From: an uncultured Gammaproteobacteria bacterium
GTDB lineage: Bacteria; Pseudomonadota; Gammaproteobacteria; Competibacterales; JAHEDQ01
Length of the DNA: 64,000 nucleotides
NCBI GenBank assembly: GCA_963783675.1
Contig: CAWAOU010000024.1
Span: 256,295 to 320,294, forward strand
Direction: 5' to 3'
The translations under genes were made by a program, and so were the position numbers. Shown one piece after another: positions 1-64,000 of the stretch (positions within the stretch are counted from its first letter, which is position 1; every line of letters begins with the position of its first letter). The notes under the pieces are model-generated. The model worked only from the letters and a program-made list of their open reading frames with translations, made no database searches and had not been told where the DNA came from.

Positions 1-585
1 GGAGGCGTCTTCGCTGGCGGTGGCAACGATCCGGCCGGCCCCTTCCATCAACATCAGCTTATCGGCACCAAAGGTTTCCCTCAGTTCGGTCAGGCTCAGA
101 GTTGCCAGGCCGGGGCTCACGTTCTCCATTTGCGAGGCCATTCTCTGGGTCTGGCGCAAGGTCTCGCGCATGCGCAGATCCAGAGAAGCCCGCGACAGAT
201 CCAGCGCATCATCCAGTGCCGCTTCGATGCGTACGTCGAACCAGCTGTCGATGCCGCGCTGGAGAAACTGAACCGAGAAGTAGTACACAACCGAAACCGG
301 CACCACCGACAGCACCACGAACAAGGCCACCAGGCGCAGTGTCAGGCGGGCGCCGGCGGTGCGGGCCCGGTACTGAGCAATCAGGCGATAGAGCTGGTAG
401 CCGCTGATGGCAGTCAGAATCAGCAAGCCGATGGCATTGAACAACAGAAGAGCGGAATACAGACGCCCGAATCGGGCCGAGTTCTGCGTTGCGTCGCTCA
501 TGATCATCAAAGAGCCCAGCAACAACGCAAACAGCAGTAACACACCGAGCAGGCCGGACAAGCCGCTTCGCTTTACAGCGACCAT
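1..585 (-). CDS. Sensor histidine kinase, N-terminal membrane part only (NtrY-like by synteny); gene continues beyond the window start
   Basis: Absent from the ORF track because it runs off the window. Hand translation of the minus strand from the ATG at 585-583 gives 195 stop-free codons (MVAVKRSGLSGLLGVLLLFALLLGSLMIM...LRLVALFVVLSVVPVSVVYYFSV...ASEDAS) with three hydrophobic helices. It overlaps the stop of the upstream DUF4390 gene. The + strand ORF 130..540 is its antisense shadow. The order fmt-rsmB-DUF4390-ntrY is recalled from Neisseria and betaproteobacteria; the kinase domain itself is not visible. Confidence 0.55.
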   Translation of the reverse strand, partial: MVAVKRSGLSGLLGVLLLFALLLGSLMIMSDATQNSARFGRLYSALLLFNAIGLLILTAISGYQLYRLIAQYRARTAGARLTLRLVALFVVLSVVPVSVVYYFSVQFLQRGIDSWFDVRIEAALDDALDLSRASLDLRMRETLRQTQRMASQMENVSPGLATLSLTELRETFGADKLMLMEGAGRIVATASEDAS

Positions 586-1145
586 TCGGCCCACTCGCTG
601 CTGATGCGCCATTGGGAGGATAGATAGGCCAGCAGCCTGAGTGGCGCTGGCAGGGACTCGATGTCAAGGATCACACGCATACGGACCAAATATGCTTCGC
701 GTGGATCCAGCAGCGCTCGATCCAGTATCGGCAAGTCGCGGATGTGACCCAGAAACTCAAGCGCCTCCTCTCGCGAACGGAAGCTGTTGCGCTCGTTGGT
801 GTTGAGGTTTGTGACCAGGTAGCGCTGCGTCAGGGACAGGAACTTGAACCGGTAGCGCTGACGAAGGCTGGCGAGGGTGGCGTCCGGCAGCAGGCGACGG
901 GGCTCCCGCACTTCTATCTGGAGCTCGAACACGATGGGTACGCCGTTGGCCAAGGCCTCCAGCGGTTCGGATCCCAATGCGTATTCCAGATCAGCGTTGA
1001 GGCTGTAGACCTCGCCGTCGAGGCGGGTTTCGGCGCCGACAATGCGAACGCTCGGATCGTCCTGGGCGTTGGCCGTACAAGCCAACATGACCCAGGCCAT
1101 CAGCGTCACGGTGGGTGCCGATAGAACACTGAGGCAAGTCAGCAT
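573..1145 (-). CDS. DUF4390-like exported protein
   Basis: Minus ORF 573..1283 trimmed to the internal ATG at 1145, one nt after the rsmB stop. This yields a signal-peptide-like N-terminus, MLTCLSVLSAPTVTLMAWVMLACTANAQ. The position between rsmB and a sensor kinase is typical of DUF4390. Family assignment is from memory of synteny. Confidence 0.55.
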   Translation of the reverse strand: MLTCLSVLSAPTVTLMAWVMLACTANAQDDPSVRIVGAETRLDGEVYSLNADLEYALGSEPLEALANGVPIVFELQIEVREPRRLLPDATLASLRQRYRFKFLSLTQRYLVTNLNTNERNSFRSREEALEFLGHIRDLPILDRALLDPREAYLVRMRVILDIESLPAPLRLLAYLSSQWRISSEWAEWSL

Positions 1146-1146
1146 C

Positions 1147-2511
1147 CTAGACACTGGACGCAACCACGCTTTTCCGCAGTCGGGCGTAAAAGAAGCCGTC
1201 CATATTCGACTCACCCGGCAATATCTGCCGACCGGGACCGCATTCTCGCCCCCAGTCTTCTGCCAGGCAGTCCGCGGTGGCATCGTCGTGATGGTCGAGG
1301 AAAGCGCTCACCAGCTCCGCATTCTCTTCTGGCATGATCGAACAGGTCGCATACAGCAGCAGGCCGCCTGGCGCTAACATCGTCCACGCCTGGCGCAGGA
1401 TCTTGCGTTGGCGGGTGCTCAGTTGGTCGAAATCCGCCTCGCGACGCAGCAGTTTGATGTCGGGATGACGCCGAATCACGCCAGTTGCGGAGCAGGGAAC
1501 ATCCAACAGGATGCGATCGAACAGCTGCCCGTTCCACCAGTGCTCTGGTTTGCCGACATCGGCGACCAAGGTATTGGCACTGCGGCCGAGACGCCGGAGT
1601 GTACCCTTAACCCGTTCCAAGCGATGTGGTTCAAGATCCACGGCCAGCAGTTCGGCCAGGCCCGGTTCCGTCTCAAGCAGGTGGCCGGTTTTGCCTCCCG
1701 GGGCGGCACAGGCGTCCAATACGCGGTGACCCTCTCTAAGCTGCAACAGCGGGGCCGCCAGTTGCGCCCCAGCGTCCTGAACCGAAACCAATCCGGCCGG
1801 GAAACCCGGCAGCTCGGCAACGTCGCATGCCGTTGCCAGCACGAGCGCCGAGGGGACGATCGCATGCGGTTCCGCTGCCAGTCCGGCGCTCGCAAGTTTG
1901 ACCAGGTAGTCCGCGCGGGTCATTCGGTCCAACGCCACCCGCATCGTCATCGGCGGTGGCGCGTTGTTGGCGAGCAGTATGCGCTCATAATCATCCGGCC
2001 AGGCCTCCCGGATGCGGCGATACAGCCAATCGGGATGCGCGTACCGCCCGGCCGGCATGGACGCGGCCTTGTGCAGCAGCGCATCCTTCTCCCGCAGCAA
2101 TGTGCGCAGGATTCCGTTGAGGAACCCTGGGGCCCACCGAGCGCTGATGGCGCCGCGGGCTGCGTCCACGGTAGCGGACACTGCGGCGTGATCCGGTATC
2201 CGGGTGTGGATGATCTGCTCGATTCCGATCAGCCCCAGTGCATGTACCGCCCGGTCACGCCGCCGCAGGGGTTTGTTGACCAACTGTTCGAAAACAGCCT
2301 GCAGCAAGGGTTGCCAACGGATACACCCATAGCTGAGTTGCTGAATCAGTGCGCGGTCCCGCGGTGCCGCCCGAGTCAAAACATCGGGCAATGCCACCGA
2401 CATGGATTGTCCGTCCAGCACCGCGCCAACCACCTGCGCCGCCAGCCAGCGGGCGTCGGGTGGACTTCGTTTGGGTGACGCCCGACTTCGGTTGTCTGAG
2501 CGGATGCTCAT
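1147..2511 (-). CDS. rsmB: 16S rRNA (cytosine967-C5)-methyltransferase RsmB/Sun
   Basis: 454-aa ORF. SAM-binding region VLDACAAPGGKTGHLLE and catalytic region DRILLDVPCSATGVIRRHPDIK. N-terminal NusB-like part. 4-bp ATGA overlap with fmt. Confidence 0.9.
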   Translation of the reverse strand: MSIRSDNRSRASPKRSPPDARWLAAQVVGAVLDGQSMSVALPDVLTRAAPRDRALIQQLSYGCIRWQPLLQAVFEQLVNKPLRRRDRAVHALGLIGIEQIIHTRIPDHAAVSATVDAARGAISARWAPGFLNGILRTLLREKDALLHKAASMPAGRYAHPDWLYRRIREAWPDDYERILLANNAPPPMTMRVALDRMTRADYLVKLASAGLAAEPHAIVPSALVLATACDVAELPGFPAGLVSVQDAGAQLAAPLLQLREGHRVLDACAAPGGKTGHLLETEPGLAELLAVDLEPHRLERVKGTLRRLGRSANTLVADVGKPEHWWNGQLFDRILLDVPCSATGVIRRHPDIKLLRREADFDQLSTRQRKILRQAWTMLAPGGLLLYATCSIMPEENAELVSAFLDHHDDATADCLAEDWGRECGPGRQILPGESNMDGFFYARLRKSVVASSV

Positions 2512-3473
2512 TCGAGAACCGATCCGATCAAACGATGCCCGTTCAGGAACGCCTGGCTGTCGACCGGGCGTTTGCCTGGCAACTGCAGGCGTGTAATCCG
2601 CAGCACGCCCTTGCCGCAGCTCACATCTATGCCCTCGCGTCCCTCCGCCACCACATGCCCCGGCGCCTTGCTTGCGCTCGCTTCCAGCGCTCGGGCGTGC
2701 CAGATTCTCAGGGGTCTTCCGTTGTGCTCACAGAATGCGACTGGCCAGGGATCGAACGCCCTCACCTGCCGCTCGATCTCGACGGCGGGGCGGCGCCAAT
2801 CGATGCGCGCCTCCGCTTTCCCGATCTTTGCCGCATAGCAAGCGCCTTGTTCCGATTGTGCGACGCCCTGAACAGGGCCCCGACTCATATTTTCCAGGAC
2901 GGAAATCAACAATGCCGCGCCGGTGTCCGCCAGAACGTCATGCAGTTCACCGCCGGTCATTTCCGGTCCGATTGGCACCTCCATGCGGCTCAGCACCGGG
3001 CCGGTATCCAGACCCTGGTCCATCTGCATTATGCTGATCCCGCTGGCATCATCGCCCGCCAGCAGGGCTCGCTGAATCGGCGCCGCGCCGCGCCAACGGG
3101 GCAATAGCGAAGCGTGTACGTTGACACAACCGAGGCGTGGGGTCGTTAGCACCGGCTCCGGCAGGATCAAGCCGTAGGCGGCCACCACCATCAGGTCGGC
3201 GTTCAGCGCCTTGAGTGCTGATTGAACGTCTGCACTCCGGAGACTACGCGGTTGTCGAACCTCGAGGCCCAGCGTCTCAGCGGTGGTCTTGACCGGGCAC
3301 ACCCGCGATTTGAGGCCCCGCCCTGCCGGTCTGTCCGGCTGACAGTACACGGCCACCACCGCGTGTCCGGCATGGTTCAGCGCACGCAGTGACGGAACCG
3401 CAAAATCGGGGGTGCCCGCGAACACAATCCGCAGAGGCAGGGCGGTTTTGATCGAAGCCATGGCATGACTCAT
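2508..3473 (-). CDS. fmt: Methionyl-tRNA formyltransferase
   Basis: LRIVFAGTPDFAVPSL N-terminus and the HASLLPRWRGAAPIQRA motif. The track start at 3611 is rejected because that extension reads into a repeat element. ATG at 3473 is used; the ATG at 3461 is an alternative. Confidence 0.9.
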   Translation of the reverse strand: MSHAMASIKTALPLRIVFAGTPDFAVPSLRALNHAGHAVVAVYCQPDRPAGRGLKSRVCPVKTTAETLGLEVRQPRSLRSADVQSALKALNADLMVVAAYGLILPEPVLTTPRLGCVNVHASLLPRWRGAAPIQRALLAGDDASGISIMQMDQGLDTGPVLSRMEVPIGPEMTGGELHDVLADTGAALLISVLENMSRGPVQGVAQSEQGACYAAKIGKAEARIDWRRPAVEIERQVRAFDPWPVAFCEHNGRPLRIWHARALEASASKAPGHVVAEGREGIDVSCGKGVLRITRLQLPGKRPVDSQAFLNGHRLIGSVLE

Positions 3474-3505
3474 TGCTGCAGTCGGAATTGGGTCAGTCTG
3501 TTGGC

Positions 3506-3653
3506 CTAGGGAGCCTGTTGAAAAAGCCTGGGTCGAGTGCGAGGCAAGGCGAAAACGACGGACAAAGCGCAGTTTACACCCAGTAAATGCGCATTTTGAC
3601 GGCGTTTTCAACGCCGTATCGTGCCGAGTGAGGCTTTTTCAACACGCTGCTAG
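3506..3653. repeat. Palindromic MITE/REP-like element, copy A (second copy at 48981..49127)
   Basis: Inverted termini ctagggagcctgttgaaaaagcc (3506-3528) and ggctttttcaacacgctgctag (3632-3653). By hand alignment, 3517-3653 matches 48991-49127 with about 14 mismatches and no gaps over 137 nt. It has no coding potential of its own. Confidence 0.8.
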
Positions 3654-3789
3654 TCTCGGCGCGTAGCGACCCGTTCCTGGCCTGAACTATGCATCGCCGG
3701 GGGCGGACTGAAGGCGTGCTGCCGCGACCGGCACGCAGCGACTCGTCGCCCGCCGCCACGGCGCTTATGCGTCGGGTGGCCGGTTGCGC

Positions 3790-4320
3790 TCATCGCGCCA
3801 CTGCCGAGGTCCGTGATGGCTCCGTTTGCCGCCGTTGCTTTTCGAGTTTTTTGCGAATGCGCTGGCGTCGGAGTGAGGACAAATAGTCCACGAACAACTT
3901 GCCCTCCAGGTGATCCATCTCGTGCTGCACGCAAACGGCCAATAAACCCTGAGCATCCTGTTCAAAGGCTTCTCCTTGGGCGTCCAGAGCGCGAAATCGG
4001 ATTCGGTCGGCCCTCTGCACGGTTTCGTACACCTCCGGCACCGACAAACACCCTTCCTCCATTTCCTCTACGCCTTCCCGCGAGAGGATCTCGGGATTGA
4101 TCAAAGTCAGTGGCTCGTCCTTGTCCTCGGATACGTCAATAACGATGATTCGGCGATGGATGTTGACCTGGGTTGCCGCCAATCCGATACCGGGAGCCTG
4201 GTACATGGTTTCGAACATATCAGCCACGATTCGTCGCACCTCGTCGTCCACCGAAACCACCGGCTTGGCCCGTGTTCTCAGTCGTGGATCCGGGAATTCA
4301 AGAACGTTGAGTATGGACAT
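3790..4320 (-). CDS. def: Peptide deformylase
   Basis: All three PDF motifs are present: [16 protein letters not shown] and HEMDHL. 176 aa. Confidence 0.95.
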
Positions 4321-4362
4321 AAGCGATTTTTAAACCCGAAAAATCAGAAAAATCCTATTCGT

Positions 4363-4390
4363 TTGACGCGATATTACCGGAAACTATAAA
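4363..4390 (+). promoter_or_regulatory. Candidate sigma70 promoter for the LysM gene
   Basis: TTGACG (4363-4368), 16-nt spacer, TATAAA (4385-4390). It lies in the AT-rich def/LysM divergent intergenic region, about 70 nt upstream of the ATG at 4461. Confidence 0.45.
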
Positions 4391-4460
4391 ACCGTCGCCA
4401 CTGTGCGTTATTTGGCCCGTTCGCTAAAACTGCCGAGAGGCAAATAGGCTCCGAAATAAA

Positions 4461-5669
4461 ATGATTCTCCGAAGCACACCCTGGATTTCATTTACCCTGT
4501 ACTTCGCTCTGTTGAGCGTTCTGGTGGCGGCGATTGGCGGTTGCGCCAGCAAATCGACTCCCGAGTTTGCGACCGATGTCGCTGCCGAGACCGTTGCCAG
4601 GGAGACGGCCGAGGCCGATGCCCGCGAGGCAGCCAAGGACAAGGATTCACCTCCGGCCGGTGTCGCGTCCAGCGATACGCCTTCGTCCCAGCAGGTCACC
4701 GCCACCACCGTGACACTTGCATCGGATCATCCGAATGCCTATACGGTTCAACGGGGTGACACATTATGGGACATTTCGGCCCGCTTCCTCGACGATCCCT
4801 GGCTTTGGCCTGAGGTTTGGTACGTCAATCCCGAGATCGAAAATCCCCATCTGATCTACCCGGGGGATATCATCGAGTTGACAGTGGGCGCTGACGGGCG
4901 CCCTCAGTTGCAACTCCGCCGGGGCCGGGAAACCATAAAGCTGTCTCCCGAGATTCGTTCGACATCGTTGCGCGAGGCGATTCCGCCGCTGCCCTTGTCC
5001 AAGGTCAAGGCCTTCCTCGGCAATTCGGTGGTTCTGGACGACGCAGCCTGGGAAGGACTTCCTTACGTCATTGCCCAGAACGACGGTCTCATGATCAACG
5101 CCGGCGATCGTTTCTACGCCAGCCAATTGGTCGATCCACAACAGTCCTATGGCGTGTTCCGGAAAGATCAGCCGTTTATCGACCCGATGACGGGAGACTA
5201 TCTGGGCACGTCGGGGCTCTATCTGGGCACTGCCGTACTGGACTCGACCGGTGAGTTGGCCACCCTGAGTATGGTCAAGAGCAGTCGTGAAGCGCTGCCC
5301 GGCGATCGTTTGTATCCGGTTCTGGCCGATCTGCCAGAGGCGTTCTACCCGCAGCCGGGTGCCGTCAACGGTCGCATTATTTCCGTTCTGGACGGCGTCT
5401 CGTTGATCGGGTTGTATGCCAATGTGGTGATCAACCGAGGCATTGATGACGGTGTCGAGCCCGGACAGGTGATGGGCATCGTCAAAGCCGGTACGGCGGT
5501 GCTGGACCCCTACGATGACACCAAGGTCCACGTTCTCCCCGGTGAAACCTCTGGGTACCTGATGATTTACAGCGTGTTTGATCGGGTCAGCTACGGTTTG
5601 GTCATGACCGCCACCAGGACCATGCGGATAAATGACCTGGTGGTACCGCCCAGCGAGGCCCGGCGCTAG
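4461..5669 (+). CDS. LysM peptidoglycan-binding protein (TsaP-like by position)
   Basis: N-terminal signal or lipobox-like LLSVLVAAIGGCAS. LysM motif YTVQRGDTLWDISARFL...PHLIYPGDIIEL. The conserved location between def and dprA matches that recalled for TsaP in Neisseria and Pseudomonas. Confidence 0.8.
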   Translation: MILRSTPWISFTLYFALLSVLVAAIGGCASKSTPEFATDVAAETVARETAEADAREAAKDKDSPPAGVASSDTPSSQQVTATTVTLASDHPNAYTVQRGDTLWDISARFLDDPWLWPEVWYVNPEIENPHLIYPGDIIELTVGADGRPQLQLRRGRETIKLSPEIRSTSLREAIPPLPLSKVKAFLGNSVVLDDAAWEGLPYVIAQNDGLMINAGDRFYASQLVDPQQSYGVFRKDQPFIDPMTGDYLGTSGLYLGTAVLDSTGELATLSMVKSSREALPGDRLYPVLADLPEAFYPQPGAVNGRIISVLDGVSLIGLYANVVINRGIDDGVEPGQVMGIVKAGTAVLDPYDDTKVHVLPGETSGYLMIYSVFDRVSYGLVMTATRTMRINDLVVPPSEARR

Positions 5670-5736
5670 GGTCTATAACCTGACCGGACCTGGCCATGGG
5701 TAGTGACGCCTGGCCAGGTCCGGTCATTGGTTCGAT

Positions 5737-6906
5737 ATGGAACAGCAACACGGCGAGCAGATCAGTCTCACGCCCGCCGACGGAGAAGAGCTGAGATGCC
5801 GACTGGCGCTGTCGCGGGTGCCGCAGGTGGGCCCGGTCGCATTCATGCGGTTGTTGGCACAGTGTGGAGATGCCGGCAGGGTATTGGCGGCCGCTCGTAG
5901 CGCTTTAATCGCCGCCGGGATCTCCGAGGCTGGCATCGCCGGACTGGCTAGACCGGATTGGGATGGCGCCGATGCTGATCTGGTCTGGGCGCAACAGCCC
6001 CGCAATCATCTTGTCCAGATGGGCGATACTCACTACCCGGACCAGCTGCTGCAGATTTCATCACCACCCCCAATCTTGTTTGTAACAGGCAGCCCGGCCC
6101 TCTTGCGGGATCCGCAACTGGCGGTGGTCGGCAGCCGAAATCCCTCGCCGGGCGGTCGCGAGAGCGCCTACGCTTTTTCCGCTCACCTGGCTGGCTATGG
6201 CCTGGTCATCACCAGCGGCCTGGCTTTGGGCGTCGATGCCGAGGCGCACCGGGGCGCCCTCTCCGTAGGGGGCAATACGATCGCCGTCATGGGCACGGGG
6301 CCCGACCGCATCTACCCGGCCAGGCATCGCGATCTGGCCCACCAGATCGCCGATACGGGTGCTCTGGTCAGCGAGTTTCCACTGGGGACGCAGGTGCTGC
6401 CCGGTAACTTCCCTCGCCGGAATCGTCTGATCGCCGGTCTCAGTCTAGGCACCCTGGTGGCCGAAGCCGCGATCGGCAGCGGTTCCTTGATCACTGCACG
6501 CCACGCAGCCGCGCAGGGCCGGGAAGTGTTCGCGATTCCGGGCTCGATCCACAATCCGATGGCGCGAGGTTCTCATGCCTTGATTCGTGAAGGGGCAAAA
6601 CTGGTGGAGACCGCGGATCATGTCATGGAAGAGCTTGCCGATGTGGTTCGAGGTCTGATTTCTCCCGTGGCGAAGCATGATGAGAATCCGGTGGACAGAG
6701 AAGGCCTCACCGCTCCGATATCCGAACACACATGGCTATTGGATTTGATGGGTTACGATCCCGTCAGCGTGGACACGATGGTGGCGCGCTCGCGATTGAC
6801 GGCTGCCGAGGTTTCCTCCATCCTCCTGATCATGGAACTGCAAGGCCTTGTGGCTTCTACCCCCGGGGGCTTTTATTTGCGTACCGGCCAAGAGAGTCCC
6901 CGATGA
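5737..6906 (+). CDS. dprA: DNA-processing protein DprA (Smf)
   Basis: AVVGSRNPSPGG, GLALGVDAEAHRGAL and FPRRNRLIAGLS motifs. C-terminal winged-helix-like tail. Confidence 0.9.
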   Translation: MEQQHGEQISLTPADGEELRCRLALSRVPQVGPVAFMRLLAQCGDAGRVLAAARSALIAAGISEAGIAGLARPDWDGADADLVWAQQPRNHLVQMGDTHYPDQLLQISSPPPILFVTGSPALLRDPQLAVVGSRNPSPGGRESAYAFSAHLAGYGLVITSGLALGVDAEAHRGALSVGGNTIAVMGTGPDRIYPARHRDLAHQIADTGALVSEFPLGTQVLPGNFPRRNRLIAGLSLGTLVAEAAIGSGSLITARHAAAQGREVFAIPGSIHNPMARGSHALIREGAKLVETADHVMEELADVVRGLISPVAKHDENPVDREGLTAPISEHTWLLDLMGYDPVSVDTMVARSRLTAAEVSSILLIMELQGLVASTPGGFYLRTGQESPR

Positions 6907-7382
6907 AGCAAACCGTATTGGACGTGCTCGTGTATTTGTTTCAGAACTACATGAGCGATGAGGGCGAGCCCGAGGCCGACCGCGAGTCTGTTCAGAACGA
7001 GCTGCTGGAAGCGGGCTTTGCTTTCTCGGAAGTGGACAAAGCCCTTGAGTGGCTGGACGAACTGGCGGCGCATCCCGAGAACAATCCCGGATTTCAGCGG
7101 GAAGCAGAACGGTCCTTCCGGGTGTTTGCACCGGACGAATTGCACAAGCTGGACTCCGAAGCGCTGGGTTTTCTCATGGAACTGGAGCGATCCGGGATTC
7201 TGTCCGCAGACACCCGAGAGCTCATCATGGATCGAGCGATGGCCTTGGAGACCGAGGAAATCGACCTGGAAGAGCTGAAATGGGTCATCCTCATGGTTTT
7301 GTTCAATCAGCCTGGCCAGGAAGAGGCCTACGCTTGGATGGAAGACCTTGTGTTTGATGGCTACGGCGTCTATCTGCATTAG
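6903..7382 (+). CDS. smg: Smg (DUF494) protein
   Basis: Track ORF 6732..7382 trimmed to the ATG at 6903, which makes an ATGA overlap with the dprA stop. N-terminus MKQTVLDVLVYLFQNYM is typical of Smg. Sits in the dprA-smg-topA synteny. Confidence 0.85.
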   Translation: MKQTVLDVLVYLFQNYMSDEGEPEADRESVQNELLEAGFAFSEVDKALEWLDELAAHPENNPGFQREAERSFRVFAPDELHKLDSEALGFLMELERSGILSADTRELIMDRAMALETEEIDLEELKWVILMVLFNQPGQEEAYAWMEDLVFDGYGVYLH

Positions 7383-7541
7383 GCCGCCGGGGCGCCGAAC
7401 ATGACCATAGCGGTGTGTTCTTAACCGCCCCTCACGAAACCGATCTGGACAAACCCGGTCCAAATCCGCAAAGATTCCCACGCCTCGAAACCCGAATGCG
7501 CACCCGATCAGTCGGGGCCGCGCCATGGACGACCCTGTGTC

Positions 7542-9860
7542 ATGAGTATGAATCTGGTCATCGTTGAATCGCCGGCGAAGGCCAAGACGATCAAAAAGTA
7601 CCTGGGTGGCGACTTCGAGGTGCTGGCCTCCTATGGCCACGTTCGGGATCTGGTGCCCAAGGAAGGTGCCGTCGATACCGAGCAGGGCTTCCAGATGCAC
7701 TACCAGCCCATCGAGCGGAACGCCAAGCATGTGGATGCCATTCGCAAGGCCATGAAGAAGGCCGATTCACTGTATCTGGCGACGGACCCGGACCGCGAAG
7801 GCGAGGCCATATCCTGGCACACCTACGAGCTGTTGCGCGAAAGCAAGCTGCTGGTGGACAAGCCTGTCCATCGGGTGGTGTTTTACGAAGTGACCCGGGA
7901 TGCAGTGCGCGATGCGGTGGCTCATCCCCGCGAGATTTCCATGGATCTGGTGAATGCGCAGCAGGCGCGCAGGGCATTGGACTACCTGGTGGGTTTCAAT
8001 CTTTCTCCGCTGCTATGGCGAAAGATACGCCGGGGCCTTTCCGCCGGACGGGTTCAAAGCCCGGCCCTGCGTTTGATCGCCGAGCGAGAGGAAGAAATCG
8101 AGAAGTTTGTTCCCCGGGAATACTGGACCATCGATGCTGACGTCACCCAGCACGGACAGGGTTTCGGCGCCAAGCTTAGTCAGTACAGGGACGAGAAGGT
8201 CGAGCAGTTTCGTTTCACCGACGGTGATGGGGCGCTTGAAGCAGAGCGGGCACTGCGCAAAGCCGCCGACGGGCAACTGCGGGTGGACAAGGTCGAGAAA
8301 AAACAGCGGCGCCGGAATCCTGCGGCACCCTTCACCACCTCCACCCTGCAGCAGGAGGCGGTTCGCAAGCTGGGATTCTCAGCCAATCGCGCCATGCGCG
8401 TCGCCCAGCAACTTTACGAAGGCGTGGACATCGGGGGCGGGGCGGTTGGTCTGATCACCTACATGCGTACCGATTCCGTTTCCCTGGCGACCGAAGCCGT
8501 AGCGGACTTGCGTGAAGTCATCTCTCAGCGCTACGGAGCCGATCAGGTACCCGAAGCGCCCCGTGTCTATCGGACCAAGGCCAAGAACGCACAGGAAGCC
8601 CACGAAGCTGTTCGCCCCACCGCAGCTGCGCGTGATCCTGATTCTCTGAAAAGCTATCTGAATGCCGATCAATTCAAGCTCTACAGCCTGATCTGGAAGC
8701 GCACCGTCGCCAGCCAGATGATACATGCCACCCTAGACACGGTAGCGGTTGACCTGAGGGCCGGGGACGTGGGGGTTTTCCGGGCGACCGGTTCCACCAT
8801 CCGCAGCCCCGGCTTCATGGCGGTTTATCGGGAAGGCGTGGACGATGCCAAGAGCGCAGACGACGACCGTCTCTTGCCAGAGATGGAGGAGGGCGACCGG
8901 GTCACGTTGAATGAGATTCACTCGGCGCAGCATTTTACCGAGCCTCCCCCCAGGTTCACCGAGGCCAGCCTGGTGAAAACGCTGGAAGAGTTCGGCATCG
9001 GTCGCCCTTCGACCTATGCCAGTATCATTTCGACCTTGGTGTCCAGGGAGTATGTGGAGCTGGAGAGCCGTCGATTTCGCCCGACGGACGTTGGGCGTAT
9101 TGTCAACGGTTTTTTGACCCAGCACTTTGGTCAATACGTGGACTACGACTTCACCGCGCGTCTGGAAGACGATCTGGACGCTATCTCCCGGGGTGAGCGT
9201 GAGTGGATACCCCTGCTCAGTGGTTTTTGGGAGACCTTCCACAAGCAGGTCGAGGAAAAAAGCACGATTTCCCGCCAGGAAGTCGCCCAGACGCGGGCCA
9301 TTGGACAGGATCCAGAAAGCGGCAAGACGGTGTCGGTTCGAATGGGGCGCTATGGACCATTCGCACAGATCGGATCGCCGGATGAGGAGGAAAAACCGCG
9401 GTTTGCCGGCTTGTTGCCCGGGCAACGTATGGACACCATCACGCTGGATGAGGCAATGGCGTTGTTTCGACTGCCGCGTGACCTGGGCCAGACGGACGAG
9501 GGTGAGGCGGTGACCGCCAACATCGGTCGATTTGGACCCTACGTTCGTTACGGCAGCAAGTACGTCTCCATCGGCGAGGACAACGATCCCTACAGTATCA
9601 CCCTGGAGCAGGCCCTCGCGTTGATCGCGGAAAAAAAGGCGGCCGATGCAGACCGTATCATTCAATCCTTCGACGGCACCAAGATACAGGTGTTGCGGGG
9701 GCGCTACGGACCATACATCACCGACGGAAGCAAGAACGCCAGGATGCCCAAGGATCGGGAGCCTGAGAGCCTGACCCTGGAGGAATGTGAGAAGCTCATC
9801 GCCGAGGCGCCGGACAAGAAGAGCCGTCGCCGCCCGGCCAAGCGCAAGAGCAGCGGCTGA
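7542..9860 (+). CDS. topA: DNA topoisomerase I (type IA)
   Basis: Toprim N-terminus MNLVIVESPAKAKTIKKYLG. Catalytic-Tyr region GLITYMRTDS. The C-terminus carries three GR(Y/F)GP(F/Y) repeats and a basic tail instead of Cys4 zinc ribbons. Confidence 0.95.
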   Translation: MSMNLVIVESPAKAKTIKKYLGGDFEVLASYGHVRDLVPKEGAVDTEQGFQMHYQPIERNAKHVDAIRKAMKKADSLYLATDPDREGEAISWHTYELLRESKLLVDKPVHRVVFYEVTRDAVRDAVAHPREISMDLVNAQQARRALDYLVGFNLSPLLWRKIRRGLSAGRVQSPALRLIAEREEEIEKFVPREYWTIDADVTQHGQGFGAKLSQYRDEKVEQFRFTDGDGALEAERALRKAADGQLRVDKVEKKQRRRNPAAPFTTSTLQQEAVRKLGFSANRAMRVAQQLYEGVDIGGGAVGLITYMRTDSVSLATEAVADLREVISQRYGADQVPEAPRVYRTKAKNAQEAHEAVRPTAAARDPDSLKSYLNADQFKLYSLIWKRTVASQMIHATLDTVAVDLRAGDVGVFRATGSTIRSPGFMAVYREGVDDAKSADDDRLLPEMEEGDRVTLNEIHSAQHFTEPPPRFTEASLVKTLEEFGIGRPSTYASIISTLVSREYVELESRRFRPTDVGRIVNGFLTQHFGQYVDYDFTARLEDDLDAISRGEREWIPLLSGFWETFHKQVEEKSTISRQEVAQTRAIGQDPESGKTVSVRMGRYGPFAQIGSPDEEEKPRFAGLLPGQRMDTITLDEAMALFRLPRDLGQTDEGEAVTANIGRFGPYVRYGSKYVSIGEDNDPYSITLEQALALIAEKKAADADRIIQSFDGTKIQVLRGRYGPYITDGSKNARMPKDREPESLTLEECEKLIAEAPDKKSRRRPAKRKSSG

Positions 9861-9966
9861 ACCCGTTCCGTCAGTCAGGGAGAAACCGCCATCTCGCCAC
9901 GAGTATCGCCCAGCCGTGGTCGGTAAGGGTGGATCAGGGCGGGGCTTGTATGTTTACTGAGCGATC

Positions 9967-10530
9967 GTGAGCCTGCCGGTAACCCAGTTGCGCCGCATCC
10001 GCCATATCCTGTTGGCTGGGGGGGTGGTGGCATACCCGACCGAGGGCGTCTATGGCCTTGGCTGTAATCCCGCTGATGGAAGGGCGGTCGCTCGTGTACT
10101 CAGATTGAAGCAGCGGTCGCTGAGCAAAGGCCTGATTTTGGTCGCATCGCGGTTTCAGCAGCTCGATCACTATCTGGCGCCCGTGACGTCGGACATTGCC
10201 CAGCGCGCGTTTGCGGTTTGGCCGGGACCCGTGACCTGGCTCTGGCCCGCACGCCCATGGGTGCCGATCTGGCTGCGCGGGCACCATACGAGCCTGGCCG
10301 TTCGGGTCACTGATCATCCGGTGGTGGCGGCTTTGTGTGATGCACTGGGCGGCCCGCTGGTGTCTACCAGCGCAAACAGAAGCGGTCGCCCGCCCGTCCG
10401 ATCGAGACATGTACTCAGACGTCGCTTCGGACGTCAGGTGGACGCCATCGTGCCCGGCGCATGCGGCGACCTGGGGCGTCCGTCGGAGATTCGCGAGCTG
10501 CTCAGCGACACCGTGGTTCGACCGAGGTAG
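9967..10530 (+). CDS. tsaC: L-threonylcarbamoyladenylate synthase TsaC (YrdC/Sua5 domain)
   Basis: YPTEGVYGLGC and STSANRSG motifs. 187 aa. GTG start as given by the track. Confidence 0.85.
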   Translation: MSLPVTQLRRIRHILLAGGVVAYPTEGVYGLGCNPADGRAVARVLRLKQRSLSKGLILVASRFQQLDHYLAPVTSDIAQRAFAVWPGPVTWLWPARPWVPIWLRGHHTSLAVRVTDHPVVAALCDALGGPLVSTSANRSGRPPVRSRHVLRRRFGRQVDAIVPGACGDLGRPSEIRELLSDTVVRPR

Positions 10531-11460
<930 letters not shown>

Positions 11461-11481
11461 GATTGCTGAATGCCTCAGCAA

Positions 11482-11496
11482 GCGCCCTTTGGGCGC
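11482..11496 (+). terminator. Weak hairpin after hemF
   Basis: GCGCCC-ttt-GGGCGC lies 22 nt after the hemF stop and is followed by ctatgatctgttct, which is only moderately T-rich. Confidence 0.3.
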
Positions 11497-11517
11497 CTAT
11501 GATCTGTTCTGGACTGC

Positions 11518-11683
11518 CTAGCGTAGTGTCTCCTAAATAACTTAACACCTGCGCTGGCCCTCGCGGTCCCTGACGGCGTTGCGGATCGTCGCAATAGCGC
11601 TGGCTATTCCTCCTCACCGCGCCTTGTCAGGAACCACGATGCCTAAGCTCAACCATCAAGGTATTTGGAAGACACTACACTAG
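11518..11683. mobile_element. MITE-like element with 22-bp terminal inverted repeats
   Basis: Left end ctagcgtagtgtctcctaaata (11518-11539). Right end tatttggaagacactacactag (11662-11683). 19 of 22 positions are complementary. The 166-bp element has no ORF. Confidence 0.65.
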
Positions 11684-11997
11684 ATTCACGGGGCAGATTG
11701 CGTGTCGCAGGCATTCCGTCCCAGTATCTGCAACGTTGCGGCTGTGCATTTCAGTCCCAAGATGCACATTTACGAATCAATCAGAGGCTCACTAGAATAG
11801 GGAAGAGACCCCTTTGGGATTCGGGGTATCGGTCCGCAGGCTTGGAGGCGCGTGCCTAAATGAGTCCATCCCGCGCCAAATTGTCATCAAACGTCTCAGG
11901 CCCTGCCCGCGGCAAATGGCCCGACCCCGGCTTACGCTGGCTGATCCTGACCTGTTGTGTTCGACCGGGTTGAGTGGTGGCCACACGCCGGGTGCTC

Positions 11998-13461
11998 ATG
12001 GCCACGCGATTTGCCGTCCCCATGGCCTGTGTTCTGGCGGGCTGTGCAACCTCGCCCCAAGCCCCGAAGAAGATTCAGAAAACCCCAGGCACGGTTGATT
12101 GCGTCACCCTGATCGAATCCGTCGACAAAAGCGTTGCCGGTGTAGGACGACGCTGGCCCAGCGCCCATCCCATACCCGGGTACCCGGGTTTGCGCAGCGA
12201 TCGGTTTCTGGCTGCGATCGGCGAGTCCGCGGTCGAACCCGCCACCGCAGGCGTGTGGCTCGATGCACTGCGGGATTTGGATCGCCATGCCCGACAGCTG
12301 GAACTGCCGCGTCTGCCGGCTTCGGATCGAGCGCGCTTGAAACCGCCGGGTGCTTCGCTGGCATCAGCTGTCGAGTCCTGTGCCGAGCGACTCAAGGCAG
12401 CGCTTGCGACCGATCAAGACAGTCTTTCCCATCTGGTCGAGGCCGCCCGGGTGCCGGACGACTACTCTACCGTCGCGCGCACGCTCGGATTGTATCCGCT
12501 CACCATGATCCCGGTCGCCGAAGGTGTGCGCCGTTTGCACAATCGGACCCGCGATCGATTTGCACATCCCAGCGGGGATCCCGGCGTCGGAGCGCGTTGG
12601 GTGCGATACGGCCTTTCGGAGCCACCGCCCGATGCACAGCTCGCTGTCTCCAATCGGTTTGATGTTCTGGGTCGCCCCAGCTTGAGCAAGGCGCATCTGC
12701 AAGCCTTGTTCACACAGCATGCGCCGATCTGGGAGATTGCCGACGGTGGCGACTACGATCGGCCGGGTGAGCCCTTCTGGCAGGGCCCGGCCGTGCCCGG
12801 GCTGCGCACCGGCGATGTCGTTATCTATACCTATCCGTCCTGGGCCCTCTGGCACCAGCAGGTTTTGTTGCAACTCAACTATGTTATCTGGTTCAGCGAG
12901 CGACCTTCGGCCGGGCCGCTGGATATACTGGCCGGTCCGCTGGATGGTCTGCTATGGCGGGTTACGCTGTTGCCGGATGGCCGGCCTCTGGTCTATGACA
13001 GCATCCATCCCTGCGGTTGCTATCACATGTTGTTTCCCAAACCGGGGCTCCAGTTGACCGCGTCCGCATTGGAACAGCCGGAACCGCCGCTGATCGCCGC
13101 GCCCGCGCCCTCCTGGCAGCCCAGTACCCGCGTTGTACTCAAGATCGCAACGCGCACCCACTATCTGAGCGGGGTCCATCGGGATTCGGCCGGGTGGGAT
13201 CAAAGCTATCGACTGCAGGCCTACGACGTGCTCGACCAGACGCCCGATGGGGATGGTCTTCCGGTGGGACTGTTTGCCCCCGATGGATTGGTGCCCGGGA
13301 CCGTCCGGCCCGAACGCTTTGTACTCTGGCCCATGGGCATCGCCTCGGCGGGTGCGATGCGTGCCCGGGGGCGGCAGCCGGTGGCGTTTATCGGGCGGCG
13401 CCACTTTGATGACCCGTTCCTGTTCCAGAACATGTTTCGGCTGCCGAGCGCCGACCCATAG
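11998..13461 (+). CDS. Hypothetical lipoprotein
   Basis: Track ORF 11974..13461 trimmed to the ATG at 11998. Lipobox MATRFAVPMACVLAGCATS. Third-position GC is high throughout. I recognise no family. Confidence 0.6.
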   Translation: MATRFAVPMACVLAGCATSPQAPKKIQKTPGTVDCVTLIESVDKSVAGVGRRWPSAHPIPGYPGLRSDRFLAAIGESAVEPATAGVWLDALRDLDRHARQLELPRLPASDRARLKPPGASLASAVESCAERLKAALATDQDSLSHLVEAARVPDDYSTVARTLGLYPLTMIPVAEGVRRLHNRTRDRFAHPSGDPGVGARWVRYGLSEPPPDAQLAVSNRFDVLGRPSLSKAHLQALFTQHAPIWEIADGGDYDRPGEPFWQGPAVPGLRTGDVVIYTYPSWALWHQQVLLQLNYVIWFSERPSAGPLDILAGPLDGLLWRVTLLPDGRPLVYDSIHPCGCYHMLFPKPGLQLTASALEQPEPPLIAAPAPSWQPSTRVVLKIATRTHYLSGVHRDSAGWDQSYRLQAYDVLDQTPDGDGLPVGLFAPDGLVPGTVRPERFVLWPMGIASAGAMRARGRQPVAFIGRRHFDDPFLFQNMFRLPSADP

Positions 13462-13493
13462 CAGTCAGCCCTCGACGTAGCTGCAGTGCTTGC

Positions 13494-14918
13494 TCATGAT
13501 CCGGAAGGGTTGGTGAATCGGTTGTTGAGTTGTTGAACATAATCATCGCAAGCCGCCAGCACGTCGCTCACGATACGCTGGCTTCCGCGCCCCCAGCCAA
13601 CAGGTGATTTTTGAAACAGGCTGCGTGTCCAGCGGGTATTGCGTTTGAATGCCCGGACCATGTCGCCTGGCGTGTCCGGCCCTATTTCCGCGTGCAGCCC
13701 TTTCAAAACCCGGTTTGCCGCCACCCTGCGAAAGCGGTAGTGAATGTAGACTGCGGTCAGCAGCAAAGCGGCAGCGCCGACCACGGTCAGCAGCCCGCCA
13801 CCGCCCACGGCGGTCACCGCACCGGTGATGCTTTCGGGATTGGCCAGTGCAGCCCCACCCAGGGCCGCCACCACCAGTCCTGCCACGATCCCATCGTAGG
13901 TCCAGACCCGTTTACGCCATTTGTCCGTCAGCACCCGAATGTTTGGTACAGACCGGTTCTCCAGGCCCTTGGCGGTCTCTTCCAAGGCCCCGATGATTCG
14001 ATAGGCGCGTTCCACTTCCACCTGATGCATCCGACCGTGAATCTCCGCAAGATCCTCATCACGCTTGGTCTGAAAGCGCCTTCTTAGCGCCTCGTCTTCG
14101 ATCGGCGCGGCAGCGTCCTCGTTGTAGATTCGATAGAAACGCCCGGCGGTCAGGCCAGATGACGCCAGCGCACGTTGCCACGCGGCGACAACCTCCTCCG
14201 GATTGTCCTCACGCGCGGTGGTGTCGATTTGATTCAGGATGTATATGAACTTGCCTGAATCCGAGCGCTGGATGCTGTCCGACACCAGATGTTGCAGCGT
14301 ATCTCGCATGGCGCCTGGCTCCGGATGGCGTGCGTCAAAAAACACCAGCACCAGATCCGACAAACCGATGATGTGATCGGTAATGCGCAGTGTCGCATCG
14401 CGTTGCGCATCGGCATCGAAGCCGGGAGAATCGATCAGGATCTTTCCCTTCAGCGCTTGGCTCGGGCTCGTCTTGAGCTGCAGATAGGCATCGATTCGAT
14501 TGCCCTCGCCCTCGGACACTTCTTCGATATCTCGACTGATCCGGTAGAACGGAAATCGGGGATCGGCGTCCAGCGCCACGCCCGGGAGCACACGGCTTTC
14601 GGATTCATTGCTGAAACAGACCACGGTAAAGCGGTCGTCCACCGCCTGGTTGCCGGTCAGTTGCAGTTTCGTGCCCAGGAACGTATTGATAAAACTGGAT
14701 TTTCCCGCTGAAAACGTACCGAGAATCGCAATTACCGGCCACCAGGGCACACGGGTTGCGAACGATTCCGCAGGGTCCAGCAGCCCCAGTCGTCGCCCCA
14801 CTTTGTCCAGTTGACGAAAGCTTTTCACCACCTGCAACAGGATCGGATTCTCCTGCTCCAAGTGCGTTTCAAGTGTACGCAGGCGCTTCTCTATCTGGGA
14901 TTCCCGCTGATCTGACAT
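13494..14918 (-). CDS. Membrane-anchored dynamin-like/EHD-like GTPase
   Basis: P-loop GTFSAGKSSFINTFLG, G3 motif DSPGFD and G4-like motif LNQID. C-terminal hydrophobic hairpin GIVAGLVVAALGGAALA...GGGLLTVVGAAALLLTAVYIHY. Start moved to the ATG at 14918 (MSDQRESQIEKRL). Confidence 0.75.
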   Translation of the reverse strand: MSDQRESQIEKRLRTLETHLEQENPILLQVVKSFRQLDKVGRRLGLLDPAESFATRVPWWPVIAILGTFSAGKSSFINTFLGTKLQLTGNQAVDDRFTVVCFSNESESRVLPGVALDADPRFPFYRISRDIEEVSEGEGNRIDAYLQLKTSPSQALKGKILIDSPGFDADAQRDATLRITDHIIGLSDLVLVFFDARHPEPGAMRDTLQHLVSDSIQRSDSGKFIYILNQIDTTAREDNPEEVVAAWQRALASSGLTAGRFYRIYNEDAAAPIEDEALRRRFQTKRDEDLAEIHGRMHQVEVERAYRIIGALEETAKGLENRSVPNIRVLTDKWRKRVWTYDGIVAGLVVAALGGAALANPESITGAVTAVGGGGLLTVVGAAALLLTAVYIHYRFRRVAANRVLKGLHAEIGPDTPGDMVRAFKRNTRWTRSLFQKSPVGWGRGSQRIVSDVLAACDDYVQQLNNRFTNPSGS

Positions 14919-15113
14919 GCATCTCCACCTGGGTCGAAAACGGCGTCCCATGTTAACGGCAATCGCGAACCGGCGGGAGACCGGTCCGCGTCGGACCCGT
15001 CGCCGATGCGGCGTTCTGATTCGGTTTCAGGCATTATGTATCAATATTTCAATCGCCTGCATGCGTTCTGGACCCGTCGATGGGCTGCTGCGCAGTCAGG
15101 CAGGAAAGTGATC

Positions 15114-15971
15114 ATGAGCGGCTCACGAAAAGCGCTGGGTTTTGGCTTGGTTGTGGTGCTGGCAGCGGTCGGGGCTTTCGCCTGGCGCGACAGCGGGCTG
15201 TCATTACAGGAGACGCTGGACAGCGGCCTGAACAGGTTGGCGGAGGTGACGGGGATCCCGTTGGTCAGGGATTCCAGTTCCGGCAAGGCCCTTGAGGATT
15301 TGACGGAAGTAGATGCCACATTGCGCACGAGCGCAATCCACGGACCTCAGGAGCCTTCAGCATCGTCCGGGCAAACCGCAGCTGCAATCGAATCTGGCTC
15401 ACCGAGCATGGACGTCGCCGCGTTGGAAGCCCGGACCCTGAACCGACCCGCCGAGGCTGACCAGGACAGCGCGGGCCTGGGTGTTCCCGCCAGCCCGGTA
15501 GATTCATCGGTTTTAGCGGACGATGGCCAGGACGTTGCCCGTGTGTTTCAGGGTGCCCGGCGTCTGGCCGCGGGTTTTAGCACCGAACGCGATTTAATCC
15601 GGGTCCATTTCCCGCTGGATCAGGACATCCTGACGCCAGAAGCCCAGGAGCGCCTGCGTGCCCTTGTCACGCGGCTGAATGAGGCTGAAGCGGTGCATCG
15701 AATTCGCATTGACGGTCACTGTGATGACACCGGCAGCGACCTGTACAACCAGTCGTTGTCCGAGCGGCGCGCCGCAACCGTCAAAAACTATTTGTACGGA
15801 CACGGAATCGCGGCGCGAGAGATCAGCCTACGCGGACATGGTGAACGGGTGCCGCTGATGATCACCGGTGATGAAGATGCTCGTGCCATCAATCGCCGCG
15901 CCGAGATTCTCGTCGAATGGGTGCGGAGCGATAGTCAGTCGCCCGCCCGGGTCGCCGAAACCGAGGATTGA
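15114..15971 (+). CDS. OmpA-domain protein with N-terminal membrane anchor
   Basis: ATG at 15114 is preceded by aggaaag. TM anchor LGFGLVVVLAAVGAFAW. Ser/Ala/Pro-rich linker. OmpA_C motif IDGHCDDTGSDLYNQSLSERRAATVKNYL...NRRAEILV. Confidence 0.8.
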   Translation: MSGSRKALGFGLVVVLAAVGAFAWRDSGLSLQETLDSGLNRLAEVTGIPLVRDSSSGKALEDLTEVDATLRTSAIHGPQEPSASSGQTAAAIESGSPSMDVAALEARTLNRPAEADQDSAGLGVPASPVDSSVLADDGQDVARVFQGARRLAAGFSTERDLIRVHFPLDQDILTPEAQERLRALVTRLNEAEAVHRIRIDGHCDDTGSDLYNQSLSERRAATVKNYLYGHGIAAREISLRGHGERVPLMITGDEDARAINRRAEILVEWVRSDSQSPARVAETED

Positions 15972-16000
15972 TCGTCGCTGAGAGCACCCTTCATCCGGGC

Positions 16001-17170
16001 TCATCGACTGGTTATTTTCAGCTCGATTCGGCGGTTGCGCCGCATCGACAGCGGATCGGTGCCGGTTTCTATCGGTTGGTATTCTCCCATGCCAACGGCC
16101 GCCAATCGTTCTGGGGGAATCCCTTGATCGATCAGATAGTTCACCACCCCCAGCGCGCGATAGAACGAAAGCTCCCAGTTCGAGCCAAAGCGCACGGTGT
16201 TGATCGGGATGGCGTCGGTGTGTCCCTGGACCTCTATGATCACCGGCAGATCAGGCGGCAACTGGGCCTGAATCTGGCGATAAACCTGGGCAAACTTGTC
16301 CAGGTCCTCGCGTCCGCCAAGCGTGAGATCGGCTTCGGCGGATGGAAACAGGACTTCGGATTGGAACACGAACCGATCGCCCACCACTTTGATGTCGGGG
16401 TTGTTGGCGAATACCTCCCGCAGCCGCCCGAAAAAATCGCTTGAGTACTGCTCCAGTTCCTCGACCCGATCGAGCAGACGCCGCTTGATCAGGGCGTCCA
16501 TTTCGTCTATTCGCGTCTGCTGGGTTTCAATCAGGGTGGCCTGCGCCAGCAGCTGGGCTTCACGCTCACCCAGCGCACGCTGGGTGAGCGATTCTTCTGT
16601 TCGCTGTTCCGACACCGTCTGACGGGCGCTGTATAGCGCGTTGTTCAGGCGGCTGAGTTTGAATTCGAGGTCCTTGAGACGCGCCGTCATCAGGGCGATC
16701 TCACTCGCGCTGACCTCAACTTGCTGCTCGGCCTGAGCCTGGGCCAGAGTCGACGCCTCCAGCAGCTGAAGCCGAGCCGCCAGCTCCGCCAGCAGTCGCT
16801 CGCGCTCATCCACCACCTCATCCAGGCTGCGCGACAGCAATCCCTCCCGTTCGCGTGCCTGCTGAAGCTCCCTGGATACCTCAGCCACCGTATTCTCGCT
16901 GGCAGCCAGTCGAGCCCGGACTTGGTCGATGAGTGTCTTGAGCGCGTCGTTCTCGGCATCTGACTCGCCAACCAGCTGCTCGAGGCCGTCGATGATCTGC
17001 GCGAGCTGATCGATGGCCGTGTTCTTGCCCGAAAGCTCGCGGCCAATCAATACTTCGCCGATGACGAACACCGTGATGAGGAAAATCAGCACCACGACAA
17101 GGCCACCGAGCACGTCCGTGAACGCGGGCCAGATGTTGAAACTGCCAGGCCCCTCAGCCCTGCGACGCAT
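16001..17170 (-). CDS. MotB/OmpA-family protein with ~210-aa coiled-coil spacer (stator B-type subunit)
   Basis: N-terminus FNIWPAFTDVLGGLVVVLIFLITVFVI has an Asp preceding a single TM, as in MotB/ExbD/TolR. A long E/Q/L/R/A-rich heptad-like region follows. C-terminus GHTDAIPI...NWELSFYRALGVVNYL...NRRIELKI is an OmpA/MotB peptidoglycan-binding domain. Confidence 0.8.
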   Translation of the reverse strand: MRRRAEGPGSFNIWPAFTDVLGGLVVVLIFLITVFVIGEVLIGRELSGKNTAIDQLAQIIDGLEQLVGESDAENDALKTLIDQVRARLAASENTVAEVSRELQQAREREGLLSRSLDEVVDERERLLAELAARLQLLEASTLAQAQAEQQVEVSASEIALMTARLKDLEFKLSRLNNALYSARQTVSEQRTEESLTQRALGEREAQLLAQATLIETQQTRIDEMDALIKRRLLDRVEELEQYSSDFFGRLREVFANNPDIKVVGDRFVFQSEVLFPSAEADLTLGGREDLDKFAQVYRQIQAQLPPDLPVIIEVQGHTDAIPINTVRFGSNWELSFYRALGVVNYLIDQGIPPERLAAVGMGEYQPIETGTDPLSMRRNRRIELKITSR

Positions 17171-17173
17171 GTC

Positions 17174-18223
17174 TTACTCTTCCTTGTTGAGCAGGCGGGC
17201 CAGCAGATGCAGATCGTGGCGCAACGCGCTGGTGCGATCCTGCTCCAGGGTCATCAAGGTGTCTCTCAAAGACTCGATCCGATCGTTCAGACCGCCGATC
17301 TGCTCGTTGAGACGGTTTACGCCGAGTCCATCGCGGGTCAGGGACTCCAGGATGCCCGCCACGCTGTCCAGCCGGTCGCCGGCGTTGCTCAGCAACGCGC
17401 TCAGGTAGGCCGGGGCAACGGCGACTCCCGTGCCGCCAGTGGCTGCCTGCGGTTTGTGCCAAAGCGGAATGAGGTCGCTGACCACCAGGCTTTCCAAACG
17501 GGCATGCAGGTTGTTCTGGGCGTGAAACAGTTGAAGCTCCAGAAACGCCAGGACCAGTGAGGACAGCAGACCGAACAACGATGAGGAGAACGCCACGCTC
17601 ATACCATCCAGGGGCGTCGCAAGCCGCTCCTTGAGGCCCACCAGCAGCTCCATGGTATCGGCATCCGAACTGGCGCTGAGGTTGCCCAGCACATCACGAA
17701 CGCCGCCGATGGTGACCAGCAGCCCGTAAAAAGTGCCAATCAGTCCCAGCAGGACCAGGGCTCCGGTCAGGTACCGCACCAGAGCGCGTCGATCCTCGGC
17801 ATGGGCCGCTACCGAGTCCAGCATGTACGGCAGGGTGGCGCTTGTCTCTCCCTGGCTCAGCACCCGGTGAACCGTGCGCAGAAAGTCACCGACGCCGCTG
17901 TGGGACGGGCCAAGCAGGATCTCGTTGACATGCTCCAGCGGTTTGTTGCCGGCCTGCACCTCCGCCACCAGGGCGGTGGCATGCGCGGCGGCCCTGGAGA
18001 CTCGGAACACGTTGTACAGCGCCACAAAGGTGTACGCTACGCCAAACGCAAGCGTCGCCAGTATGGTGCCGTTCAGAATCGGGTTGGATTGAACCCCGTT
18101 GACCAATTCCGTTCGCGAAAGGAAAGCCAGCACGGCCAGCACGGTTAGAAAAATAAGCGAGCGGGTCAGGTAGCGGATGTCGCCTCCGCCGCTGGCCTGT
18201 GCTCCTTGTCTCGCGCCCAGCAT
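17174..18223 (-). CDS. MotA/TolQ/ExbB-family proton-channel protein with C-terminal coiled-coil tail (stator A-type subunit)
   Basis: Four hydrophobic helices. LLGLIGTFYGLLVTIGG and MSVAFSSSLFGLLSSLVLAFLE resemble the TM3/TM4 motifs of this family. About 110-aa helical tail (...NEQIGGLNDRIESLRDTLMTLEQDRTSALRHDL...). Good SD (ggagga) before the ATG at 18223. The stop is 3 nt from the next gene's start. Confidence 0.75.
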   Translation of the reverse strand: MLGARQGAQASGGGDIRYLTRSLIFLTVLAVLAFLSRTELVNGVQSNPILNGTILATLAFGVAYTFVALYNVFRVSRAAAHATALVAEVQAGNKPLEHVNEILLGPSHSGVGDFLRTVHRVLSQGETSATLPYMLDSVAAHAEDRRALVRYLTGALVLLGLIGTFYGLLVTIGGVRDVLGNLSASSDADTMELLVGLKERLATPLDGMSVAFSSSLFGLLSSLVLAFLELQLFHAQNNLHARLESLVVSDLIPLWHKPQAATGGTGVAVAPAYLSALLSNAGDRLDSVAGILESLTRDGLGVNRLNEQIGGLNDRIESLRDTLMTLEQDRTSALRHDLHLLARLLNKEE

Positions 18224-18634
18224 GGTTCAATCCTCCGTTCCTTTGAGCATCCCAGCAATGCGAATCGCGCACCTTGCCACGCGGCGGCGGTGAGTGTGAG
18301 CGGGTTCCGGGCTGATTATAGCCAGAGTGGTGCACACGACTCACCCGCACTTGTCACAGGCGTGGCCGCCCATAGCGGGGGAAATGGGCCCCAAGCCGAA
18401 ATTTCGTGCGCTCCAGAGGCGTTACGGCTAGCCTAAGCTGTGGTGAGGTGAAAGCCGAGTGGTATTTCCACGCCGCCCGAGGGGCCTCGCGGTGGCATGT
18501 CGAAGCCGGATCGTCGACTGCGCTGGCGGTTTGGCCGGGGGGCGGAGCATACGGTTGTGGACTGTGGCCGTGGGGGTATCATTGGCTCAGGTTCTCCCTG
18601 ACCAGATTTTTCCAGTGGATTGAGCGGACAGCAT

Positions 18635-19846
18635 ATGACAAGTCGCGTTCACGGGGCGCGGATTCTCGTTTACAGCCACGACACCTTTGGTCTCGGTCAT
18701 CTCCGCCGTTGCCGCGCCATCGCCCATTCCATGGTCGAGGCGTACAAGGGCCTGTCGGTGCTCATCCTGTCCGGTTCCCCGATCATCGGCAGCTTCGATT
18801 TTCGAGCGCGTGTGGACTTTGTGAGGATTCCAGGCGTCATCAAGCTGCACAACGGAGAGTACACCTCCCTCGGTTTGCATATCGATCTGGAACAGACCCT
18901 CGCCATGCGTGCTTCGATCATTCAGCACACAGCCAGCATATTCGCCCCGGATGTGTTCCTGGTGGACAAAGAACCGCTGGGGCTCAAGGGGGAGGTGCGA
19001 GAAACACTGGCGATGCTGAAGGCGCGGGGCACGACCTGCATCCTCGGTCTGCGCGATGTCATGGACGAACCTTTGCTGTTGCGCCGTGAGTGGGAGCGCA
19101 AGAAAGTGGCCCCGGCGCTGGAGCGCCTCTACGATGAAATCTGGGTGTACGGCTTGCCGCAGATCGCCGATCCGCTGGAGGGGATCGAGGTAAGCGATGC
19201 GGTGCGTCGGAAGATGGTCTACACCGGCTATCTGCCCCGGGGGGTGCCTCAATCCGGGGATCTGAACGTACCTGCCCCGGTGCAAGCACCATATGTTCTG
19301 GTGACGCCGGGGGGGGGCGGGGATGGAGCCACCTTGGTCGACTGGGTGTTGCGGGCCTACGAGGCGGCGCCGGATTTGCCGCAGCCTGCGCTGGTGGTAT
19401 TGGGGCCGTTCATGCCGCCCGTTGAACAGCGGGCCTTCCAGGACCGGATCGATGTTCTGGACAAAGTGGAGGTGCTGACGTTTGATGCCCATGTGGAGGT
19501 ACTGATGGCCCGGGCATCGGGTGTGGTGGCCATGGGCGGCTACAATACGTTCTGTGAGATCCTGTCTCTGGACAAGCCGGCGATACTGGTTCCCCGCTCC
19601 CGACCTCGCCGCGAGCAATTGATACGGGCCACCCGGGCGCAAGACCTGGGGTTGGTGCGCATGCTCGATCCCGATGCCAGCAGTGCGGTGGAGCTGATGA
19701 TCGAAGCATTGCGCGCGCTGCCGGCGCAAAAACCGCCTTCCCAGGTTTGTGTGCCTGGTTTGCTGGATGGCCTGGACAAGGTGAATCGGTTGGTCGGCCA
19801 GCACCTGGGTGAACCTGCAGCGCGGGCTCAGACATCCTTCGCCTGA
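18635..19846 (+). CDS. GT-B glycosyltransferase (MurG/GT28-like, COG4671-type)
   Basis: N-terminus RILVYSHDTFGLGHLRRCRAIAH. Glycine loop VTPGGGGDG. Family recalled, not searched. The ATG at 18635 is preferred to the TTG at 18620. Confidence 0.6.
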   Translation: MTSRVHGARILVYSHDTFGLGHLRRCRAIAHSMVEAYKGLSVLILSGSPIIGSFDFRARVDFVRIPGVIKLHNGEYTSLGLHIDLEQTLAMRASIIQHTASIFAPDVFLVDKEPLGLKGEVRETLAMLKARGTTCILGLRDVMDEPLLLRREWERKKVAPALERLYDEIWVYGLPQIADPLEGIEVSDAVRRKMVYTGYLPRGVPQSGDLNVPAPVQAPYVLVTPGGGGDGATLVDWVLRAYEAAPDLPQPALVVLGPFMPPVEQRAFQDRIDVLDKVEVLTFDAHVEVLMARASGVVAMGGYNTFCEILSLDKPAILVPRSRPRREQLIRATRAQDLGLVRMLDPDASSAVELMIEALRALPAQKPPSQVCVPGLLDGLDKVNRLVGQHLGEPAARAQTSFA

Positions 19847-19871
19847 TTCCACGCATCCTCTGATTCAAGCC

Positions 19872-21029
19872 ATGGCTTACGGCCGCGTGTTTCTTTATGT
19901 CCAGCATCTGTTGGGCGTCGGTCATCTGCAGCGGGCGCTTCGGATCGCAGCTGAGTTGGCGCACCACGGTGTGCCGGTGACTCTGGTCAGCGGCGGCATG
20001 CCCATTGAGCCGTCGATCCCTGAGGGCATCGACTGGGTGCAGCTGCCGCCGCTGCGCGCGGCCGATGCCCGTTTCAGCGACTTGGTCGACGTCAATGGGC
20101 ACGCGGTGGATGAAGCGTGGCGCACAACCCGCCTTCGCCGCCTTTTGAGGGCCTTCGAAGATGCCGAACCGCAACTCCTGATCACAGAGACCTTTCCGTT
20201 CGGGCGCAGGCAGATGCGTTTTGAGTTGCTGCCGCTGCTGCGGGCGGCGCATCGGCAATCGCCGCGTCCGATGGTGGTCTCATCCGTGCGAGACGTGTTG
20301 CAGAGCGGCCGTAAGCCTGGTCGGGTGGATGAGGCTGCGGCTTGGGCGGAGCGCTTTTACGATCGGATCCTGGTGCATGGGGATCCCCGTGCGATCCGTT
20401 TTGAAGAGACCTTCGCCCCGGCAGATAGACTGGCGAGGCGCATCCACTACACCGGCTATGTGGGTGCAGGAGTGCCTCCGTTCAGCCCGGTTGGCAACGG
20501 TGAGGTGATCGTCTCTGCCGGCGGGGGCGCGGTCGGGGCCAGACTGCTTGAGACTGCGCTGGCGGCGCGCCCATTGAGCCGGGCCAGATCAATGCCCTGG
20601 CGTCTGCTGGCGGGACACAGCTCCAATCCGGACGCGTTACGGTCCCTGCGCCGCAACGCCGGAGTCGGGGTTACGGTAGAGTCTTCGCGCGCCGACTTTC
20701 CGGCATTGCTGGCCAACGCACGCCTGTCCATCTCCCAGGGGGGCTACAACACACTGATGGATATCCTTCAGGCCAGAGCCAGGGCGGTGGTGGTTCCGTT
20801 CGCTGGCGATGGCGAAACCGAGCAGACGTTTCGCGCTGCACGCTTTGCCGAAATGGGTTTCTTCAGCGTACTGCAGGAGGCTGCGCTCAATGCTGTGGCA
20901 CTGGCACATGCGGTGGATGCGGCCTTGATGCGCCCCCGGCCGGACACCACCCGCATCAATCTGCAAGGCGCCGCCGACAGCGCCGCGCTGTTGGCGGGTT
21001 GGGTTCGCGGCGCGGACGCCCATGTCTGA
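19872..21029 (+). CDS. GT-B glycosyltransferase, paralogue of the preceding gene
   Basis: N-terminus RVFLYVQHLLGVGHLQRALRIAA parallels that of 18635..19846. Glycine loop VSAGGGAVG. C-terminus ISQGGYNT resembles AMGGYNT of the paralogue. Confidence 0.6.
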   Translation: MAYGRVFLYVQHLLGVGHLQRALRIAAELAHHGVPVTLVSGGMPIEPSIPEGIDWVQLPPLRAADARFSDLVDVNGHAVDEAWRTTRLRRLLRAFEDAEPQLLITETFPFGRRQMRFELLPLLRAAHRQSPRPMVVSSVRDVLQSGRKPGRVDEAAAWAERFYDRILVHGDPRAIRFEETFAPADRLARRIHYTGYVGAGVPPFSPVGNGEVIVSAGGGAVGARLLETALAARPLSRARSMPWRLLAGHSSNPDALRSLRRNAGVGVTVESSRADFPALLANARLSISQGGYNTLMDILQARARAVVVPFAGDGETEQTFRAARFAEMGFFSVLQEAALNAVALAHAVDAALMRPRPDTTRINLQGAADSAALLAGWVRGADAHV

Positions 21030-21798
21030 TTGGATTGCGCTCAAGGCGGAACTCGATGCCTGGTGGGATGTGGGCCGTCCGGTCACTCTGTGGTGGCGCG
21101 ATGACGACGTTCAACGTGCCACACCGGCCCTGACGAGATTGCTGGATCTGAGCCGCCGGTATCGGGTTCCGTTGCTCTTGGCCGGGGTGCCTCAGGGCAT
21201 GGATCGGACGCTGGTCAGCCCCATTGCCCAGGTTCCGTTGGCCTGGGTGTGCCAGCATGGTTTTGCGCACGCCAACCATGCTCCGGCCGACGAGAAACGC
21301 AGTGAGTTGGGTCCGCATCGCCCGGTGCAGCTGATGGCCCGGGAGTTGATACGAGGCCTCGATATGCTGCGCGAGCGTCTCGGGGAGCATATGTTGCCGG
21401 TCATGGTGCCGCCTTGGAATCGAATCAGCGCCCAACTGATCGAACTCCTGCCACACCTGGGGTACCGTGGCCTGTCCACTTTTGGCGCACGGGCCAGGGA
21501 TCGGCCGACCACTGGGCTCACCCAGGTTAATACCCATGTGGATCTCATCGACTGGCGAGGAGGGCGGGGCTTTGTTGGCACCGAGGCCGCGCTGTCGCAA
21601 CTGGTCAACCACCTTTCGGCCCGTCGAAAGGGCCAGGCGGATGTGGATGAGCCCACCGGACTCATGAGCCACCATCTGGTTCACGATGATCGCAGCTGGG
21701 CGTTTTGTGAGGGCCTGTTCGAACGCACCTGCGCCCATCCCGGCGTGCGTTGGCTAGAGCCGGGTCAGGTATTTACCCGCGACGACCGATCAGCATGA
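21022..21798 (+). CDS. Putative polysaccharide deacetylase-like protein
   Basis: 8-bp overlap with the preceding glycosyltransferase gene. WWRDDDV and QHGFAHANH resemble the Asp-Asp and His motifs of NodB/DUF2334-type deacetylases. This is a weak, motif-level call. Confidence 0.4.
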   Translation: MSDWIALKAELDAWWDVGRPVTLWWRDDDVQRATPALTRLLDLSRRYRVPLLLAGVPQGMDRTLVSPIAQVPLAWVCQHGFAHANHAPADEKRSELGPHRPVQLMARELIRGLDMLRERLGEHMLPVMVPPWNRISAQLIELLPHLGYRGLSTFGARARDRPTTGLTQVNTHVDLIDWRGGRGFVGTEAALSQLVNHLSARRKGQADVDEPTGLMSHHLVHDDRSWAFCEGLFERTCAHPGVRWLEPGQVFTRDDRSA

Positions 21799-22471
21799 AG
21801 CGCGTATAGCGCTTCAAGGGCAGCCTGTCCGCATACAGCAGTTCCGACATCGGCGCCTGTTGACGGAACGCCGCCAGGTCGGCCACGCAGTTTACGTGTT
21901 CCTCGCATGCGAAATAGTCGTTGGACTGCAGGACCAGCAACGTGCCGGCGGGGATGGCATCGTACCAACGCTGAAAGTCATCCAGATGCTCGCAACTGGT
22001 GTTGATGACCAGGTCCGGGGACGCATGGACCTCGGCCGTGCCGCCACGACCATCAGGTTCTTCGAATCGGTCCGAGCGGTAGTTCAGGCTGGCCATATCG
22101 CGGGTTACCGCCAGAAAACGGCCCCGTTCCACGTGGCGTCGATTCAGCAGCATGGCGACCGGCGCGCACCCTGGGTCGATGTCGATGCTGATCGCCCTGC
22201 GAACCCCAAGCTGGGTCTCGTTCAACAGCATCGCGCTCAGCACGCCGTACCAGCCGCCCAGTACATAAACGGTACCCAACGGGGTTGCGGCGACCCGCAT
22301 GAGCTCGGTCACCAGCCACTTTTTGCTCGCCACCTGGTTTTTGTTCAGGCTGTGGGCGAAGTTTGGATCCGGATAGCGGGATACTGTCCGCAGAACGTCG
22401 CCGATCAGGGGATGTTCCGTATATCGGGCAAGCCCATCCAGCAAGGTTTGATAGAGCTCATCCTTATCCAT
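21773..22471 (-). CDS. Putative class I SAM-dependent methyltransferase
   Basis: VYVLGGWYGVLSAM (motif I-like), AISIDIDP (acidic end of beta2) and VINTSCEHL. Start chosen at the ATG at 22471 (MDKDELYQ); the track start 22498 is also possible. Confidence 0.45.
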   Translation of the reverse strand: MDKDELYQTLLDGLARYTEHPLIGDVLRTVSRYPDPNFAHSLNKNQVASKKWLVTELMRVAATPLGTVYVLGGWYGVLSAMLLNETQLGVRRAISIDIDPGCAPVAMLLNRRHVERGRFLAVTRDMASLNYRSDRFEEPDGRGGTAEVHASPDLVINTSCEHLDDFQRWYDAIPAGTLLVLQSNDYFACEEHVNCVADLAAFRQQAPMSELLYADRLPLKRYTRFMLIGRRG

Positions 22472-23081
22472 CGCCAGTGCGCTCCGCCACCTTGCCATCC
22501 AGCACTACAAGTCGTCGATGTGCGTGTTCGGTTTCCACGCCCGGGCAGTGGCTCAGATCGATGTCCAGTTGCACCCTCAGATCCAGGCCCGCACCCTCCA
22601 CCAGACTCTCGACATTGCTGCGGCCCAGACCCCAATCCACCGCAAATTCCAGCACCGCAACCCGGGCACTGCTCAGCAAGCTGATCAGCTTGTCCCACTC
22701 CCGTCGGCGCTGCGTCGGTTCATCGCTGAAGTGCTTCATGGACGCACCCAGCAGCACCACCCCGTACGTGCCGGCCTGTACCTGGAACGATTCGGACTGA
22801 AACATGGCCGCCCGATGTTCGATCCGGCAGGGCTGTCCATTCAGCGTCGTGGCGGTGTAGGGTTGAATCAGCGGGTCTACCACCAGTACCTGCGCCGGCA
22901 CCCGGGTGAGGAATCGGGTGATGGGTGTTTTGAAGCCTCCGATCTCAATCACGCTCTGGCAGTCACGGACATAGTGCGCCGCCAGCACATAGCGTGACAT
23001 TGCCCCTTCCGTCAGGAGGTAGTTCATGTCCGGGTACGAGTGGGTGTCGGGTGTCTCCCAGGGGCAGGGAGTCTCGGTCAT
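22464..23081 (-). CDS. Putative methyltransferase-like protein
   Basis: VIEIGGFKTPITRFL followed by VLVVDP resembles Rossmann motif I plus the acidic loop. Overlaps the downstream gene. Product assignment is weak. Confidence 0.4.
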   Translation of the reverse strand: MTETPCPWETPDTHSYPDMNYLLTEGAMSRYVLAAHYVRDCQSVIEIGGFKTPITRFLTRVPAQVLVVDPLIQPYTATTLNGQPCRIEHRAAMFQSESFQVQAGTYGVVLLGASMKHFSDEPTQRRREWDKLISLLSSARVAVLEFAVDWGLGRSNVESLVEGAGLDLRVQLDIDLSHCPGVETEHAHRRLVVLDGKVAERTGDG

Positions 23082-23164
23082 CGGGATCGGTTCTCATGTC
23101 AGCTCACGCAGGGCTCGGCATTATCCGCCCCGGTCGAGCAAATACACAACCGCATCTGAACAAG

Positions 23165-23190
23165 GGGTTTTGCTTGACCTGGCAAAACCC
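23165..23190. promoter_or_regulatory. Perfect 9-bp inverted repeat upstream of the ABC importer operon
   Basis: GGGTTTTGC-ttgacctg-GCAAAACCC. The 8-nt centre contains TTGACC, a -35-like hexamer. It lies 67 nt upstream of the ATG at 23257. Confidence 0.35.
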
Positions 23191-23256
23191 GCGGGTTAGA
23201 GCTATGTCTACAAGCACAGCTAAGAAACCCTGCCTGTGGCGGGGAGCGGGTTATTG

Positions 23257-25143
23257 ATGGACAAACTTCTGGAGGTACGCGACCTCAGGGTTGATTTTCA
23301 GATTCACGGCGGTGTTGTTTCCGCGATACGCGGAATCAGTTTCGACGTTCGACCGGGATCGACCGTGGCGTTGGTGGGGGAATCGGGCTCGGGTAAATCG
23401 GTGACCGCCCAGGCGATCATGGGCATATTGCCCAATACCGCAAGCATCCGGGGCGGACAGATTCTGCTGCATGATCCGGTCGACCCGGATGCGGTCATCG
23501 ACATCGCCGCACTGGACACGTCAGGACCGAAGATGCGCTCGATTCGAGGCGGCAAGATCTCGATCATTTTTCAGGAGCCCATGACGTCGCTGTCGCCCCT
23601 GCATACGGTTGGTGACCAGGTCAGCGAAGCCGTGTTTCTGCATCGTCAGATGGACCATGACGCCGGCATTTCCCTGACCCAGGAGATGCTGCGAATGGTG
23701 GGCTTTCCGGACCCGAAACGGGCCCTCGACATGTACCCGTTCGAATTGTCAGGGGGGTTGCGGCAGCGGGCAATGATTGCCATGGCACTGATCTGCAATC
23801 CCAGCATGCTGATCGCCGACGAACCCACCACAGCCCTGGATGTGACCATACAGGCGCAGATCCTCAGCCTGATTCTCGATTTGCAGAAAGAGCTGGGTAT
23901 GGCGGTGCTGATGATCACCCACGATCTCGGCGTGGTGGCCAATCTGGCTGAGGAAGTGGTGGTCATGTACCACGGCGAGATCATGGAGCGGGGCGACGTC
24001 CATGATATTTTCGACAACCCGCAGCACCCCTACCTGAAGGCGTTGCTACGCGCGGTTCCCCATTTTGATATGAAACCCGGTGAGCGCCTGGTCCCGGTGC
24101 GCGAGATCGAACATGAAACGGGCAGCTTAATGGCAGGGAAACAACCCTGGCCAGCCGGGGCAGCGGATCGAGCACCTCACCTGTCGGTGCAGGGACTCAC
24201 CAAGCATTTCACGATTCGCAAGAGCAGCTTCTTTGGGCAGGGTGACGAGACCCGCGTAACCGCGGTGGATGACGTGAGTTTCGAAGTCGCCCATGGTGAG
24301 AGCTTCGGCTTGGTGGGCGAGAGCGGCTGCGGTAAAACCACCGTCAGCAAAATGATCATGCGGGCGCTGTCACCCGACGCTGGAACCATACAGTACAACG
24401 ATAAGGGTCATCCGGTGGACGTACTGGCCTTGGAAGGACGGGATCTGGAGCGGTTCCGCACCCGAATGCAGTTCATTTTCCAGGACCCGTTCAGCTCCCT
24501 GAGCCCGCGGATGTCCGTGTTCGACATCATCCGCGAACCGCTGATCATTCATCGACTGGGCGATGCCGACTATCAGGCGGAAATGTGCAAGGAGTTGATG
24601 CGCCTGGTGGGACTGGACCCGAGATTTCTCAGTCGCTATCCGCACAGCTTTTCCGGCGGCCAGCGCCAACGCATCGGCATTGCCCGAGCACTGGCTTTAC
24701 AGCCTGATCTGCTGATTTGTGACGAGCCCGTTTCGGCGTTGGATGTATCGATACAGGCGCAAATTCTCAATCTGATGAAAGACCTCCAGCAGGAACTCGG
24801 GCTGACCTATTTGTTCATTTCCCACAACCTCGCGGTGGTGGATTATGTGGCGGATCGAATCGCGGTCATGTGTGCCGGTCGCTTGGTGGAGGTCGCGCCC
24901 CGTGAGGCTCTGTTCAGCAACCCGGTGCATCCCTACACTCGGGCGTTGCTGACTGCGGTGCCGTACCCGGATTTGAAGCGACCGCTGGATTTCGCCGGCA
25001 TTGCCGAGGGCAAGGCTTCTGATCCGGCAGCCTGGCCTCACCCCTACACGGTGCGGGGTGACGCGCCACTCGGGCTGGTGGAGGTCGGCGATCGGCATTT
25101 CGTTCGCGTATTGGAAGACGCAGATCTTCGGGAGACTGCCTGA
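23257..25143 (+). CDS. Peptide/opine-type ABC importer, fused double ATPase (YejF-like)
   Basis: Two Walker A motifs (GESGSGKS, GESGCGKT). Two signature motifs (LSGGLRQR, FSGGQRQR). Two Walker B motifs (MLIADEPTTALD, LLICDEPVSALD). Confidence 0.9.
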   Translation: MDKLLEVRDLRVDFQIHGGVVSAIRGISFDVRPGSTVALVGESGSGKSVTAQAIMGILPNTASIRGGQILLHDPVDPDAVIDIAALDTSGPKMRSIRGGKISIIFQEPMTSLSPLHTVGDQVSEAVFLHRQMDHDAGISLTQEMLRMVGFPDPKRALDMYPFELSGGLRQRAMIAMALICNPSMLIADEPTTALDVTIQAQILSLILDLQKELGMAVLMITHDLGVVANLAEEVVVMYHGEIMERGDVHDIFDNPQHPYLKALLRAVPHFDMKPGERLVPVREIEHETGSLMAGKQPWPAGAADRAPHLSVQGLTKHFTIRKSSFFGQGDETRVTAVDDVSFEVAHGESFGLVGESGCGKTTVSKMIMRALSPDAGTIQYNDKGHPVDVLALEGRDLERFRTRMQFIFQDPFSSLSPRMSVFDIIREPLIIHRLGDADYQAEMCKELMRLVGLDPRFLSRYPHSFSGGQRQRIGIARALALQPDLLICDEPVSALDVSIQAQILNLMKDLQQELGLTYLFISHNLAVVDYVADRIAVMCAGRLVEVAPREALFSNPVHPYTRALLTAVPYPDLKRPLDFAGIAEGKASDPAAWPHPYTVRGDAPLGLVEVGDRHFVRVLEDADLRETA

Positions 25144-27059
25144 TGGCTCGCACCCCTGGCCACCGCCCTTTGATGCTCATGTTAGCAGCCATCTTTGCGG
25201 TGAGCACGGCACATGGCGTTGACTATGTCGAAACGCCTTCCCTGGTCGATCAGGTCGCGGCGGGTGAGTTGCCGCCGGTGGCGGAAAGGCTGCCCTTGGA
25301 CCCAGCCGTTGTGACCTTCGACCGGCCTGATATGTTCCCGGGAGAACACGGTGGTGAACTCAGGATCTTGATGGGCAAATCCAAGGACATCCGGATGATG
25401 ATGGTCTATGGCTATGCCCGTCTGGTGGGTTACAACCAGGCGCTTGAGCTTGAGCCGGATCTGCTTCGGGATATCGAAGTGGAGGACAGCCGGATCTTCA
25501 CCTTGCATCTGAGAGAGGGCCACAAGTGGTCGGATGGCCATCCCTTTACCAGCGAGGATTTTCGCTATTACTGGGAAGACATCGCCAACGACAGCGAACT
25601 GTCCCCGTTCGGCCCGCCCAAATTGCTGCTGGTGAAAGGAGATCCGCCCACGGTCGAGATACTGGATGAAGTCACGGTGCGATATACGTGGGCGCGGCCG
25701 AACCCCAATTTTCTGCCGGCCCTGGCCGGGGCGAGGCCTCTTTTCATCTATCGTCCGGCCCACTATCTGAAGCAATTCCATGGCAAATACACTCCGGTCG
25801 AGTCCATTCAGGCGATAATAGATCGAACCGGGACGCGAAACTGGGCCGGACTCCATCACCGCATGGACCATCCCTACAAATCCGACAATCCCGACTTGCC
25901 GGTACTCCAGCCCTGGAAGGACATCACGCCGCCGCCCGCAGACCGGTTCTTATTTGAGCGCAATCCGTTCTACCACCGGGTGGACATCAACGGTTTGCAA
26001 CTGCCCTACATCGATCGTGTTGTGGTTAACATCGCCGACAACAAACTGGTGCCTGCAAAGGCGGGCGCCGGGGATACCGATCTTCAGGGCCGCTATCTGC
26101 GATTCGACAACTACACGTTTCTGAAGGCCAGCGAGGAGCGAAACGACTACCAGGTTCGTTTGTGGCGCACCGCGCGCGGGTCCCAGATCGCCCTCTATCC
26201 AAATCTCAACGTCACCGACCCGGTTTGGCGGGAACTGGTGCGCGACGTGCGTTTCAGGCGTGCCCTGTCATTGGCCATAGATCGGGTGGAAATCAATGAA
26301 GTGGTTTACTACGGGCTGGCCCATGAAGCCGCCAACATGGTGTTGCCGGAGAGTCCACTGTTCCGCGAAGAATACAGGGATGCCTGGGCCCAGTTCGACT
26401 TGGCCGAGGCCAACCGGCTGTTGGATGAGATTGGACTCACGGAGCGCAACAAGCGCGGCCTGAGGTTGTTACCCGACGGTCGGCCTATGGAGTTGGTGAT
26501 CGAGACCGCCGGTGAAAGCACCGAGGAAACCGACGTGCTTGAGTTGATCCACGACAGCTGGGTCAAGATCGGGGTCAAGCCATTCGCAAAGCCATCCCAG
26601 CGCGAAGTGTTCCGCAATCGGATATTCTCCGGTGACGCGGTCATGTCGATCTGGTCAGGCCTGGACAATGGCATCCCCACCCCGGAGATGGTCCCGGTGG
26701 AGTTCGCGCCAACTTCGCAGGTGCATCTGCAGTGGCCTCAGTGGGGGCAGAACTACGAGACCGGAGGCGAGGCGGGCGAGCCGCCGGATCTCCCCGAAGC
26801 TCAGCGGCTTATGTCATTGTATGTGGCCTGGGAGCAGGCTGAGAGCGCCGAGCAGCGAGAAGCCATCTGGCACGAGATGCTGTCGATTTTCGCCGATCAG
26901 GTTTACACCATCGGCGTCGTGTCCGGCGTGCGACAGCCGGTGGTGGTTTCCAACGATCTGCATAATGTGCCGGTGGAGGGCATATACAGTTGGGATCCCG
27001 GCGCCTACTTCGGCATATACCATCCCGACACATTCTGGTTAGATCCAGAGCGGCGCTGA
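25143..27059 (+). CDS. ABC transporter substrate-binding protein, family 5 (peptide/nickel/opine type)
   Basis: Signal peptide MLMLAAIFAVSTAHG. 638 aa. The start overlaps the ATPase stop (TGATG). Sits within the ATPase-SBP-permease-permease operon. Confidence 0.85.
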   Translation: MARTPGHRPLMLMLAAIFAVSTAHGVDYVETPSLVDQVAAGELPPVAERLPLDPAVVTFDRPDMFPGEHGGELRILMGKSKDIRMMMVYGYARLVGYNQALELEPDLLRDIEVEDSRIFTLHLREGHKWSDGHPFTSEDFRYYWEDIANDSELSPFGPPKLLLVKGDPPTVEILDEVTVRYTWARPNPNFLPALAGARPLFIYRPAHYLKQFHGKYTPVESIQAIIDRTGTRNWAGLHHRMDHPYKSDNPDLPVLQPWKDITPPPADRFLFERNPFYHRVDINGLQLPYIDRVVVNIADNKLVPAKAGAGDTDLQGRYLRFDNYTFLKASEERNDYQVRLWRTARGSQIALYPNLNVTDPVWRELVRDVRFRRALSLAIDRVEINEVVYYGLAHEAANMVLPESPLFREEYRDAWAQFDLAEANRLLDEIGLTERNKRGLRLLPDGRPMELVIETAGESTEETDVLELIHDSWVKIGVKPFAKPSQREVFRNRIFSGDAVMSIWSGLDNGIPTPEMVPVEFAPTSQVHLQWPQWGQNYETGGEAGEPPDLPEAQRLMSLYVAWEQAESAEQREAIWHEMLSIFADQVYTIGVVSGVRQPVVVSNDLHNVPVEGIYSWDPGAYFGIYHPDTFWLDPERR

Positions 27060-27083
27060 GTTTACCCAAGAGTCCAGGTCGAT

Positions 27084-28082
27084 ATGTTCCGATACATCGT
27101 TCACCGCCTGCTGCTGATGATCCCGACCCTGTTGGCGATCAGCATCATTGTGTTTGTCATCATCCAGTTGCCGCCCGGCGATTATCTGGAAAGCGAGATA
27201 GCGGAGTTACAAAGCCAGGGCGAGTCGGTGGACGAGGAGAAGATCGCCTTCCTGCGCCAGCATTATGGTCTCGACAAACCCATGCACGAACAGTATGTGC
27301 ATTGGCTGTTTGGCATGGTGCAGGGGGATTTCGGCTATTCCTTCGAATACAATCTCCCGGTCAACGACGTGGTTGGCGACCGTCTGTTCCTAACCGTCAT
27401 CGTCTCCATGGTGACGATCCTGTTTACCTGGGCGGTGGCGTTCCCCATCGGAATCTACTCGGCCACCCACCAGTACAGCTGGGGGGACTACGGCTTGACG
27501 TTTCTGGGCTTCATCGGTGTCGCGACGCCCAATTTCCTGCTTGCCCTGGTCATGCTGTACCTGGCCAACGTCTGGTTCGGGACGTCCATCGGCGGCTTGA
27601 TGGACCCGGAGTACATCGACCAGCCCTGGAGTTGGGCCAAGTTCATGTCGGTGCTGGAACACATGTGGATTCCAGTGGTCGTGATTGGCACCTCGGGTAC
27701 CGCTGGCATGATCCGTCGGCTGCGGGCAAATCTACTGGACGAGTTGCAGAAGCAGTACGTCACCACCGGGCGCGCAAAGGGCTTGCCACCCGGGAAGCTG
27801 CTGCGCAAGTATCCGCTGCGCATGGCGTTGAATTTTTTCATATCCGATATCGGCAGCCTGTTGCCATCGGTGATTTCGGGGGCAGAGGTGGTGGCGGTGG
27901 TCATGTCGCTGCCCACCACCGGACCGATGCTGCTGTCCGCGCTGCAGAGTCAGGACATGTATCTGGCGGGCTCGTTCCTGATGTTTCTGGCCACGCTCAC
28001 GGTTGTCGGCGTGCTGGTGTCGGATATCGCATTGGCAATTCTGGATCCAAGGATTCGTTTTGAGGGGGGGTCCACCCGATGA
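27084..28082 (+). CDS. ABC transporter permease (DppB/YejB-like)
   Basis: Six hydrophobic segments. EAA-loop-like sequence YVTTGRAKGLPPGKLLRKYPLR. Confidence 0.85.
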   Translation: MFRYIVHRLLLMIPTLLAISIIVFVIIQLPPGDYLESEIAELQSQGESVDEEKIAFLRQHYGLDKPMHEQYVHWLFGMVQGDFGYSFEYNLPVNDVVGDRLFLTVIVSMVTILFTWAVAFPIGIYSATHQYSWGDYGLTFLGFIGVATPNFLLALVMLYLANVWFGTSIGGLMDPEYIDQPWSWAKFMSVLEHMWIPVVVIGTSGTAGMIRRLRANLLDELQKQYVTTGRAKGLPPGKLLRKYPLRMALNFFISDIGSLLPSVISGAEVVAVVMSLPTTGPMLLSALQSQDMYLAGSFLMFLATLTVVGVLVSDIALAILDPRIRFEGGSTR

Positions 28083-29248
28083 TCTCCTCCGACCGACACA
28101 AGCACCTGGAGCACTTTGTTTCCAGCGAGCCGTTCGACCCGCGTTCGGTGGAAGCGCTGACGCCGGAGCAGGAACGATTCTACCTGGCCTCCCAATGGAA
28201 GCTGATGTGGTGGAAGCTCAAGCGACACAAAGTCGCCCTGGTGTCGGGTGCCATACTGTTGCTGATGTATCTGATTGCCGCATTCTGCGAGGTGGTTGCG
28301 CCCTACGAGCTGCAGACGCGGAACTCACAGTATGTGTACTCCCCACCCCAGTCGATCCACCTGTTCCATGACGGCGAGTTCGTGGGCCCCTTCGTCTACG
28401 GTTGGGAGCGGACCTTGAACATGGAGAACCTCAAGCGGGAGTACACAGAGGATCCCTCAAGAGTCTATCCGTTGCGTTTTTTCTGTCAGGGCGATCCCTA
28501 TCGTTTCTGGGGTCTGTTCGAGTCGCAATTCCACCTGGTCTGCCCGGCGGAGGGGGGCATCCTCTATTTGCTGGGCACGGACCGGCTGGGTCGGGACGTG
28601 CTCTCGCGAATCATCTACGGTTCCCGTATCTCGCTGACCATCGGCTTGCTGGGCATCACCGTCAGTTTCACCCTGGGCATCATCATCGGTGGCCTTGCCG
28701 GTTACTACGGTGGCTGGGTGGACAATATTGTCCAGCGCATGATCGAAATCTTGCGTTCTTTTCCGGAGATCCCACTTTGGATGGCGCTGTCCGCGGTACT
28801 GCCGGTTCACTGGAGCCCACTGCTTATCTACTTCGGTATTACCATGATCCTGGCGATCCTGGACTGGACAGGGCTGGCCCGGGCCGTTCGGTCAAAACTG
28901 CTGTCCCTGCGTGAGGAGGACTACTGCACCGCGGCGCAGCTTATGGGCGCCCGACCCAAGCGGGTCATTTTCCGCCATCTTGTGCCTGGATTCATGAGCC
29001 ACCTGATTGCCTCCGCGACCTTGTCCATACCCGCCATGATACTGGGCGAGACGGCACTCAGTTTCCTGGGCTTGGGTTTGAGGCCGCCTATCACAAGTTG
29101 GGGTGTGTTGCTCAACGAAGCGCAAAACATCAACGTAGTGGCGCTCTATCCCTGGCTGATGCTGCCGGTGGTGCCGGTTATCGTCATCATCCTTGCCTTC
29201 AATTTCTTCGGTGACGGGTTGCGGGATGCCGCCGATCCCTACAAGTGA
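28079..29248 (+). CDS. ABC transporter permease (DppC/YejE-like)
   Basis: 4-bp overlap with the preceding permease gene. EDYCTAAQLMGARPKRVIFRHLVP is the typical DppC-type EAA loop. Confidence 0.85.
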   Translation: MISSDRHKHLEHFVSSEPFDPRSVEALTPEQERFYLASQWKLMWWKLKRHKVALVSGAILLLMYLIAAFCEVVAPYELQTRNSQYVYSPPQSIHLFHDGEFVGPFVYGWERTLNMENLKREYTEDPSRVYPLRFFCQGDPYRFWGLFESQFHLVCPAEGGILYLLGTDRLGRDVLSRIIYGSRISLTIGLLGITVSFTLGIIIGGLAGYYGGWVDNIVQRMIEILRSFPEIPLWMALSAVLPVHWSPLLIYFGITMILAILDWTGLARAVRSKLLSLREEDYCTAAQLMGARPKRVIFRHLVPGFMSHLIASATLSIPAMILGETALSFLGLGLRPPITSWGVLLNEAQNINVVALYPWLMLPVVPVIVIILAFNFFGDGLRDAADPYK

Positions 29249-29342
29249 CCTTGACTCGCGGACGCCCGATAGCGGCCGGATCGAAACGGGTGTTTAGGTC
29301 CGGTTAACGTGGAGGGCTCTTTTTTGAGATGGCGGGCAGACG

Positions 29343-29855
29343 TCAACCCACGCGGTAGATGAAGTAGTTCCATTGTCCCGCGTCGTCTGGCAGCGGCAGA
29401 GCTTGCCAGTGTCTGTGTTCCATTGCGCGGTCTGCGATCACAATGGTGCCGGTCTGTGACAGGCTGTGGATCAGCGGTGCGACGGCGCTTGCAAGCCGGC
29501 GGTCGCGTTCGGGTTTTTCCGAACCAATATCGGCATGGACCAGTGCTGCCGGCGGCGGATGGCGCTTGGCGAATGCGGGCAGGGTCTCGAGAAAATCACC
29601 CAATACCAAACGGGCCGCGTCCGGAATGCAATCGGGGGTCGCGTGAACCTCTCTGTCAAATGCGATGATTTCCCGATCGGGCATCTCGCGGCGAAGGTAG
29701 TCATAGGTGCGGCCTTTGCCCAGGCCCAGTTCAAGCACCGGGCCGGGCAGGGTTCGAATCGCCCCGGCAGCAAAGCGGAGACAGGCTCGCTGGGTCAACA
29801 AGCGCTCGATCATGCGGTCCAGGCGGCTCGCGCCCGCGGCCAGCCGTCCGCTCAT
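29343..29855 (-). CDS. Small class I SAM-dependent methyltransferase
   Basis: PGPVLELGLGKGRTYDYLRREMPDREIIAFDR is a glycine-rich motif I followed by an acidic residue. 4-bp overlap with the upstream cNMP-binding gene. Confidence 0.6.
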   Translation of the reverse strand: MSGRLAAGASRLDRMIERLLTQRACLRFAAGAIRTLPGPVLELGLGKGRTYDYLRREMPDREIIAFDREVHATPDCIPDAARLVLGDFLETLPAFAKRHPPPAALVHADIGSEKPERDRRLASAVAPLIHSLSQTGTIVIADRAMEHRHWQALPLPDDAGQWNYFIYRVG

Positions 29856-30337
29856 GGTGCCTCGTGGGTCTTGCCGATCTTTAGTACCTTCAGCTCCGAG
29901 GCGGTGCGCGTCAGCTCAGCGGTTGTGGTTGCAAGGCGCTCGGCCAGAATCCGAATGACCTCCACGGCAACCGCCGGATAACCCGTAACCATCTGCATGA
30001 ACACTTCCTTGCTCACTTTCAGTACCACCAGTCTGCCCCGAGCCTGAACCGTGGCCGTTCGGGGTACATCGCACAGGATGGCGATCTCACCAATCACGTC
30101 GCCGGCGCCACGAGTCGATACATTGACCGGCCCCTGGGGAGAATCCACCAGGATATCGGCCTCCCCTTCGATGATGATGAAGGCGGCATCGCCCAGTTCG
30201 CCTTGGTGGCACAACGTTTCCTCGGTTTCAAACGTCAGCCATTCGCTGGCAAATGCCAGCAATTTGAGCTTGGAGGCGTCCAACTTGGCCAGCAGAGGGA
30301 CGTTTCTGAGCAGTTTGACCTCGGATTCCAGACTCAT
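29852..30337 (-). CDS. Cyclic nucleotide-binding domain protein (stand-alone CAP-family effector domain)
   Basis: GELGDAAFIIIEGEADI...GDVIGEIAILCDVPRTATVQA is a phosphate-binding-cassette-like motif with RTA. There is no DNA-binding HTH after it. Confidence 0.8.
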   Translation of the reverse strand: MSLESEVKLLRNVPLLAKLDASKLKLLAFASEWLTFETEETLCHQGELGDAAFIIIEGEADILVDSPQGPVNVSTRGAGDVIGEIAILCDVPRTATVQARGRLVVLKVSKEVFMQMVTGYPAVAVEVIRILAERLATTTAELTRTASELKVLKIGKTHEAP

Positions 30338-30460
30338 GATCGATTCCTCTCCTTCGCTCAGGCTCTAGGGGATGCCGCGGGGGAGCTGGCGCCGTGTGCT
30401 CCCCTGTGATGTCCGGATCGAAATGCGATGCCCATTGCGTGACCCGATTTTCGCTCCCGG

Positions 30461-33115
30461 TCAACCGGCCTGTAGCAACTTGTTGAGTGCCGAATCGGGT
30501 TTTTCTGCCAGCGTGCTGTATGGACCTTGTTCGACCACGCGGCCGTCCTCGGCCACCAATACATGCTCAAACAGACTGGCAAGCGCCGGCCGGCTCAGGA
30601 CCCAGACCACGCCGTTGCCTGCCCGGTGCTCGAGCAGACGCTCCATGATGCGCTGTTCGGCTCTGGTATCCAGCGCACTTGTGGCGTCGTTTACGATCAG
30701 GATGTTGGGTTGTTTGAGCAGACACCGGGCGATCGCCAGTTTTTGCCGCAGAGTTGCCGACAAACGACCGCCAGCCGTGCCCACAGAATAGTCCAGACCT
30801 ACCCGGGCGATCTGATGGTGCAACGACAAAGCGTCTACGGTTTCCTGCACCATCTGGTTCAGGCGGCTGGCTCCGTGCGCCTTACCGTAGACCCGTTTGC
30901 CAAACAGAATGTTGTCCTGCAATGTCCCAGCCGCGTTGTAGGCTGTGGGATCAAAGAACTCTATCTGCGATTCCAATTCTGGCGGCAGTTGGGCAGCAAA
31001 GGCCGCTCGCGCCTCCAGCAGGCGTGCTTGCAGCGAGTCATCCAGGAGGCCAAGTCGGTGCCGGGCCGGGATCAGCATCAGGGCGAGTGCAAGTAGACGC
31101 GAGCGCTCGTCTTCCGACAGCGTTTCCATGCCCGAGCTGTTGACGCGCCCCAGCAGGAGCTGGAAGTCCGGCAGGTCCTCTGCGCTGATAAACGAGAACT
31201 GTTCAAACAGTTCGTGGCCGGGCGGCAGGTCGGCGAACAGGTCGACCATGGTTTCGGCCACACGCACGCCGATGGCCACCAAATCATCCAGTAGCCCCAT
31301 CTCCCGCAGTACCCGTTGAGTGTACTGGTGAGTGGCGAGTGCCTCGGTTCGCAGACCGCTGCCCCGGGCAGTTCCGAACATCAGGTTTTCGGCCACCGAG
31401 GCATTGAGATTGTAGAGTGCCGGATCGAACGGCTCCACCAGGTCCGAACTGCCGCTTTCCTCCAGGTGCCGGCGGAGTTCATGGCGCGCCTTGAGTATTT
31501 GTTCAGCCAGCATGGGTTGCTGTTTTGGGTCCATGGTGCTGCGCAAACCCAACTGATAAATGTCCGTCTCTGCCTCTACCAGAGCGCAGATATCCAATGC
31601 ACGTCGATCCAGCGCTTCGGAATCCTCTACGCCCGCGGCCGCGTAGTCGATCCAGTCGGCGTTTCGATCATCCAAGCTGTTACCCGCCTCCTGTGCGTTG
31701 CGGATCCATTCTTTTCGTTCAGCGGTATTGCTTTCGTCCGCGGACACGCCGGGCCGCCGTTTCAAGCCGTAGACAAGGTTGTCGCGTACCGAGCCGGCGA
31801 ACATGAAGGCACCTTGGCCGACATAGCCGAAACGGGTGCCCGTCACCGATTCGGGGAGTTTGGCGATGTTGGAGCCCCCTATGCTGATCTGGCCGGCGCT
31901 GGTCATCAGCAATCGCGCCACCAGCCGGCTCAACTCATCCTTGCCGGACCCGTTCAAGCCCAACAGCGCGACCTGTTGGTCGGCCTCGAACTGAAAATTC
32001 GCTCCGTCCACCGTCTTGACCAACTCGTCCTCGGTGAAGCTCACGTTGGATCCCAGTACCTTCCCGCTCAGGACCTGCGGCTGATCCGCCTCATCTTCCA
32101 GCAGGGCTTGTTCAAGCATGTTCGGCGGTTGAAACTGATCGACGATCTGCGTGTACTTGACCCGGATGTCTTCCTTCATTTGGTAGTACTTCAGCAACTC
32201 GGACCAGGGCGAGGCCAGATCTTTGTAAGCCGCCAGTACCGCAACCAGGGCGCCAATGGTCAGATCCCCGCGGATGACGAAAATGCCGCCAACGGAGTAA
32301 AAGAAGAATGGTGTGACCTGGGCCAGAAAATTATTGAGAAACTTTATGAAGAACTTGCGCCGGTAGATCTCGTATCGAATGTCGTAGATCTTGCCGAGAC
32401 GACTGCCGATGTCCGAGCGTTCGTAGCGCGATGTCCCGTGGGCGTGGATCTCGTTCACACCCGAAACCGACTCACCGATTCTATCGGCCAGTTTGCGCAC
32501 CGTCAGCACACGCTGCTTGGCCAGTTGATTGACCCGTTTCTGCAGCTTTGGAATGAGGTAGAGCTGGAATGGGTAGAGCGCTGTCGCCGCTACGCCCAGG
32601 AGCAGATCCTGGTTGTAAATGAAGAACAGGTAGGTGATCAGCATTCCGCCCTGGGTTGCCGGAAGGGCGAAGGAGTCCCCGATAAACCCACCCAAGGGCT
32701 CTGTTTCCGCGGTGACCATGGGGATGATCTCCCCCGGTGATGTACGCTTGAAATGCGGTAACGGAAAACGAAGGATGCGGGTATAGAGCTCGTAGCGCAG
32801 TCGGCGCAACATGCGTTCGCCGACGACGCCCCGATAAACGTTGAGAAAGTACTTTATGGTGCCGTTGACGATGACCAGCGCGAGGAACAGGCAGCACATG
32901 ACCAGCAGGAAACTGATCTGATCCACTGGAAACCCGAAGACCGCGTCGGGAATGTTCTCGCCGCCGATGGCGTTGTTGATGATGATCTTGGGAATCTCGA
33001 GGGAGACGTAGATCAGTGGCATCGAAGCCAGGGTAAAGCCGAGCAGCAGCAACTGGGCCCGAAGACTGTGCTTCAGGATATACCGGTAGATTGATGGCTC
33101 CATCCGGTCCGACAT
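30461..33115 (-). CDS. ABC half-transporter (TMD-NBD) with degenerate ATPase motifs and enlarged NBD
   Basis: N-terminal ~330 aa is an exporter-type transmembrane domain. Walker A-like LGLNGSGKD (aa 385-393). Q-loop GYVGQG (aa ~430). Signature-like LSATLRQKLAIARCLL (aa 785-800). Walker B ILIVNDATSALD (aa 805-816), with Ala where the catalytic Glu is expected. Confidence 0.8.
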   Translation of the reverse strand: MSDRMEPSIYRYILKHSLRAQLLLLGFTLASMPLIYVSLEIPKIIINNAIGGENIPDAVFGFPVDQISFLLVMCCLFLALVIVNGTIKYFLNVYRGVVGERMLRRLRYELYTRILRFPLPHFKRTSPGEIIPMVTAETEPLGGFIGDSFALPATQGGMLITYLFFIYNQDLLLGVAATALYPFQLYLIPKLQKRVNQLAKQRVLTVRKLADRIGESVSGVNEIHAHGTSRYERSDIGSRLGKIYDIRYEIYRRKFFIKFLNNFLAQVTPFFFYSVGGIFVIRGDLTIGALVAVLAAYKDLASPWSELLKYYQMKEDIRVKYTQIVDQFQPPNMLEQALLEDEADQPQVLSGKVLGSNVSFTEDELVKTVDGANFQFEADQQVALLGLNGSGKDELSRLVARLLMTSAGQISIGGSNIAKLPESVTGTRFGYVGQGAFMFAGSVRDNLVYGLKRRPGVSADESNTAERKEWIRNAQEAGNSLDDRNADWIDYAAAGVEDSEALDRRALDICALVEAETDIYQLGLRSTMDPKQQPMLAEQILKARHELRRHLEESGSSDLVEPFDPALYNLNASVAENLMFGTARGSGLRTEALATHQYTQRVLREMGLLDDLVAIGVRVAETMVDLFADLPPGHELFEQFSFISAEDLPDFQLLLGRVNSSGMETLSEDERSRLLALALMLIPARHRLGLLDDSLQARLLEARAAFAAQLPPELESQIEFFDPTAYNAAGTLQDNILFGKRVYGKAHGASRLNQMVQETVDALSLHHQIARVGLDYSVGTAGGRLSATLRQKLAIARCLLKQPNILIVNDATSALDTRAEQRIMERLLEHRAGNGVVWVLSRPALASLFEHVLVAEDGRVVEQGPYSTLAEKPDSALNKLLQAG

Positions 33116-33175
33116 AGGGTTGTGATCGTTCCCGCCTGATGCCCGCGGCCTGACGCTCAGGGCGCGGCCGAATTA

Positions 33176-33203
33176 TTGATATACCTTTGGTGCGCACTAT
33201 AGC
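33176..33203 (+). promoter_or_regulatory. Candidate sigma70 promoter for the GT4 operon
   Basis: TTGATA (33176-33181), 16-nt spacer, TATAGC (33198-33203). About 100 nt upstream of the ATG at 33303. Confidence 0.35.
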
Positions 33204-33302
33204 CTGTCTGCCGGGCTTGTGCTTTGGCCCTGTGGAGCCCAGGCTTGATCTGCGCCCGGCCCATGCCGCACTGTTACGGGTACTCCATTGATCAGCGGTC
33301 CT

Positions 33303-34523
33303 ATGGCGCGCACGGTTGCCTTTGTTCTAAAGGGATACCCAAGGTTGTCGGAGACCTTCATTGCCCAGGAAATTCTGGCTCTGGAACGGCTTGGCCTGGA
33401 TATTCGCCTGATTTCCCTGCGGCGTCCCACCGACGCTGCGGTTCATCCCGTGCATCGGGAGATTCGGGCCCCGGTAAGCTATCTCCCCGAGTATCTCCAT
33501 CAAGCGCCGGTCCGAGTCGTACGCGCATGGTGGCGGGTACGTCATCGGGCCGGTTACACGGCGGCCTTGGCCATCTGGCAACGCGACTGGCGCAGGGATC
33601 GAACCCGAAATCGACTCCGGCGCTGGGGACAGGCTCTGGTGCTGGCGAGCGAGTTACCGGTCGGGGTCGAACACATCCACGCGCATTTCTTGCACACCCC
33701 CGCATCAGTGGCCCGCTATGCGGCCATGATTACGGGCCTGCCCTGGTCAGTCTCCGCCCATGCCAAGGACATCTGGACCAGTCCGGACTGGGAGAAAAGG
33801 GAAAAGCTTTCGGACTGCCAGTGGCTTGTCACCTGCACCCGCACCAACGCGGATCACCTAAGGCGTTTGGCGTCACATCCCGAGCGTGTGGATCTGGTTT
33901 ACCACGGCCTGGATTTCGAGCGTTTTGCGCCCCCTACACCACGGATCGATCCAGCGCTGCCGGTGATTTTGGCGGTGGGTCGCGCGGTCGACAAAAAAGG
34001 CTTTGATGACTTGCTGGCGTCCCTCGCTCGGCTGCCTGCAGAAATGTCATGGCGTTTGGTCCACATTGGCGGTGGGCCGTTGTTGCCGGCGCTCAAGGAA
34101 CGGGCCGAGACGCTGGGATTGTCACCGCACATCGACTGGCGTGGACCGCAGCCCCAGGAGCATGTTCTCCAGGCCTATCGCGACGCCGACGTGTTTGTGC
34201 TTCCCTGCCGGATCAGTGCGGATGGTGATCGGGACGGTCTGCCCAATGTGTTGATGGAGGCGCAAAGTCAAAGACTGGCCTGTGTATCGACAAGCATTTC
34301 CGGTGTTCCGGAGCTCATAGTCCCAGACGAAACCGGTTTGCTTGTTCCGGAGCGTGACGTGGACGCGCTCACCCAGGCATTGGCCCGTTTGCTGCGCGAG
34401 CCGGGCCTGCGCCGGCGACTGGGCGAGGCGGGCTTTCACAGGGTTCATGAGCATTTCTCCCTGCAAAGCGGTGTGCAGCGCCTGGCCATTCACTTCGGTA
34501 TCAAAGCCCGGCTTGCCGCATGA
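33303..34523 (+). CDS. Glycosyltransferase family 4 (WcaL-like)
   Basis: N-terminus MARTVAFVLKGYPRLSETFIAQEILALERLG. C-terminal E-x7-E region GLPNVLMEAQSQRLACVSTSISGVPELI. Confidence 0.8.
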   Translation: MARTVAFVLKGYPRLSETFIAQEILALERLGLDIRLISLRRPTDAAVHPVHREIRAPVSYLPEYLHQAPVRVVRAWWRVRHRAGYTAALAIWQRDWRRDRTRNRLRRWGQALVLASELPVGVEHIHAHFLHTPASVARYAAMITGLPWSVSAHAKDIWTSPDWEKREKLSDCQWLVTCTRTNADHLRRLASHPERVDLVYHGLDFERFAPPTPRIDPALPVILAVGRAVDKKGFDDLLASLARLPAEMSWRLVHIGGGPLLPALKERAETLGLSPHIDWRGPQPQEHVLQAYRDADVFVLPCRISADGDRDGLPNVLMEAQSQRLACVSTSISGVPELIVPDETGLLVPERDVDALTQALARLLREPGLRRRLGEAGFHRVHEHFSLQSGVQRLAIHFGIKARLAA

Positions 34524-35665
34524 AGATCGCATTCTACGCGCCCCTGAAGCCCCCGGATCATCCAACGCCATCCGGTGATCGTTACATGGCCGCGTTGCTG
34601 ATGCGGGCCCTCGAGTATGCCGGCCATCGCGTTTTTCTCGCGTCCCGCTTTCGCAGTCGCGAGGGGCTTGGTGATGCGGTTGCGCAGGTGCACCTGAGGC
34701 GGGTGGGCGCAGCGATTGCCGACGTTTTGATCCGTCGCTGGGAGACCGATACCGCTGCCAGGCCGGATCTTTGGTTTACCTATCATGTCTACCATAAGGC
34801 ACCTGACCGGTTGGGCCCATCGGTTAGCCGGGCCTTAGGCATTCCGTACGTCATTGCAGAGGGATCCCATGCCGCGAAACAGGCCATGGGCCGGTGGTCA
34901 GAAGGGTACCGTGCGGCCCTCGCGGCGCTACAACAGGCCGACGCCCTGATTTCGTTGAATCGGAACGACCAGGTCGGGTTGAAACAGGTGGTCGGCGATA
35001 CCGCGCGTCTGCACTACCTCGCGCCGTTTCTGGACTGCCGTCGCATCCCGACTCTCGATCGGCGGCGCCTGAGACAGCAGCTCGCGGCCTCCGAGGGATT
35101 GCCGACCGATGTGCCCTGGCTGCTGGTGGTGGCGATGATGCGTCCGGGTGACAAGACCGCTTCATATCGACTTCTGGCCAAGTCCCTTCGGCGTTTGCCG
35201 GACGTGTCCTGGCGTCTTGTGGTTATCGGGGACGGCCAGGCACGTGACGCGGTGCTGACAGCCCTGTTGAGTCTGGGCCGAGACCGTACCCGATTTCTAG
35301 GCCGGCGTGACCCCGGCGGCATTGCCGAGTGGCTGCAGGCGGCGGACCTTTTTGTTTGGCCCGCGGTCAACGAAGCCTACGGAATGGCCTTGCTGGAGGC
35401 CCAGGCGGCTGGTTTGCCGGTGGTGGCGGGTGCCTGCGGTGGCGTACCGGATCTTGTGACCGACGGCCAAACCGGATTGCTGGCGCCCGTGGGTGATGTG
35501 GGCGCCTTTGCCGGGGCGATCCGGACGCTACTGTCGGATCCCCTGATGCGCCGCACCATGAGTGCCCGCAGTGCTGCCCGGGTGCGTAGCGGACACTGCT
35601 TGACCCATGCCGCCGACAGACTGCAACGGATACTGAAGCCTTTGTCGGCGCCGCGAACACCATGA
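34520..35665 (+). CDS. Glycosyltransferase family 4
   Basis: ATGA overlap with the preceding glycosyltransferase gene. NEAYGMALLEAQAAGLPVVAGACGGVPDLV is the E-x7-E region. Confidence 0.8.
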   Translation: MKIAFYAPLKPPDHPTPSGDRYMAALLMRALEYAGHRVFLASRFRSREGLGDAVAQVHLRRVGAAIADVLIRRWETDTAARPDLWFTYHVYHKAPDRLGPSVSRALGIPYVIAEGSHAAKQAMGRWSEGYRAALAALQQADALISLNRNDQVGLKQVVGDTARLHYLAPFLDCRRIPTLDRRRLRQQLAASEGLPTDVPWLLVVAMMRPGDKTASYRLLAKSLRRLPDVSWRLVVIGDGQARDAVLTALLSLGRDRTRFLGRRDPGGIAEWLQAADLFVWPAVNEAYGMALLEAQAAGLPVVAGACGGVPDLVTDGQTGLLAPVGDVGAFAGAIRTLLSDPLMRRTMSARSAARVRSGHCLTHAADRLQRILKPLSAPRTP

Positions 35666-36327
35666 CCTGGCTGTTCATGATCCGGCACGGAATCACTGCC
35701 TGGAACGCGGATCGTCGGGTGCAGGGTCACACGGATGTGCCCCTGAGTGACCACGGACGGCAAATCCTGGTCGAGCAATCCGTGCCCCGGGTGTTCGCAC
35801 CATTTCGCGTCGTCAGCAGTCCGCTGCTGCGCGCGCGCCAGACGGCGGAGATGCTGAGTTGCCCGGTTGAGCGTCAGGAGCCAGCGCTGATTGAAATGAG
35901 CTGGGGCGAGTGGGAGGGGCGAACCCTGGATTCGTTGCGTAAGGAGGACGGTGCGCGGATGCGGTTACGGGAGGCCCGGGGACTCGATTTTCAGCCCCCG
36001 GGCGGGGAAAGCCCGCGTCAGGTCCAGGCCCGGTTGTTGCGCTTGTTTCGCCAACTTGCCCGGGACGGTCGCCCGACCATCGCCTTCACCCATAAAGGCG
36101 TCATTCGCGCCGGACTGGCTCTGGCCTGTGATTGGGACATGCTTGGCCGCATGCCGGTTCGTCTGGACTGGCGCCGTGGTCATTTGTTTCGGCTTGGTAT
36201 GGATGGTGCGCCCCAATTGGTGCAGCCGAACATACGGCTGGCACAGGAGGTGCAGGTTCCCGGGCTGCAGACCGACGACAAACCGGCGCAACGGCATGGC
36301 ATCGACGCCGCGGATCGAAACGCGTAG
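35662..36327 (+). CDS. Histidine phosphatase family protein (PGM-like)
   Basis: ATGA overlap with the preceding gene. RHG motif in MIRHGITAWN. SSPLLRARQTAE. Second catalytic His in FTHKGVIRA. Confidence 0.8.
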   Translation: MTWLFMIRHGITAWNADRRVQGHTDVPLSDHGRQILVEQSVPRVFAPFRVVSSPLLRARQTAEMLSCPVERQEPALIEMSWGEWEGRTLDSLRKEDGARMRLREARGLDFQPPGGESPRQVQARLLRLFRQLARDGRPTIAFTHKGVIRAGLALACDWDMLGRMPVRLDWRRGHLFRLGMDGAPQLVQPNIRLAQEVQVPGLQTDDKPAQRHGIDAADRNA

Positions 36328-36399
36328 GGTGTTGTGCGCAGCGCCTTGGGACCTCTGGCCGTGATGGGTGATTGAAGACTGGGTGGCGCGATCGAGCGT

Positions 36400-37035
36400 A
36401 TGAATAGACAGCGTTTCGTCGAACTTTGGCGCCGTTGCCCAATAGGCGATGGCGCCGGTGATCCGTCCGTGGTGTTTGATCAGATCCGGGGCTACTATTC
36501 CGAGGACTGGCGGCGTTACCACACCCCGATGCATCTGGAGCACTGCCTGGACTGCCTCGATCGGGTGCGGCACCTGCTGCTGGAGCCTGACTCGGTGGAA
36601 ATGGCGCTCTGGTTCCACGACGCTATTTACGATACCCGGTCTGACGACAATGAGGAGCGCAGTGCCGATTGGTTTCAGTCCGCGGTGGGCCGCCATGCCG
36701 AGCCGGCCTTTGCTGCCAGGGTTAATGAGCTGATTCTGGTGACCAAACATTGCGAACTTCCGGCGGACAATGACGCCGGTTTCATGGTTGACATAGATCT
36801 GTCCAGTTTCGGATTGCCCTGGGAGCAGTTTCTGGACGACAGCAACAATGTCAGGGACGAATATCAACACCTCTCGGATACCGAGTTCTACCGGGGCCAG
36901 TTGCAGTTCCTTCGCCACTTGCTGGACCGCGCGAGTTTCTTCGCCACCGCGTACTTTCGCGAGCATCACGAGGCCCGTGCCCGGGCCAATTTGAAGCGCA
37001 AAATGGAGGGTCTGGCCAAACTGGGACATGTTTGA
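36400..37035 (+). CDS. HD-superfamily phosphohydrolase-like protein (COG4339-type)
   Basis: YHTPMHLEHCL and WFHDAIYD provide the H...HD metal ligands. Family recalled from memory. Confidence 0.6.
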   Translation: MNRQRFVELWRRCPIGDGAGDPSVVFDQIRGYYSEDWRRYHTPMHLEHCLDCLDRVRHLLLEPDSVEMALWFHDAIYDTRSDDNEERSADWFQSAVGRHAEPAFAARVNELILVTKHCELPADNDAGFMVDIDLSSFGLPWEQFLDDSNNVRDEYQHLSDTEFYRGQLQFLRHLLDRASFFATAYFREHHEARARANLKRKMEGLAKLGHV

Positions 37036-37159
37036 CAGACTTACGGCCTTTAGCGCCTGCAAAAAGCGCTGTTTCCGGGTTCGTCGAGCGGTTGCACTCG
37101 GAACCCCGAGCTTTCACGTCTACTATGCACTTCTTGCTTCCCAAGACAGGGCTTCGGTG

Positions 37160-37960
37160 ATGGAACAAACCCGTTACCTGATCATCGGTTCGGCTAGATC
37201 GGGCACCACGGCACTGCACCTCGCCGTTCTGGGACACCCCAATGCCGCCGCTTTGGTCGATGAGTTGCGCCTCGCACCTTTGCTCGTTCAGGGGCGTGAC
37301 ATCTTCACCAAGGGCAATGATCCCGAGCCCGATCGGGCAATGATGTTACCGGCGGTATATGATGCGCTGACCACTTTGAATGCCGACGTGAACACCCAGG
37401 CGCACGGCGCGAAGGTGGTGTGCAATTCACCAGCGGCTGCATCCGCCATGGTGTCGGTGCTTCAGCAACAGTTGCCCAATCTCAAAATCATCATAGTCAG
37501 GCGCAAAGATCTCGTCGCCCAGTTCGGTTCCGGCATCATCGGGCGGCGTTCCGGCGTCATGCATGCATGGAATCCGGGCGCAAAAGAGCGCTTGGTTGAC
37601 AAAATCGCCATCAGTCGTCTGCAGTTTACCGCCTTTGCCGCCAGCCGCTTGCGTACCTATAAGGTGCTGGCTTCCCTCGCCGAGAGCCATGAAGTGATGA
37701 ACGTGGACTACGAATCCCTGCTCGACGATGCGCAGGGCGTGTATCGGTCGCTCTACAAGTTTCTTGGGCTCTCGGAGGTCAGGGCCACGTGGGTTGCGGC
37801 AACTAAGGTGTTACCCCCTCCCGATCAATACATACTCAACTATGCGTCGATGGAAGCACGACTGCGAATGATTGAAGAGAATCGGGTCGGGCCGGCCGAG
37901 ATGCTGCTGGCACGGGCTGTGGCCAAGATTGGTCACAAAGCGCGCCGCACGACCGCGTAA
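37160..37960 (+). CDS. Sulfotransferase-family protein
   Basis: Track ORF trimmed to the ATG at 37160. YLIIGSARSGTTAL resembles the PAPS 5'-phosphosulfate-binding loop. RRKDLVAQ resembles the 3'-phosphate-binding region. Confidence 0.55.
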   Translation: MEQTRYLIIGSARSGTTALHLAVLGHPNAAALVDELRLAPLLVQGRDIFTKGNDPEPDRAMMLPAVYDALTTLNADVNTQAHGAKVVCNSPAAASAMVSVLQQQLPNLKIIIVRRKDLVAQFGSGIIGRRSGVMHAWNPGAKERLVDKIAISRLQFTAFAASRLRTYKVLASLAESHEVMNVDYESLLDDAQGVYRSLYKFLGLSEVRATWVAATKVLPPPDQYILNYASMEARLRMIEENRVGPAEMLLARAVAKIGHKARRTTA

Positions 37961-38018
37961 GCTCACAGCCCATCGGCCGCAGGTGGACCGGATTTTGACG
38001 CGGCTTGGAGCACGGCGT

Positions 38019-38882
38019 ATGAGCGACATCATTTCGGGAGAGGTCAAGGATCTGGGTGGTTTCAGCGTCCGCCGATTGTTGCCGGCCGCGCATCGCGGCA
38101 TGATCGGACCGTTTGTTTTTTTTGATCACTTCGGTCCCGCGAGCTTTGAACCCGGCACGGGTATCGACGTTCGCCCCCACCCCCACATCGGGCTTGCGAC
38201 CGTCACCTATCTCTATGAGGGGGGGATACTGCATCGCGATAGCCTTGGGTCGGTTCAGGAGATTCTGCCGGGTGACGTCAACTGGATGATTGCGGGTGCG
38301 GGGATCGTACACTCCGAACGCGAGACCGAGGCAAAGCGACAGCAGCCCCATGTTCAGCACGGCATACAGACCTGGCTTGCATTGCCCGATTCGCAGGAAG
38401 AAACCCAACCCGGCTTCAGCCACCATCCGGCGGCAACGTTACCGAACTGCGTTGAGTTCGACGGCGTCGCGATGCGACTGATCGCCGGGGATGCCTACGG
38501 TGAGTCCTCTCCCGTTCCGGTTTTCTCACCCATGTTTTATCTGGATGTCCAGATGCAGGTTGGCAGTCGCGTCACCTTTCCGAATACACAAAATGAAACC
38601 GGCGTCTATTTGGTTTCCGGCCAGCTGACGTGTGGCGAGCAGCTGATCCAACCAGGCCGCATGGCCTACTTTCCACCGGGGCCACACCCGGCCTTAGAGG
38701 CCCGGGAACACAGCGTGCTGCTGCTGTTTGGCGGAGAACGGTTCACCAGCCCACGTCACGTCTGGTGGAACTTCGTATCCAGTTCCCGCGACAGAATCGA
38801 GCAGGCGAAAGCCCGCTGGCGTGACGGTGAATTTCCCTCTATCGAGGGCGATTCCGAATTCATTCCGCTGCCGCAGGACTGA
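38019..38882 (+). CDS. Pirin-family protein
   Basis: Trimmed to the ATG at 38019, which has a ggag SD. RPHPHIGLATVTYLYEG...HRDSLG is the cupin metal site. C-terminal second cupin. Confidence 0.85.
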   Translation: MSDIISGEVKDLGGFSVRRLLPAAHRGMIGPFVFFDHFGPASFEPGTGIDVRPHPHIGLATVTYLYEGGILHRDSLGSVQEILPGDVNWMIAGAGIVHSERETEAKRQQPHVQHGIQTWLALPDSQEETQPGFSHHPAATLPNCVEFDGVAMRLIAGDAYGESSPVPVFSPMFYLDVQMQVGSRVTFPNTQNETGVYLVSGQLTCGEQLIQPGRMAYFPPGPHPALEAREHSVLLLFGGERFTSPRHVWWNFVSSSRDRIEQAKARWRDGEFPSIEGDSEFIPLPQD

Positions 38883-39021
38883 ATCGAGCTTTGTGAACGG
38901 GCTTAACCAGATAACCCCGCGCCGTGACGGAAGACCACGCTCGATTTGACCTAAATCAACGCGCCATTCGGTCGAGAGACGACTATGCTCATATGCAGGC
39001 GAGCAAGCCGGAGAGGGCTAG

Positions 39022-39294
39022 ATGCATACTGAGAAAGGTGCTGATCACACGCTCCTGATCGGGCCTCTGAGTCTGAAAACCAAGCATTCCAGTCACCCGT
39101 ATGTGTTCGGCTATGCAGTGGGTTTCAGGGCCGGTTACGCAATGGGCGCGAGATTGGAACCGGACGGCCCGTTTCCGGACCGTGAACCTCCGGGTCCGGA
39201 TTTCGCCGCCGGCTATGTGGACGGTTACTCAGATGGCTACGCGGAGGGAGAATCCGCGTTCCATTGCGCCGACCGTGGCACACCGCGCCGCTGA
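39022..39294 (+). CDS. Hypothetical small protein with G-Y repeats
   Basis: 90-aa ORF with repeated GY-x-x-GY stretches (FGYAVGFRAGYAMG, AAGYVDGYSDGYAEG). I recognise no family. Confidence 0.4.
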   Translation: MHTEKGADHTLLIGPLSLKTKHSSHPYVFGYAVGFRAGYAMGARLEPDGPFPDREPPGPDFAAGYVDGYSDGYAEGESAFHCADRGTPRR

Positions 39295-39317
39295 CGGGCA
39301 CCCGCTCGCCCGTGTCA

Positions 39318-41030
39318 TCAGGTAACGAAGAACTGCAGGTCCCCCAGTTGTCCGGATAGCGGTGCCTTGCCTGCGGCTGCGGGTTCGCCCAGCGCTTCAG
39401 CCAAGCTGTGCGCATCCTGCAGGTAACTCCGGTAGAGCCTGGCGCGGCAGTCCTCTGAGAGCGCGCTGCGCTGGCTGGCGATGGCGCCCAGGGCGGCACC
39501 CAGTGAGAAGGCTTCATGCGCGTCGGGATCCTCCTTGTGGCGCCACATGCCGGTGTGCAGATCGAAGTCGTATAGGTGCACGAAGCGGTGACCAAAGCGA
39601 CCGAGAAAATTGATTGCGTCGATTACGAACTGAGCTTCCGTGTCGTCCATCACGTAGTGGAACCCTACTCGGCACCAGCCCGGTTTGATTCCCTGGTAGC
39701 CTTTGCGAACCCAGGCCCGATACTGATCCGAGGTCTCGGTATCGATGCCCAGCAGTCGATGGCCATAGGGACCTGCGCACGAACACCCCGCACGGGATTG
39801 GATTCCGAACAGGTCGTTCAGCAGCGCCGTGGTGAGTTTGGGGTGCAGATATCGGTCGCTCGGACCCCGTAGATTAAAGCTGACGATACCAACCCGCCGA
39901 CGCATATCCGGGTTCCCCAGCACCTCAATGCGTGTGTTTGCGGCCCAGGACTCGGCCGCGCGGTTGAGCAATTCATGTTCCCGGGCTTCGATTGCTTTGA
40001 CCCCCACGGCATCTTTTACTTCAAAGGCCAGCGCCGCCTTGAGTGTTTGCAGTACACCCGGGGTACCCGCCTTCTCCCGTTCCTCGATGTCGGCGATGAA
40101 GTCCTGGTCCAGCGGGCCCACATAGTCCACCGTACCGCCGCCGCCCACGCTGGGGGGAAGCTCCGAGTGGTATAGCCGCTCGTTGAAAACCAGCACGCCG
40201 CTGGCGCCGGGTCCACCCAGGAACTTGTGGGGAGAGACAAAAATCGCGTCCAACGAAGAATCATCGCCGCCATCCCGCTGCGGGTTCATATCGATGGTCA
40301 CGTAGGGTCCGCTGGCCGCATAGTCGAAACACGCGTAGGCCTGATGTCGGTGCAGAAGCGCTGCGATCTGCCCAACCGGCGTTCGCATACCCGTGACATT
40401 GGAGGCGGCCGAGAAAGAACCGATGCGCTGGCGTCCCAGATAATCCGGTTCCTTGAGCAATCGTTCCAGGTCAGCCAGATCGATGCCGCCGTCCTCGGCC
40501 ATGCCCACTTCGACCACCGTCGCTAATCCCTGGCGCCAGGACACCTCGTTGGAATGATGCTCATATGGACCCACGAAGACCACCGGCTGCCGGGTCTGGT
40601 GATGGCGCCAGAATGCTTCAGCCTGATCCGGCCCCAGGCAGTCGGTCAACGCCCGCTGGAGTTCCGCGCGAGTGGCGGGTGGGAGCGCGATTCCCACGAT
40701 TTGTTGGAGCTTGTCGATCGCACCGGTGGCGCCGGTGCCGCAGGCTACGATATGTCCGTTGGGACCGGCATTGACCGCCCGCTTGATGGCGGCTTCGGCC
40801 TGGTGCAGGAGGCGGGTCATGCTCCGGCCGGTCAGATCGTCCTCGGTATGGGTATTGGCGTAGATACGTTGAATGTTCTGCAAATAGTTCTCGACGAACT
40901 GGAGGCATCGCCCTGACGCGGTGTAATCGCAGTAGACCATGAGGCGTCTGCCGAATGGCGTCTCGAAATCCGAGTCGATGCCTACGATCTGGTCCCTCAG
41001 ATACCTGAAGCTGAGTTGCGGCTGATGCAT
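39318..41030 (-). CDS. Aminotransferase class V-fold PLP-dependent enzyme (cysteine desulfurase/lyase-like)
   Basis: PLP-lysine context FVSPHKFLGGPGASGVLVF. CDYTASGR near the N-terminus. The ATG at 41030 is preferred to the TTG at 41045. Confidence 0.8.
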   Translation of the reverse strand: MHQPQLSFRYLRDQIVGIDSDFETPFGRRLMVYCDYTASGRCLQFVENYLQNIQRIYANTHTEDDLTGRSMTRLLHQAEAAIKRAVNAGPNGHIVACGTGATGAIDKLQQIVGIALPPATRAELQRALTDCLGPDQAEAFWRHHQTRQPVVFVGPYEHHSNEVSWRQGLATVVEVGMAEDGGIDLADLERLLKEPDYLGRQRIGSFSAASNVTGMRTPVGQIAALLHRHQAYACFDYAASGPYVTIDMNPQRDGGDDSSLDAIFVSPHKFLGGPGASGVLVFNERLYHSELPPSVGGGGTVDYVGPLDQDFIADIEEREKAGTPGVLQTLKAALAFEVKDAVGVKAIEAREHELLNRAAESWAANTRIEVLGNPDMRRRVGIVSFNLRGPSDRYLHPKLTTALLNDLFGIQSRAGCSCAGPYGHRLLGIDTETSDQYRAWVRKGYQGIKPGWCRVGFHYVMDDTEAQFVIDAINFLGRFGHRFVHLYDFDLHTGMWRHKEDPDAHEAFSLGAALGAIASQRSALSEDCRARLYRSYLQDAHSLAEALGEPAAAGKAPLSGQLGDLQFFVT

Positions 41031-41114
41031 GGATGTTTCCCGCAAGGCGGCCTACCGGCCGTTTGTGATTGTTGGGTGGGTGCTGAGGCCACGGCCGTTG
41101 GGCCGCCCGTGGCC

Positions 41115-41471
41115 TCAAGAGGCCAGCGGATCCCGAGTGACCTCTACAGAGAAGCATGCGCGCATGGCTTCCGCCACCTGATCGGCAACGGTCGTGGTCA
41201 GTTCGTAGGCAACCTCCACCAGATCCGATTCCCGTTCGTACCAGGTCAGGACCACCAGATGATCGGCAATGGCCGCGAACCAGCGTTGAGCGGGCCCGGC
41301 CGACGCATCCTCGTCCGCAGGCGGCGCTACCCCCGGCGTTGGGATGGTTTCGCACAGGACCGCATAAGGCTGCTCGAACCAGGCTCGCCCCTCCAGGAGT
41401 CTGTAACTGGGTGCATATGCCGCGTCGAAACGCCGCCAAAACTCGGATGAATCCAGCCACTCGATGTTCAT
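41115..41471 (-). CDS. Hypothetical protein
   Basis: Only the C-terminal 118 codons of track ORF 41115..41864 look protein-like (MNIEWLDSSEFWRRFDAAY...). The upstream part is Arg/Gly/Pro-rich junk. Confidence 0.4.
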   Translation of the reverse strand: MNIEWLDSSEFWRRFDAAYAPSYRLLEGRAWFEQPYAVLCETIPTPGVAPPADEDASAGPAQRWFAAIADHLVVLTWYERESDLVEVAYELTTTVADQVAEAMRACFSVEVTRDPLAS

Positions 41472-41996
41472 GTTCCGACGCTCTGCTCCCCGGCATTCGC
41501 AGACTGTGGTGTCGTTTGCCGCTGCGTCCCCAGCCGACTGCCCGACGCCTGGGTCAACGGTATCCCGAGGCAGATCGAAATGCCATGTCTCGCAACACGT
41601 GCGCCTATGGAATCGGTCCGTGGACATTCCGGCCCGGAACATTCCTAGCCCTGTTTGCGGGGCGCTCAAGAGCAGGTGTATGCCCGCCCACGCCGTCGGC
41701 TTATTCGACTGAGGCCTCAGGCTTGAACTGCGCGGGCTCAGTCGGCCTCCGCAGCCCGTTGAACCCCAGTGGCCATTTGGCGGGGCGGTGTTCTTTCCGG
41801 AGGCATGCACCGCTTGGGTGCGCTGGCGTTTGTGTTTGGTGCGGGCCGGCCATTCGCCAACCATTATGAGTCGGATAAAAAGCTGAATTTATTAAAAAAA
41901 TAGAAATGGCACGCTGAGTGCTGCTGCGCAAAGAGATCTTGTTTACCGCTTTCTGTTTCGGATGCCATCTTGAGCCCCGTCTCAATCGGAGTAGCA

Positions 41997-42572
41997 ATGA
42001 CACCCATGACTGTATCCCGGATAGTTATCGGCCTCATCGGGCTGACATTGACGCAACTGGCTTTCGCTCACGGTGGACAGGGTGAGAGCGGGATCGCCGG
42101 TGGGTTGGGCCACAGCCTTGCCGGTCCCGAACATGCGCTGGCCCTGATCGGCTTCGGCGCCTGGGCCGTGCTGGTATTCCGTGGTACGGCCTGGCGTCTG
42201 CTGGCAGGCACGCTGTGCGCCATCGCCCTGGGTGGATTGATTGGTTGGCTGGTGCCACGCGGGCCCATGCCAGATTCGATTGCCGCAGCCTGGCTCCTGA
42301 GCACCGGTTTGCTGATCGCCCTGCGGGAACGGCTCAACCTGCATGTGGCCACGGCAGGTCTGATCGTGTTGGCGGCCGTGCAGGGTTACGCACACGGTGC
42401 AGTAGGCCATGGGATTGCGGACCCTGCCGGGTTTGCGCTGGGCACGATGCTGGCGAGTGCGCTGTTGATGTTCATTGGCACAAGCCTGGGCGGCGCACTT
42501 CGGGTGGATCGGGCGGTGCAGGCGGGCGGCTTGGCTCTCGTGGCTTGCGGGGTCCTGTTCCTCATCGCATAG
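41997..42572 (+). CDS. HupE/UreJ-family metal (Ni/Co) transporter
   Basis: Signal sequence ending AFAHGG. GLGHSLAGPEHALALIGFG is an HupE-type motif. Six hydrophobic helices. The ATG at 41997 has a ggag SD. Confidence 0.8.
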   Translation: MTPMTVSRIVIGLIGLTLTQLAFAHGGQGESGIAGGLGHSLAGPEHALALIGFGAWAVLVFRGTAWRLLAGTLCAIALGGLIGWLVPRGPMPDSIAAAWLLSTGLLIALRERLNLHVATAGLIVLAAVQGYAHGAVGHGIADPAGFALGTMLASALLMFIGTSLGGALRVDRAVQAGGLALVACGVLFLIA

Positions 42573-42699
42573 TCGGCCGACGGTTGTAGGGCGAGCAGCC
42601 GCGACACTTCGGCGTCGTCCGGCTCCATCAGGATTGCGCCTGGTTGCGCGAAGCGTTAGAACGGTTTCGATACCGGGCAAACTGTCGGAGCCAAACCCA

Positions 42700-42906
42700 A
42701 TGGAACTTGACTGGGGCAATCTGCAAGGCCTGATCCCCATTGTCGGCGGAATCTACGGTTACTTGCTTGCCTTGGGCGTGATGCCGCGCAACCCCAGTGA
42801 TCCGCAAAAGATGGCGGACTGGCGAGACAAGTTCGGACGCGCGCTGAAGATCGGGTGTCCGATACTTGTGATCCTCGGTGTGCTCGAGTTGTTGGGTATA
42901 ACCTGA
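42700..42906 (+). CDS. Small membrane protein (hypothetical)
   Basis: 68 aa starting at the ATG at 42700, with ggag 9 nt upstream. Two hydrophobic stretches: LIPIVGGIYGYLLALGV and CPILVILGVLELLGI. Confidence 0.4.
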   Translation: MELDWGNLQGLIPIVGGIYGYLLALGVMPRNPSDPQKMADWRDKFGRALKIGCPILVILGVLELLGIT

Positions 42907-43186
42907 GCCGCCCCGCTCGGGTTCGCGGCGCACCAAGGCAATTGGCGGTCGCCACGGCTCCAAGTCGATGCCTGGCTTTCCCGCATAATCGCCCCACCTC
43001 AAGTGTCCGGGTCCTTGCGCTCACGGATCAACGCGCGAGGCTGGCCCAGCGGCATGGTATCCGTGCCCTTATGGGCCGGAATGCGATCCGCGCCAAAAGC
43101 AGGGCTCCCCAAGCCGAGGTCGCCCTCATGTCGATAGGATTCTCGGCCGGGATCGCCGTTCATCAGCACGACCATGGAGATTTTTT

Positions 43187-43597
43187 GTGGATACCGATTG
43201 GCAGGCCTCCGACCACACGCTGGGCGGTCGCATATCCATTGCTCGCGAGACCGCGTCCCTCAGCTCAGCCCAGGTGGCCCGGCGACTCGGCATCAAATCG
43301 GAAACGCTGCGCAATTGGGAGACCGATCGCAGCGAACCCCGAGCCAATCGCCTCACCATGCTGGCCGGTGTTCTAAACGTCAGTCCGGGATGGCTGCTGA
43401 GCGGAAAGGGTGAGGGACCGCCCGTGGGTGAAGTGTCTGGCGCTGACGTGCTGGCGCTTCAGCTGCTGGTCAACAGCGCCCGACGCGAACAGCAAACCCT
43501 GGCCGACACCCTGAATCGACTGGAAGCGAAGATCAGTCACCTGGGGGACCGTGTCGATCAGGGACAGTGGTCGCCTGAGCCGGAGCGGGTGGACTGA
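43187..43597 (+). CDS. XRE-family helix-turn-helix transcriptional regulator
   Basis: LGGRISIARETASLSSAQVARRLGIKSETLRNWETDRSEP is a classic HTH_3 motif. C-terminal coiled-coil-like tail. GTG start with a ggag SD. Confidence 0.8.
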   Translation: MDTDWQASDHTLGGRISIARETASLSSAQVARRLGIKSETLRNWETDRSEPRANRLTMLAGVLNVSPGWLLSGKGEGPPVGEVSGADVLALQLLVNSARREQQTLADTLNRLEAKISHLGDRVDQGQWSPEPERVD

Positions 43598-43667
43598 GGC
43601 ACAGTTCAGGGCCCGTTTGGGCGGCGCCATTTCCCCGGCGGGCCTCGACCCCAATCCTAAGCAGCCT

Positions 43668-43958
43668 CTAGGGAAGGTCTGAACAATTGCTGCGATCGCG
43701 CCGGGGTCTTTGCGCTCCCTCGTACAAGGCGCACCGAGCGAAGTTGGCCCAAGGCAAATGCGTGAGTTGCCAATGAGCGAGGTGCAACGCGGTACCAGGG
43801 GAGCAAAGGCCCGGCCCCTCCGGGGTTTCGCCCACAAGGGCACATCTGCCGCGTTTCCCGGCTTGGCCATAGAATGACTATGGCCAAGCCGGGAGCCTCG
43901 CATCTGCGCACTTGAGGACCGAAACGCGATTCGTATCAATTGTTCAGACCTTCCCTAG
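43668..43958. mobile_element. MITE-like element with perfect 22-bp terminal inverted repeats
   Basis: ctagggaaggtctgaacaattg (43668-43689) and caattgttcagaccttccctag (43937-43958) are exact reverse complements. An internal 15-bp perfect hairpin, cccggcttggccata/tatggccaagccggg, lies at 43857-43893. No ORF. Confidence 0.8.
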
Positions 43959-44143
43959 TTTACGCCAGGCGAATCAGAGCGGAGGCTCTCCAACGTCAGC
44001 ACTTCGTTCGCTGCGCTGTCCACAGCCCCTTCGCACCCCGCAAGTTGGCAAGCGATCTGCATTCTCACTGTCCCCAAAAAAGCCGAAAAGTGTTTCGTTT
44101 TCGATACACAAATTCGACGCGATCGACAGATCGGGAGTACAGA

Positions 44144-44716
44144 ATGAACAGGATCGTGGCGGCGTTGCTCATGTGCACGGGTCTGATGTTGGGCTTCAAC
44201 GCGCAAGCCGGCGTCTACAAGTGCGCGGTGCAAGGCGGTGGAATGGAGTATCGGTCGACGCCCTGCCCAACCGGGCAGGCTGAGACGGTTATGGCGGTGA
44301 AGGCGTCCGCCCGCAAGCATCTCCAGCTCACCACCGACACGCCAAAAATGATGATGCCCAGCCCACGAACCGGCCGCTGTTCCGTAGACTACTGGTTGCT
44401 CGACGGCGTCTGCGTGCACGCCACCCAGTTGCACGCAGACCCGAAAGCGATGGACTTGGCTGTCGCTGGATTCAAACAGTCCGAATCCGAGCGTGCGGCA
44501 CAGGCCGCAGTTGAAGCCGCGAGTGTGGCGACAACCGACGAACCCTCCATTGAGGATGAGTATTGTCGGCGCTATAAAGCGCGTCTAAGCAAGGCCGAAA
44601 ACGCTCGTGTTAGGGATGCGTCGCTGCCATCCGCGAGTGGCGTGACGGCGAATCCGTCGGACAGCCAACGCAAAATCGACGAGCTGCGTGCCCGGGTCAG
44701 ACTATTCTGTAAATAG
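44144..44716 (+). CDS. DUF4124-domain exported protein
   Basis: Trimmed to the ATG at 44144 (gggag SD). Signal peptide MNRIVAALLMCTGLMLGFNAQA followed by GVYKCAVQGGGMEYRSTPCP, typical of DUF4124. Confidence 0.65.
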   Translation: MNRIVAALLMCTGLMLGFNAQAGVYKCAVQGGGMEYRSTPCPTGQAETVMAVKASARKHLQLTTDTPKMMMPSPRTGRCSVDYWLLDGVCVHATQLHADPKAMDLAVAGFKQSESERAAQAAVEAASVATTDEPSIEDEYCRRYKARLSKAENARVRDASLPSASGVTANPSDSQRKIDELRARVRLFCK

Positions 44717-44998
44717 CCGTTCTCGAGGGCCGTTGGTGTCGGTCGCCGCAGACTCGGTGAGCCGCCAACCGCAGTCTTCTTCACCTGATTCAGTCCACTC
44801 TATTGCCTTGATCGTCGCAATGGTCGAAGCTGGCGAGACCGCATCGCGTCGTTCTGACTCTCGCCGATACATTCGATTGCAATTCACATCGTGCTCCGCT
44901 TAACCAACAATGGACGCTGGCGCAGACCGTGTTGTCCACTGGCCTCCAGCAACGCGCGGGGCGCAAGGCGCTGCAGGCCTTACGCATCAGGAGGATTC

Positions 44999-45742
44999 AT
45001 GGCCAATGTATCGGAACAGCCCCGGCTGTCCGTTCTCATCGATGCTGACAATACTCAGCCCGCCATCATTGAGGGGCTGTTGGCCGAGGTGTCCAACTAT
45101 GGTGTTGCCAGTGTCAAGCGCATCTACGGCGACTGGACGAAACCCAATCTCAAAGGGTGGAAGGAGGTTCTGCTGTCCCACGGTATCCAGCCGATACAGC
45201 AGTTCGCCTACACCTCGGGCAAGAACGCCACCGATGCCGCCATGATTATCGATGCAATGGATCTGCTCTATTCTGAACGTTTCGACGCCTTTTGCATCGT
45301 CTCGAGCGACAGCGATTTTACTCGCTTGGCCTCTCGTATCCGTGAGGCGGGCCTGTTGGTCTATGGTTTCGGTGAGAAAAAGACCCCGCAGGCATTTGTT
45401 TCAGCCTGTGACAAGTTTGTGTTCACCGAAATCCTACGAGCCGGTGATGAGGTGGACAGCGCCCCGGCCCGACGGCGGAGCAACAAAGATTTGCGGGGCG
45501 ACACGCGATTGGTCAATCTCCTCCGCGGCGCTGTGGATTCGGCGGCCGATGACAGTGGTTGGGCCAATCTGGGCCGGGTGGGGTCGAGTATCGTCAATCA
45601 GGCGCCGGAGTTTGATCCGCGTAACTATGGATTCAAGAAACTCGGTGAACTGATCGATGCCACCAAGTTGTTTGAAATGGATGCCCGCGCCACCAGCGAA
45701 GGCGGCCAACGTGTTGTCTACGTTAAAGACAAACGCAGATAA
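44999..45742 (+). CDS. NYN (LabA-like) nuclease domain protein with C-terminal OST-HTH/LOTUS domain
   Basis: LSVLIDADNT...RIYGDW...NATDAAMIIDAMDL...FCIVSSDSDFTRLASRIRE is the NYN part. GWANLGRVGSSIVNQAPEFDPRNYGFKKLGELI is the LOTUS part. The ATG at 44999 has an aggagg SD. Confidence 0.85.
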   Translation: MANVSEQPRLSVLIDADNTQPAIIEGLLAEVSNYGVASVKRIYGDWTKPNLKGWKEVLLSHGIQPIQQFAYTSGKNATDAAMIIDAMDLLYSERFDAFCIVSSDSDFTRLASRIREAGLLVYGFGEKKTPQAFVSACDKFVFTEILRAGDEVDSAPARRRSNKDLRGDTRLVNLLRGAVDSAADDSGWANLGRVGSSIVNQAPEFDPRNYGFKKLGELIDATKLFEMDARATSEGGQRVVYVKDKRR

Positions 45743-45813
45743 CCTGACGCGTCGTCCTGGTTGTCCACGGTCATTTTTCAGTTAGCCAGACCCATTGAGA
45801 AGGAGTGGACCCA

Positions 45814-46191
45814 ATGTCACGAGTAACCGCCTGTATGTGTGCCGCTGCGGTGTTCCTGCTCGCTGGGCAAGCCGCTTGGGGGGCGCAGCTCGGTTTTATT
45901 CGATACACGCCAGCCTATTATTTCACCGACGCCGATTGGGAGATGGCAACAGCCGATTTCGATGCGTTTCTGAGCACCCAGGAAGATGGCGCCGAGTTCG
46001 GCGGCTCAAACCCGGATACCGGGTCCGCCTGGCGCTTCCGGGCCTTAGGTTCGGTTGAGGAGGACGGGCAGCCGTGCAGACAGGTGGAGATTACGTTGGA
46101 GGCCCGCAAAGCTGAAAGCGTACCCACCAATAACTACCTGTTCTGCCGCGACGCGGATGCAGATTGGCGCATGGTGCGGGGGTTACCCTGA
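45814..46191 (+). CDS. Hypothetical secreted protein
   Basis: gagaaggag SD 8 nt before the ATG at 45814. Signal peptide MSRVTACMCAAAVFLLAGQAAWG. Confidence 0.5.
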   Translation: MSRVTACMCAAAVFLLAGQAAWGAQLGFIRYTPAYYFTDADWEMATADFDAFLSTQEDGAEFGGSNPDTGSAWRFRALGSVEEDGQPCRQVEITLEARKAESVPTNNYLFCRDADADWRMVRGLP

Positions 46192-46273
46192 GGACTCAGT
46201 TCCGGGCTGGATTTGTTTCGCGTACGGCAGTACCGATTGGATCCATCCATATGTGCGACGAGGTAGATGCACC

Positions 46274-46897
46274 GTGTACGTTCCCCCGCATTTTGCGCTT
46301 CAGGATGAGGCCCAGATTCTGGATCATCTCGAAGCCTGGAGTTTTGCCACTCTGATCACGGGCGAAGATGAGCGTGTCGAAGCAAATCATGTGCCGCTGC
46401 TGCTCGACCGCGGCGAGTATTGTCTGTACGGACACCTGGCGCGGGCCAACCCGCAATGGCACGCGCTGGCGCGGTGCGATGACGCCTTGGCGGTGTTCTC
46501 CGGACCCCATGCCTATGTTTCACCCACCTGGTACGCCAGCAGCGGAGGGGTGCCTACATGGAACTTTGCCGCGGTTCACGCACGGGTGATGCCGGAAATC
46601 TTGGAGGGGGAGGCGGCTACCCTGGGCGTGGTGACCCGCCTGACCCGCCATTTCGAAGGGTCTGAGCCCGGTGCCTGGGAGCCGACGAGGGTTGAGCCGA
46701 AGGTGCTGGAGGGCCTGCTTCAGGGCATTGTCTGTTTTCGCCTTCACATCATAGAACTGCAAGCCAAGCACAAGCTGAGTCAAAACCGCAGCCCGGCGGA
46801 TCGTAGGGGTGTCATCCGCCATTTGGCATCCACTCGCTCCGATTCGGCCGCAGCCGTGGCCGACATGATGCGGGCGCTGCCGGAGGAACTCGGCTGA
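46274..46897 (+). CDS. FMN-binding negative transcriptional regulator (PaiB family)
   Basis: The GTG at 46274 gives the canonical N-terminus MYVPPHF. AKHKLSQNRSPADRRGV is the conserved C-terminal PaiB stretch. The longer track ORF (from 46055) overlaps the previous gene. Confidence 0.75.
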   Translation: MYVPPHFALQDEAQILDHLEAWSFATLITGEDERVEANHVPLLLDRGEYCLYGHLARANPQWHALARCDDALAVFSGPHAYVSPTWYASSGGVPTWNFAAVHARVMPEILEGEAATLGVVTRLTRHFEGSEPGAWEPTRVEPKVLEGLLQGIVCFRLHIIELQAKHKLSQNRSPADRRGVIRHLASTRSDSAAAVADMMRALPEELG

Positions 46898-46922
46898 TAC
46901 GCTTAACCTGGAGAAAAAGCGA

Positions 46923-47561
46923 ATGACCATACAGCTCTACGGTTGCCCTCGATCCCGTTCACTGCGAGCGGTTTGGGCGTTGGAGGAAGCAGGGGTCCAG
47001 TACGACTATCGGTTCGTGAACCTTTCGGCCGGGGAGGGTCGTCAACCAGCCTATCTGGCACTCAATCCCGGCGGGAAGGTGCCTTTGCTTATCGACGGCG
47101 ATCTGACCCTCACCGAGTCATTCGCTATTTGCAGTTACGTCGGTGACTGCCACCCCGACTCCGGTCTGGTGCCGCCTCTCGGATCGACCGAGCGGGCTCA
47201 GTACAACCGCTGGTGCGCCTTCGTCATCGGCGAACTTGAACAACCCCTGTGGACCCTGGGCAAGCACCGGTTTGCCCTGCCTGAAAAAGTGCGGGTGCCG
47301 GATATTCAGGCCACCGCTGCCTGGGAATGGTCCAAGGCGGTTGCGGTACTGGCCCAAGGGTTGGGAACTCGGGATACCATGGTGGGTGCCGGCTTCACCG
47401 CAGCGGACATACTGGTCGCCCACACCCTTGCCTGGGCCCGGGCATTTGAGGTGCCTTTGGAGCATTCCAGCTTGACGGACTACGCTGATCGCGTTTTGGC
47501 CCGGCCAGCCTGCGCGCGCGCTCAGGCGCGTGAGCAGACGGAGGCCCGCAAACAAAGTTAA
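46923..47561 (+). CDS. Glutathione S-transferase
   Basis: Thioredoxin-like N-terminal domain (LYGCPRSRSLRAVWALEEAGVQYD, GKVPLLIDGDLTLTESFAI) and a helical C-terminal domain. Confidence 0.8.
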   Translation: MTIQLYGCPRSRSLRAVWALEEAGVQYDYRFVNLSAGEGRQPAYLALNPGGKVPLLIDGDLTLTESFAICSYVGDCHPDSGLVPPLGSTERAQYNRWCAFVIGELEQPLWTLGKHRFALPEKVRVPDIQATAAWEWSKAVAVLAQGLGTRDTMVGAGFTAADILVAHTLAWARAFEVPLEHSSLTDYADRVLARPACARAQAREQTEARKQS

Positions 47562-47566
47562 GCCAT

Positions 47567-48970
47567 TTACAGTCCTGGGGGCGCACCGATGCGTTCGCGT
47601 GCCGTACCCAGCACGCGCTCGATGGCCAGGGCGGCGCCCAGCAGCAGTTCCTCCTGTCCCGAACCTGCCATCAGCTGCAGCCCCACCGGCAAGCCGGCCT
47701 CGTCCAGACCGATGGGCATGGTCAATGCGCACAAGCCGAGATAGTTGGCGACGCAGGTGTTGCTCAGAGCGGCGATGTTTGGCTCCCGATAGCCCTCCAT
47801 GTCCAGCACCGCGCTCACTGGCGGCGGCGATATGGGCACCGTGGGTGTCGCGATCAGATCCACTTCCTCGAACAATCCAACGGCCCGCGTGCGCAGCCGA
47901 TCCAGTGCGCGCTGGCGCTCGAGGTACGCCCGTGCGCCTATGGATGCGCCGTCGTCGATGCGCAGTTTGAGCAGCGGTCCGGCCAGTTTCCGCCACTCCG
48001 GCAAGACGCTGCTCAGAAATTCGTCGCATTGGGCGGCCACCACGCTGCCGGAACGCAACTGGTCCACCGCCTCAGCCGCCTCCGGCATGTCCAATTCAAC
48101 AAGCTCGGCACCATCGGCGACGATCTCAGTGAGCGCGGTATTGACCGCCGCCACGATGTCGTCCTGGCAACGTTCCCACATGCTTTCGGCGCCCAGGCCG
48201 ATGCGCAATCCCGTCAGGTTCCGTTGCCGGGCCTGCAAATGGAAGCGATGACCGTCGCCGTGGCCGGGGTCCAGTGCGCCGAATGCGAACACCAGGTCCA
48301 GCACGCTGCGCGCCAGCAATCCCACCGTGTCCAGGCTGGGGCTCAACGGCACCACGCCCCGGGTAGACCATCGCCCGGCGCTGGTCTTGAGTCCTACAGT
48401 GCCGGTCATGCTGGCAGGAATGCGAACCGAACCGGCGGTATCCGTGCCCAGCGCCAACAGCGCCGATCCCTCCCACAGGCTGATTCCGGCACCGCTGCTG
48501 GAACCGCCCGGAACCCGATGGACCTGAGCATCCCAGGGGTTACGTGGTGTATCCCAGTGGGTGTTTACGCCCAGCCCGCCAAACGCGAGTTCAACCGTGT
48601 GGGTCTTGCCCGTGATCACGCCGAGCTGCCGGCGCAATGTGGCCACCACCGGACCCTCCCGCTCGAACTCCGGTGGCAGCCGCCTGGGTGTACCCGCATA
48701 GGTGGGTAGCGAGCGCACCGCGAACAAATCCTTCACGGAAACTGGGATTCCGTGGAGAGAACCGAGATAGGAGCCGCTGCGCACGGCCAGCTCGGCGGCC
48801 TGGGCCATTTTCCGGGCCAGTTCCGGCGCCCAGGTCTTATAGGCGCCGCAATCCGGATTTGCCGTTTCGTGTCGGTCGATGGCGGCCGCGGTCAAGTCGA
48901 CCGGGGACAGCGCGCCATCGCGTATGGCGGATGCCAGTGCCGGTAGCGGTTGATTCAGGGACGTACTCAT
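47567..48970 (-). CDS. Amidase (amidase-signature family)
   Basis: AS signature PGGSSSGAGISL and GTDTAGSVRIPA. Start set at the ATG at 48970 (MSTSLNQPL), because the track extension to 49021 reads into repeat copy B. Confidence 0.85.
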   Translation of the reverse strand: MSTSLNQPLPALASAIRDGALSPVDLTAAAIDRHETANPDCGAYKTWAPELARKMAQAAELAVRSGSYLGSLHGIPVSVKDLFAVRSLPTYAGTPRRLPPEFEREGPVVATLRRQLGVITGKTHTVELAFGGLGVNTHWDTPRNPWDAQVHRVPGGSSSGAGISLWEGSALLALGTDTAGSVRIPASMTGTVGLKTSAGRWSTRGVVPLSPSLDTVGLLARSVLDLVFAFGALDPGHGDGHRFHLQARQRNLTGLRIGLGAESMWERCQDDIVAAVNTALTEIVADGAELVELDMPEAAEAVDQLRSGSVVAAQCDEFLSSVLPEWRKLAGPLLKLRIDDGASIGARAYLERQRALDRLRTRAVGLFEEVDLIATPTVPISPPPVSAVLDMEGYREPNIAALSNTCVANYLGLCALTMPIGLDEAGLPVGLQLMAGSGQEELLLGAALAIERVLGTARERIGAPPGL

Positions 48971-48980
48971 GGCTTTAAGC

Positions 48981-49127
48981 CTAGCAGCATGGTGAAAAAA
49001 TCTCGGTCGAGTGCGAGGCAAGGCGAAAACGACGGAGAAAGCACAGTTTACACTTAGTAAATGAGCATTTTGAGGGCGTTTTCAACGCCGTATCGTGCCG
49101 AGTGAGGCTTTTCCAACTCGCTGTGAG
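48981..49127. repeat. Palindromic MITE/REP-like element, copy B (first copy at 3506..3653)
   Basis: See copy A. The left end ctagcagcatggtgaaaaaatc lies 11 nt from the amidase start codon. The right end is degenerate (ctgtgag instead of ctgctag). Confidence 0.8.
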
Positions 49128-49248
49128 TCGATCCTTTCATCCGGGTACAGCAGAGGGGTCGTTATCGCAGGCAGCGTTTCCCGGGACACCGTTGGGTCAG
49201 AATCTCATTTCGGGTAAGGTCAGGCGTCCCGAACACAGGTGGGTGCCA

Positions 49249-49728
49249 ATGGCAGCGGAATTGAAGCTCTACCGGGGCCTCGCGCGACAGCTTGGGGCGC
49301 TGTTGGACGGCGAGCGCGATTGCACGGCCAATGCGGCCAATACCAGTGCCCTGATCCAGCTCGGCGTGAGTGACCTGAACTGGGTTGGTTTCTATTTCTT
49401 GCGGGGTGACGGGCTCGTTTTGGGACCGTTCCAGGGTGGTCCGGCCTGTACCCGCATTCCCTTGGGTCGCGGCGTGTGCGGCACCGCGGCCGCTCGCAGC
49501 GAGACGGTTCGGGTGTCGGACGTTCACACCTTCCATGGTCATATCGCCTGTGATGCGGCGTCCCGGGCGGAACTCGTCATTCCAGTTTTGGCCGATGGGC
49601 GCCTGGTGGGCGTGTTGGATCTCGATAGCCCTGTTGCTGGGCGCTTCAGCGAGATGGACCAGCAGGGGCTGGAAACGCTCGTCCGTGTTTTCGTTGAGGC
49701 TACAGACTTGAGTGATCGGCTGGCGTGA
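49249..49728 (+). CDS. GAF-domain protein, free methionine-(R)-sulfoxide reductase type (MsrC/YebR-like)
   Basis: Trimmed to the ATG at 49249. WVGFYF...LGPFQGGPACTRIPLGRGVCGTAA...HIACDAASRAELVIPV matches the conserved YebR-type pattern. Confidence 0.75.
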   Translation: MAAELKLYRGLARQLGALLDGERDCTANAANTSALIQLGVSDLNWVGFYFLRGDGLVLGPFQGGPACTRIPLGRGVCGTAAARSETVRVSDVHTFHGHIACDAASRAELVIPVLADGRLVGVLDLDSPVAGRFSEMDQQGLETLVRVFVEATDLSDRLA

Positions 49729-49872
49729 GCCCGATCGGGTTACCGGGGGGGCTTACATTCGAGCGGATTGCGTTTCGGTCCACGAGGGCGGAGACGCAAG
49801 CCAGCCAACACCGAGGGTGGGCGGTTATCGTGTTGCTGAAAGGCGATCGACTTGTGACGCATGACACGGGTC

Positions 49873-50778
49873 TCAGACCCGCGCCACAGCCTCCAGAATC
49901 CGCATCGGGCCAACCTCGCGCAAACGCTCCAGGTCGCTCCGATCGCGCACCAGTAAGGCACCGACGAAGCCCAGGGAGTTGACCGAGATCCTTTGCCAGG
50001 CCTCGGCGCTTCGGCGTACCACGAGCATCCAGTCACGGGTAACGAGCAGGTTGTACGGTGAAGGTCGGCCACCGCCCGCCGGCGTTCGCAGCGCAAGTTG
50101 CTTGAGCAGCATAAGATAGCCGCGGTGAAGACCCGCTGCGGTTGTGCAGGCATTGCCGGTTTTCTCAAGGCGGAGAAAGGCATGAGCGATGGGCAGATCG
50201 GGTATGGTCGTAACCTGGCCCGGACCGGTGTCGGGCAGCCGTGCGGCGATCGGCACGGCCGGTTCGCCGAGCATCAGTGGCAGCGGCACCAATTGCAGGT
50301 GTTTATGCGCCTGACTGGCACCGGCCATGGTGCCGCCATTGTAGAAGCCAAGGCCGTCGATCTCGTTCAAACAGAGATTCAGCGCCTCGAAATCGGCCGG
50401 GTTCAGCAAACTGTCCTGTGCTTCGTAACGCCGCGTGATAATCAGCAAATGCTGGTCGATCACATTAAATTTGTTCAGTACACAGAGATGACTCGAGCTG
50501 ATGCCCGCCACTGTCAGATCAGGGTCCGGAGGCAGAAAAGGATTAAATGGCCGTCCATTCGCCTGTGTGCGTTCAGCCGCGTGCCGCGCTGACGCTTCCT
50601 TGCGATGCAGTTTGCTCAGTATCCTGACTTGGAATCGGATGCCGTTGGCTTCCACGATGACCGTATCGGTGGCGATCGGTTCCAGCGCGCCACTCGCCAG
50701 CGCCCGGCGTTCGCGCTCGATGGTTCGGACCCGGAGTGTGCCGGGTTCGAAAAGGTCGCTAATGTGTTTCTCGTTCAC
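49873..50778 (-). CDS. ATP adenylyltransferase family protein (Ap4A phosphorylase II-like)
   Basis: VLNKFNVIDQHLLIITR and GASQAHKHLQLVP (HxHxQ) are the hallmark motifs. GTG start. Confidence 0.7.
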   Translation of the reverse strand: MNEKHISDLFEPGTLRVRTIERERRALASGALEPIATDTVIVEANGIRFQVRILSKLHRKEASARHAAERTQANGRPFNPFLPPDPDLTVAGISSSHLCVLNKFNVIDQHLLIITRRYEAQDSLLNPADFEALNLCLNEIDGLGFYNGGTMAGASQAHKHLQLVPLPLMLGEPAVPIAARLPDTGPGQVTTIPDLPIAHAFLRLEKTGNACTTAAGLHRGYLMLLKQLALRTPAGGGRPSPYNLLVTRDWMLVVRRSAEAWQRISVNSLGFVGALLVRDRSDLERLREVGPMRILEAVARV

Positions 50779-50883
50779 GTGCCAGCTTTAATGACCGATG
50801 ATTGAAAGGATGAAGTGTTCTGGGGCGCGGCGTGCCAGATCAAGCGTCGTTGCTGCATTACCCCGTGTGGAGGCGTCGGACCG

Positions 50884-51771
50884 ATGATACAGAATGGCGG
50901 CGGCATGTGGATCGATCACCTGGTGCTGACGGTGCGTGATCTCGACGCCACGGCCCGATTCTATCGCGACCTGCTGGGAATGGATGAGGTGATATTCGCA
51001 GAAGGCCGACGGGCGCTCAGGTTTGGATGCCAGAAATTCAATCTTCACCCGTTCGGTTCCGAGTTCGAACCCAAGGCCGATCAGCCCACGCCGGGATCGG
51101 TGGACCTGTGTCTGCTGAGCGAGATTCCGATCTCACATTGGGTACAGCGCTGCCGAGCCGCTGGCGTTGCCGTGCTTGAGGGTCCGGTGGCCCGCACCGG
51201 AGCCGTCGGATCGATCAGATCGATTTATGTTCGTGATCCTGATCTTAATCTGGTGGAGATCTCGAACCTCGAGCCTGTGGGGCACCTGCCTGATGGATTT
51301 ACGCTGGTATCTGGCGGGCAGACCGGTGTTGATCGCGGAGCATTGGATGCGGCCCTGGCCTTGGGCTTGCCGGCATCTGGCTGGTGCCCGCCGGGCCGTC
51401 TGGCTGAGGATGGTCCGATTCCGGATCGCTATCCTTTACGTGAGATGGCAAGCGGCGGGTATGCGGAGCGCACTCGGCAAAACGTGGTCGACAGCGACGC
51501 CACCCTGATCCTGTATCGAGATCGCCTGGAAGGGGGTACCGCCAAGACCGTCATCCACTGCGCGCAGGTGGGCAAGATGGTCAAGCTGATCGACTCGGAC
51601 CTGGCTACGCCCGTGTCAGCCGCGATCGCGATCCGAGCATTCATCGTCGGTGCAAGAATTCTTCGGCTCAACGTTGCCGGGCCGCGGGCCAGCAAGGAAC
51701 CCGGTGCGACGGCCTATACCCGAGCGCTGCTGATGGCCGCGTTGGGGCCCGCTGGGGGAGGCGAGACGTGA
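50884..51771 (+). CDS. Fusion protein: VOC (glyoxalase/bleomycin-resistance fold) domain + SLOG/YpsA-type 'molybdenum-cofactor-carrier-like' domain
   Basis: N-terminal half: WIDHLVLTVRDLDATARFYRDLLGM...IYVRDPDLNLVEI (VOC). C-terminal half: LVSGGQTGVDRGALDAALALGLPASGWCPPGRLAEDGPIPDRYPL...DSDATLIL (PF12694-like as recalled). The ATG at 50884 has a ggagg SD; the ATG at 50905 is an alternative. Confidence 0.7.
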   Translation: MIQNGGGMWIDHLVLTVRDLDATARFYRDLLGMDEVIFAEGRRALRFGCQKFNLHPFGSEFEPKADQPTPGSVDLCLLSEIPISHWVQRCRAAGVAVLEGPVARTGAVGSIRSIYVRDPDLNLVEISNLEPVGHLPDGFTLVSGGQTGVDRGALDAALALGLPASGWCPPGRLAEDGPIPDRYPLREMASGGYAERTRQNVVDSDATLILYRDRLEGGTAKTVIHCAQVGKMVKLIDSDLATPVSAAIAIRAFIVGARILRLNVAGPRASKEPGATAYTRALLMAALGPAGGGET

Positions 51772-52346
51772 GCCACCTTTTCGCCTACTTTTTCCGCATG
51801 CGCTTCATTCGCCGCTGGGGGCTGATGCACACTGTTTACCCGGAGAACATCCAGGAACACAGCCTGCGTGTGGCCCAAATCGCCCATGCCTTGGCGGTGA
51901 TCTCAAACCAGCAGTTCGGCGGCACCCTCCATCCGGATCGAGCATCGACGTTGGCGCTGTACCACGATGCAACCGAAGTGCTCACGGGTGACCTTCCCAC
52001 GCCGGTCAAATACTTCAATCCGGGCATTCGACAGATCTACGGTGAGATTGAACAAGCCGCCGGCCGGCGCCTACTGGGCATGGTCCCAAACAGTCTTCGA
52101 TCGGTTTATCAGCCCCTGTTCGAGCCGGTGGAGGCGGATCGTCCCTATTGGGAGCTGGTTCACGCGGCCGATAAACTCTGCGCCTGGATCAAGTGTGTCG
52201 AGGAGGTCACGGCGGGCAACCGGGAGTTCATCGAGGCGGAGAAGGCGCTTGGCGAGTATGTTGCGGGCTTGGATCTTCCCGAGGTTCGCTTTTTCGTCGA
52301 GGCCTTTGTGCCCAGCTTCCGATTGACGCTGGATGAGCTAAAGTAA
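51768..52346 (+). CDS. yfbR: 5'-deoxynucleotidase, HD domain (YfbR-like)
   Basis: RWGLMHTVYPENIQEHSLRVA and LYHDATEVLTGDLPTPVK. The GTG start overlaps the stop of the preceding gene by 4 nt. Confidence 0.8.
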   Translation: MSHLFAYFFRMRFIRRWGLMHTVYPENIQEHSLRVAQIAHALAVISNQQFGGTLHPDRASTLALYHDATEVLTGDLPTPVKYFNPGIRQIYGEIEQAAGRRLLGMVPNSLRSVYQPLFEPVEADRPYWELVHAADKLCAWIKCVEEVTAGNREFIEAEKALGEYVAGLDLPEVRFFVEAFVPSFRLTLDELK

Positions 52347-52381
52347 AAGGGCGTCGCCATCGCACAGGCAGTTGACACAGT

Positions 52382-52618
52382 ATGCCGGACCCTCGAAATC
52401 GGGGCATCGAGTGGAGCCGATTCGCGTTTGGCTGGGGCTTGATTGCTCTGGGGGTGGCGCTGTTCATTCTGGCTGATGACGTGCGTTTGGGTGGTGGTCA
52501 GCGGGAGTGGCTGGAGGTCGCGTTTGCGTTTGAGGTCATCATGGCGGTCGGTTTGTTACTTTTGCTGAGTGGCATCTGGATCGTCCGTCGCTACGCTCGC
52601 CGCATGCGTCAGCATTAA
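52382..52618 (+). CDS. Small two-TM membrane protein (hypothetical)
   Basis: 78 aa. FAFGWGLIALGVALFILA and IMAVGLLLLLSGIWIV. Basic C-terminus. Confidence 0.4.
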   Translation: MPDPRNRGIEWSRFAFGWGLIALGVALFILADDVRLGGGQREWLEVAFAFEVIMAVGLLLLLSGIWIVRRYARRMRQH

Positions 52619-52818
52619 TCCACACCAAACCGAACGGATTGAACTGCCTCGAGTGCCGCAGTGCGGTGTTCTGCATCCCGGTGCTGCAGGGAGTCCGCCG
52701 CCCTGGGGCCGCCACCCGTATGGCCCGGAATGGGCAGAGCATCGAGGCTTGATCCAGAGCACAGGTCTGACGCGGACCGAATGCCGCAACTCAAGGCCTT
52801 CGATGCAACCGGCGATGC

Positions 52819-54150
52819 TCACTGCCGAACGGTGTAGACGCGGGAGGGCTGGCTGCGGCCCCGCACCGTGACTTCCGAAACCAGTTCGAAAGCAAAGCCG
52901 TCAGGGTCGGCGAGCTCGCGGGTACGCTCCGATACCAGGATACGGGTATCCAGTTCTTTGTTGAGTTGCTCCAGCCGGGCGGCCAGGTTGACGTGATCGC
53001 CGTGTACTGTGTAGCTCAGCAGGCCGCCCGCGCCCACGATTCCACCCACCACGACACCGGTGCTGATACCCACCCTGGCGTTCAGGCTAATGTCACCGGC
53101 GAAGCTGTGACGGCGCAAGGCAGCGAGGATGGCCAGACCGGCCCGGACAGCATTGGCCGCGTGGCCCTCATTGGCCTCGGGCAGATTGAAGCTGGCCAGG
53201 AGTCCGTCGCCTTGGAACTGATTGACCACGCCACCCTGCTGGGCAATGGGCTCCACCACCACGTCGAAGTACTCGTTCAGCGTGCGAATCAGATCCCGGG
53301 GCGACAATGACTCGCTGATCCCGGTAAACCCTTCCAGATCCATGAACAGCACGGTCGCTTCGCGGACCTCGCCCTGGCCCGCTTCCACCCGGCTGTCAGC
53401 CCGGGTCACACGCTCCGCCACCTGTGCCGGCACGAAGCGCGACAAATCGCGGGCCGCGCTTTGCTCCACCACGGCCTGAACCAGCAATCGCCGGGCCCGA
53501 GCGATGGCCACCGCCAGAATGGCGGTGACGGTCAGGATTGAGATAATTTTGTCGAATTCGGCACCCAACAGCACGCTGTTTGAGGTCATGTACTCAACGT
53601 AGTCCCGTGTAATCATGGGGTCAGTTGGTTCAATGCGGATTACGTAGATGACCAGCGCCAGCCAGCCCAAAGCGGCGACCACGCCCGCCAGGACCACGAA
53701 TCGAACCTCAAAGTGCAGTGTGCGCAGGGCGATGAAGATAAACACGTACAGCAGTGTCGGCGCCTTGAGATAAAACGAAGCGGGCTGTTCGTATTGGAGA
53801 TGAAAACTCCAGATCAACCCGAGTAACAGTCCGATGTCCAAGACCACCGACAGGTACAGAAACCAGTCTGGCAGTCGCCGCGCATGCGCCAGATAGAGCC
53901 GGACCACGGTAAACAGGAAGTACGCGCCCAGCGCCCAGGGGACCGGTGCGAAAGCCGCTTCTTCTGTGAAGGTCTTGGGCGCCAGGGTATATAGCGCGGC
54001 GAACACCAGCACCACCCCCAGTTGAATCCACCCAATCAGGATCTCGCTGGATTCCTGCTGCTGCTGGATGCGATTGCGTACACGTTCCGGGAGATGCAGG
54101 TCGTTTCCGCGATCCACGGAATCGGCCAGCTCTTGCTTCAGCGTGTTCAT
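52819..54150 (-). CDS. Class III adenylate/guanylate cyclase with N-terminal multi-TM domain
   Basis: Trimmed to the ATG at 54150 (MNTLKQELAD). Six hydrophobic helices, then ATVLFMDLEGFTGISE, FQGDGLLASFN and ARVGISTGVVVGGIVG. Confidence 0.85.
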   Translation of the reverse strand: MNTLKQELADSVDRGNDLHLPERVRNRIQQQQESSEILIGWIQLGVVLVFAALYTLAPKTFTEEAAFAPVPWALGAYFLFTVVRLYLAHARRLPDWFLYLSVVLDIGLLLGLIWSFHLQYEQPASFYLKAPTLLYVFIFIALRTLHFEVRFVVLAGVVAALGWLALVIYVIRIEPTDPMITRDYVEYMTSNSVLLGAEFDKIISILTVTAILAVAIARARRLLVQAVVEQSAARDLSRFVPAQVAERVTRADSRVEAGQGEVREATVLFMDLEGFTGISESLSPRDLIRTLNEYFDVVVEPIAQQGGVVNQFQGDGLLASFNLPEANEGHAANAVRAGLAILAALRRHSFAGDISLNARVGISTGVVVGGIVGAGGLLSYTVHGDHVNLAARLEQLNKELDTRILVSERTRELADPDGFAFELVSEVTVRGRSQPSRVYTVRQ

Positions 54151-54368
54151 GCGCGGCCCGTTCGCTTGCGGTGTCGTATGACTATACGCGCCTGAACACC
54201 GCTTGGTTCCTGTTCTTGGTTCGGGTAGGTACAAAGGGCGCTTTGAATCCAAGCCGGTGGCTGCGTTTGACTCGGTGTACACTGCCGGGCTGAACTTGTC
54301 GTATCCTCTGCGGCCCAATTTCGGGCCGAACTGCTCCGATGCCCAGACAGTGATGGCGATCAAACCGC

Positions 54369-55475
54369 ATGAGCAATAATCAATCCGCCTTTCAACATGG
54401 AACAACGCCCTCGATGGGCGTGCTGCTCGCCAATCTCGGCACACCGGACGCACCGACACCCTCGGCCCTAAGGCGATATCTGGGCGAGTTTCTCTGGGAC
54501 CGACGGGTGGTGGATCTGGCGCGGCCGCTTTGGTGGCTGATTTTGCACGGTATCATTCTGCGTATTCGACCGGCGAGATCGGCCAGGGCCTACAGTAAGG
54601 TGTGGACCGACGAGGGGTCCCCGCTGTTGGTCATCAGCCGGCGCCAGGGTGCTGCGCTGCAGCGCGTTCTGGACCAGCGGTTGCCTGGACCGGTGCAGGT
54701 GGCGGTGGCGATGCGCTACGGCAATCCGTCCATACGGGCTGGGCTGGAACAGCTTCGCGCGGCGGGTGTGCGTCGCCTGATTGTGTTGCCGCTGTATCCT
54801 CAGTATTCGGCCGCTACCACTGCCTCCACCCTGGATGCCGTGGCCAAGGTGCTGGCTGACTGGCCTTGGATCCCAGAGCTTCGTCTGATCAGCGACTACC
54901 ATTCGGAAGCGGGTTACATCGCCGCGCTGGCCTCGTCCATCCGCGAGGCCTGGGCTGCCAGGCAGCCAGGGCAGAAGCTGCTGTTTTCGTTCCACGGTGT
55001 GCCCAAACGCTATCTGCTCAACGGCGATCCGTACCATTGCCTGTGCCACGCTACTGCCCGGCAGGTCGCCGAGTTCTTGGGTGTCGAAGACACGCGTTGG
55101 CAGCTCGTGTTCCAGTCGCGTTTTGGTCGGGAGGAATGGCTACGCCCCTATGCCGACGAGACCCTTGAAGCGATGGGCCGTGCCGGCACCGGTGACATCG
55201 ACGTCGTGTGCCCTGGTTTTTCCGCCGATTGCCTCGAGACCCTGGAGGAAATTGCAATGACAAACCGGGATCTGTACCGGGCATCCGGCGGTGGTGACCT
55301 GCGCTACATACCGGCCTTGAATGACCGGGCAGATCATATTGAGATGCTGGCTGATCTCGTGTGTCGTCACGCCGCGGGGTGGCCCGAAGCGGTTGCCGTG
55401 TCCGATCCAGACGCACAAACCGAGGCCCGTGCCCAGTCGCGGGCACGGGCGATCGCCATGGGTGCAGCCGGGTAG
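54369..55475 (+). CDS. hemH: Ferrochelatase
   Basis: LLANLGTPDAPT, LPLYPQYSAATT, FSFHGVPKRY and QSRFGREEWLRPY. Confidence 0.95.
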   Translation: MSNNQSAFQHGTTPSMGVLLANLGTPDAPTPSALRRYLGEFLWDRRVVDLARPLWWLILHGIILRIRPARSARAYSKVWTDEGSPLLVISRRQGAALQRVLDQRLPGPVQVAVAMRYGNPSIRAGLEQLRAAGVRRLIVLPLYPQYSAATTASTLDAVAKVLADWPWIPELRLISDYHSEAGYIAALASSIREAWAARQPGQKLLFSFHGVPKRYLLNGDPYHCLCHATARQVAEFLGVEDTRWQLVFQSRFGREEWLRPYADETLEAMGRAGTGDIDVVCPGFSADCLETLEEIAMTNRDLYRASGGGDLRYIPALNDRADHIEMLADLVCRHAAGWPEAVAVSDPDAQTEARAQSRARAIAMGAAG

Positions 55476-55502
55476 CTGCAAGGACACGCCGGACCCAACG
55501 CG

Positions 55503-56807
55503 ATGACAACTGAGTCGAACAATGCCCATGCTTCGGTAGTAACGACGTTTCGTCCGCGACGTTGGCTGCAGGTGTTGGTGCCGATTCTCATTCTGGCTGG
55601 GTCCTTCGCGGCGTTTTCGGCACTCAAGGCGACCCGTGCTACCCCGCCGCCGGTGGAGGTGGTGGAAAAGGCCTGGTTGGTTCAAACCCTGAGTGTCACA
55701 CCCGGTCTGCTGGCGCCTGATCTGGTGCTTTACGGGCGGGTTGAGTCGCCTCGGTCGGCCACCCTGTCTGCGGCAGTCAGTGCCGATGTGCTGGAAGTGC
55801 CCGCTCGGGAAGGTATGGTTGTGTCTCCGGGTGATTTGTTGGTGGCATTGGACCGGCGGGATCTACAGTTTGATCTGACACAGCGCGAAGCCGACATGGC
55901 GGAAGCCGAGGCGGAGATCGTCAGTGAGCAAACCCGATATCAGGCGGATCTTGACGCGCTCAAGCTTGACGAGCGCCTGCTTGCCCTGACCCAGAATGAG
56001 GTGAATCGGCTGGTCAATCTCCAGCAACGCGGCCTGGGGTCGGAATCCCAGCGTGATACCGCACGCAAGGCGTTGGAGCAGCAGGGCATGTCGGTGATCA
56101 GCCGTAAGCAGGCGCTGCAGGACCACGACGCGCGGATGCGCAGCCTGCAAGCCCGATTGGATCGGGCCCGCGCCAGTCGGGACCAGGCGGCGCTCGACCT
56201 GGAACGAACCCGCATCACTGCCCCGTTCAGGGGGCGTGTCACCCGCGTCCACACCTCGCCCGGAAACCGGGTCAGAATCGGGGACAGTCTGCTGGAGTTG
56301 TACGACACCAGTGCTGTGGAAGTGCGCGCCCAGGTTCCGTCTCGTCAGTTGGGGTCAGTCAAGCAGGCGCTGGCCGCCTCCGGCATGCTCCTCGCCCGCG
56401 CCCAGGTGGACGGTCGCGAGGTGGAGATGGTTTTGGATCGGCTTGCGGGCAAAGCCGATGCCGCCAGTGGGGGTATCGATGCGCTGTTTCGCGTGCTGTC
56501 GGAGGACGGCGCGCAGCTCACCATCGGGCGGGTGGTGACGGTGACTTTGCAAACCACGCCTCTGGAAGACGTGGTGGCGCTTCCATACGAAGCCCTGTAT
56601 GGACTCGATACCATTTATCGTCTTGACGGTGAGCGGATGCAGGCGGTGCAGGTCGAAAACGTGGGTGAGCAACGTCGGGGCGGCACGCGCCCCGTGGTCC
56701 TGCTGCGTGCCCCAGATCTGAGACCGGGTGACCAAGTGGTGGTCACCCAGCTTCCCAATGCCGTCTCCGGCCTCAAAGTCACCGTGGCCGAGACCGGCCG
56801 CGACTGA
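55503..56807 (+). CDS. Efflux RND transporter periplasmic adaptor (HlyD/MFP family)
   Basis: N-terminal TM. Coiled-coil hairpin region (EAEAEIVSEQTRYQADL...). ITAPFRGRVTRV lipoyl/beta-barrel motif. Immediately upstream of the RND pump gene. Confidence 0.85.
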   Translation: MTTESNNAHASVVTTFRPRRWLQVLVPILILAGSFAAFSALKATRATPPPVEVVEKAWLVQTLSVTPGLLAPDLVLYGRVESPRSATLSAAVSADVLEVPAREGMVVSPGDLLVALDRRDLQFDLTQREADMAEAEAEIVSEQTRYQADLDALKLDERLLALTQNEVNRLVNLQQRGLGSESQRDTARKALEQQGMSVISRKQALQDHDARMRSLQARLDRARASRDQAALDLERTRITAPFRGRVTRVHTSPGNRVRIGDSLLELYDTSAVEVRAQVPSRQLGSVKQALAASGMLLARAQVDGREVEMVLDRLAGKADAASGGIDALFRVLSEDGAQLTIGRVVTVTLQTTPLEDVVALPYEALYGLDTIYRLDGERMQAVQVENVGEQRRGGTRPVVLLRAPDLRPGDQVVVTQLPNAVSGLKVTVAETGRD

Positions 56808-56818
56808 GGGGGGTTGGC

Positions 56819-59800
56819 ATGACCGGGGAATTCCAGCACCGCAGCGACTTGATCGGCATTTTTGCCCAGCATCGGGTGGCGGCGAACCTGATGATGCTGA
56901 TGATGATACTGGCAGGGGTTTGGGGTCTCAGTCAGCTCAACACGCAGTTCTTCCCCAGTTTTGAACTGGACTACGTTGCGGTGCAGGTCGTCTGGAGCGG
57001 TGCGTCTGCGGAGGACGTCGAAGACAGCATTACCAATCCCCTGGAACGGGAGTTCCGCGACCTCAACCAAGTCCGAAAAATGACCTCCACCTCGGGTAAT
57101 GGTGTGTCCGCCATCACCCTTGAGTACGAGGAGGGCACCGACATGGGCGAGGCCCTGGATGAGGTCAAGCAGCGGGTCGCTTTGGTGCGGAACCTGCCCA
57201 GCGATGCCGAAGAGCCGGAGGTTTCGCGCATCATCCGTTACGACTCCATCGCACGGATCCTGATTACGGGAGATCTCGATCGCCGAGAGTTACGTGTTTT
57301 GGCGCGGGCCGCGGAACGTGAACTGCTGGAACGCGGCGTGGCGAAGATTGAGCTGGAGGGGCTGCCGGAGGAGGAGATCGCGATCCAGATCCCCAGCGCG
57401 GTCCTGGAGGAGATAGGCATGTCGTTCAGCGAAGTGGCAGGACGGGTTGCCCAGTTGAGCCAGGACCTGCCTGCTGGATCTGTCGGCCAGCAGGACACCG
57501 CGCGCCAGCTTCGCAGTTTGGATCAGCGACGAGACGTAGCGGGATTCGCCAGACTGACGCTGAAGGCCGACGAACAGGGGCGCCGCATCACCCTGGGTGA
57601 CGTAGCGCAAATCGAAAGACGGCCCCAGGACCGGGAAGTGCGGATCACGTTTCGTGGCCAACCCGCAGTCGAATTGCATCTGTTGCGCTCGGAGGCGGCC
57701 GATGCACTGGATTCGGCACGCATACTCCAGCAGTGGGCCGAGCAGGCCCGGCCACAGCTTCCACCCGGCATCGAGCTTCATGTGTTCGATCAATCCTGGC
57801 AGCTCATCCGTGATCGTCTGGGCCTGTTGCTGAAGAACGGCGGCGGCGGCCTGGTTCTGGTGGTCGGGATATTGTTTCTGTTCCTCAACGCGCGGGTGGC
57901 GATCTGGGTTGCGATCGGGATTCCGGTCTCGTTCATGGCCACACTCGGTGTGCTCTATGTGTTGGGTGGCAGCATCAACATGATCAGCTTGTTCGCGCTG
58001 ATTATGGCGCTTGGCATTATCGTCGACGATGCCATCGTTGTAGGTGAGGATGCGCTTGCGCACTATCAGGGCGGTGAACGGAGCCTCGAGGCGGCCGAGG
58101 GCGGGGCGCGCCGAATGCTGGCCCCGGTCAGCGCCTCATCGCTCACCACCATCGCTGCTTTCGTGCCCATCATGTCGGTCGGTGGGGTCATCGGAAATAT
58201 CATCTTCGACATTCCCCTGATCATTGTTTGCGTCATTCTGGCTTCCCTGGTGGAGAGCTTTCTGATCTTGCCGGGTCATCTCCGACACAGCTTTCACAAG
58301 ATGCACCACGCGCAACCAGGCCGGCTGCGTGCCTGGCTGGATGGGCGTTTTTTTGCGTTCCGGGATCGCGTGTTCCGGCCTCTGGTGACTCGGGCCGTGG
58401 CTTATCGCTGGACCACAATTGCGGCCGCGCTGGGTTCGTTGATTCTCACCTTTGGCCTGTTGGCGGGAGGCCGCGTGGGGTTCACGTTCTTCCCGGTACC
58501 GGAGGGGAGCATAATCAATGCAAGTGCGGCCTTTGTTTCTGGCACCGATGCCAATCGAGTGGCCAGGTTCATGGGACATCTTGAGCAGACCCTGGCCGAG
58601 ACAGAGGTCGAGTTCGGCGGTGATCTGGTTGTGGCAGCCAAGACCCGTCTGGGCAAAGTGACCCTGGGCGGTGGCAGTACCACCCAGGAGGGGGAACAGT
58701 TTGGCTCCATGGTCGTGGAGTTGACTGCGTCTGATACCCGCGAAGTAAGGCTGAACGAGTTCATCCGCGCCTGGCAGGCACGGGTAAGCAGGCCGGCAGG
58801 GCTGGAGACGTTTGCGATTTTTCCGCGCCAGGCGGGTCCGCCGGGGCGCGATATCGAAGTGCGCCTGGCAGGAGAGGATGCCGAGCGGGTGAAGCGCGCC
58901 GCCCTGGAACTGGCTGAGACGCTGCAGACCTTTGATGGCGTCAGTGCCATCGAAGACGATACACCCTATGGCCGTGAGCAGTACATCTATCGGCTGACGC
59001 CGCAGGCCGAAGCCATGGGGTTGACAGTCGAGGCCGTGGGTCGACAGCTACGTTCGGCCTACGACGGCAGCCTGGTCCAGATCTTTCAGGATGGGGAGGA
59101 GGAGGTCGAGGTTCGGGTATCGTTGCCCGACGCCGAGCAGAACAGCCTGGCCAGTCTGGACAGCCTGAATGTGAGCCTGGGTGCGGGCGGTTCGATTCCA
59201 TTGTCCAGTGCAGTCTATTTCGAAACACGACGTGGTTTTGAAGCGATACGTCATGCCGACGGCAAGCTGGCGGTGCAGGTTTCAGGGGATGTGGATGCCC
59301 AAATCACCAGCAGTGACGACGTGCTGGCCAGCCTGGAAGCCTCGGTGTTACCCGAATTGGTGACACGCTATGGCGTACGTTACAGCTTTGAGGGGCGTGC
59401 GGCGGATCAGGCGGAGACAATGGCAGACATGCGCCGCGGCGCCCTGTTCGCCCTGGCGTTCATATACCTCATTCTGGCCTGGGTCTTCGCGTCCTATAGC
59501 TGGCCCATCGTGGTGATGCTGGCCATTCCACTGGGCCTTGTGGGGGCCATCGTGGGCCACTATGTGATGGGTATAAAACTCACTATCCTGTCCATGTTTG
59601 GCATGTTCGGGCTGTCTGGCATCGTCATAAACGATTCAATCGTGCTGGTGACTTTTTACCGGCAGTTACGACAGGACGGCATGATTGTTCAGGAGGCCAT
59701 AATCGAAGCGGCCTGCCAACGGCTGCGTGCGGTTTTGCTGACCTCGTTGACCACCATCGGCGGGCTGACGCCGCTGCTGTTCGAAACGTCTTTGCAGGCG

Positions 59801-59980
59801 CAGTTTTTGATACCCATGGCGGTTTCAATTTCCTTTGGGCTGGCCTTCACCACCTTTATTGTCCTGTTTTTCGTGCCGGCGGTGCTGTCGGTAAACGAAA
59901 GCATCACCCACCGGCTCGACCGTATGCGGGGTCGGACGGCCCAGTTTGGGTCTCTCCAGGAGGGTAAGCCCCCCGGGTGA
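56819..59980 (+). CDS. Efflux RND transporter permease (AcrB/AcrD/AcrF family)
   Basis: 1053 aa with a 12-TM pattern and two large loops. TM4 motif LIMALGIIVDDAIVVGE. No outer-membrane factor gene follows. Confidence 0.9.
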   Translation: MTGEFQHRSDLIGIFAQHRVAANLMMLMMILAGVWGLSQLNTQFFPSFELDYVAVQVVWSGASAEDVEDSITNPLEREFRDLNQVRKMTSTSGNGVSAITLEYEEGTDMGEALDEVKQRVALVRNLPSDAEEPEVSRIIRYDSIARILITGDLDRRELRVLARAAERELLERGVAKIELEGLPEEEIAIQIPSAVLEEIGMSFSEVAGRVAQLSQDLPAGSVGQQDTARQLRSLDQRRDVAGFARLTLKADEQGRRITLGDVAQIERRPQDREVRITFRGQPAVELHLLRSEAADALDSARILQQWAEQARPQLPPGIELHVFDQSWQLIRDRLGLLLKNGGGGLVLVVGILFLFLNARVAIWVAIGIPVSFMATLGVLYVLGGSINMISLFALIMALGIIVDDAIVVGEDALAHYQGGERSLEAAEGGARRMLAPVSASSLTTIAAFVPIMSVGGVIGNIIFDIPLIIVCVILASLVESFLILPGHLRHSFHKMHHAQPGRLRAWLDGRFFAFRDRVFRPLVTRAVAYRWTTIAAALGSLILTFGLLAGGRVGFTFFPVPEGSIINASAAFVSGTDANRVARFMGHLEQTLAETEVEFGGDLVVAAKTRLGKVTLGGGSTTQEGEQFGSMVVELTASDTREVRLNEFIRAWQARVSRPAGLETFAIFPRQAGPPGRDIEVRLAGEDAERVKRAALELAETLQTFDGVSAIEDDTPYGREQYIYRLTPQAEAMGLTVEAVGRQLRSAYDGSLVQIFQDGEEEVEVRVSLPDAEQNSLASLDSLNVSLGAGGSIPLSSAVYFETRRGFEAIRHADGKLAVQVSGDVDAQITSSDDVLASLEASVLPELVTRYGVRYSFEGRAADQAETMADMRRGALFALAFIYLILAWVFASYSWPIVVMLAIPLGLVGAIVGHYVMGIKLTILSMFGMFGLSGIVINDSIVLVTFYRQLRQDGMIVQEAIIEAACQRLRAVLLTSLTTIGGLTPLLFETSLQAQFLIPMAVSISFGLAFTTFIVLFFVPAVLSVNESITHRLDRMRGRTAQFGSLQEGKPPG

Positions 59981-60264
59981 ACGATGGTGTCCCAGGGGGG
60001 CGAATCAAATCCAACTCACCCGCTGGTATCCGGCGACAGGTGGTGAAAACGCTCGCTTTATGCTACCGAGCCAGCTCACCCCAGGTGTCAATCACACCGT
60101 CTGGTTCGTGCCTGCCGCGGACCGCGCCGCATCGAAGATTGCCGCGCAATGGCCGAATCGCAATCGTGCTTCCGCCGGTAACCGTTGGGCCGCCATCTAT
60201 ACTCAAGAAGCCGGCCGGTTGTCGCGCACGGCCCGCCCGGGCCTGTGACCTTTGGAGGACGGTG

Positions 60265-61017
60265 ATGATTCGCGCGGTCCTGTGCGACCTCAGCGGTGTG
60301 CTTTACGTCGGTGACCGGGCGGTGCCCGGTGCTCAGGATGCCCTGATCAGCCTTCGTGCAGCGGGGGTGGGGGTGAAGTTCATCACCAATGTTACGCGGC
60401 TGCCACGGCGACGAATCGTGCAACAGTTGCTGCGCCTGGGTTTTGACGTGGATACAGAGGACGTTTTTACCCCAGCCAACGTGGCCCGGGCTTTTGTCAC
60501 CCGGGAGGGCCTGATACCCCACCTGCTGATTCATCCAAACCTGCAGGAGGAACTCGGGGATCTGTCCGGGTCTTCGCCCAACGCGGTTTTGCTGGGTGAT
60601 GCCGGTCATGCGTTTACCTATGAGAATCTCAACACCGCATTTCGCATTTTGATCACGGGTGCACCGTTGCTGGTCATGGGTACCGATCGCTACTACCGGG
60701 AACCCGACGGGCTCAGCCTCGATGCCGGACCCTTCGCCAAAGCCCTGAGTTATGCTGCTGGTGCGCCGGTGCAAGTGCTCGGGAAACCCTCTCCGGCCTT
60801 TTTTCGCCTGGCTGCGGCGACTATGGATGTGGATCTCGACGAGGTGGTCATGTTGGGTGATGACTACGAGGTGGATGTTCGGGGTGCCCTTGATGCGGGA
60901 CTCCAAGCGATTCTGGTGCGAACTGGCAAGTATCGAGATGGGGATGAGTTCAGGGTTGGCGCCAGGGGCGCTCGGGTCTGCGCTGACATAGGGGCAGCCA
61001 CGGATCTGATTCTCTAG
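60265..61017 (+). CDS. HAD-superfamily hydrolase, subfamily IIA
   Basis: Trimmed to the ATG at 60265. Motif I AVLCDLSGVLY. FITNVT. Motif IV VMLGDDYEVDVRGA. The 96 upstream codons of the track ORF look non-coding. Confidence 0.75.
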   Translation: MIRAVLCDLSGVLYVGDRAVPGAQDALISLRAAGVGVKFITNVTRLPRRRIVQQLLRLGFDVDTEDVFTPANVARAFVTREGLIPHLLIHPNLQEELGDLSGSSPNAVLLGDAGHAFTYENLNTAFRILITGAPLLVMGTDRYYREPDGLSLDAGPFAKALSYAAGAPVQVLGKPSPAFFRLAAATMDVDLDEVVMLGDDYEVDVRGALDAGLQAILVRTGKYRDGDEFRVGARGARVCADIGAATDLIL

Positions 61018-61397
61018 CGTGTTGGTGCGGTCGCTCCGTAATCTTCGCATTCCCGGAGGTGATTGAGAGGCGTATGGCTGGCTTGCTGCTAACCGGCGAG
61101 GCGCAACGCAGCTGTGGCGTAGGGCCCGCAGGCAGGTGCGATAGGCCCATCGACCGCAGCCGTTGGAACCAGAATTCTCTGAAGTGGGTCAGATATATCC
61201 GATTTGCCGACAACGCACTGCTGTCGCTCGTCTGTAGCAAGCAGCGCGGGATCGGATCAGAGCGATTTCCCGGTCAATGCGGGCCGCAACATCCCAAACA
61301 CGTTATCATCCGCGCCTTGTCCGAACGAGAACCCTGGCGTCGGGCCGGGTGTGTATCATGTCGACGTGATTTAGACGTTTGTTTTTAATTAGAAATC

Positions 61398-61416
61398 GGC
61401 GGGCATGATGCCCGCC
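61398..61416 (-). terminator. GC hairpin, possible minus-strand terminator
   Basis: GGCGGGC-atgat-GCCCGCC. On the minus strand it is followed by GATTTCTAATTAAAAAC. It lies in an 800-bp gene-free, visibly AT-richer stretch. Confidence 0.35.
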
Positions 61417-61811
61417 GTAAAGGTGCAGCCAAAACTGATTGGCAAGGTGATTGGTAGATACGGTCAAACCTCATCCTGGAGGTTGTCGGCACCGCAAAGC
61501 CGCAAGAAGACTGCTTTCGGGAGTGCCATTCATTCCGTGTAAAGGCCACTGCTCCAAGCGGGTTAAAGTGTCCAATCCCTGGACGTCCCTGCTCCTTCAT
61601 CTACAGGTTGACACAAGCCAGGCGCGCTTCCGATGCGCAAATCTTCGCCTTTGAAGGTCAGAATACTCTTCGATTGGAGTAAGAAATCTCTTACGTTCAG
61701 CTTGCCCTGACTCACTGCACAAGCATGCTTCAACTGGACGGCTGATTACCTGAATGCATTGGGTGGTGTGGCGCAGTACACTGGCCAGCAACCCACCCAA
61801 CGACGGACGCC

Positions 61812-62762
61812 ATGCGAGATCTCTATCCCGACATTGTGCCGTACGCGAACCATGCGCTTCCGGTTGGAGACGTTCACGTACTTAACGTGGAAGAGTGCGG
61901 CAATCCAGATGGCCAGCCCGTGCTGTTTCTGCATGGCGGGCCGGGCGCGGGTTGCGACCCGGTGCACCGACGATTCTTCGATCCCACGATCTACCGCATC
62001 GTATTGTTCGATCAGCGTGGCTGCGGCCGATCACGGCCCCACGCTGCTTTGCAGGACAACACCACCTGGGACCTGGTGGAGGACATGGAGGCCATTCGCA
62101 GGCATCTTGGCGTCGATCGCTGGGTGGTGTTTGGAGGGTCCTGGGGATCCACCCTGGGCCTGGTCTACGCCGAGACCCATCCAGAACGGGTTGCCGGGCT
62201 CATCTTGCGCGGGCTTTTCCTCGGCCGCCCTCAGGAGATTGAGTGGCTCTACCGAAACGGTGCTCGGCGTTTGTTTCCCGACGCGTGGTTGGAGTTTGAA
62301 GCGTTGATACCGCCCAATGAACGCGAAGACATGGTTGCGGCCTACCACCGCCGGCTTACGGACAGCAACGAATTGGAGCGACTTAGAGCGGCGCGCGCCT
62401 GGTCGGTTTATGAGGGCAAGATCTCGTGTCTGCGGCCCAATGACACTGTCGTCGGGCATTTCGGCGAAACTCATCGGGCGCTGAGCCTGGCCCGCATCGA
62501 AGCCTACTACTTTGCCCACGGTTGTTTTCTGGAACCCAATCAGATCATACGCGATGCCGCGCGTCTGGCGGGTATTCCGGGTGTGATGGTGCATGGGCGC
62601 TACGATGTTGTTTGTCCGCTGGATCAGGTTTTTGAGCTGCATGCCGTATGGCCAGGGAGCGCGATGCATATCATTTCAGAAGCAGGTCATGCGGCCAGTG
62701 AAGAGGGCACACGCCAGGCCCTGGTCAAGGCGACCATGGACATGGCCCGGGATCTTTCTTGA
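61812..62762 (+). CDS. pip: Prolyl aminopeptidase (proline iminopeptidase)
   Basis: HGGPGAG oxyanion motif. GGSWGSTL nucleophile elbow. 316 aa. Confidence 0.9.
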   Translation: MRDLYPDIVPYANHALPVGDVHVLNVEECGNPDGQPVLFLHGGPGAGCDPVHRRFFDPTIYRIVLFDQRGCGRSRPHAALQDNTTWDLVEDMEAIRRHLGVDRWVVFGGSWGSTLGLVYAETHPERVAGLILRGLFLGRPQEIEWLYRNGARRLFPDAWLEFEALIPPNEREDMVAAYHRRLTDSNELERLRAARAWSVYEGKISCLRPNDTVVGHFGETHRALSLARIEAYYFAHGCFLEPNQIIRDAARLAGIPGVMVHGRYDVVCPLDQVFELHAVWPGSAMHIISEAGHAASEEGTRQALVKATMDMARDLS

Positions 62763-63196
62763 TTGGTTTGCTGCAGAGGGTGCCCTCGGCGTACGTTGAG
62801 ATCGATGGCGAACGGTTCGGCGAGATTGGCCATGGTCTGGTGGTGCTGGTTGGCATGGAGCGGGGCGACACTGAAGCGAAGGCCGTTCGCCTGCTGGACA
62901 AGATGCTGGCTTACCGTGTGTTCAACGATGATCAAGGGCGCATGAATCTGTCCTTGCGCGACGTGGCCGGCGGTTTGCTCCTTGTGCCCCAGTTCACGCT
63001 TGCTGCGGATACCCGCAAGGGACTTCGCCCGGGCTTCTCGAGCGCGGCGATGCCGGAACTGGCTGAGGGGTTATTCAATCATCTGGTTGATCATGCGCGG
63101 ACCGTCTATCCGGATGTGGCCGCCGGCCGGTTTGGTGCGAACATGCAGGTGGGCCTGGTCAACGATGGCCCGGTGACGTTCTGGCTCCAAATTTGA
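62759..63196 (+). CDS. dtd: D-aminoacyl-tRNA deacylase
   Basis: MIGLLQRV N-terminus, VPQFTLAADTRKGLRPGF and NDGPVTFWL. 145 aa. 4-bp overlap with pip. Confidence 0.9.
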   Translation: MIGLLQRVPSAYVEIDGERFGEIGHGLVVLVGMERGDTEAKAVRLLDKMLAYRVFNDDQGRMNLSLRDVAGGLLLVPQFTLAADTRKGLRPGFSSAAMPELAEGLFNHLVDHARTVYPDVAAGRFGANMQVGLVNDGPVTFWLQI

Positions 63197-63257
63197 TGAA
63201 TCGCGCATTCCCTTGTGGATTCCGGTCGCCCGGTGTGTTCGTGCTGGGCGTGCCGCC

Positions 63258-63764
63258 TCAGTTGATAGGGGAAGTGGTTGGAGCGAGGATCAGTGTCTCC
63301 AAGCCGGGACGGTCAAGGCTTCCGGTCAGTCGCCAGTCGTCCGCCTCGATTTGAATGTCCCATCGACCCGGGCCCATAGGTTCGATGGGTGCCGTGAAGC
63401 GGCCATCGGCGGTGGGGACCAGTTGCACGATTTGATCCTGTCCGTCCATGGTTGCGTGTAGCACTCGCAGGGTCAGTGCCGCGGGCATCTGCGCCGGTTC
63501 GCCACTCAGCCGGACCGTGCCGAAACTCTCTTGCAGTGTCAGTTCCGCCGCCATTGCGTAGCGGGCCGCCGCTTCGTCCCGTGCAATGAGACGGTTTATG
63601 GCGAGGCCCTCCTTGTAATAGTCGTCCACCACAAGACCGTCAGGCTGGTCCAGGGCAATGCCGATGGTCACCAAAGAGGCGATCACCACCGTTCCGGGCA
63701 GAGCAATCAGCACCCAGGGCCAGAACTGACGATACCAGGGTGTGGACTCGGTCGGACTCAACAT
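63258..63764 (-). CDS. FixH-family protein (cbb3 oxidase maturation)
   Basis: TPWYRQFWPWVLIALPGTVVIASL is the typical FixH N-terminus. The ATG at 63764 (ggggga SD) is preferred; the track start 63800 is possible. No fixI follows it. Confidence 0.75.
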   Translation of the reverse strand: MLSPTESTPWYRQFWPWVLIALPGTVVIASLVTIGIALDQPDGLVVDDYYKEGLAINRLIARDEAAARYAMAAELTLQESFGTVRLSGEPAQMPAALTLRVLHATMDGQDQIVQLVPTADGRFTAPIEPMGPGRWDIQIEADDWRLTGSLDRPGLETLILAPTTSPIN

Positions 63765-63810
63765 AATTGGTTCCCCCGGGGCAGCGAAGCGGTGGCGCAT
63801 CGATTGGTGT

Positions 63811-64000
63811 TCATCGCGGCGCGGGTCCGATAAAGCGCGCCTTGGAGCGCGTATTCAGATTCGGCTGGTCCACCGACTGCAGTTGAAACTCGATCTCGCT
63901 GCTGGAAGTGCGCAGATCCTCGGGATCGATGCGGACGCTGACGGGCACATTCAGTATCGCCCCACTGGGAACCGATATCTCCTCTGCGTCCATCACCAGC
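63811..64000 (-). CDS. Cytochrome c oxidase accessory protein CcoG/FixG, C-terminal end only
   Basis: The frame stays open to the window edge. The C-terminal sequence (...VPVSVRIDPEDLRTSSSEIEFQLQSVD...) lies directly upstream of fixH, as in fixGH operons. The call rests mainly on synteny. Confidence 0.5.
   Translation of the reverse strand, partial: LVMDAEEISVPSGAILNVPVSVRIDPEDLRTSSSEIEFQLQSVDQPNLNTRSKARFIGPAPR

What the first reader, a model, noticed from the sequence alone, without database searches (positions are those of the whole stretch)
16001..18223. Orphan MotA/MotB-type stator pair in which both subunits carry long coiled-coil extensions
Seen in sequence:
- 17174..18223 encodes 349 aa with four hydrophobic helices. 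The last two carry MotA/ExbB/TolQ-like motifs (LLGLIGTFYGLLVTIGG; MSVAFSSSLFGLLSSLVLAFLE).
- These helices are followed by a ~110-aa heptad-like charged tail.
- Three nt downstream, 16001..17170 encodes 389 aa. It has an N-terminal TM preceded by Asp (WPAFTDVLGG...), at the position of the protonatable Asp of MotB/ExbD/TolR.
- That TM is followed by about 210 aa of uninterrupted E/Q/L/R-rich coiled-coil-like sequence and a C-terminal OmpA/MotB peptidoglycan-binding domain.
- No flagellar, TonB, Tol-Pal or gliding genes are nearby.

Established: MotAB, PomAB, ExbBD, TolQR, AglRQS, GldLM and ZorAB are related 5:2 ion-driven rotary motors. In Zorya the A-subunit C-terminal tail is the output element. 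In GldLM the B-type subunit projects across the periplasm.

Inference: this pair is a non-flagellar ion-driven motor with both a cytoplasmic tail and a periplasm-spanning coil. That architecture matches none of the named families I know. Its function (envelope surveillance, defence or mechanical coupling) is open.
Basis: partly seen in the sequence, partly recalled or inferred. Interest (0 to 1): 0.78.

Follow-up and report, generated by a model that had tools for sequence, protein, structure and literature searches.

The report
Unstudied SiiAB/MotAB-like motor with periplasmic stalk
This two-gene unit encodes a probable proton-driven membrane motor, anchored to the cell wall by a long rigid stalk, that is conserved in at least about 600 proteobacterial species, has no published function that I could find, and has the Salmonella adhesin-control channel SiiAB as its closest studied relative.

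Summary
Two translationally coupled genes on the minus strand encode A (349 aa) and B (389 aa).
- A has four TM helices, a MotA/ExbB/ZorA-type TM3-TM4 core and a conserved ~114-aa tail.
- B has an invariant WPAFTD Asp at the TM start, a ~200-residue continuous helix and a MotB/MotS-type peptidoglycan-binding domain.
- B's coil is genuine. The Asp-to-OmpA spacing across 120 homologues falls on a +3/+4 ladder (24 of 26 distinct lengths in two mod-7 classes, p<=3e-10).

The pair is not a one-off.
- A has 2,928 50%-identity cluster representatives and occurs in >=594 reference species of Alpha-, Beta- and Gammaproteobacteria, including Sinorhizobium meliloti.
- B follows A in 62 of 63 long loci.
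- No third gene co-varies; in Alphaproteobacteria the context is efp-suhB-A-B.
- B falls in NCBIfam PRK09039, a family with a name but no function. A has no Pfam or NCBIfam model.

It is not a flagellar stator, Zorya, ExbBD or TolQR. That is a distant sister family, and no type I secretion genes are linked here.

Best reading: a housekeeping proton-driven 5:2-type motor anchored to the wall. Its output is unknown.

The parts
17174..18223 (-). Gene A: 349-aa, 4-TM, MotA/ExbB/SiiB-like channel subunit
   Evidence: ORF and translation. There are 147 close homologues and 2,928 cluster representatives. The top 50 Foldseek matches are all ExbB, TolQ, ZorA or MotA chains. Match to SiiB: E=1e-15.
18231..18236 (-). 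GGAGGA Shine-Dalgarno-like sequence, 7 nt upstream of the ATG of A
   Evidence: Read directly from the sequence.
18005..18184 (-). A residues 14-73: TM1, short periplasmic loop (conserved NPxLNG), TM2
   Evidence: Hydropathy, conservation, model helices 14-35, 37-46 and 48-90. This stretch aligns with SiiB residues 1-60.
17774..18004 (-). A residues 74-150: compact cytoplasmic loop with two short helices; conserved LPYxLDS and DxRRAxVRYL
   Evidence: Model and alignment. The loop is much smaller than a flagellar torque-generating interface as described in PMC12505986.
17519..17773 (-). A residues 151-235: TM3, a ~30-aa periplasmic loop, TM4. This is the putative ion-path core, with invariant T164 and S215.
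   Evidence: Pfam MotA_ExbB 15.5 bits over residues 152-216. PADLOC ZorA3 3e-11 over residues 147-226. Invariant columns.
17177..17518 (-). A residues 236-349: cytoplasmic tail with a linker and two helices; conserved motif around L319, E327, R330, T331
   Evidence: Tail length is nearly constant within clades. Weak similarity to the C-terminus of SiiB (E=0.002).
16001..17170 (-). Gene B: 389-aa MotB/SiiA-like subunit of the PRK09039 family
   Evidence: NCBIfam NF006543 scores 285.8 bits over residues 2-389.
17114..17131 (-). B residues 14-19: WPAFTD, the invariant Asp at the cytoplasmic start of the TM helix
   Evidence: Invariant in 34 of 34 aligned homologues. The motif W-P-[GAS]-[FYW]-[VT]-D is found in 70 of 80 loci. 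SiiA carries WPSFVD13, and D13N abolishes H+ flux in SiiAB (bioRxiv 10.1101/641415).
17042..17170 (-). B residues 1-43: basic N-terminus and TM helix
   Evidence: Hydropathy and model helix 15-43.
16994..17041 (-). B residues 44-59: conserved post-TM segment (R44, E45, I53, Q55, L56), a candidate plug or periplasmic interface
   Evidence: Conservation and low pLDDT. The plug role is inferred by analogy with MotB.
16409..17008 (-). B residues 55-254: about 200 residues of continuous alpha-helix, inferred to form a parallel dimeric coiled coil (~30 nm)
   Evidence: Model helix H55-254, no proline, and length variation quantised in a/d steps.
16004..16393 (-). B residues 260-389: MotB/MotS-type OmpA-like peptidoglycan-binding domain (invariant G316, H317, T318, D319 and N331, W332, L334, S335, R338)
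   Evidence: Pfam OmpA. PDB profile hits: MotS 5e-24, MotB 2.5e-22, PomB 5e-17. Foldseek best matches are MotS and MotB.

Best explanation
A and B form an inner-membrane, ion-conducting MotAB/SiiAB-type complex. The ion is probably H+, and the stoichiometry is most likely A5B2.

Proposed mechanism:
- The two B TM helices, each carrying the invariant Asp19, sit inside a ring of A subunits. The invariant hydroxyl residues of A (T164 in TM3, S215 in TM4) line the ion path.
- B continues into the periplasm as a rigid parallel two-stranded coiled coil. It is about 30 nm long here and about 20-95 nm across the family. It ends in a MotB-type domain that binds peptidoglycan.
- B is therefore the wall-anchored stator. 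Ion flow drives A to rotate, or to switch conformation, around B.
- The short conserved cytoplasmic tail of A is the part that acts on, or is regulated by, a cytoplasmic or inner-membrane partner.
- The module is a vertically inherited housekeeping system of the proteobacterial envelope. It is not a motility or defence system.

Shown here: gene structure, homology, conserved residues, a genuine coiled coil, a MotB-type wall-binding domain, obligate A-B pairing, and core genomic context.

Inferred: 5:2 stoichiometry, proton use, rotation, which end is the output, and the physiological role.
For: - A fold: the top 50 PDB matches are all A-subunits of 5:2 motors.
- A core: it matches ZorA and MotA_ExbB models over TM3-TM4.
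- A is homologous to SiiB across the whole TM domain (pairwise BLASTP E=1e-15; hhalign probability 98.4%).
- B shares the WPxFxD motif with SiiA. SiiAB conducts protons in a D13-dependent way and binds peptidoglycan (bioRxiv 10.1101/641415).
- The Asp and the TM3/TM4 motif residues are invariant in the close families, and T164/S215 are at least 90% conserved across 24-30% identical homologues.
- The peptidoglycan-binding domain is of MotS/MotB/PomB type, with conserved GHTD...NWELS..R.
- Coil: one ~200-residue helix, no proline, and spacing quantised at +3/+4 (24 of 26 distinct values in two mod-7 classes, p<=3e-10; in the wider family 18 of 28 in one class, p<=1.3e-8).
- Pairing: B follows A in 62 of 63 long loci and 70 of 80 loci overall.
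- Core context: efp-suhB-A-B in 34-38 loci and in S. meliloti.
- Mobile elements: none of 50,697 phage records holds a true homologue (the only hits are SiiB). The only true homologues in the 72,556-record plasmid collection are two chromosome-sized Sinorhizobium records.
Against: - No complex prediction or experiment was possible, so stoichiometry, ion flux and rotation rest on homology.
- A is very diverged. It is below the Pfam MotA_ExbB threshold (15.5 bits against 22.9), a profile search of PDB sequences found no motor at E<=1, and the best Foldseek E-value is only 1e-3.
- A 30-95 nm rigid coil is longer than the distance from the inner membrane to the peptidoglycan (textbook envelope dimensions). 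The simple 'perpendicular stator' geometry therefore cannot hold for many members.
- No output partner is identified.
Confidence: 0.6

Rival explanations
1. It is a SiiAB-type accessory unit. It would use the proton gradient to modulate an ABC exporter or type I secretion system encoded elsewhere in the genome, with the A tail contacting the transporter's ATPase domain as SiiB contacts SiiF.
For: - SiiB/SiiA are the closest characterised homologues.
- SiiB binds the ABC transporter SiiF in two-hybrid assays (PMC12607715).
- In S. meliloti and about 13 other alphaproteobacterial loci, an MsbA-related ABC exporter (TIGR02204, 882-941 bits) lies within 5 kb downstream of B, and is directly convergent in five of them including S. 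meliloti.
Against: - No HlyD, TolC or giant-adhesin gene is conserved near the pair in 63 loci.
- The ABC neighbour is restricted to Alphaproteobacteria, is convergent (so not co-transcribed), and is absent next to the window's pair.
- SiiB scores 62 bits against the A-family profile, versus 361 bits for a true member. SiiA matches B only over the TM.
- B's architecture differs from SiiA: a coiled coil and a canonical MotB-type motif, versus a disordered linker and a degenerate motif.
Confidence: 0.15
2. It is a Tol/Ton-like force transducer in a single B polypeptide. The motor would pull on or twist the B coiled coil, so that the periplasmic stalk and its wall-binding head are the working output (for example remodelling or tensioning inner membrane-wall contacts), and the A tail would be only structural or regulatory.
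For: - B combines the TM Asp of ExbD/TolR/MotB with a long helical periplasmic domain, as in gammaproteobacterial TolA domain II (PMC12204202), and a Pal/MotB-like wall-binding head.
- The coil is the most elaborated and most evolvable part of the system: the Asp-to-GHTD spacing is 246-730 residues.
Against: - The coil sequence is poorly conserved and its length varies about 4-fold. This suits a spacer better than a calibrated force-transmitting element.
- The A tail, in contrast, has conserved charged residues that suggest a specific interaction.
- In solved 5:2 motors the B dimer is the static axle (PMC9389320; PMC11946911).
Confidence: 0.12
3. It is a Zorya-like anti-phage sensor whose effectors are encoded elsewhere or are missing.
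For: The best PADLOC hits are ZorA3 (3e-11) and ZorB3 (1.3e-17). ZorA also has a cytoplasmic helical tail (PMC11946911).
Against: - The ZorA hits cover only about 80 residues of 650-1060-position profiles. NCBIfam ZorA_2 scores 22 bits against a cut-off of 100.
- The tail is 114 aa, versus about 500 aa (~70 nm) in ZorA.
- No ZorC-G gene or any defence gene is linked.
- The context is a stable housekeeping neighbourhood, with near absence from plasmids and phages. This is unlike defence islands.
Confidence: 0.04
4. It is a divergent flagellar stator paralogue.
For: B's C-terminal domain is most similar to MotS, MotB and PomB. Some database records call the homologues 'flagellar motor protein MotA' or 'chemotaxis protein MotB'.
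Against: - No MotA or PomA equivalog model matches A at E<=1.
- The TM2-TM3 loop is about 77 aa with two short helices, not the 4-5-helix torque-generating interface that defines flagellar stators (PMC12505986).
- B has a 200-aa proline-free coil in place of the Gly/Pro-rich plug and linker.
- No flagellar genes lie in the window or in 63 loci.
- It occurs in Komagataeibacter, a genus I recall as non-motile (the motility point is from memory).
Confidence: 0.03
5. It is a passive inner membrane-to-wall tether, with a degenerate channel that no longer conducts ions.
For: A is so diverged that standard models miss it. The long coil plus wall-binding head would suffice for tethering.
Against: The Asp is kept throughout (the W-P-x-x-x-D motif is present in 70 of 80 loci), and T164 and S215 are at least 90% conserved in homologues down to about 25% identity. 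A tether would not need these residues, and it would not need an obligately co-inherited 4-TM partner.
Confidence: 0.06

Closest known systems
SiiA/SiiB (Salmonella SPI-4 type I secretion accessory proton channel)
   Same: - A aligns with SiiB over TM1-TM4 (26% identity, pairwise E=1e-15, hhalign probability 98.4%). Shared motifs include NG in the first loop, LxGLxGTFxGLxxTIG, and PLxGMxxAFxSS.
- Both A-type subunits carry a helical cytoplasmic C-terminal extension.
- B and SiiA share the N-terminal WP(x)F(x)D motif with the proton-accepting Asp, followed by a TM, a spacer and a MotB-like peptidoglycan-binding domain.
   Different: - Gene order is reversed (A then B here; siiA, the B-type gene, then siiB).
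- No siiCDF/siiE-type secretion genes are linked.
- SiiA (210 aa) has a disordered ~40-aa linker and a degenerate wall-binding motif that binds only at acidic pH. B has a ~200-aa coiled coil and a canonical MotB-type motif.
- The SiiB tail is about 260 aa, versus 114 aa here.
- SiiB and SiiA score far below true family members (62 against 361 bits; 17 against 295 bits).
- SiiAB lies in a pathogenicity island, whereas this pair is a core gene pair in at least 594 species.
NCBIfam PRK09039 (NF006542-NF006546) 'peptidoglycan-binding protein'
   Same: B matches NF006543 end to end (residues 2-389, 285.8 bits). A close homologue of B (P0179) and the B partners of distant A homologues pass the curated cut-off (323-484 bits; a Rhizobiaceae protein scores 635 bits against NF006544).
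   Different: - The window's B is 19 bits below the cut-off, probably because its coil is longer.
- The NCBIfam family carries only a generic name, with no function and no mention of the MotA-like partner.
Flagellar stators MotAB / PomAB / MotPS
   Same: 4-TM N-in topology of A (inferred from hydropathy and flanking basic residues), the TM Asp in B, a MotB/MotS/PomB-type peptidoglycan-binding domain, and adjacent A-then-B gene order.
   Different: - No torque-generating cytoplasmic domain.
- No Gly/Pro-rich plug and linker.
- No MotA model match.
- No flagellar linkage.
Zorya ZorAB
   Same: The best defence-database hits over TM3-TM4 and over the wall-binding domain. The A subunit has a helical cytoplasmic tail, and the unit would be a wall-anchored 5:2 motor that is not part of a larger rotor.
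   Different: The tail is about 5-fold shorter and of fixed size. There are no ZorC-G effectors. It is not in defence islands. ZorB has no long coiled coil.
ExbBD-TonB / TolQR-TolA-Pal
   Same: The closest solved folds for A, with a hydroxyl-containing GT and S motif in the last two TMs. Functionally, B resembles a fusion of TolR (TM Asp), a TolA-like helical span and a Pal-like wall binder.
   Different: 4 TMs rather than 3. There is no ExbD/TolR periplasmic domain, no separate TonB/TolA with an SHLS motif, and no match to ExbB or TolQ equivalog models.

Membership tests
5:2 ion-driven motor superfamily (MotA/ExbB/TolQ/ZorA/SiiB plus partner) | A-subunit fold with the last two TMs lining the ion path | tested here: met
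   All of the top 50 Foldseek PDB matches are ExbB, TolQ, ZorA or MotA chains. There are sub-threshold MotA_ExbB and ZorA HMM hits on residues 147-228.
5:2 ion-driven motor superfamily (MotA/ExbB/TolQ/ZorA/SiiB plus partner) | Single-TM B subunit with a conserved acidic residue at the cytoplasmic end of the TM | tested here: met
   D19 is invariant, and the motif is present in 70 of 80 loci.
5:2 ion-driven motor superfamily (MotA/ExbB/TolQ/ZorA/SiiB plus partner) | A5B2 stoichiometry and ion-driven rotation | not testable with these tools
   No multimer prediction or experiment was available. Only monomer models were made.
SiiAB | Sequence homology of the A-type subunit to SiiB | tested here: met
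   BLASTP E=1e-15 over A 16-225 against SiiB 1-201. hhalign probability 98.35%, E=1.1e-14.
SiiAB | B-type subunit with SiiA architecture (TM, disordered linker, small wall-binding domain; 210 aa) | tested here: not met
   Only the TM segment aligns (B 10-44 against SiiA 4-38). B has a 200-aa helix and a MotB-type domain.
SiiAB | Genetic linkage to a type I secretion system and a giant adhesin (siiCDF, siiE) | tested here: not met
   The only HlyD-family gene found in the window (55503-56807) is adjacent to an AcrB-type RND pump and about 37 kb from the pair. No TolC or adhesin gene was found. None is conserved in 63 loci. Genome-wide co-occurrence was not testable.
SiiAB | Family-level profile score comparable to members | tested here: not met
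   SiiB scores 62 bits against 361 bits for S. meliloti A. SiiA scores 17 bits against 295 bits for S. meliloti B.
NCBIfam PRK09039 peptidoglycan-binding protein | Full-length match above the curated cut-off (NF006543, 305 bits) | tested here: inconclusive
   The window's B scores 285.8 bits over residues 2-389. The close relative P0179 scores 323.5 bits, and eight partners of distant A homologues score 354-484 bits, all passing.
Flagellar stator MotAB/PomAB | A subunit matches MotA/PomA equivalog models | tested here: not met
   No MotA or PomA model is listed at E<=1 in NCBIfam. Pfam MotA_ExbB is below the gathering score.
Flagellar stator MotAB/PomAB | Expanded cytoplasmic torque-generating interface of 4-5 helices between TM2 and TM3 (PMC12505986) | tested here: not met
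   The loop is about 77 aa with two short helices (96-104 and 111-123).
Flagellar stator MotAB/PomAB | MotB-type peptidoglycan-binding domain | tested here: met
   MotS 5e-24, MotB 2.5e-22, PomB 5e-17. Foldseek best matches are MotS and MotB.
Flagellar stator MotAB/PomAB | Linkage or co-occurrence with flagellar genes | tested here: not met
   No flagellar genes in the window or in 63 loci. Whole-genome co-occurrence was not tested.
Zorya ZorAB | Full-length ZorA match including the long (~500 aa) pentameric tail | tested here: not met
   PADLOC hits span only about 70-80 profile positions. NCBIfam ZorA_2 scores 22.2 bits against a cut-off of 100. The tail is 114 aa.
Zorya ZorAB | Adjacent effector genes (ZorC/D, ZorE or ZorF/G) | tested here: not met
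   The neighbours give no Zorya effector hit; the only ZorB hits are to the OmpA domain of the second OmpA gene. No conserved third gene.
ExbBD / TolQR | ExbB/TolQ and ExbD/TolR equivalog matches; 3-TM A subunit; TonB/TolA partner | tested here: not met
   No such NCBIfam or Pfam hits. A has four hydrophobic segments. B carries an OmpA domain instead of an ExbD fold. There is fold-level similarity only.
GldLM / PorLM | GldL/GldM family matches; periplasm-spanning GldM domains | tested here: not met
   No GldL, GldM, PorL or PorM hits at E<=1 in Pfam or NCBIfam. The periplasmic span is a coiled coil, not GldM-type domains.

The most novel reading that the evidence does not exclude
This would be a previously unrecognised core proton-driven rotary motor of the proteobacterial envelope, and the ancestral housekeeping form from which the SiiAB virulence module was recruited.
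- The wall-anchored B2 coiled coil, tuned in a/d steps from about 20 to 95 nm, would act as a long lateral tether or torsion element rather than a perpendicular strut.
- The conserved A tail would couple proton flow to an inner-membrane machine, such as an MsbA-type ABC exporter.
Probability: 0.2. Interest if true: 0.85.

Novelty: new variant of a known kind. Interest (0 to 1): 0.62.

Why it matters
**A possibly unstudied family.** Every characterised 5:2 motor family (flagellar stators, Ton, Tol, gliding/T9SS, Zorya, SiiAB) has turned out to power a distinct and important envelope process. This looks like another family.
- It is conserved in at least 594 species, including tractable ones such as Sinorhizobium meliloti, Azospirillum, Komagataeibacter and Thauera.
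- Its A subunit has no Pfam or NCBIfam model above threshold, and I found no paper about it.
- Because all A proteins tested fall just below the Pfam MotA_ExbB threshold, surveys seeded on that model would probably miss them.

**What it offers.**
1. An evolutionary context for SiiAB, whose mechanism is still open.
2. A natural series of stalk lengths (about 20-95 nm, stepped in coiled-coil core units). This could be used to ask how wall anchoring geometry gates or loads a 5:2 motor.
3. A directly testable genetic target: the TM Asp, the tail and the stalk length.

Tried and rejected
**Hypotheses considered and rejected**
- Zorya: rejected. HMM hits cover only the core, no effectors are linked, and the context is housekeeping.
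- Flagellar stator: rejected.
- ExbBD/TolQR: fold-level similarity only.
- A conserved third gene: clustering ORFs from 63 loci gave only EF-P, a SuhB-type IMPase and a ThiE-like protein (alphaproteobacterial synteny), plus antisense shadow ORFs.
- The 'ABC' cluster that included a window gene was an artefact of single linkage through ATPase domains. Only a subset of alphaproteobacterial loci have a real MsbA_rel neighbour.
- Correlation between A tail length and B coil length (Spearman 0.62) looks like clade structure, not coupling. The tail is about 201 or about 243 residues in the two main clades, whereas B varies widely.
- A sigma-70 promoter scan found nothing. The 'terminators' are weak matches inside coding sequence.
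- The dynamin-like neighbour is not part of the system. It is absent from the syntenic contig L001.

**Searches that returned nothing useful**
- A profile search of PDB sequences with A found no motor.
- Nine counted literature searches found no paper on this family. These covered PRK09039, MotAB-like plus coiled-coil terms, 5:2 motor surveys and S. meliloti accessions.
- The FIT/GIT survey (PMC12505986), the force-transducer survey (PMC12204202), the Zorya paper (PMC11946911) and the 2022 5:2-motor review (PMC9389320) do not describe it, as far as term searches of their text showed.

- An exact look-up of the dynamin-like protein found nothing.

Full report
**1. Observation**

A is 17174-18223(-), 349 aa. 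B is 16001-17170(-), 389 aa. They are separated by TAA-GAC-ATG, and each has a Shine-Dalgarno-like sequence upstream. GC3 is 77% for A and 73% for B, typical of real genes in this 61% GC window.

A has four hydrophobic segments at about residues 22-42, 52-73, 151-175 and 207-235.

B has several clear features:
- One TM helix.
- No proline from residue 16 to 257, in a stretch rich in L, E, A, R and Q.
- A Pfam OmpA domain at residues 274-380 (E=1.5e-15).

Monomer AlphaFold models were made for both.
- A (mean pLDDT 71) is all-helical. Its TM3 and TM4 helices run 127-182 and 190-255, followed by a low-confidence linker (257-270) and two tail helices (270-297 and 302-347).
- B (mean pLDDT 76) has a TM helix (15-43), one unbroken helix (55-254, pLDDT 82-94) and an alpha/beta domain (260-387).

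**2. The coiled coil is genuine**

I measured the number of residues between the WPAFTD motif and the GDRF[VI]FQS motif at the start of the OmpA domain.
- In 120 sequences (the window's B plus close homologues) this spacing takes 26 distinct values from 177 to 345.
- The values form a ladder of alternating +3 and +4 steps: 177, 180, 184, 187, 191, 194, 198, 201, 205, 208 and so on.
- 24 of the 26 values fall in two residue classes modulo 7. No other modulus from 2 to 11 shows such an enrichment. The binomial bound is p<=3e-10.
- In the wider family the Asp-to-GHTD spacing ranges from 246 to 730 residues. 18 of 28 distinct values fall in one class mod 7 (p<=1.3e-8).

Insertions and deletions therefore keep the a/d hydrophobic core in phase between the conserved N-terminal and C-terminal coil ends. 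This is the signature of a continuous coiled coil. Because the two B TM helices are parallel in every solved 5:2 motor, a parallel dimer is the natural inference.

At 0.1485 nm per residue, the coil is about 30 nm in this protein and about 20-95 nm across the family. The coil interior is poorly conserved in sequence, whereas both of its ends are conserved.

**3. What A is**

Standard libraries almost miss it:
- Pfam MotA_ExbB scores 15.5 bits against a threshold of 22.9, over residues 152-216.
- NCBIfam gives only a 22-bit ZorA_2 hit against a cut-off of 100.
- PADLOC ZorA models hit at 3e-11, but only over residues 147-228.
- Four of the six distant A-family proteins tested gave only sub-threshold MotA_ExbB hits, and the other two gave none.
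- A profile of the family finds no solved motor by sequence at E<=1.

The predicted fold is unambiguous at superfamily level. All 50 best PDB matches are ExbB, TolQ, ZorA or MotA chains (E from 1e-3, 13-19% identity).

Conserved residues are:
- Invariant in 39 close homologues: G160, L161, G163, T164, F165, G167, L168 in TM3, and G207, M208, F212, S215, L216, G218, L219 in TM4.
- Still invariant or at least 90% conserved in a 33-sequence alignment reaching 24-30% identity: G160, G163, T164, F165, G167, G207, S215, G218.

T164 and S215 sit in the positions of the hydroxyl residues that ring the B-subunit Asp in ExbB and TolQ. I matched these motifs by inspection from memory, so this equivalence is an inference.

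**4. What B is**

- The N-terminal W14-P15-A16-F17-T18-D19 is invariant.
- The C-terminal domain is closest, by profile, to MotS (5e-24), MotB (2.5e-22) and PomB (5e-17). By structure it is closest to MotS and MotB. It has invariant G316-H317-T318-D319 and N331-W332-x-L334-S335-x-x-R338.
- End to end, B matches NCBIfam NF006543 (PRK09039.1-2, 'peptidoglycan-binding protein') at 285.8 bits, just under the 305-bit cut-off.

**5. Distribution and context**

- A has 147 homologues at 50-97% identity in one database, all unnamed or 'hypothetical', mostly from Competibacteraceae and other Gammaproteobacteria.
- A profile search of 1.84 billion cluster representatives finds 2,928 at E<=1e-3 and 346 at E<=1e-30, mostly full length.
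These cover:
  - Alphaproteobacteria: Acetobacteraceae, Azospirillum, Rhodospirillales, Hyphomicrobiales, Caulobacterales, Kiloniella.
  - Betaproteobacteria: Thauera, Rhodocyclaceae.
  - Gammaproteobacteria: Competibacteraceae, Dokdonella and other Xanthomonadales.
- Among the 63 loci longer than 9 kb (62 fetched loci plus the window), A is present in all 63 and B directly follows it in 62. A motif scan finds B after A in 70 of the 80 fetched loci; the rest are mostly short contigs or loci where no A ORF was called.
- Eight B partners of distant A homologues all pass the PRK09039.1-2 cut-off (354-484 bits), and a close Competibacteraceae relative scores 323.5 bits. The window's pair is therefore the gammaproteobacterial branch of one A+B family.
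- Beyond the pair, the flanks differ between gammaproteobacterial contigs.
- In Alphaproteobacteria the recurrent neighbours are EF-P (34 loci), a SuhB-type inositol monophosphatase (38 loci) and a ThiE-like gene (19 loci). S. meliloti shows thiE-sel1-IMPase-A-B-(convergent ABC)-rpmE.
- No third gene tracks the pair.
- None of 50,697 phage records holds a true homologue. In the 72,556-record plasmid collection, the only true homologues are two chromosome-sized Sinorhizobium records.
- The window itself carries rsmB, fmt, def, dprA, topA, transporters and glycosyltransferases. I found no flagellar, Ton, Tol-Pal, gliding, T1SS-adhesin or Zorya effector genes.

**6. The closest characterised relative**

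The same tblastn searches hit Salmonella SPI-4 siiB.
- A aligns with SiiB over residues 16-225 against 1-201 (26% identity, pairwise E=1e-15). The profile comparison gives probability 98.35%, E=1.1e-14. This is far stronger than any link to ExbB, TolQ, MotA or ZorA.
- The last 32 residues of A resemble the C-terminus of SiiB (50% identity, pairwise E=0.002). This match is weak, because the shared 'LLNKEE' ending is not conserved even among close A homologues.
- B matches SiiA only over the TM (B 10-44 against SiiA 4-38), but the match includes the same WPSFVD13 motif.

Established facts about SiiAB are as follows.
- From bioRxiv 10.1101/641415: SiiAB conducts protons, and SiiA D13N impairs this. 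SiiA has a TM (14-38), a disordered linker (51-92) and a MotB-like domain. That domain binds peptidoglycan only at acidic pH and through a degenerate motif.
- From PMC12607715: SiiA and SiiB are dispensable for SiiE secretion but needed for invasion, and SiiB binds the ABC transporter SiiF.
- From bioRxiv 10.1101/2021.05.14.443827: SiiAB interacts with the chemoreceptor CheM.

By profile score, SiiAB lies outside this family. SiiB scores 62 bits against 361 for S. meliloti A, and SiiA scores 17 bits against 295 for S. meliloti B. NCBIfam has no model for SiiA, SiiB or the S. meliloti A protein.

**7. Mechanism**

The conserved Asp, the conserved hydroxyl-bearing TM3/TM4 motifs, the obligate A-B pairing and the homology to a proton-conducting complex together support an ion-conducting MotAB/SiiAB-type complex. 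It is probably A5B2.

B is wall-anchored through a MotB-type head at the end of a rigid dimeric stalk, so B is the stator and A is the moving part.

The two extensions behave differently across the family:
- The A tail has a fixed length within clades (about 201 residues from the TM3 motif to the C-terminus in Competibacteraceae, about 243 in Rhodospirillales). It carries invariant or near-invariant charged residues: R284, E293, R304, R320, E327, R330, E337, R339. This pattern suits a specific interaction surface.
- The B stalk is a spacer of variable length.

I therefore favour the A tail as the output or regulatory end, and the stalk as the element that sets the anchoring geometry.

One difficulty remains. 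Stalks of 30-95 nm exceed the distance from the inner membrane to the wall (textbook dimensions). Many members therefore cannot stand perpendicular to the membrane, and the stalk must be tilted or lie along the wall.

Stoichiometry, ion type, rotation and physiological role are all inferred, not shown. The housekeeping context argues for a core envelope function and against motility or defence.

**8. Novelty**

- I found no paper on this family in the searchable library (nine counted searches). That library excludes most subscription journals, so absence there is not proof.
- The A subunit has no Pfam or NCBIfam model. The B subunit has a curated model with a generic name.
- The 2025 FIT/GIT survey states that non-flagellar B subunits lack OmpA homology, and this pair contradicts that statement.
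- The family is best described as a new, uncharacterised variant within the MotAB/SiiAB branch of 5:2 motors. It is not categorically new.

Noticed in passing
window 9934-14951: Three genes lie between topA and the small OmpA gene: 9934-11241(-) and 11974-13461(+), neither with a Pfam hit, and 13494-14951(-), a dynamin-family GTPase with weak PADLOC LeoBC/LeoA (Eleos) hits at 1e-7. The otherwise syntenic contig L001 has coproporphyrinogen oxidase and Sua5 at this position instead. This looks like an inserted island, possibly defence-related.
   Followed up: partly
window 15006-15971 (+): A second OmpA-domain protein (321-aa ORF) is convergent with B, 29 nt from its stop. The likely real start is the internal MSGSRKALGFGLVVVLAAVGAF membrane anchor, followed by a long low-complexity linker. 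The gene is also present in the syntenic contig L001 (214 aa) but not in the wider family.
   Followed up: partly
L087 8038-9852 (S. meliloti); L028 11018-12886; L075 10582-12414; also L034 and L048: An MsbA-related ABC exporter (TIGR02204 'MsbA_rel', 882-941 bits against a cut-off of 780) lies convergent to B, overlapping it by 14 nt in S. meliloti and otherwise up to ~100 nt from its end, in five alphaproteobacterial loci, and within 5 kb in about nine more. Because SiiB binds the ABC transporter SiiF, this is a candidate partner for the A tail.
   Followed up: partly
L087 / record CP090106.1: This PLSDB record is titled 'Sinorhizobium meliloti strain Ak57 plasmid pSymB'. It is 3.72 Mb and carries rpmE, purE/purK and the thiE-suhB housekeeping block, so it is probably the chromosome mislabelled as a plasmid.
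   Followed up: no
window 30461-33115 (-): An 884-aa ABC exporter has a nucleotide-binding domain that appears split. The ABC_tran match stops at about residue 474 (profile positions 2-88 of 137), and NCBIfam matches resume at about residues 728-883. This implies an insertion of about 250 aa inside the ATPase domain. Two GT4 glycosyltransferase genes and a sulfotransferase gene lie on one side of it.
   Followed up: no
window 16563-16590: A perfect 12-bp inverted repeat (CGCTCACCCAGC GCAC GCTGGGTGAGCG) lies inside the coil-coding part of gene B. It may be chance or a regulatory or RNA-structure element.
   Followed up: no
window 18620-21029 (+): Two tandem GT28-family glycosyltransferase genes, overlapping by 38 nt, are transcribed divergently from gene A. 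The same arrangement occurs in the syntenic contigs L001 and L002 but not in the wider family.
   Followed up: no
L047 9213-11627; L056: Some Rhodospirillaceae B proteins reach about 800 aa, with an Asp-to-GHTD spacing of 720-730 residues. That corresponds to a predicted coil of about 95 nm, several times the usual width of a periplasm.
   Followed up: partly

Follow-up and report, generated by a model that had tools for sequence, protein, structure and literature searches.

Genomic context of ABC*

The window, i.e., the whole stretch of DNA that was analysed, comprises 64,000 nt from an uncultured Gammaproteobacteria bacterium (GCA_963783675.1 CAWAOU010000024.1:256295-320294). The open reading frame at positions 30461..33115 on the minus strand, which had been singled out in an earlier sequence-only reading, is present and encodes a protein of 884 amino acids, hereafter named ABC*. 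The gene directly downstream (29852..30337, minus strand) codes for a stand-alone cNMP-binding protein of 161 amino acids, here called CNB (Pfam cNMP_binding, E 2.7e-18), which is predicted to be the partner of ABC*. The CNB stop is overlapped by 4 nt by the start of a gene for a SAM methyltransferase of the Methyltransf_17 type (29343..29855, minus strand; Pfam PF12692, E 4.7e-47), and this methyltransferase gene adjoins ABC*/CNB again in loci L001-L004, L014-L016 and L022. Divergently oriented from ABC* is an operon on the plus strand (33288..36327), which encodes two GT4 glycosyltransferases (33288-34523 and 34520-35665) and a histidine phosphatase (35662-36327), as identified by Pfam and NCBIfam; the same divergent operon is found in L001, L002, L005 and L011-L016. 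A gene for a sulfotransferase (37028..37960, plus strand; Pfam Sulfotransfer_3, E 6.5e-11), which is likewise present in locus L001, lies at the edge of the cluster.

The plus strand also carries genes for a YejABEF/Opp-type importer (23236..29248; Pfam, NCBIfam), which consists of a fused double ATPase (23236-25143), an SBP_bac_5 protein (25143-27059) and two permeases (27084-28082 and 28079-29248). Syntenic YejABEF-like importers are encoded in L001, L002, L012, L014, L015 and on pSymB of S. meliloti. A glycan gene block (18620..22684, plus strand) comprises two GT28-like glycosyltransferases (18620-19846 and 19809-21029; Pfam Glyco_tran_28_C), a polysaccharide-deacetylase-like protein with 40% identity to an annotated polysaccharide deacetylase (21022-21798), and a protein of 274 amino acids, which weakly resembles class I SAM methyltransferases and shares 27% identity with the product of a S. 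meliloti SAM methyltransferase gene (21860-22684). Across bacterial classes, GT28a shows 64-66% identity. The conserved gene order places ABC* in a cluster for the synthesis and modification of a glycan or glycoconjugate, beside the YejABEF-like importer, and this synteny suggests that ABC* may be tied to the product of the neighbouring glycosyltransferases.

Fold of ABC* and size of the family

ABC* was proposed to be an ABC half-transporter, and the HMM alignments and structure prediction agree with this assignment. ABC_membrane (PF00664) was matched at residues 70-294 with an E value of 2.7e-20, and ABC_tran (PF00005, E 1.5e-16) was matched in split form, with one piece covering residues 370-474 and the other about 728-884. 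The AlphaFold (AF2) model has a pLDDT of 83.4 and contains long TM helices; a Foldseek search with this model matched PCAT1, TmrAB, MsbA and HlyB, with TM values of about 0.6 per target for PCAT1, TmrAB and MsbA. ABC* is thus a half-transporter with a type IV (ABCB-like) exporter fold, in which the TMD is followed by a pseudo-NBD. The NCBIfam equivalogs MsbA, NHLM bacteriocin ABC, HepA and CydDC were rejected, as their cut-offs were widely missed: the best scores were 182, 177 and 175 bits compared to cut-offs of 853, 602 and 725, respectively, with 177 bits and a cut-off of 602 for the MsbA model.

The TMD (residues 1-340; 32096..33115, minus strand), which holds the ABC_membrane match, is the best-conserved region of the protein, with a mean column conservation of 0.73 among close and 0.54 among divergent homologues. 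The six-helix exporter-fold TMD is kept in full by the family and is retained in every member, even in those in which it is encoded by a separate gene. At 50% identity, the family falls into about 900 clusters that preserve the length of the protein and an ungapped insert within the NBD, and both the insert and the TMD carry residues that are invariant across bacterial classes. Synteny extends from Gammaproteobacteria to Rhizobiales; orthologues are located in the conserved glycan cluster on S. meliloti pSymB (842-845 kb) and on many Rhizobium chromids. ABC* and its relatives thus make up a large and so far undescribed protein family with a type IV exporter fold and a pseudo-ATPase NBD.

ATPase motifs of ABC* and their drift across the family

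The motifs of the NBD were assigned by residue-level alignment of ABC* to ABCB4 and P-gp. Walker A (G386-LNGSGK-D393; 31937..31960, minus strand) aligns to GSSGCGKST of ABCB4 and reads GLNGSGKD, which departs from the GxxGxGK[S/T] consensus: GxxGxGK itself is intact, and D393 occupies the Ser/Thr position, in line with the sequence-only reading. The Q-loop glutamine is Q434, close to the position of about 430 estimated before. The degenerate signature LSATLRQ (residues 785-791; 30743..30763, minus strand) is aligned to LSGGQKQ of ABCB4, with LSATL (785-789) opposite LSGGQ, again as read before. Walker B and the D-loop (ILIV-N809-D810-ATSALD; 30668..30703, minus strand) align with ILLLDEATSALD, which puts an asparagine (N809) at the position of the Walker B aspartate and an aspartate (D810) at that of the catalytic glutamate. 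The sequence-only reading had recognized Walker B as non-canonical but was off by one residue when it placed an alanine at the glutamate position; A811 is the ordinary alanine of 'DEATSALD'. The H-loop histidine, which had been reported missing, is replaced by S841 (30593..30595, minus strand), the residue opposite the histidine of IAHRL. Altogether, five motif positions are non-canonical (Walker A, signature, Walker B, catalytic Glu and H-loop). The description of the ATPase motifs as crippled thus withstands a proper alignment, and it applies to the family as a whole.

Conservation of the degenerate residues was analysed in a close set of 121 homologues and in a divergent set of 70 sequences (69 family representatives and the query). 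Among the close homologues, two of the deviations are near-fixed, namely K[D/E] in Walker A (109/121) and the Walker B asparagine (111/121), and variation is seen at the Q-loop, the catalytic position and the H-loop. Divergent members have drifted: a canonical Walker A lysine is found in 47% of them, Ser/Thr in 27%, the Q-loop glutamine in 9%, the signature glycines in 4-9%, the Walker B aspartate in 29%, the catalytic glutamate in 30% and the H-loop histidine in 9%. The Walker A lysine is lost in 53% of the divergent representatives, where it is replaced by arginine, alanine or glycine. It is also missing in the S. meliloti and Mesorhizobium orthologues (GGTSGGGEAL, STATGGAEAL), which are encoded in the same gene cluster. 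This conservation pattern reveals purifying selection on the insert and the TMD, while residues for the binding and hydrolysis of ATP are drifting. Since same-cluster orthologues lack the lysine and the Q-loop glutamine, the H-loop histidine and the signature glycines are unconstrained, the conserved function cannot depend on canonical catalysis. Together, the acidic residue that replaces Ser/Thr and the Walker B asparagine could represent a compensated swap of Mg2+ ligands; with this possible swap and the intact GxxGxGK, ABC* of the window may still be able to bind ATP and perhaps to hydrolyse it slowly.

The insert and its triplicated units

The Q-loop and the signature motif of ABC* are separated by 351 residues (Q434 to L785), which agrees with the distance of about 350 residues reported initially. 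About 272 residues of this stretch (456-727; 30935..31750, minus strand) have no counterpart in canonical NBDs, as the full-length models of MsbA, NHLM ABC, HepA and CydC/D align up to about residue 455 and restart at about 728. The insert is gapless across the family and is predicted by AF2 to fold into a compact bundle of short helices, mostly with pLDDT values of 85-95. It did not show any significant match to Pfam, to PDB sequences or, using Foldseek, to PDB folds, and hence does not correspond to a known domain of an ABC subfamily. A search with the insert alone retrieved 912 clusters at E <= 1e-3.

Three echoes of the motif following the Q-loop had been noticed in this region. All three are real; SVRDNLVYG (442-450) and TLQDNILFG (731-739) are located as described, whereas SVAENLMFG lies one residue later, at 573-581. 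Each echo is part of a repeat unit that is supported by hhalign. Unit 1 (residues 428-528; 31532..31834, minus strand) contains the true Q-loop strand with Q434, SVRDNLVYG and the first half of the helical subdomain, which carries an internal insertion of 39 amino acids. Unit 2 (residues 534-618; 31262..31516, minus strand) consists of the helix LAEQILKARHELRRHL, the pseudo-Q-loop strand VEPFDP, SVAENLMFG and two helices reaching to AIG. Unit 3 (residues 693-775; 30791..31039, minus strand), in which the exporter profiles restart, comprises the helix LQARLLEARAAFAAQL, the strand IEFFDP, TLQDNILFG and the canonical helical subdomain up to the signature. Profile-profile comparisons yielded E values of 4.3e-17 for units 2 and 3 (probability 98.8%, 83 columns), 1e-7 for units 1 and 3 (62 columns) and 1.2e-6 for units 1 and 2 (55 columns); the echoes are thus not due to chance. 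Units 2 and 3 are separated by a unique conserved segment (residues 619-692; 31040..31261, minus strand) with F627, S641-F642 and R685-H686-R687, for which no homology was found in internal and external searches.

In the 70 divergent sequences, the asparagine of the echo motif is conserved to 84-100% and its glycine to 79-100%. R544, N577, G581, G616, R703 and G739 are found in 99-100% of these sequences, with N577 and G581 reaching 100%, and H686 and R687 of the unique segment are present in 93% and 94% of the divergent representatives, respectively. With its size of ~270 amino acids, the invariant residues R544, N577, G581, G616 and R703 and the three xxNhxFG echoes, the insert sets these proteins apart as a proposed new family. 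The proposal that the insert arose by internal duplication of the helical subdomain is statistically confirmed by hhalign and can be refined, as the duplicated unit consists of the Q-loop strand and the first half of this subdomain, whereas residues 619-692 were added as a unique element. The profile comparisons thus show that the ancestral NBD tripled this unit and gained a unique element of 75 residues, thereby providing an example of domain evolution via internal duplication.

The predicted cNMP-binding partner

CNB consists of a single Pfam domain and lacks an output domain; any effect it exerts must therefore be mediated by a partner. Its phosphate-binding cassette for cNMPs (GEIA...PRTA) is intact, and over its full length the protein shares 32-47% identity with C-terminal domains that are fused to ABC* in other family members. 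These fusions have the architectures TMD-NBD*-CNB and TMD-NBD*-CNB-GGDEF, and split operons of the types TMD | NBD* | CNB and TMD | NBD*-CNB-GGDEF also occur. The CNB gene is located directly downstream of ABC* in 11 of the 14 informative loci. It is not adjacent to ABC* in the other three (L011, L014 and L015), which indicates that control by cNMPs is not universal. Class III cyclase genes adjoin the ABC* locus in Mesorhizobium, S. meliloti and a Competibacterales MAG. Gene order and fusions identify CNB as a dedicated partner of ABC*, which is encoded directly downstream in the window and fused to the C-terminus elsewhere. The fusions further suggest that ABC* and CNB are in physical contact and that ABC* may change its conformation in a cNMP-dependent manner. 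The initial suggestion that ABC* is a regulated channel or sensor or requires a partner, rather than being an ordinary pump, is strengthened by these comparative data, i.e., the CNB partner and fusions, the GGDEF outputs, the cyclases in three lineages and the lysine-less orthologues of the same cluster.

Proposed mechanism and alternative explanations

In ordinary exporters, ATP glues both NBDs together and the TMDs flip outward. We tentatively propose, as a reading with not quite an even chance of being correct, that ABC* is a cNMP-controlled translocator or gate that is not driven by ATP hydrolysis and acts on the product of the neighbouring glycosyltransferases. According to this model, the gluing role of ATP would be taken over, or at least be controlled, by the CNB module. 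With cAMP or cGMP bound, CNB would dock differently on the expanded pseudo-NBD, the additional Q-loop-like surfaces of the insert being the probable contact site, and the altered docking would open or close the pathway through the TMDs. ABC* might then operate in a channel-, uniporter- or flippase-like mode instead of as an ATP-powered pump, by analogy with the way CFTR employs the ABC fold or with ABC systems that are controlled by regulatory domains. The wider idea that a cNMP-driven engine has replaced the ATP engine throughout the family, giving rise to a second-messenger-gated channel for glycan or metabolite release in Proteobacteria including the model symbiont S. meliloti with its pSymB chromid, is possible, if doubtful.

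Alternatively, ABC* could be a signal transducer, in which the TMD and the pseudo-NBD serve as a membrane-anchored sensor or scaffold and nothing crosses the membrane. The output would be set by the conformation of ABC* and by cNMP-bound CNB and could be either c-di-GMP synthesis, in the GGDEF-fused proteins, or glycosyltransferase activity, which would be influenced via protein contacts. The GGDEF-fused architectures, in which the ABC part is found at the usual place of a sensor domain, fit a path from sensor to output at least as well as transport, and the ABC* cluster of Azospirillum has acquired a PAS-GGDEF gene as an insertion. Decay of the ATP site and the shift of selection to the insert, as expected of an interaction surface, also agree with this idea. 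However, 71 of 79 complete members lack an enzymatic output domain, as judged by length and domains. The TMD is moreover the part of the protein that is conserved best and never lost, even when split off as a gene of its own, its six-helix exporter fold is complete, and glycan synthesis genes with an importer alongside are typical of an export locus. We thus regard signal transduction without transport as unlikely.

Another explanation, which we consider quite unlikely, is that ABC* is still an ATP-powered glycan exporter with an unconventional site and that the insert and CNB merely regulate it. The acidic Walker A residue (Asp/Glu) would act as a Mg2+ ligand, the Walker B asparagine would compensate the charge, and D810 or E810 would be the general base. 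The intact GxxGxGK and the joint near-fixation of K[D/E] and the Walker B asparagine argue for such a chemistry, as do two sequences with a glycine after the Walker A lysine, which carry a canonical Asp-Glu Walker B. Furthermore, the catalytic glutamate is kept in 84 (about 70%), the D-loop aspartate in 119 and the signature glutamine in 87 of the 121 close homologues. In other ABC proteins, mutagenesis has revealed that a Walker B D->N or catalytic E->D exchange, the loss of a signature glycine and the loss of the H-loop histidine each cripple the ATPase; in ABC*, five substitutions are combined. The absence of constraint on the Q-loop glutamine, the H-loop histidine and the signature glycines across the family, the exchange of the Walker A lysine in half of the representatives and its absence from same-cluster orthologues also speak against an ATP-driven mechanism.

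Conventionally, a degenerate half-transporter is read as one half of a heterodimer; ABC* would then pair with a canonical half-transporter whose gene lies elsewhere, and the dimer would have one active and one degenerate site, as is the case for TM287/288, TmrAB and BmrCD. Known bacterial heterodimeric exporters are encoded by adjacent gene pairs, and their NBDs, like those of other ABC dimers, pair head-to-tail, so that each ATP site is a composite of two chains. A second ABC_membrane gene was found neither in the window (tblastn) nor in the family loci inspected, and hence no second half-transporter gene adjoins ABC*. As Walker A, Walker B and the H-loop as well as the signature are degenerate in a single chain, both composite sites would be impaired and no partner could restore a canonical one. 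Heterodimeric exporters often contain a degenerate NBD (PMC7756269), but for ABC* this explanation is very improbable. The idea that ABC* is a decaying gene, i.e., a non-functional remnant of an exporter that has lost several catalytic residues, is effectively refuted by 884 intact codons, ~900 clusters of the same length with an ungapped insert, invariant insert and TMD residues across classes and synteny from Gammaproteobacteria to Rhizobiales.

ABC exporters are textbook ATP-powered machines, and to our knowledge, degeneracy has been described only for one site out of two, either in heterodimers or in full-length transporters. If both sites of the presumptive homodimer are dead across the ~900 clusters, the exporter fold would have been re-purposed to work without ATP hydrolysis. 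The CNB partner, the cyclase neighbours and the occasional GGDEF domain suggest that second messengers are directly linked to the export or release of glycans, and no description of a link of this type was found in the literature searched. The orthologues on S. meliloti pSymB and on Rhizobium chromids are genetically tractable and may have a bearing on symbiosis-relevant surface or secreted glycans.

Comparison with known systems

The best matches of ABC* in sequence and fold are the homodimeric type IV exporters MsbA, PCAT1/NHLP-bacteriocin ABC, HepA and HlyB, in which a six-helix ABC_membrane TMD is likewise followed by an NBD, and its setting in a glycan cluster resembles that of glycoconjugate exporters of the MsbA, HepA, NdvA and PglK type. 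ABC* differs from MsbA, PCAT1, HepA and HlyB by the 272-aa insert in the NBD, the five non-canonical motifs and the CNB partner. An exporter fold that serves as a ligand- or signal-gated pathway is known from CFTR (ABCC7), in which one site still hydrolyses ATP and gating depends on ATP and phosphorylation. In MetN (C2), ModC and MalK, a C-terminal ligand-binding domain controls the closure of the NBDs of fully active ATPases. Both cases would be functional analogies only; neither shows homology to the insert or CNB. A big insertion between the Walker A/Q-loop half and the signature/Walker B half is shared with SMC, Rad50 and UvrA; these are soluble, active ATPases whose inserts form long coiled coils or DNA-binding domains, whereas the insert of ABC* is predicted to be a compact arrangement of short helices.

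S. meliloti MsbA2 (SMb21191) is a polysaccharide exporter of the ABC type that is encoded on pSymB beside glycosyltransferases (PMC3687685, PMC12239276), as is the ABC* orthologue. Both are distinct, as the msbA2 operon, including SMb21188, is located at about 938 kb (PMC3687685, Table 1) and the ABC* orthologue at 842-845 kb. The heterodimeric exporters TM287/288, TmrAB, BmrCD and MsRv1273c/72c contain one NBD with a degenerate catalytic glutamate, H-loop or signature (PMC7756269), and fold matches of ABC* to such exporters are equally good. These systems are adjacent pairs and retain one canonical site, whereas ABC* lacks a partner gene and, with both halves of the composite site degenerate in one chain, cannot form a canonical site. 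HetC of Nostoc PCC 7120 is an exporter that also combines with a ligand-binding domain of the PF00027 type, and this domain is needed for HetC function (PMC10986499). HetC is of the PCAT type and carries the cNMP-type domain at its N-terminus beside a C39 peptidase; in vitro, this domain bound ppGpp but not cAMP, and the catalytic glutamate is essential (PMC10986499). Neither an N-terminal cNMP domain nor a C39 peptidase domain was detected in ABC* by Pfam. In contrast to HetC, the CNB of the ABC* family is located at the C-terminus or encoded by a downstream gene and possesses a canonical cNMP cassette, and it is combined with an ATPase site that has decayed.

Motif assignment and domain architecture of the half-transporter

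The gene for the ABC half-transporter is an intact open reading frame of 884 codons at 30461..33115 on the minus strand of the window, as a sequence-only reading of this region had stated. Pfam places ABC_membrane at residues 70-294 (E 2.7e-20) and matches ABC_tran in two pieces. Alignments with the NCBIfam exporter models (NHLM bacteriocin ABC, MsbA, HepA, TAP and CydC/D) run from the transmembrane domain (TMD) as far as about residue 455, break off and continue from about residue 728. The protein has the type IV ABC exporter fold; the curated cut-offs of all these NCBIfam models are widely missed (MsbA, 177 versus 602 bits).

The motifs were placed by residue-by-residue alignment with ABCB4 and P-glycoprotein. 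In this alignment, Walker A reads GLNGSGK-D393 with Asp replacing Ser/Thr, the Q-loop Gln is Q434, LSATL takes the place of the LSGGQ signature, the Walker B motif ILIV-N809-D810 lies opposite ILLL-D-E, the D-loop is SALD, and S841 occupies the H-loop His position. The Asp in Walker A, the replaced signature, the missing H-loop His and a spacing of about 350 aa between Q-loop and signature had all been proposed before and are confirmed, the spacing amounting to 351 residues from Q434 to L785. The Walker B motif is non-canonical as proposed, but the Ala assigned to the catalytic Glu was one residue out of register, and Asn-Asp stand at the Asp-Glu positions. Since the catalytic residues are still non-canonical after proper alignment, the objection that they had been mis-assigned falls away. 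The protein falls short on every catalytic-motif test and on every curated equivalog threshold and, judged by its motifs, carries a pseudo-nucleotide-binding domain (NBD).

A 474-aa ORF lies antisense inside the gene (31316-32740, plus strand), and there are several other long overlapping ORFs in the same 60% GC region of the window; all of these are most likely GC-driven artefacts and not genes.

Origin and structure of the insert

A stretch of about 272 residues (456-727) has no counterpart in a canonical NBD. It is conserved and was born of self-duplication, as revealed by hhalign comparison of sub-regions, with 121 close and 70 divergent members of the family in the profiles. Units 2 (534-618) and 3 (693-775) align over 83 columns with an E-value of 4.3e-17 and a probability of 98.8%; unit 1 (428-528), which holds a 39-residue insertion, matches unit 3 over 62 columns (E 1e-7) and unit 2 with an E-value of 1.2e-6. 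These matches bear out the earlier suggestion of an internal duplication of the helical subdomain, which had been drawn from the motifs SVRDNLVYG, SVAENLMFG and TLQDNILFG. All three are present; the second, however, is located at residues 573-581 instead of 572-580. Each repeat unit consists of a Q-loop beta-strand (YVGQ, VEPFDP and IEFFDP, respectively), preceded in units 2 and 3 by a leading helix LxxRLLxAR, the post-Q-loop turn 'xVxxNLxFG' and two helical-subdomain helices up to a conserved 'GL', and the repeat ends with this 'GL' just before the signature. Residues 619-692 are highly conserved and have neither an internal nor an external relative.

A longer repeat unit spanning the Q-loop to the D-loop was also considered, in which 'FSFISAEDL...' and 'HRLGLLDDSLQARLL' of unit 2 would be a pseudo-signature and a pseudo-Walker B/D-loop. 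This likeness had been noticed by eye and was rejected because hhalign returned an E-value of 0.24 and a probability of 0.3%.

AlphaFold2 models the whole protein with a pLDDT of 83.4 and a pTM of 0.77. Most of the insert reaches a pLDDT of 85-95; it is modelled as a bundle in which the helices are short, together with four short strands. The structure prediction of the insert on its own, which the sequence-only reading had called for, gives a pLDDT of 80. The possibility that the insert corresponds to a known ABC subfamily domain found no support: Pfam yields no match above noise (DUF6576, E 0.05), the insert profile has zero matches at E <= 1 among PDB sequences, and the best Foldseek hit of its fold in the PDB has an E-value of 0.89, with TM <= 0.17.

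Conservation and motif decay across the family

The best 120 database matches of the half-transporter are each around 880 aa long, show 52-99% identity at 95-100% query coverage and carry only generic names in the databases. Searching with the insert alone retrieved 912 clusters (representatives at 50% identity) with E-values of up to 1e-3, 623 of them at 1e-10 or below. Among 121 close homologues, the residue after the Walker A lysine is Asp or Glu in 109, the lysine is kept in 89 and replaced by Arg in 29, and the Walker B Asn is found in 111. The Q-loop position is taken by Q, P or A, the catalytic position by E (84), D (19) or Q (10), and the H-loop position by H, G, S, N or D. In the divergent set of 70 sequences (the query and 69 representatives), each canonical residue is found in a minority: Walker A retains its Lys in 47% and its Ser/Thr in 27%, the Walker B Asp and the catalytic Glu are canonical in 29% and 30%, the Q-loop Gln and the H-loop His are each kept in 9%, and the signature Gly-Gly in 4-9%. 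In the same set, conservation reaches 99-100% at the insert residues R544, N577, G581, G616, R703 and G739 and 93-94% at H686 and R687; the most conserved region of the family is the TMD. Whether the degenerate residues are conserved among orthologues, a question put by the sequence-only reading, thus has a divided answer: K[D/E] and the Walker B Asn are near-fixed in close homologues, but the catalytic positions drift in the divergent set.

A few members (P0228, P0267 and P0190) keep GKS together with DE, which argues for a canonical ancestor, but all of them have lost the glycines of the signature and the His of the H-loop. The orthologues of Sinorhizobium meliloti and Mesorhizobium are 39-40% identical to the window protein, lie in the same gene cluster and retain all three echo motifs; their Walker A regions, GGTSGGGEAL and STATGGAEAL, have no lysine. 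Taken together, the family-wide motif decay and these lysine-less orthologues argue that the conserved function, judged by comparison, cannot require canonical ATP binding or hydrolysis.

Two close homologues, P0005 and P0006, are the only ones with GKG, and both have a canonical Asp-Glu Walker B, whereas sequences with GK[D/E] carry Asn at the Walker B Asp position, a pattern that is weaker in the divergent representatives. This hints at charge compensation between two Mg2+-ligand positions.

A predicted cNMP-binding partner and neighbouring cyclases

The gene for CNB, a stand-alone cNMP-binding protein (29852..30337, minus strand), starts 123 nt downstream of the half-transporter gene, with a good ribosome-binding site and no convincing terminator in between; a promoter and terminator scan around the half-transporter gene gave nothing above shuffled expectation. 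CNB has 161 aa and a single cNMP_binding domain (E 2.7e-18) without an output domain. The same type of domain is fused C-terminally to the transporter in family members of about 1030-1085 aa, and members of about 1150-1200 aa additionally possess a GGDEF domain. Over its full length, CNB matches around 30 of the fused domains with 32-47% identity. In an alignment with E. coli CRP as reference, CNB and nearly all fused domains retain an intact phosphate-binding cassette, GE[LIM][AG]...R[ST]A. In 11 of 14 informative unfused loci, a CNB gene directly follows the transporter gene; it is missing beside it in L011, L014 and L015. Two operons are split: L022 (1-5551) encodes the TMD (339 aa), the degenerate NBD (543 aa), CNB and Methyltransf_17 separately, and L021 (1-5958) a 339-aa TMD protein followed by an NBD-CNB-GGDEF fusion of 843 aa. 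All fusion states of the module are thus represented, and the TMD is never lost. Gene fusion and synteny show CNB to be the predicted partner of the half-transporter.

The CNB stop and the Methyltransf_17 start overlap by 4 nt (29852-29855), which implies translational coupling. Methyltransf_17 (PF12692) follows the transporter and CNB genes in many lineages, and in L014 and L015 it comes directly after the transporter gene, without a CNB gene.

Three lineages have class III nucleotide cyclase genes next to the locus. In a Competibacterales MAG, a cyclase gene (Guanylate_cyc, E 8e-10) is divergent from the transporter gene. In Mesorhizobium, on the plasmid of sp. WSM1497 (L018, 1-18798), two adenylate/guanylate cyclase genes, DUF3095, an MBL-fold hydrolase and a nucleotide-sugar dehydrogenase flank the transporter and CNB genes, the richest cNMP-related context among the loci inspected. 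The cyclase homologue of S. meliloti 1021 (L019, pSymB 828000-858000) matches in two reading frames (468-1328 and 1370-1759 in locus coordinates), and Pfam finds no match in either ORF; the gene may carry a frameshift or be a pseudogene. In the window, a distant homologue of the Mesorhizobium cyclase (27% identity) is located at 52927-53553 on the minus strand, about 20 kb from the cluster.

The surrounding glycan cluster

The transporter and CNB genes lie within a cluster of about 19 kb (18620-37960), which also encodes two GT28-like glycosyltransferases, a polysaccharide-deacetylase-like protein, SAM methyltransferases including the Methyltransf_17 protein, a sulfotransferase, a YejABEF/Opp-type importer and, divergent from the half-transporter, two GT4 glycosyltransferases and a histidine phosphatase. 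None of the cluster genes reaches a named curated equivalog. Their content suggests that the product is an oligosaccharide or glycoconjugate decorated by deacetylation, methylation or sulfation. The related locus L001 is 96% identical, which makes a Candidatus Competibacteraceae bacterium the most likely source of the window. Rearranged versions of the cluster are present in Competibacteraceae, Granulosicoccaceae, Arenicellales, Rhodospirillales/Azospirillum, other Alphaproteobacteria and Rhizobiaceae; with the insert as tblastn query, a plasmid collection yielded 263 plasmid or chromid records, including 144 of Rhizobium and 80 of Sinorhizobium. By this recurrence, the half-transporter is shown to reside in a conserved, putative glycan cluster.

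The importer permeases (27084-29248) are 78-86% identical to those of the alphaproteobacterial MAGs L014 and L015, and the GT28-like protein encoded at 18620-19846 is 64-66% identical to those of L003, L012, L013, L015 and L016, whereas the half-transporter reaches only 50-55% in the same comparison. This suggests that either the permease and GT28 genes are under much stronger constraint or parts of the cluster were transferred horizontally.

Proposed mechanism and alternatives

From the comparative evidence, we tentatively favour a CNB-controlled, hydrolysis-independent gating of an exporter-fold pathway, a plausible reading that falls short of probable. The CNB module would replace or override ATP, which usually acts as the 'glue' of the closed NBD dimer; the additional Q-loop-like surfaces that the insert provides would be natural candidates for CNB docking or further coupling-helix contacts, and cNMP binding would gate the TMD pathway for the cluster product without ATP hydrolysis. 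The GGDEF fusions favour a pure signal transducer or scaffold; however, the TMD is universally kept and highly conserved and most members have no output domain at all, and this role is rather improbable. It is somewhat more doubtful that the protein remains an active pump whose pair of Mg2+ ligands has been swapped, the Walker A Asp/Glu working with the Walker B Asn. Such activity is conceivable for the window protein because it keeps GxxGxGK, but cannot be the conserved mechanism of the whole family. NBDs dimerize head-to-tail, and a role as one half of a heterodimer is very unlikely: with Walker A, Walker B, H-loop and signature degenerate in one chain, both halves of the site are affected, so that a canonical composite site could not be restored by any dimer partner. 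Moreover, the search for a partner gene was negative in the window, where tblastn for a paralogue matched only the YejF-type ATPase, and in every family locus inspected. A decaying gene is excluded by the conservation of the family and can practically be dismissed. Gating by CNB agrees with the sequence-only reading, whose interpretation of an ABC half-transporter with crippled motifs and a duplication, possibly a regulated channel or sensor or in need of a partner and not an ordinary pump, is supported by the comparative data.

Comparison with known systems

The S. meliloti gene msbA2 (SMb21191), a pSymB ABC exporter gene beside glycosyltransferases whose deletion is reportedly toxic only while the glycosyltransferases are intact, was considered as the orthologue and rejected, the two loci being different (pSymB 938 kb versus 842-845 kb). 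The Clr regulon cluster was likewise discarded, as the paper in question covers another pSymB cluster, nodP2-smb21248 (PMC5498481). The family is not described in a paper on a cyclase-like protein (PMC4886424), and a literature search on cNMP-ABC proteins, degenerate homodimers and ABC-CNB-GGDEF fusions found no description of it. The observation made here generalizes to a large, taxonomically broad and uncharacterised family with a clear, testable predicted regulatory partner; we infer function and substrate from comparative evidence.

For CFTR and for the regulatory domains at the C-terminus of importers, the analogy is purely functional. The inserts of SMC, Rad50 and UvrA share the topological position of the insert described here but are unrelated in form. 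In HetC of Nostoc, which is among the closest analogies, the cNMP-type domain is N-terminal, a C39 peptidase is present and the ATPase is essential (PMC10986499). Heterodimeric exporters have one degenerate site (PMC7756269), whereas in the present half-transporter both halves are degenerate and the loci inspected hold no partner gene.
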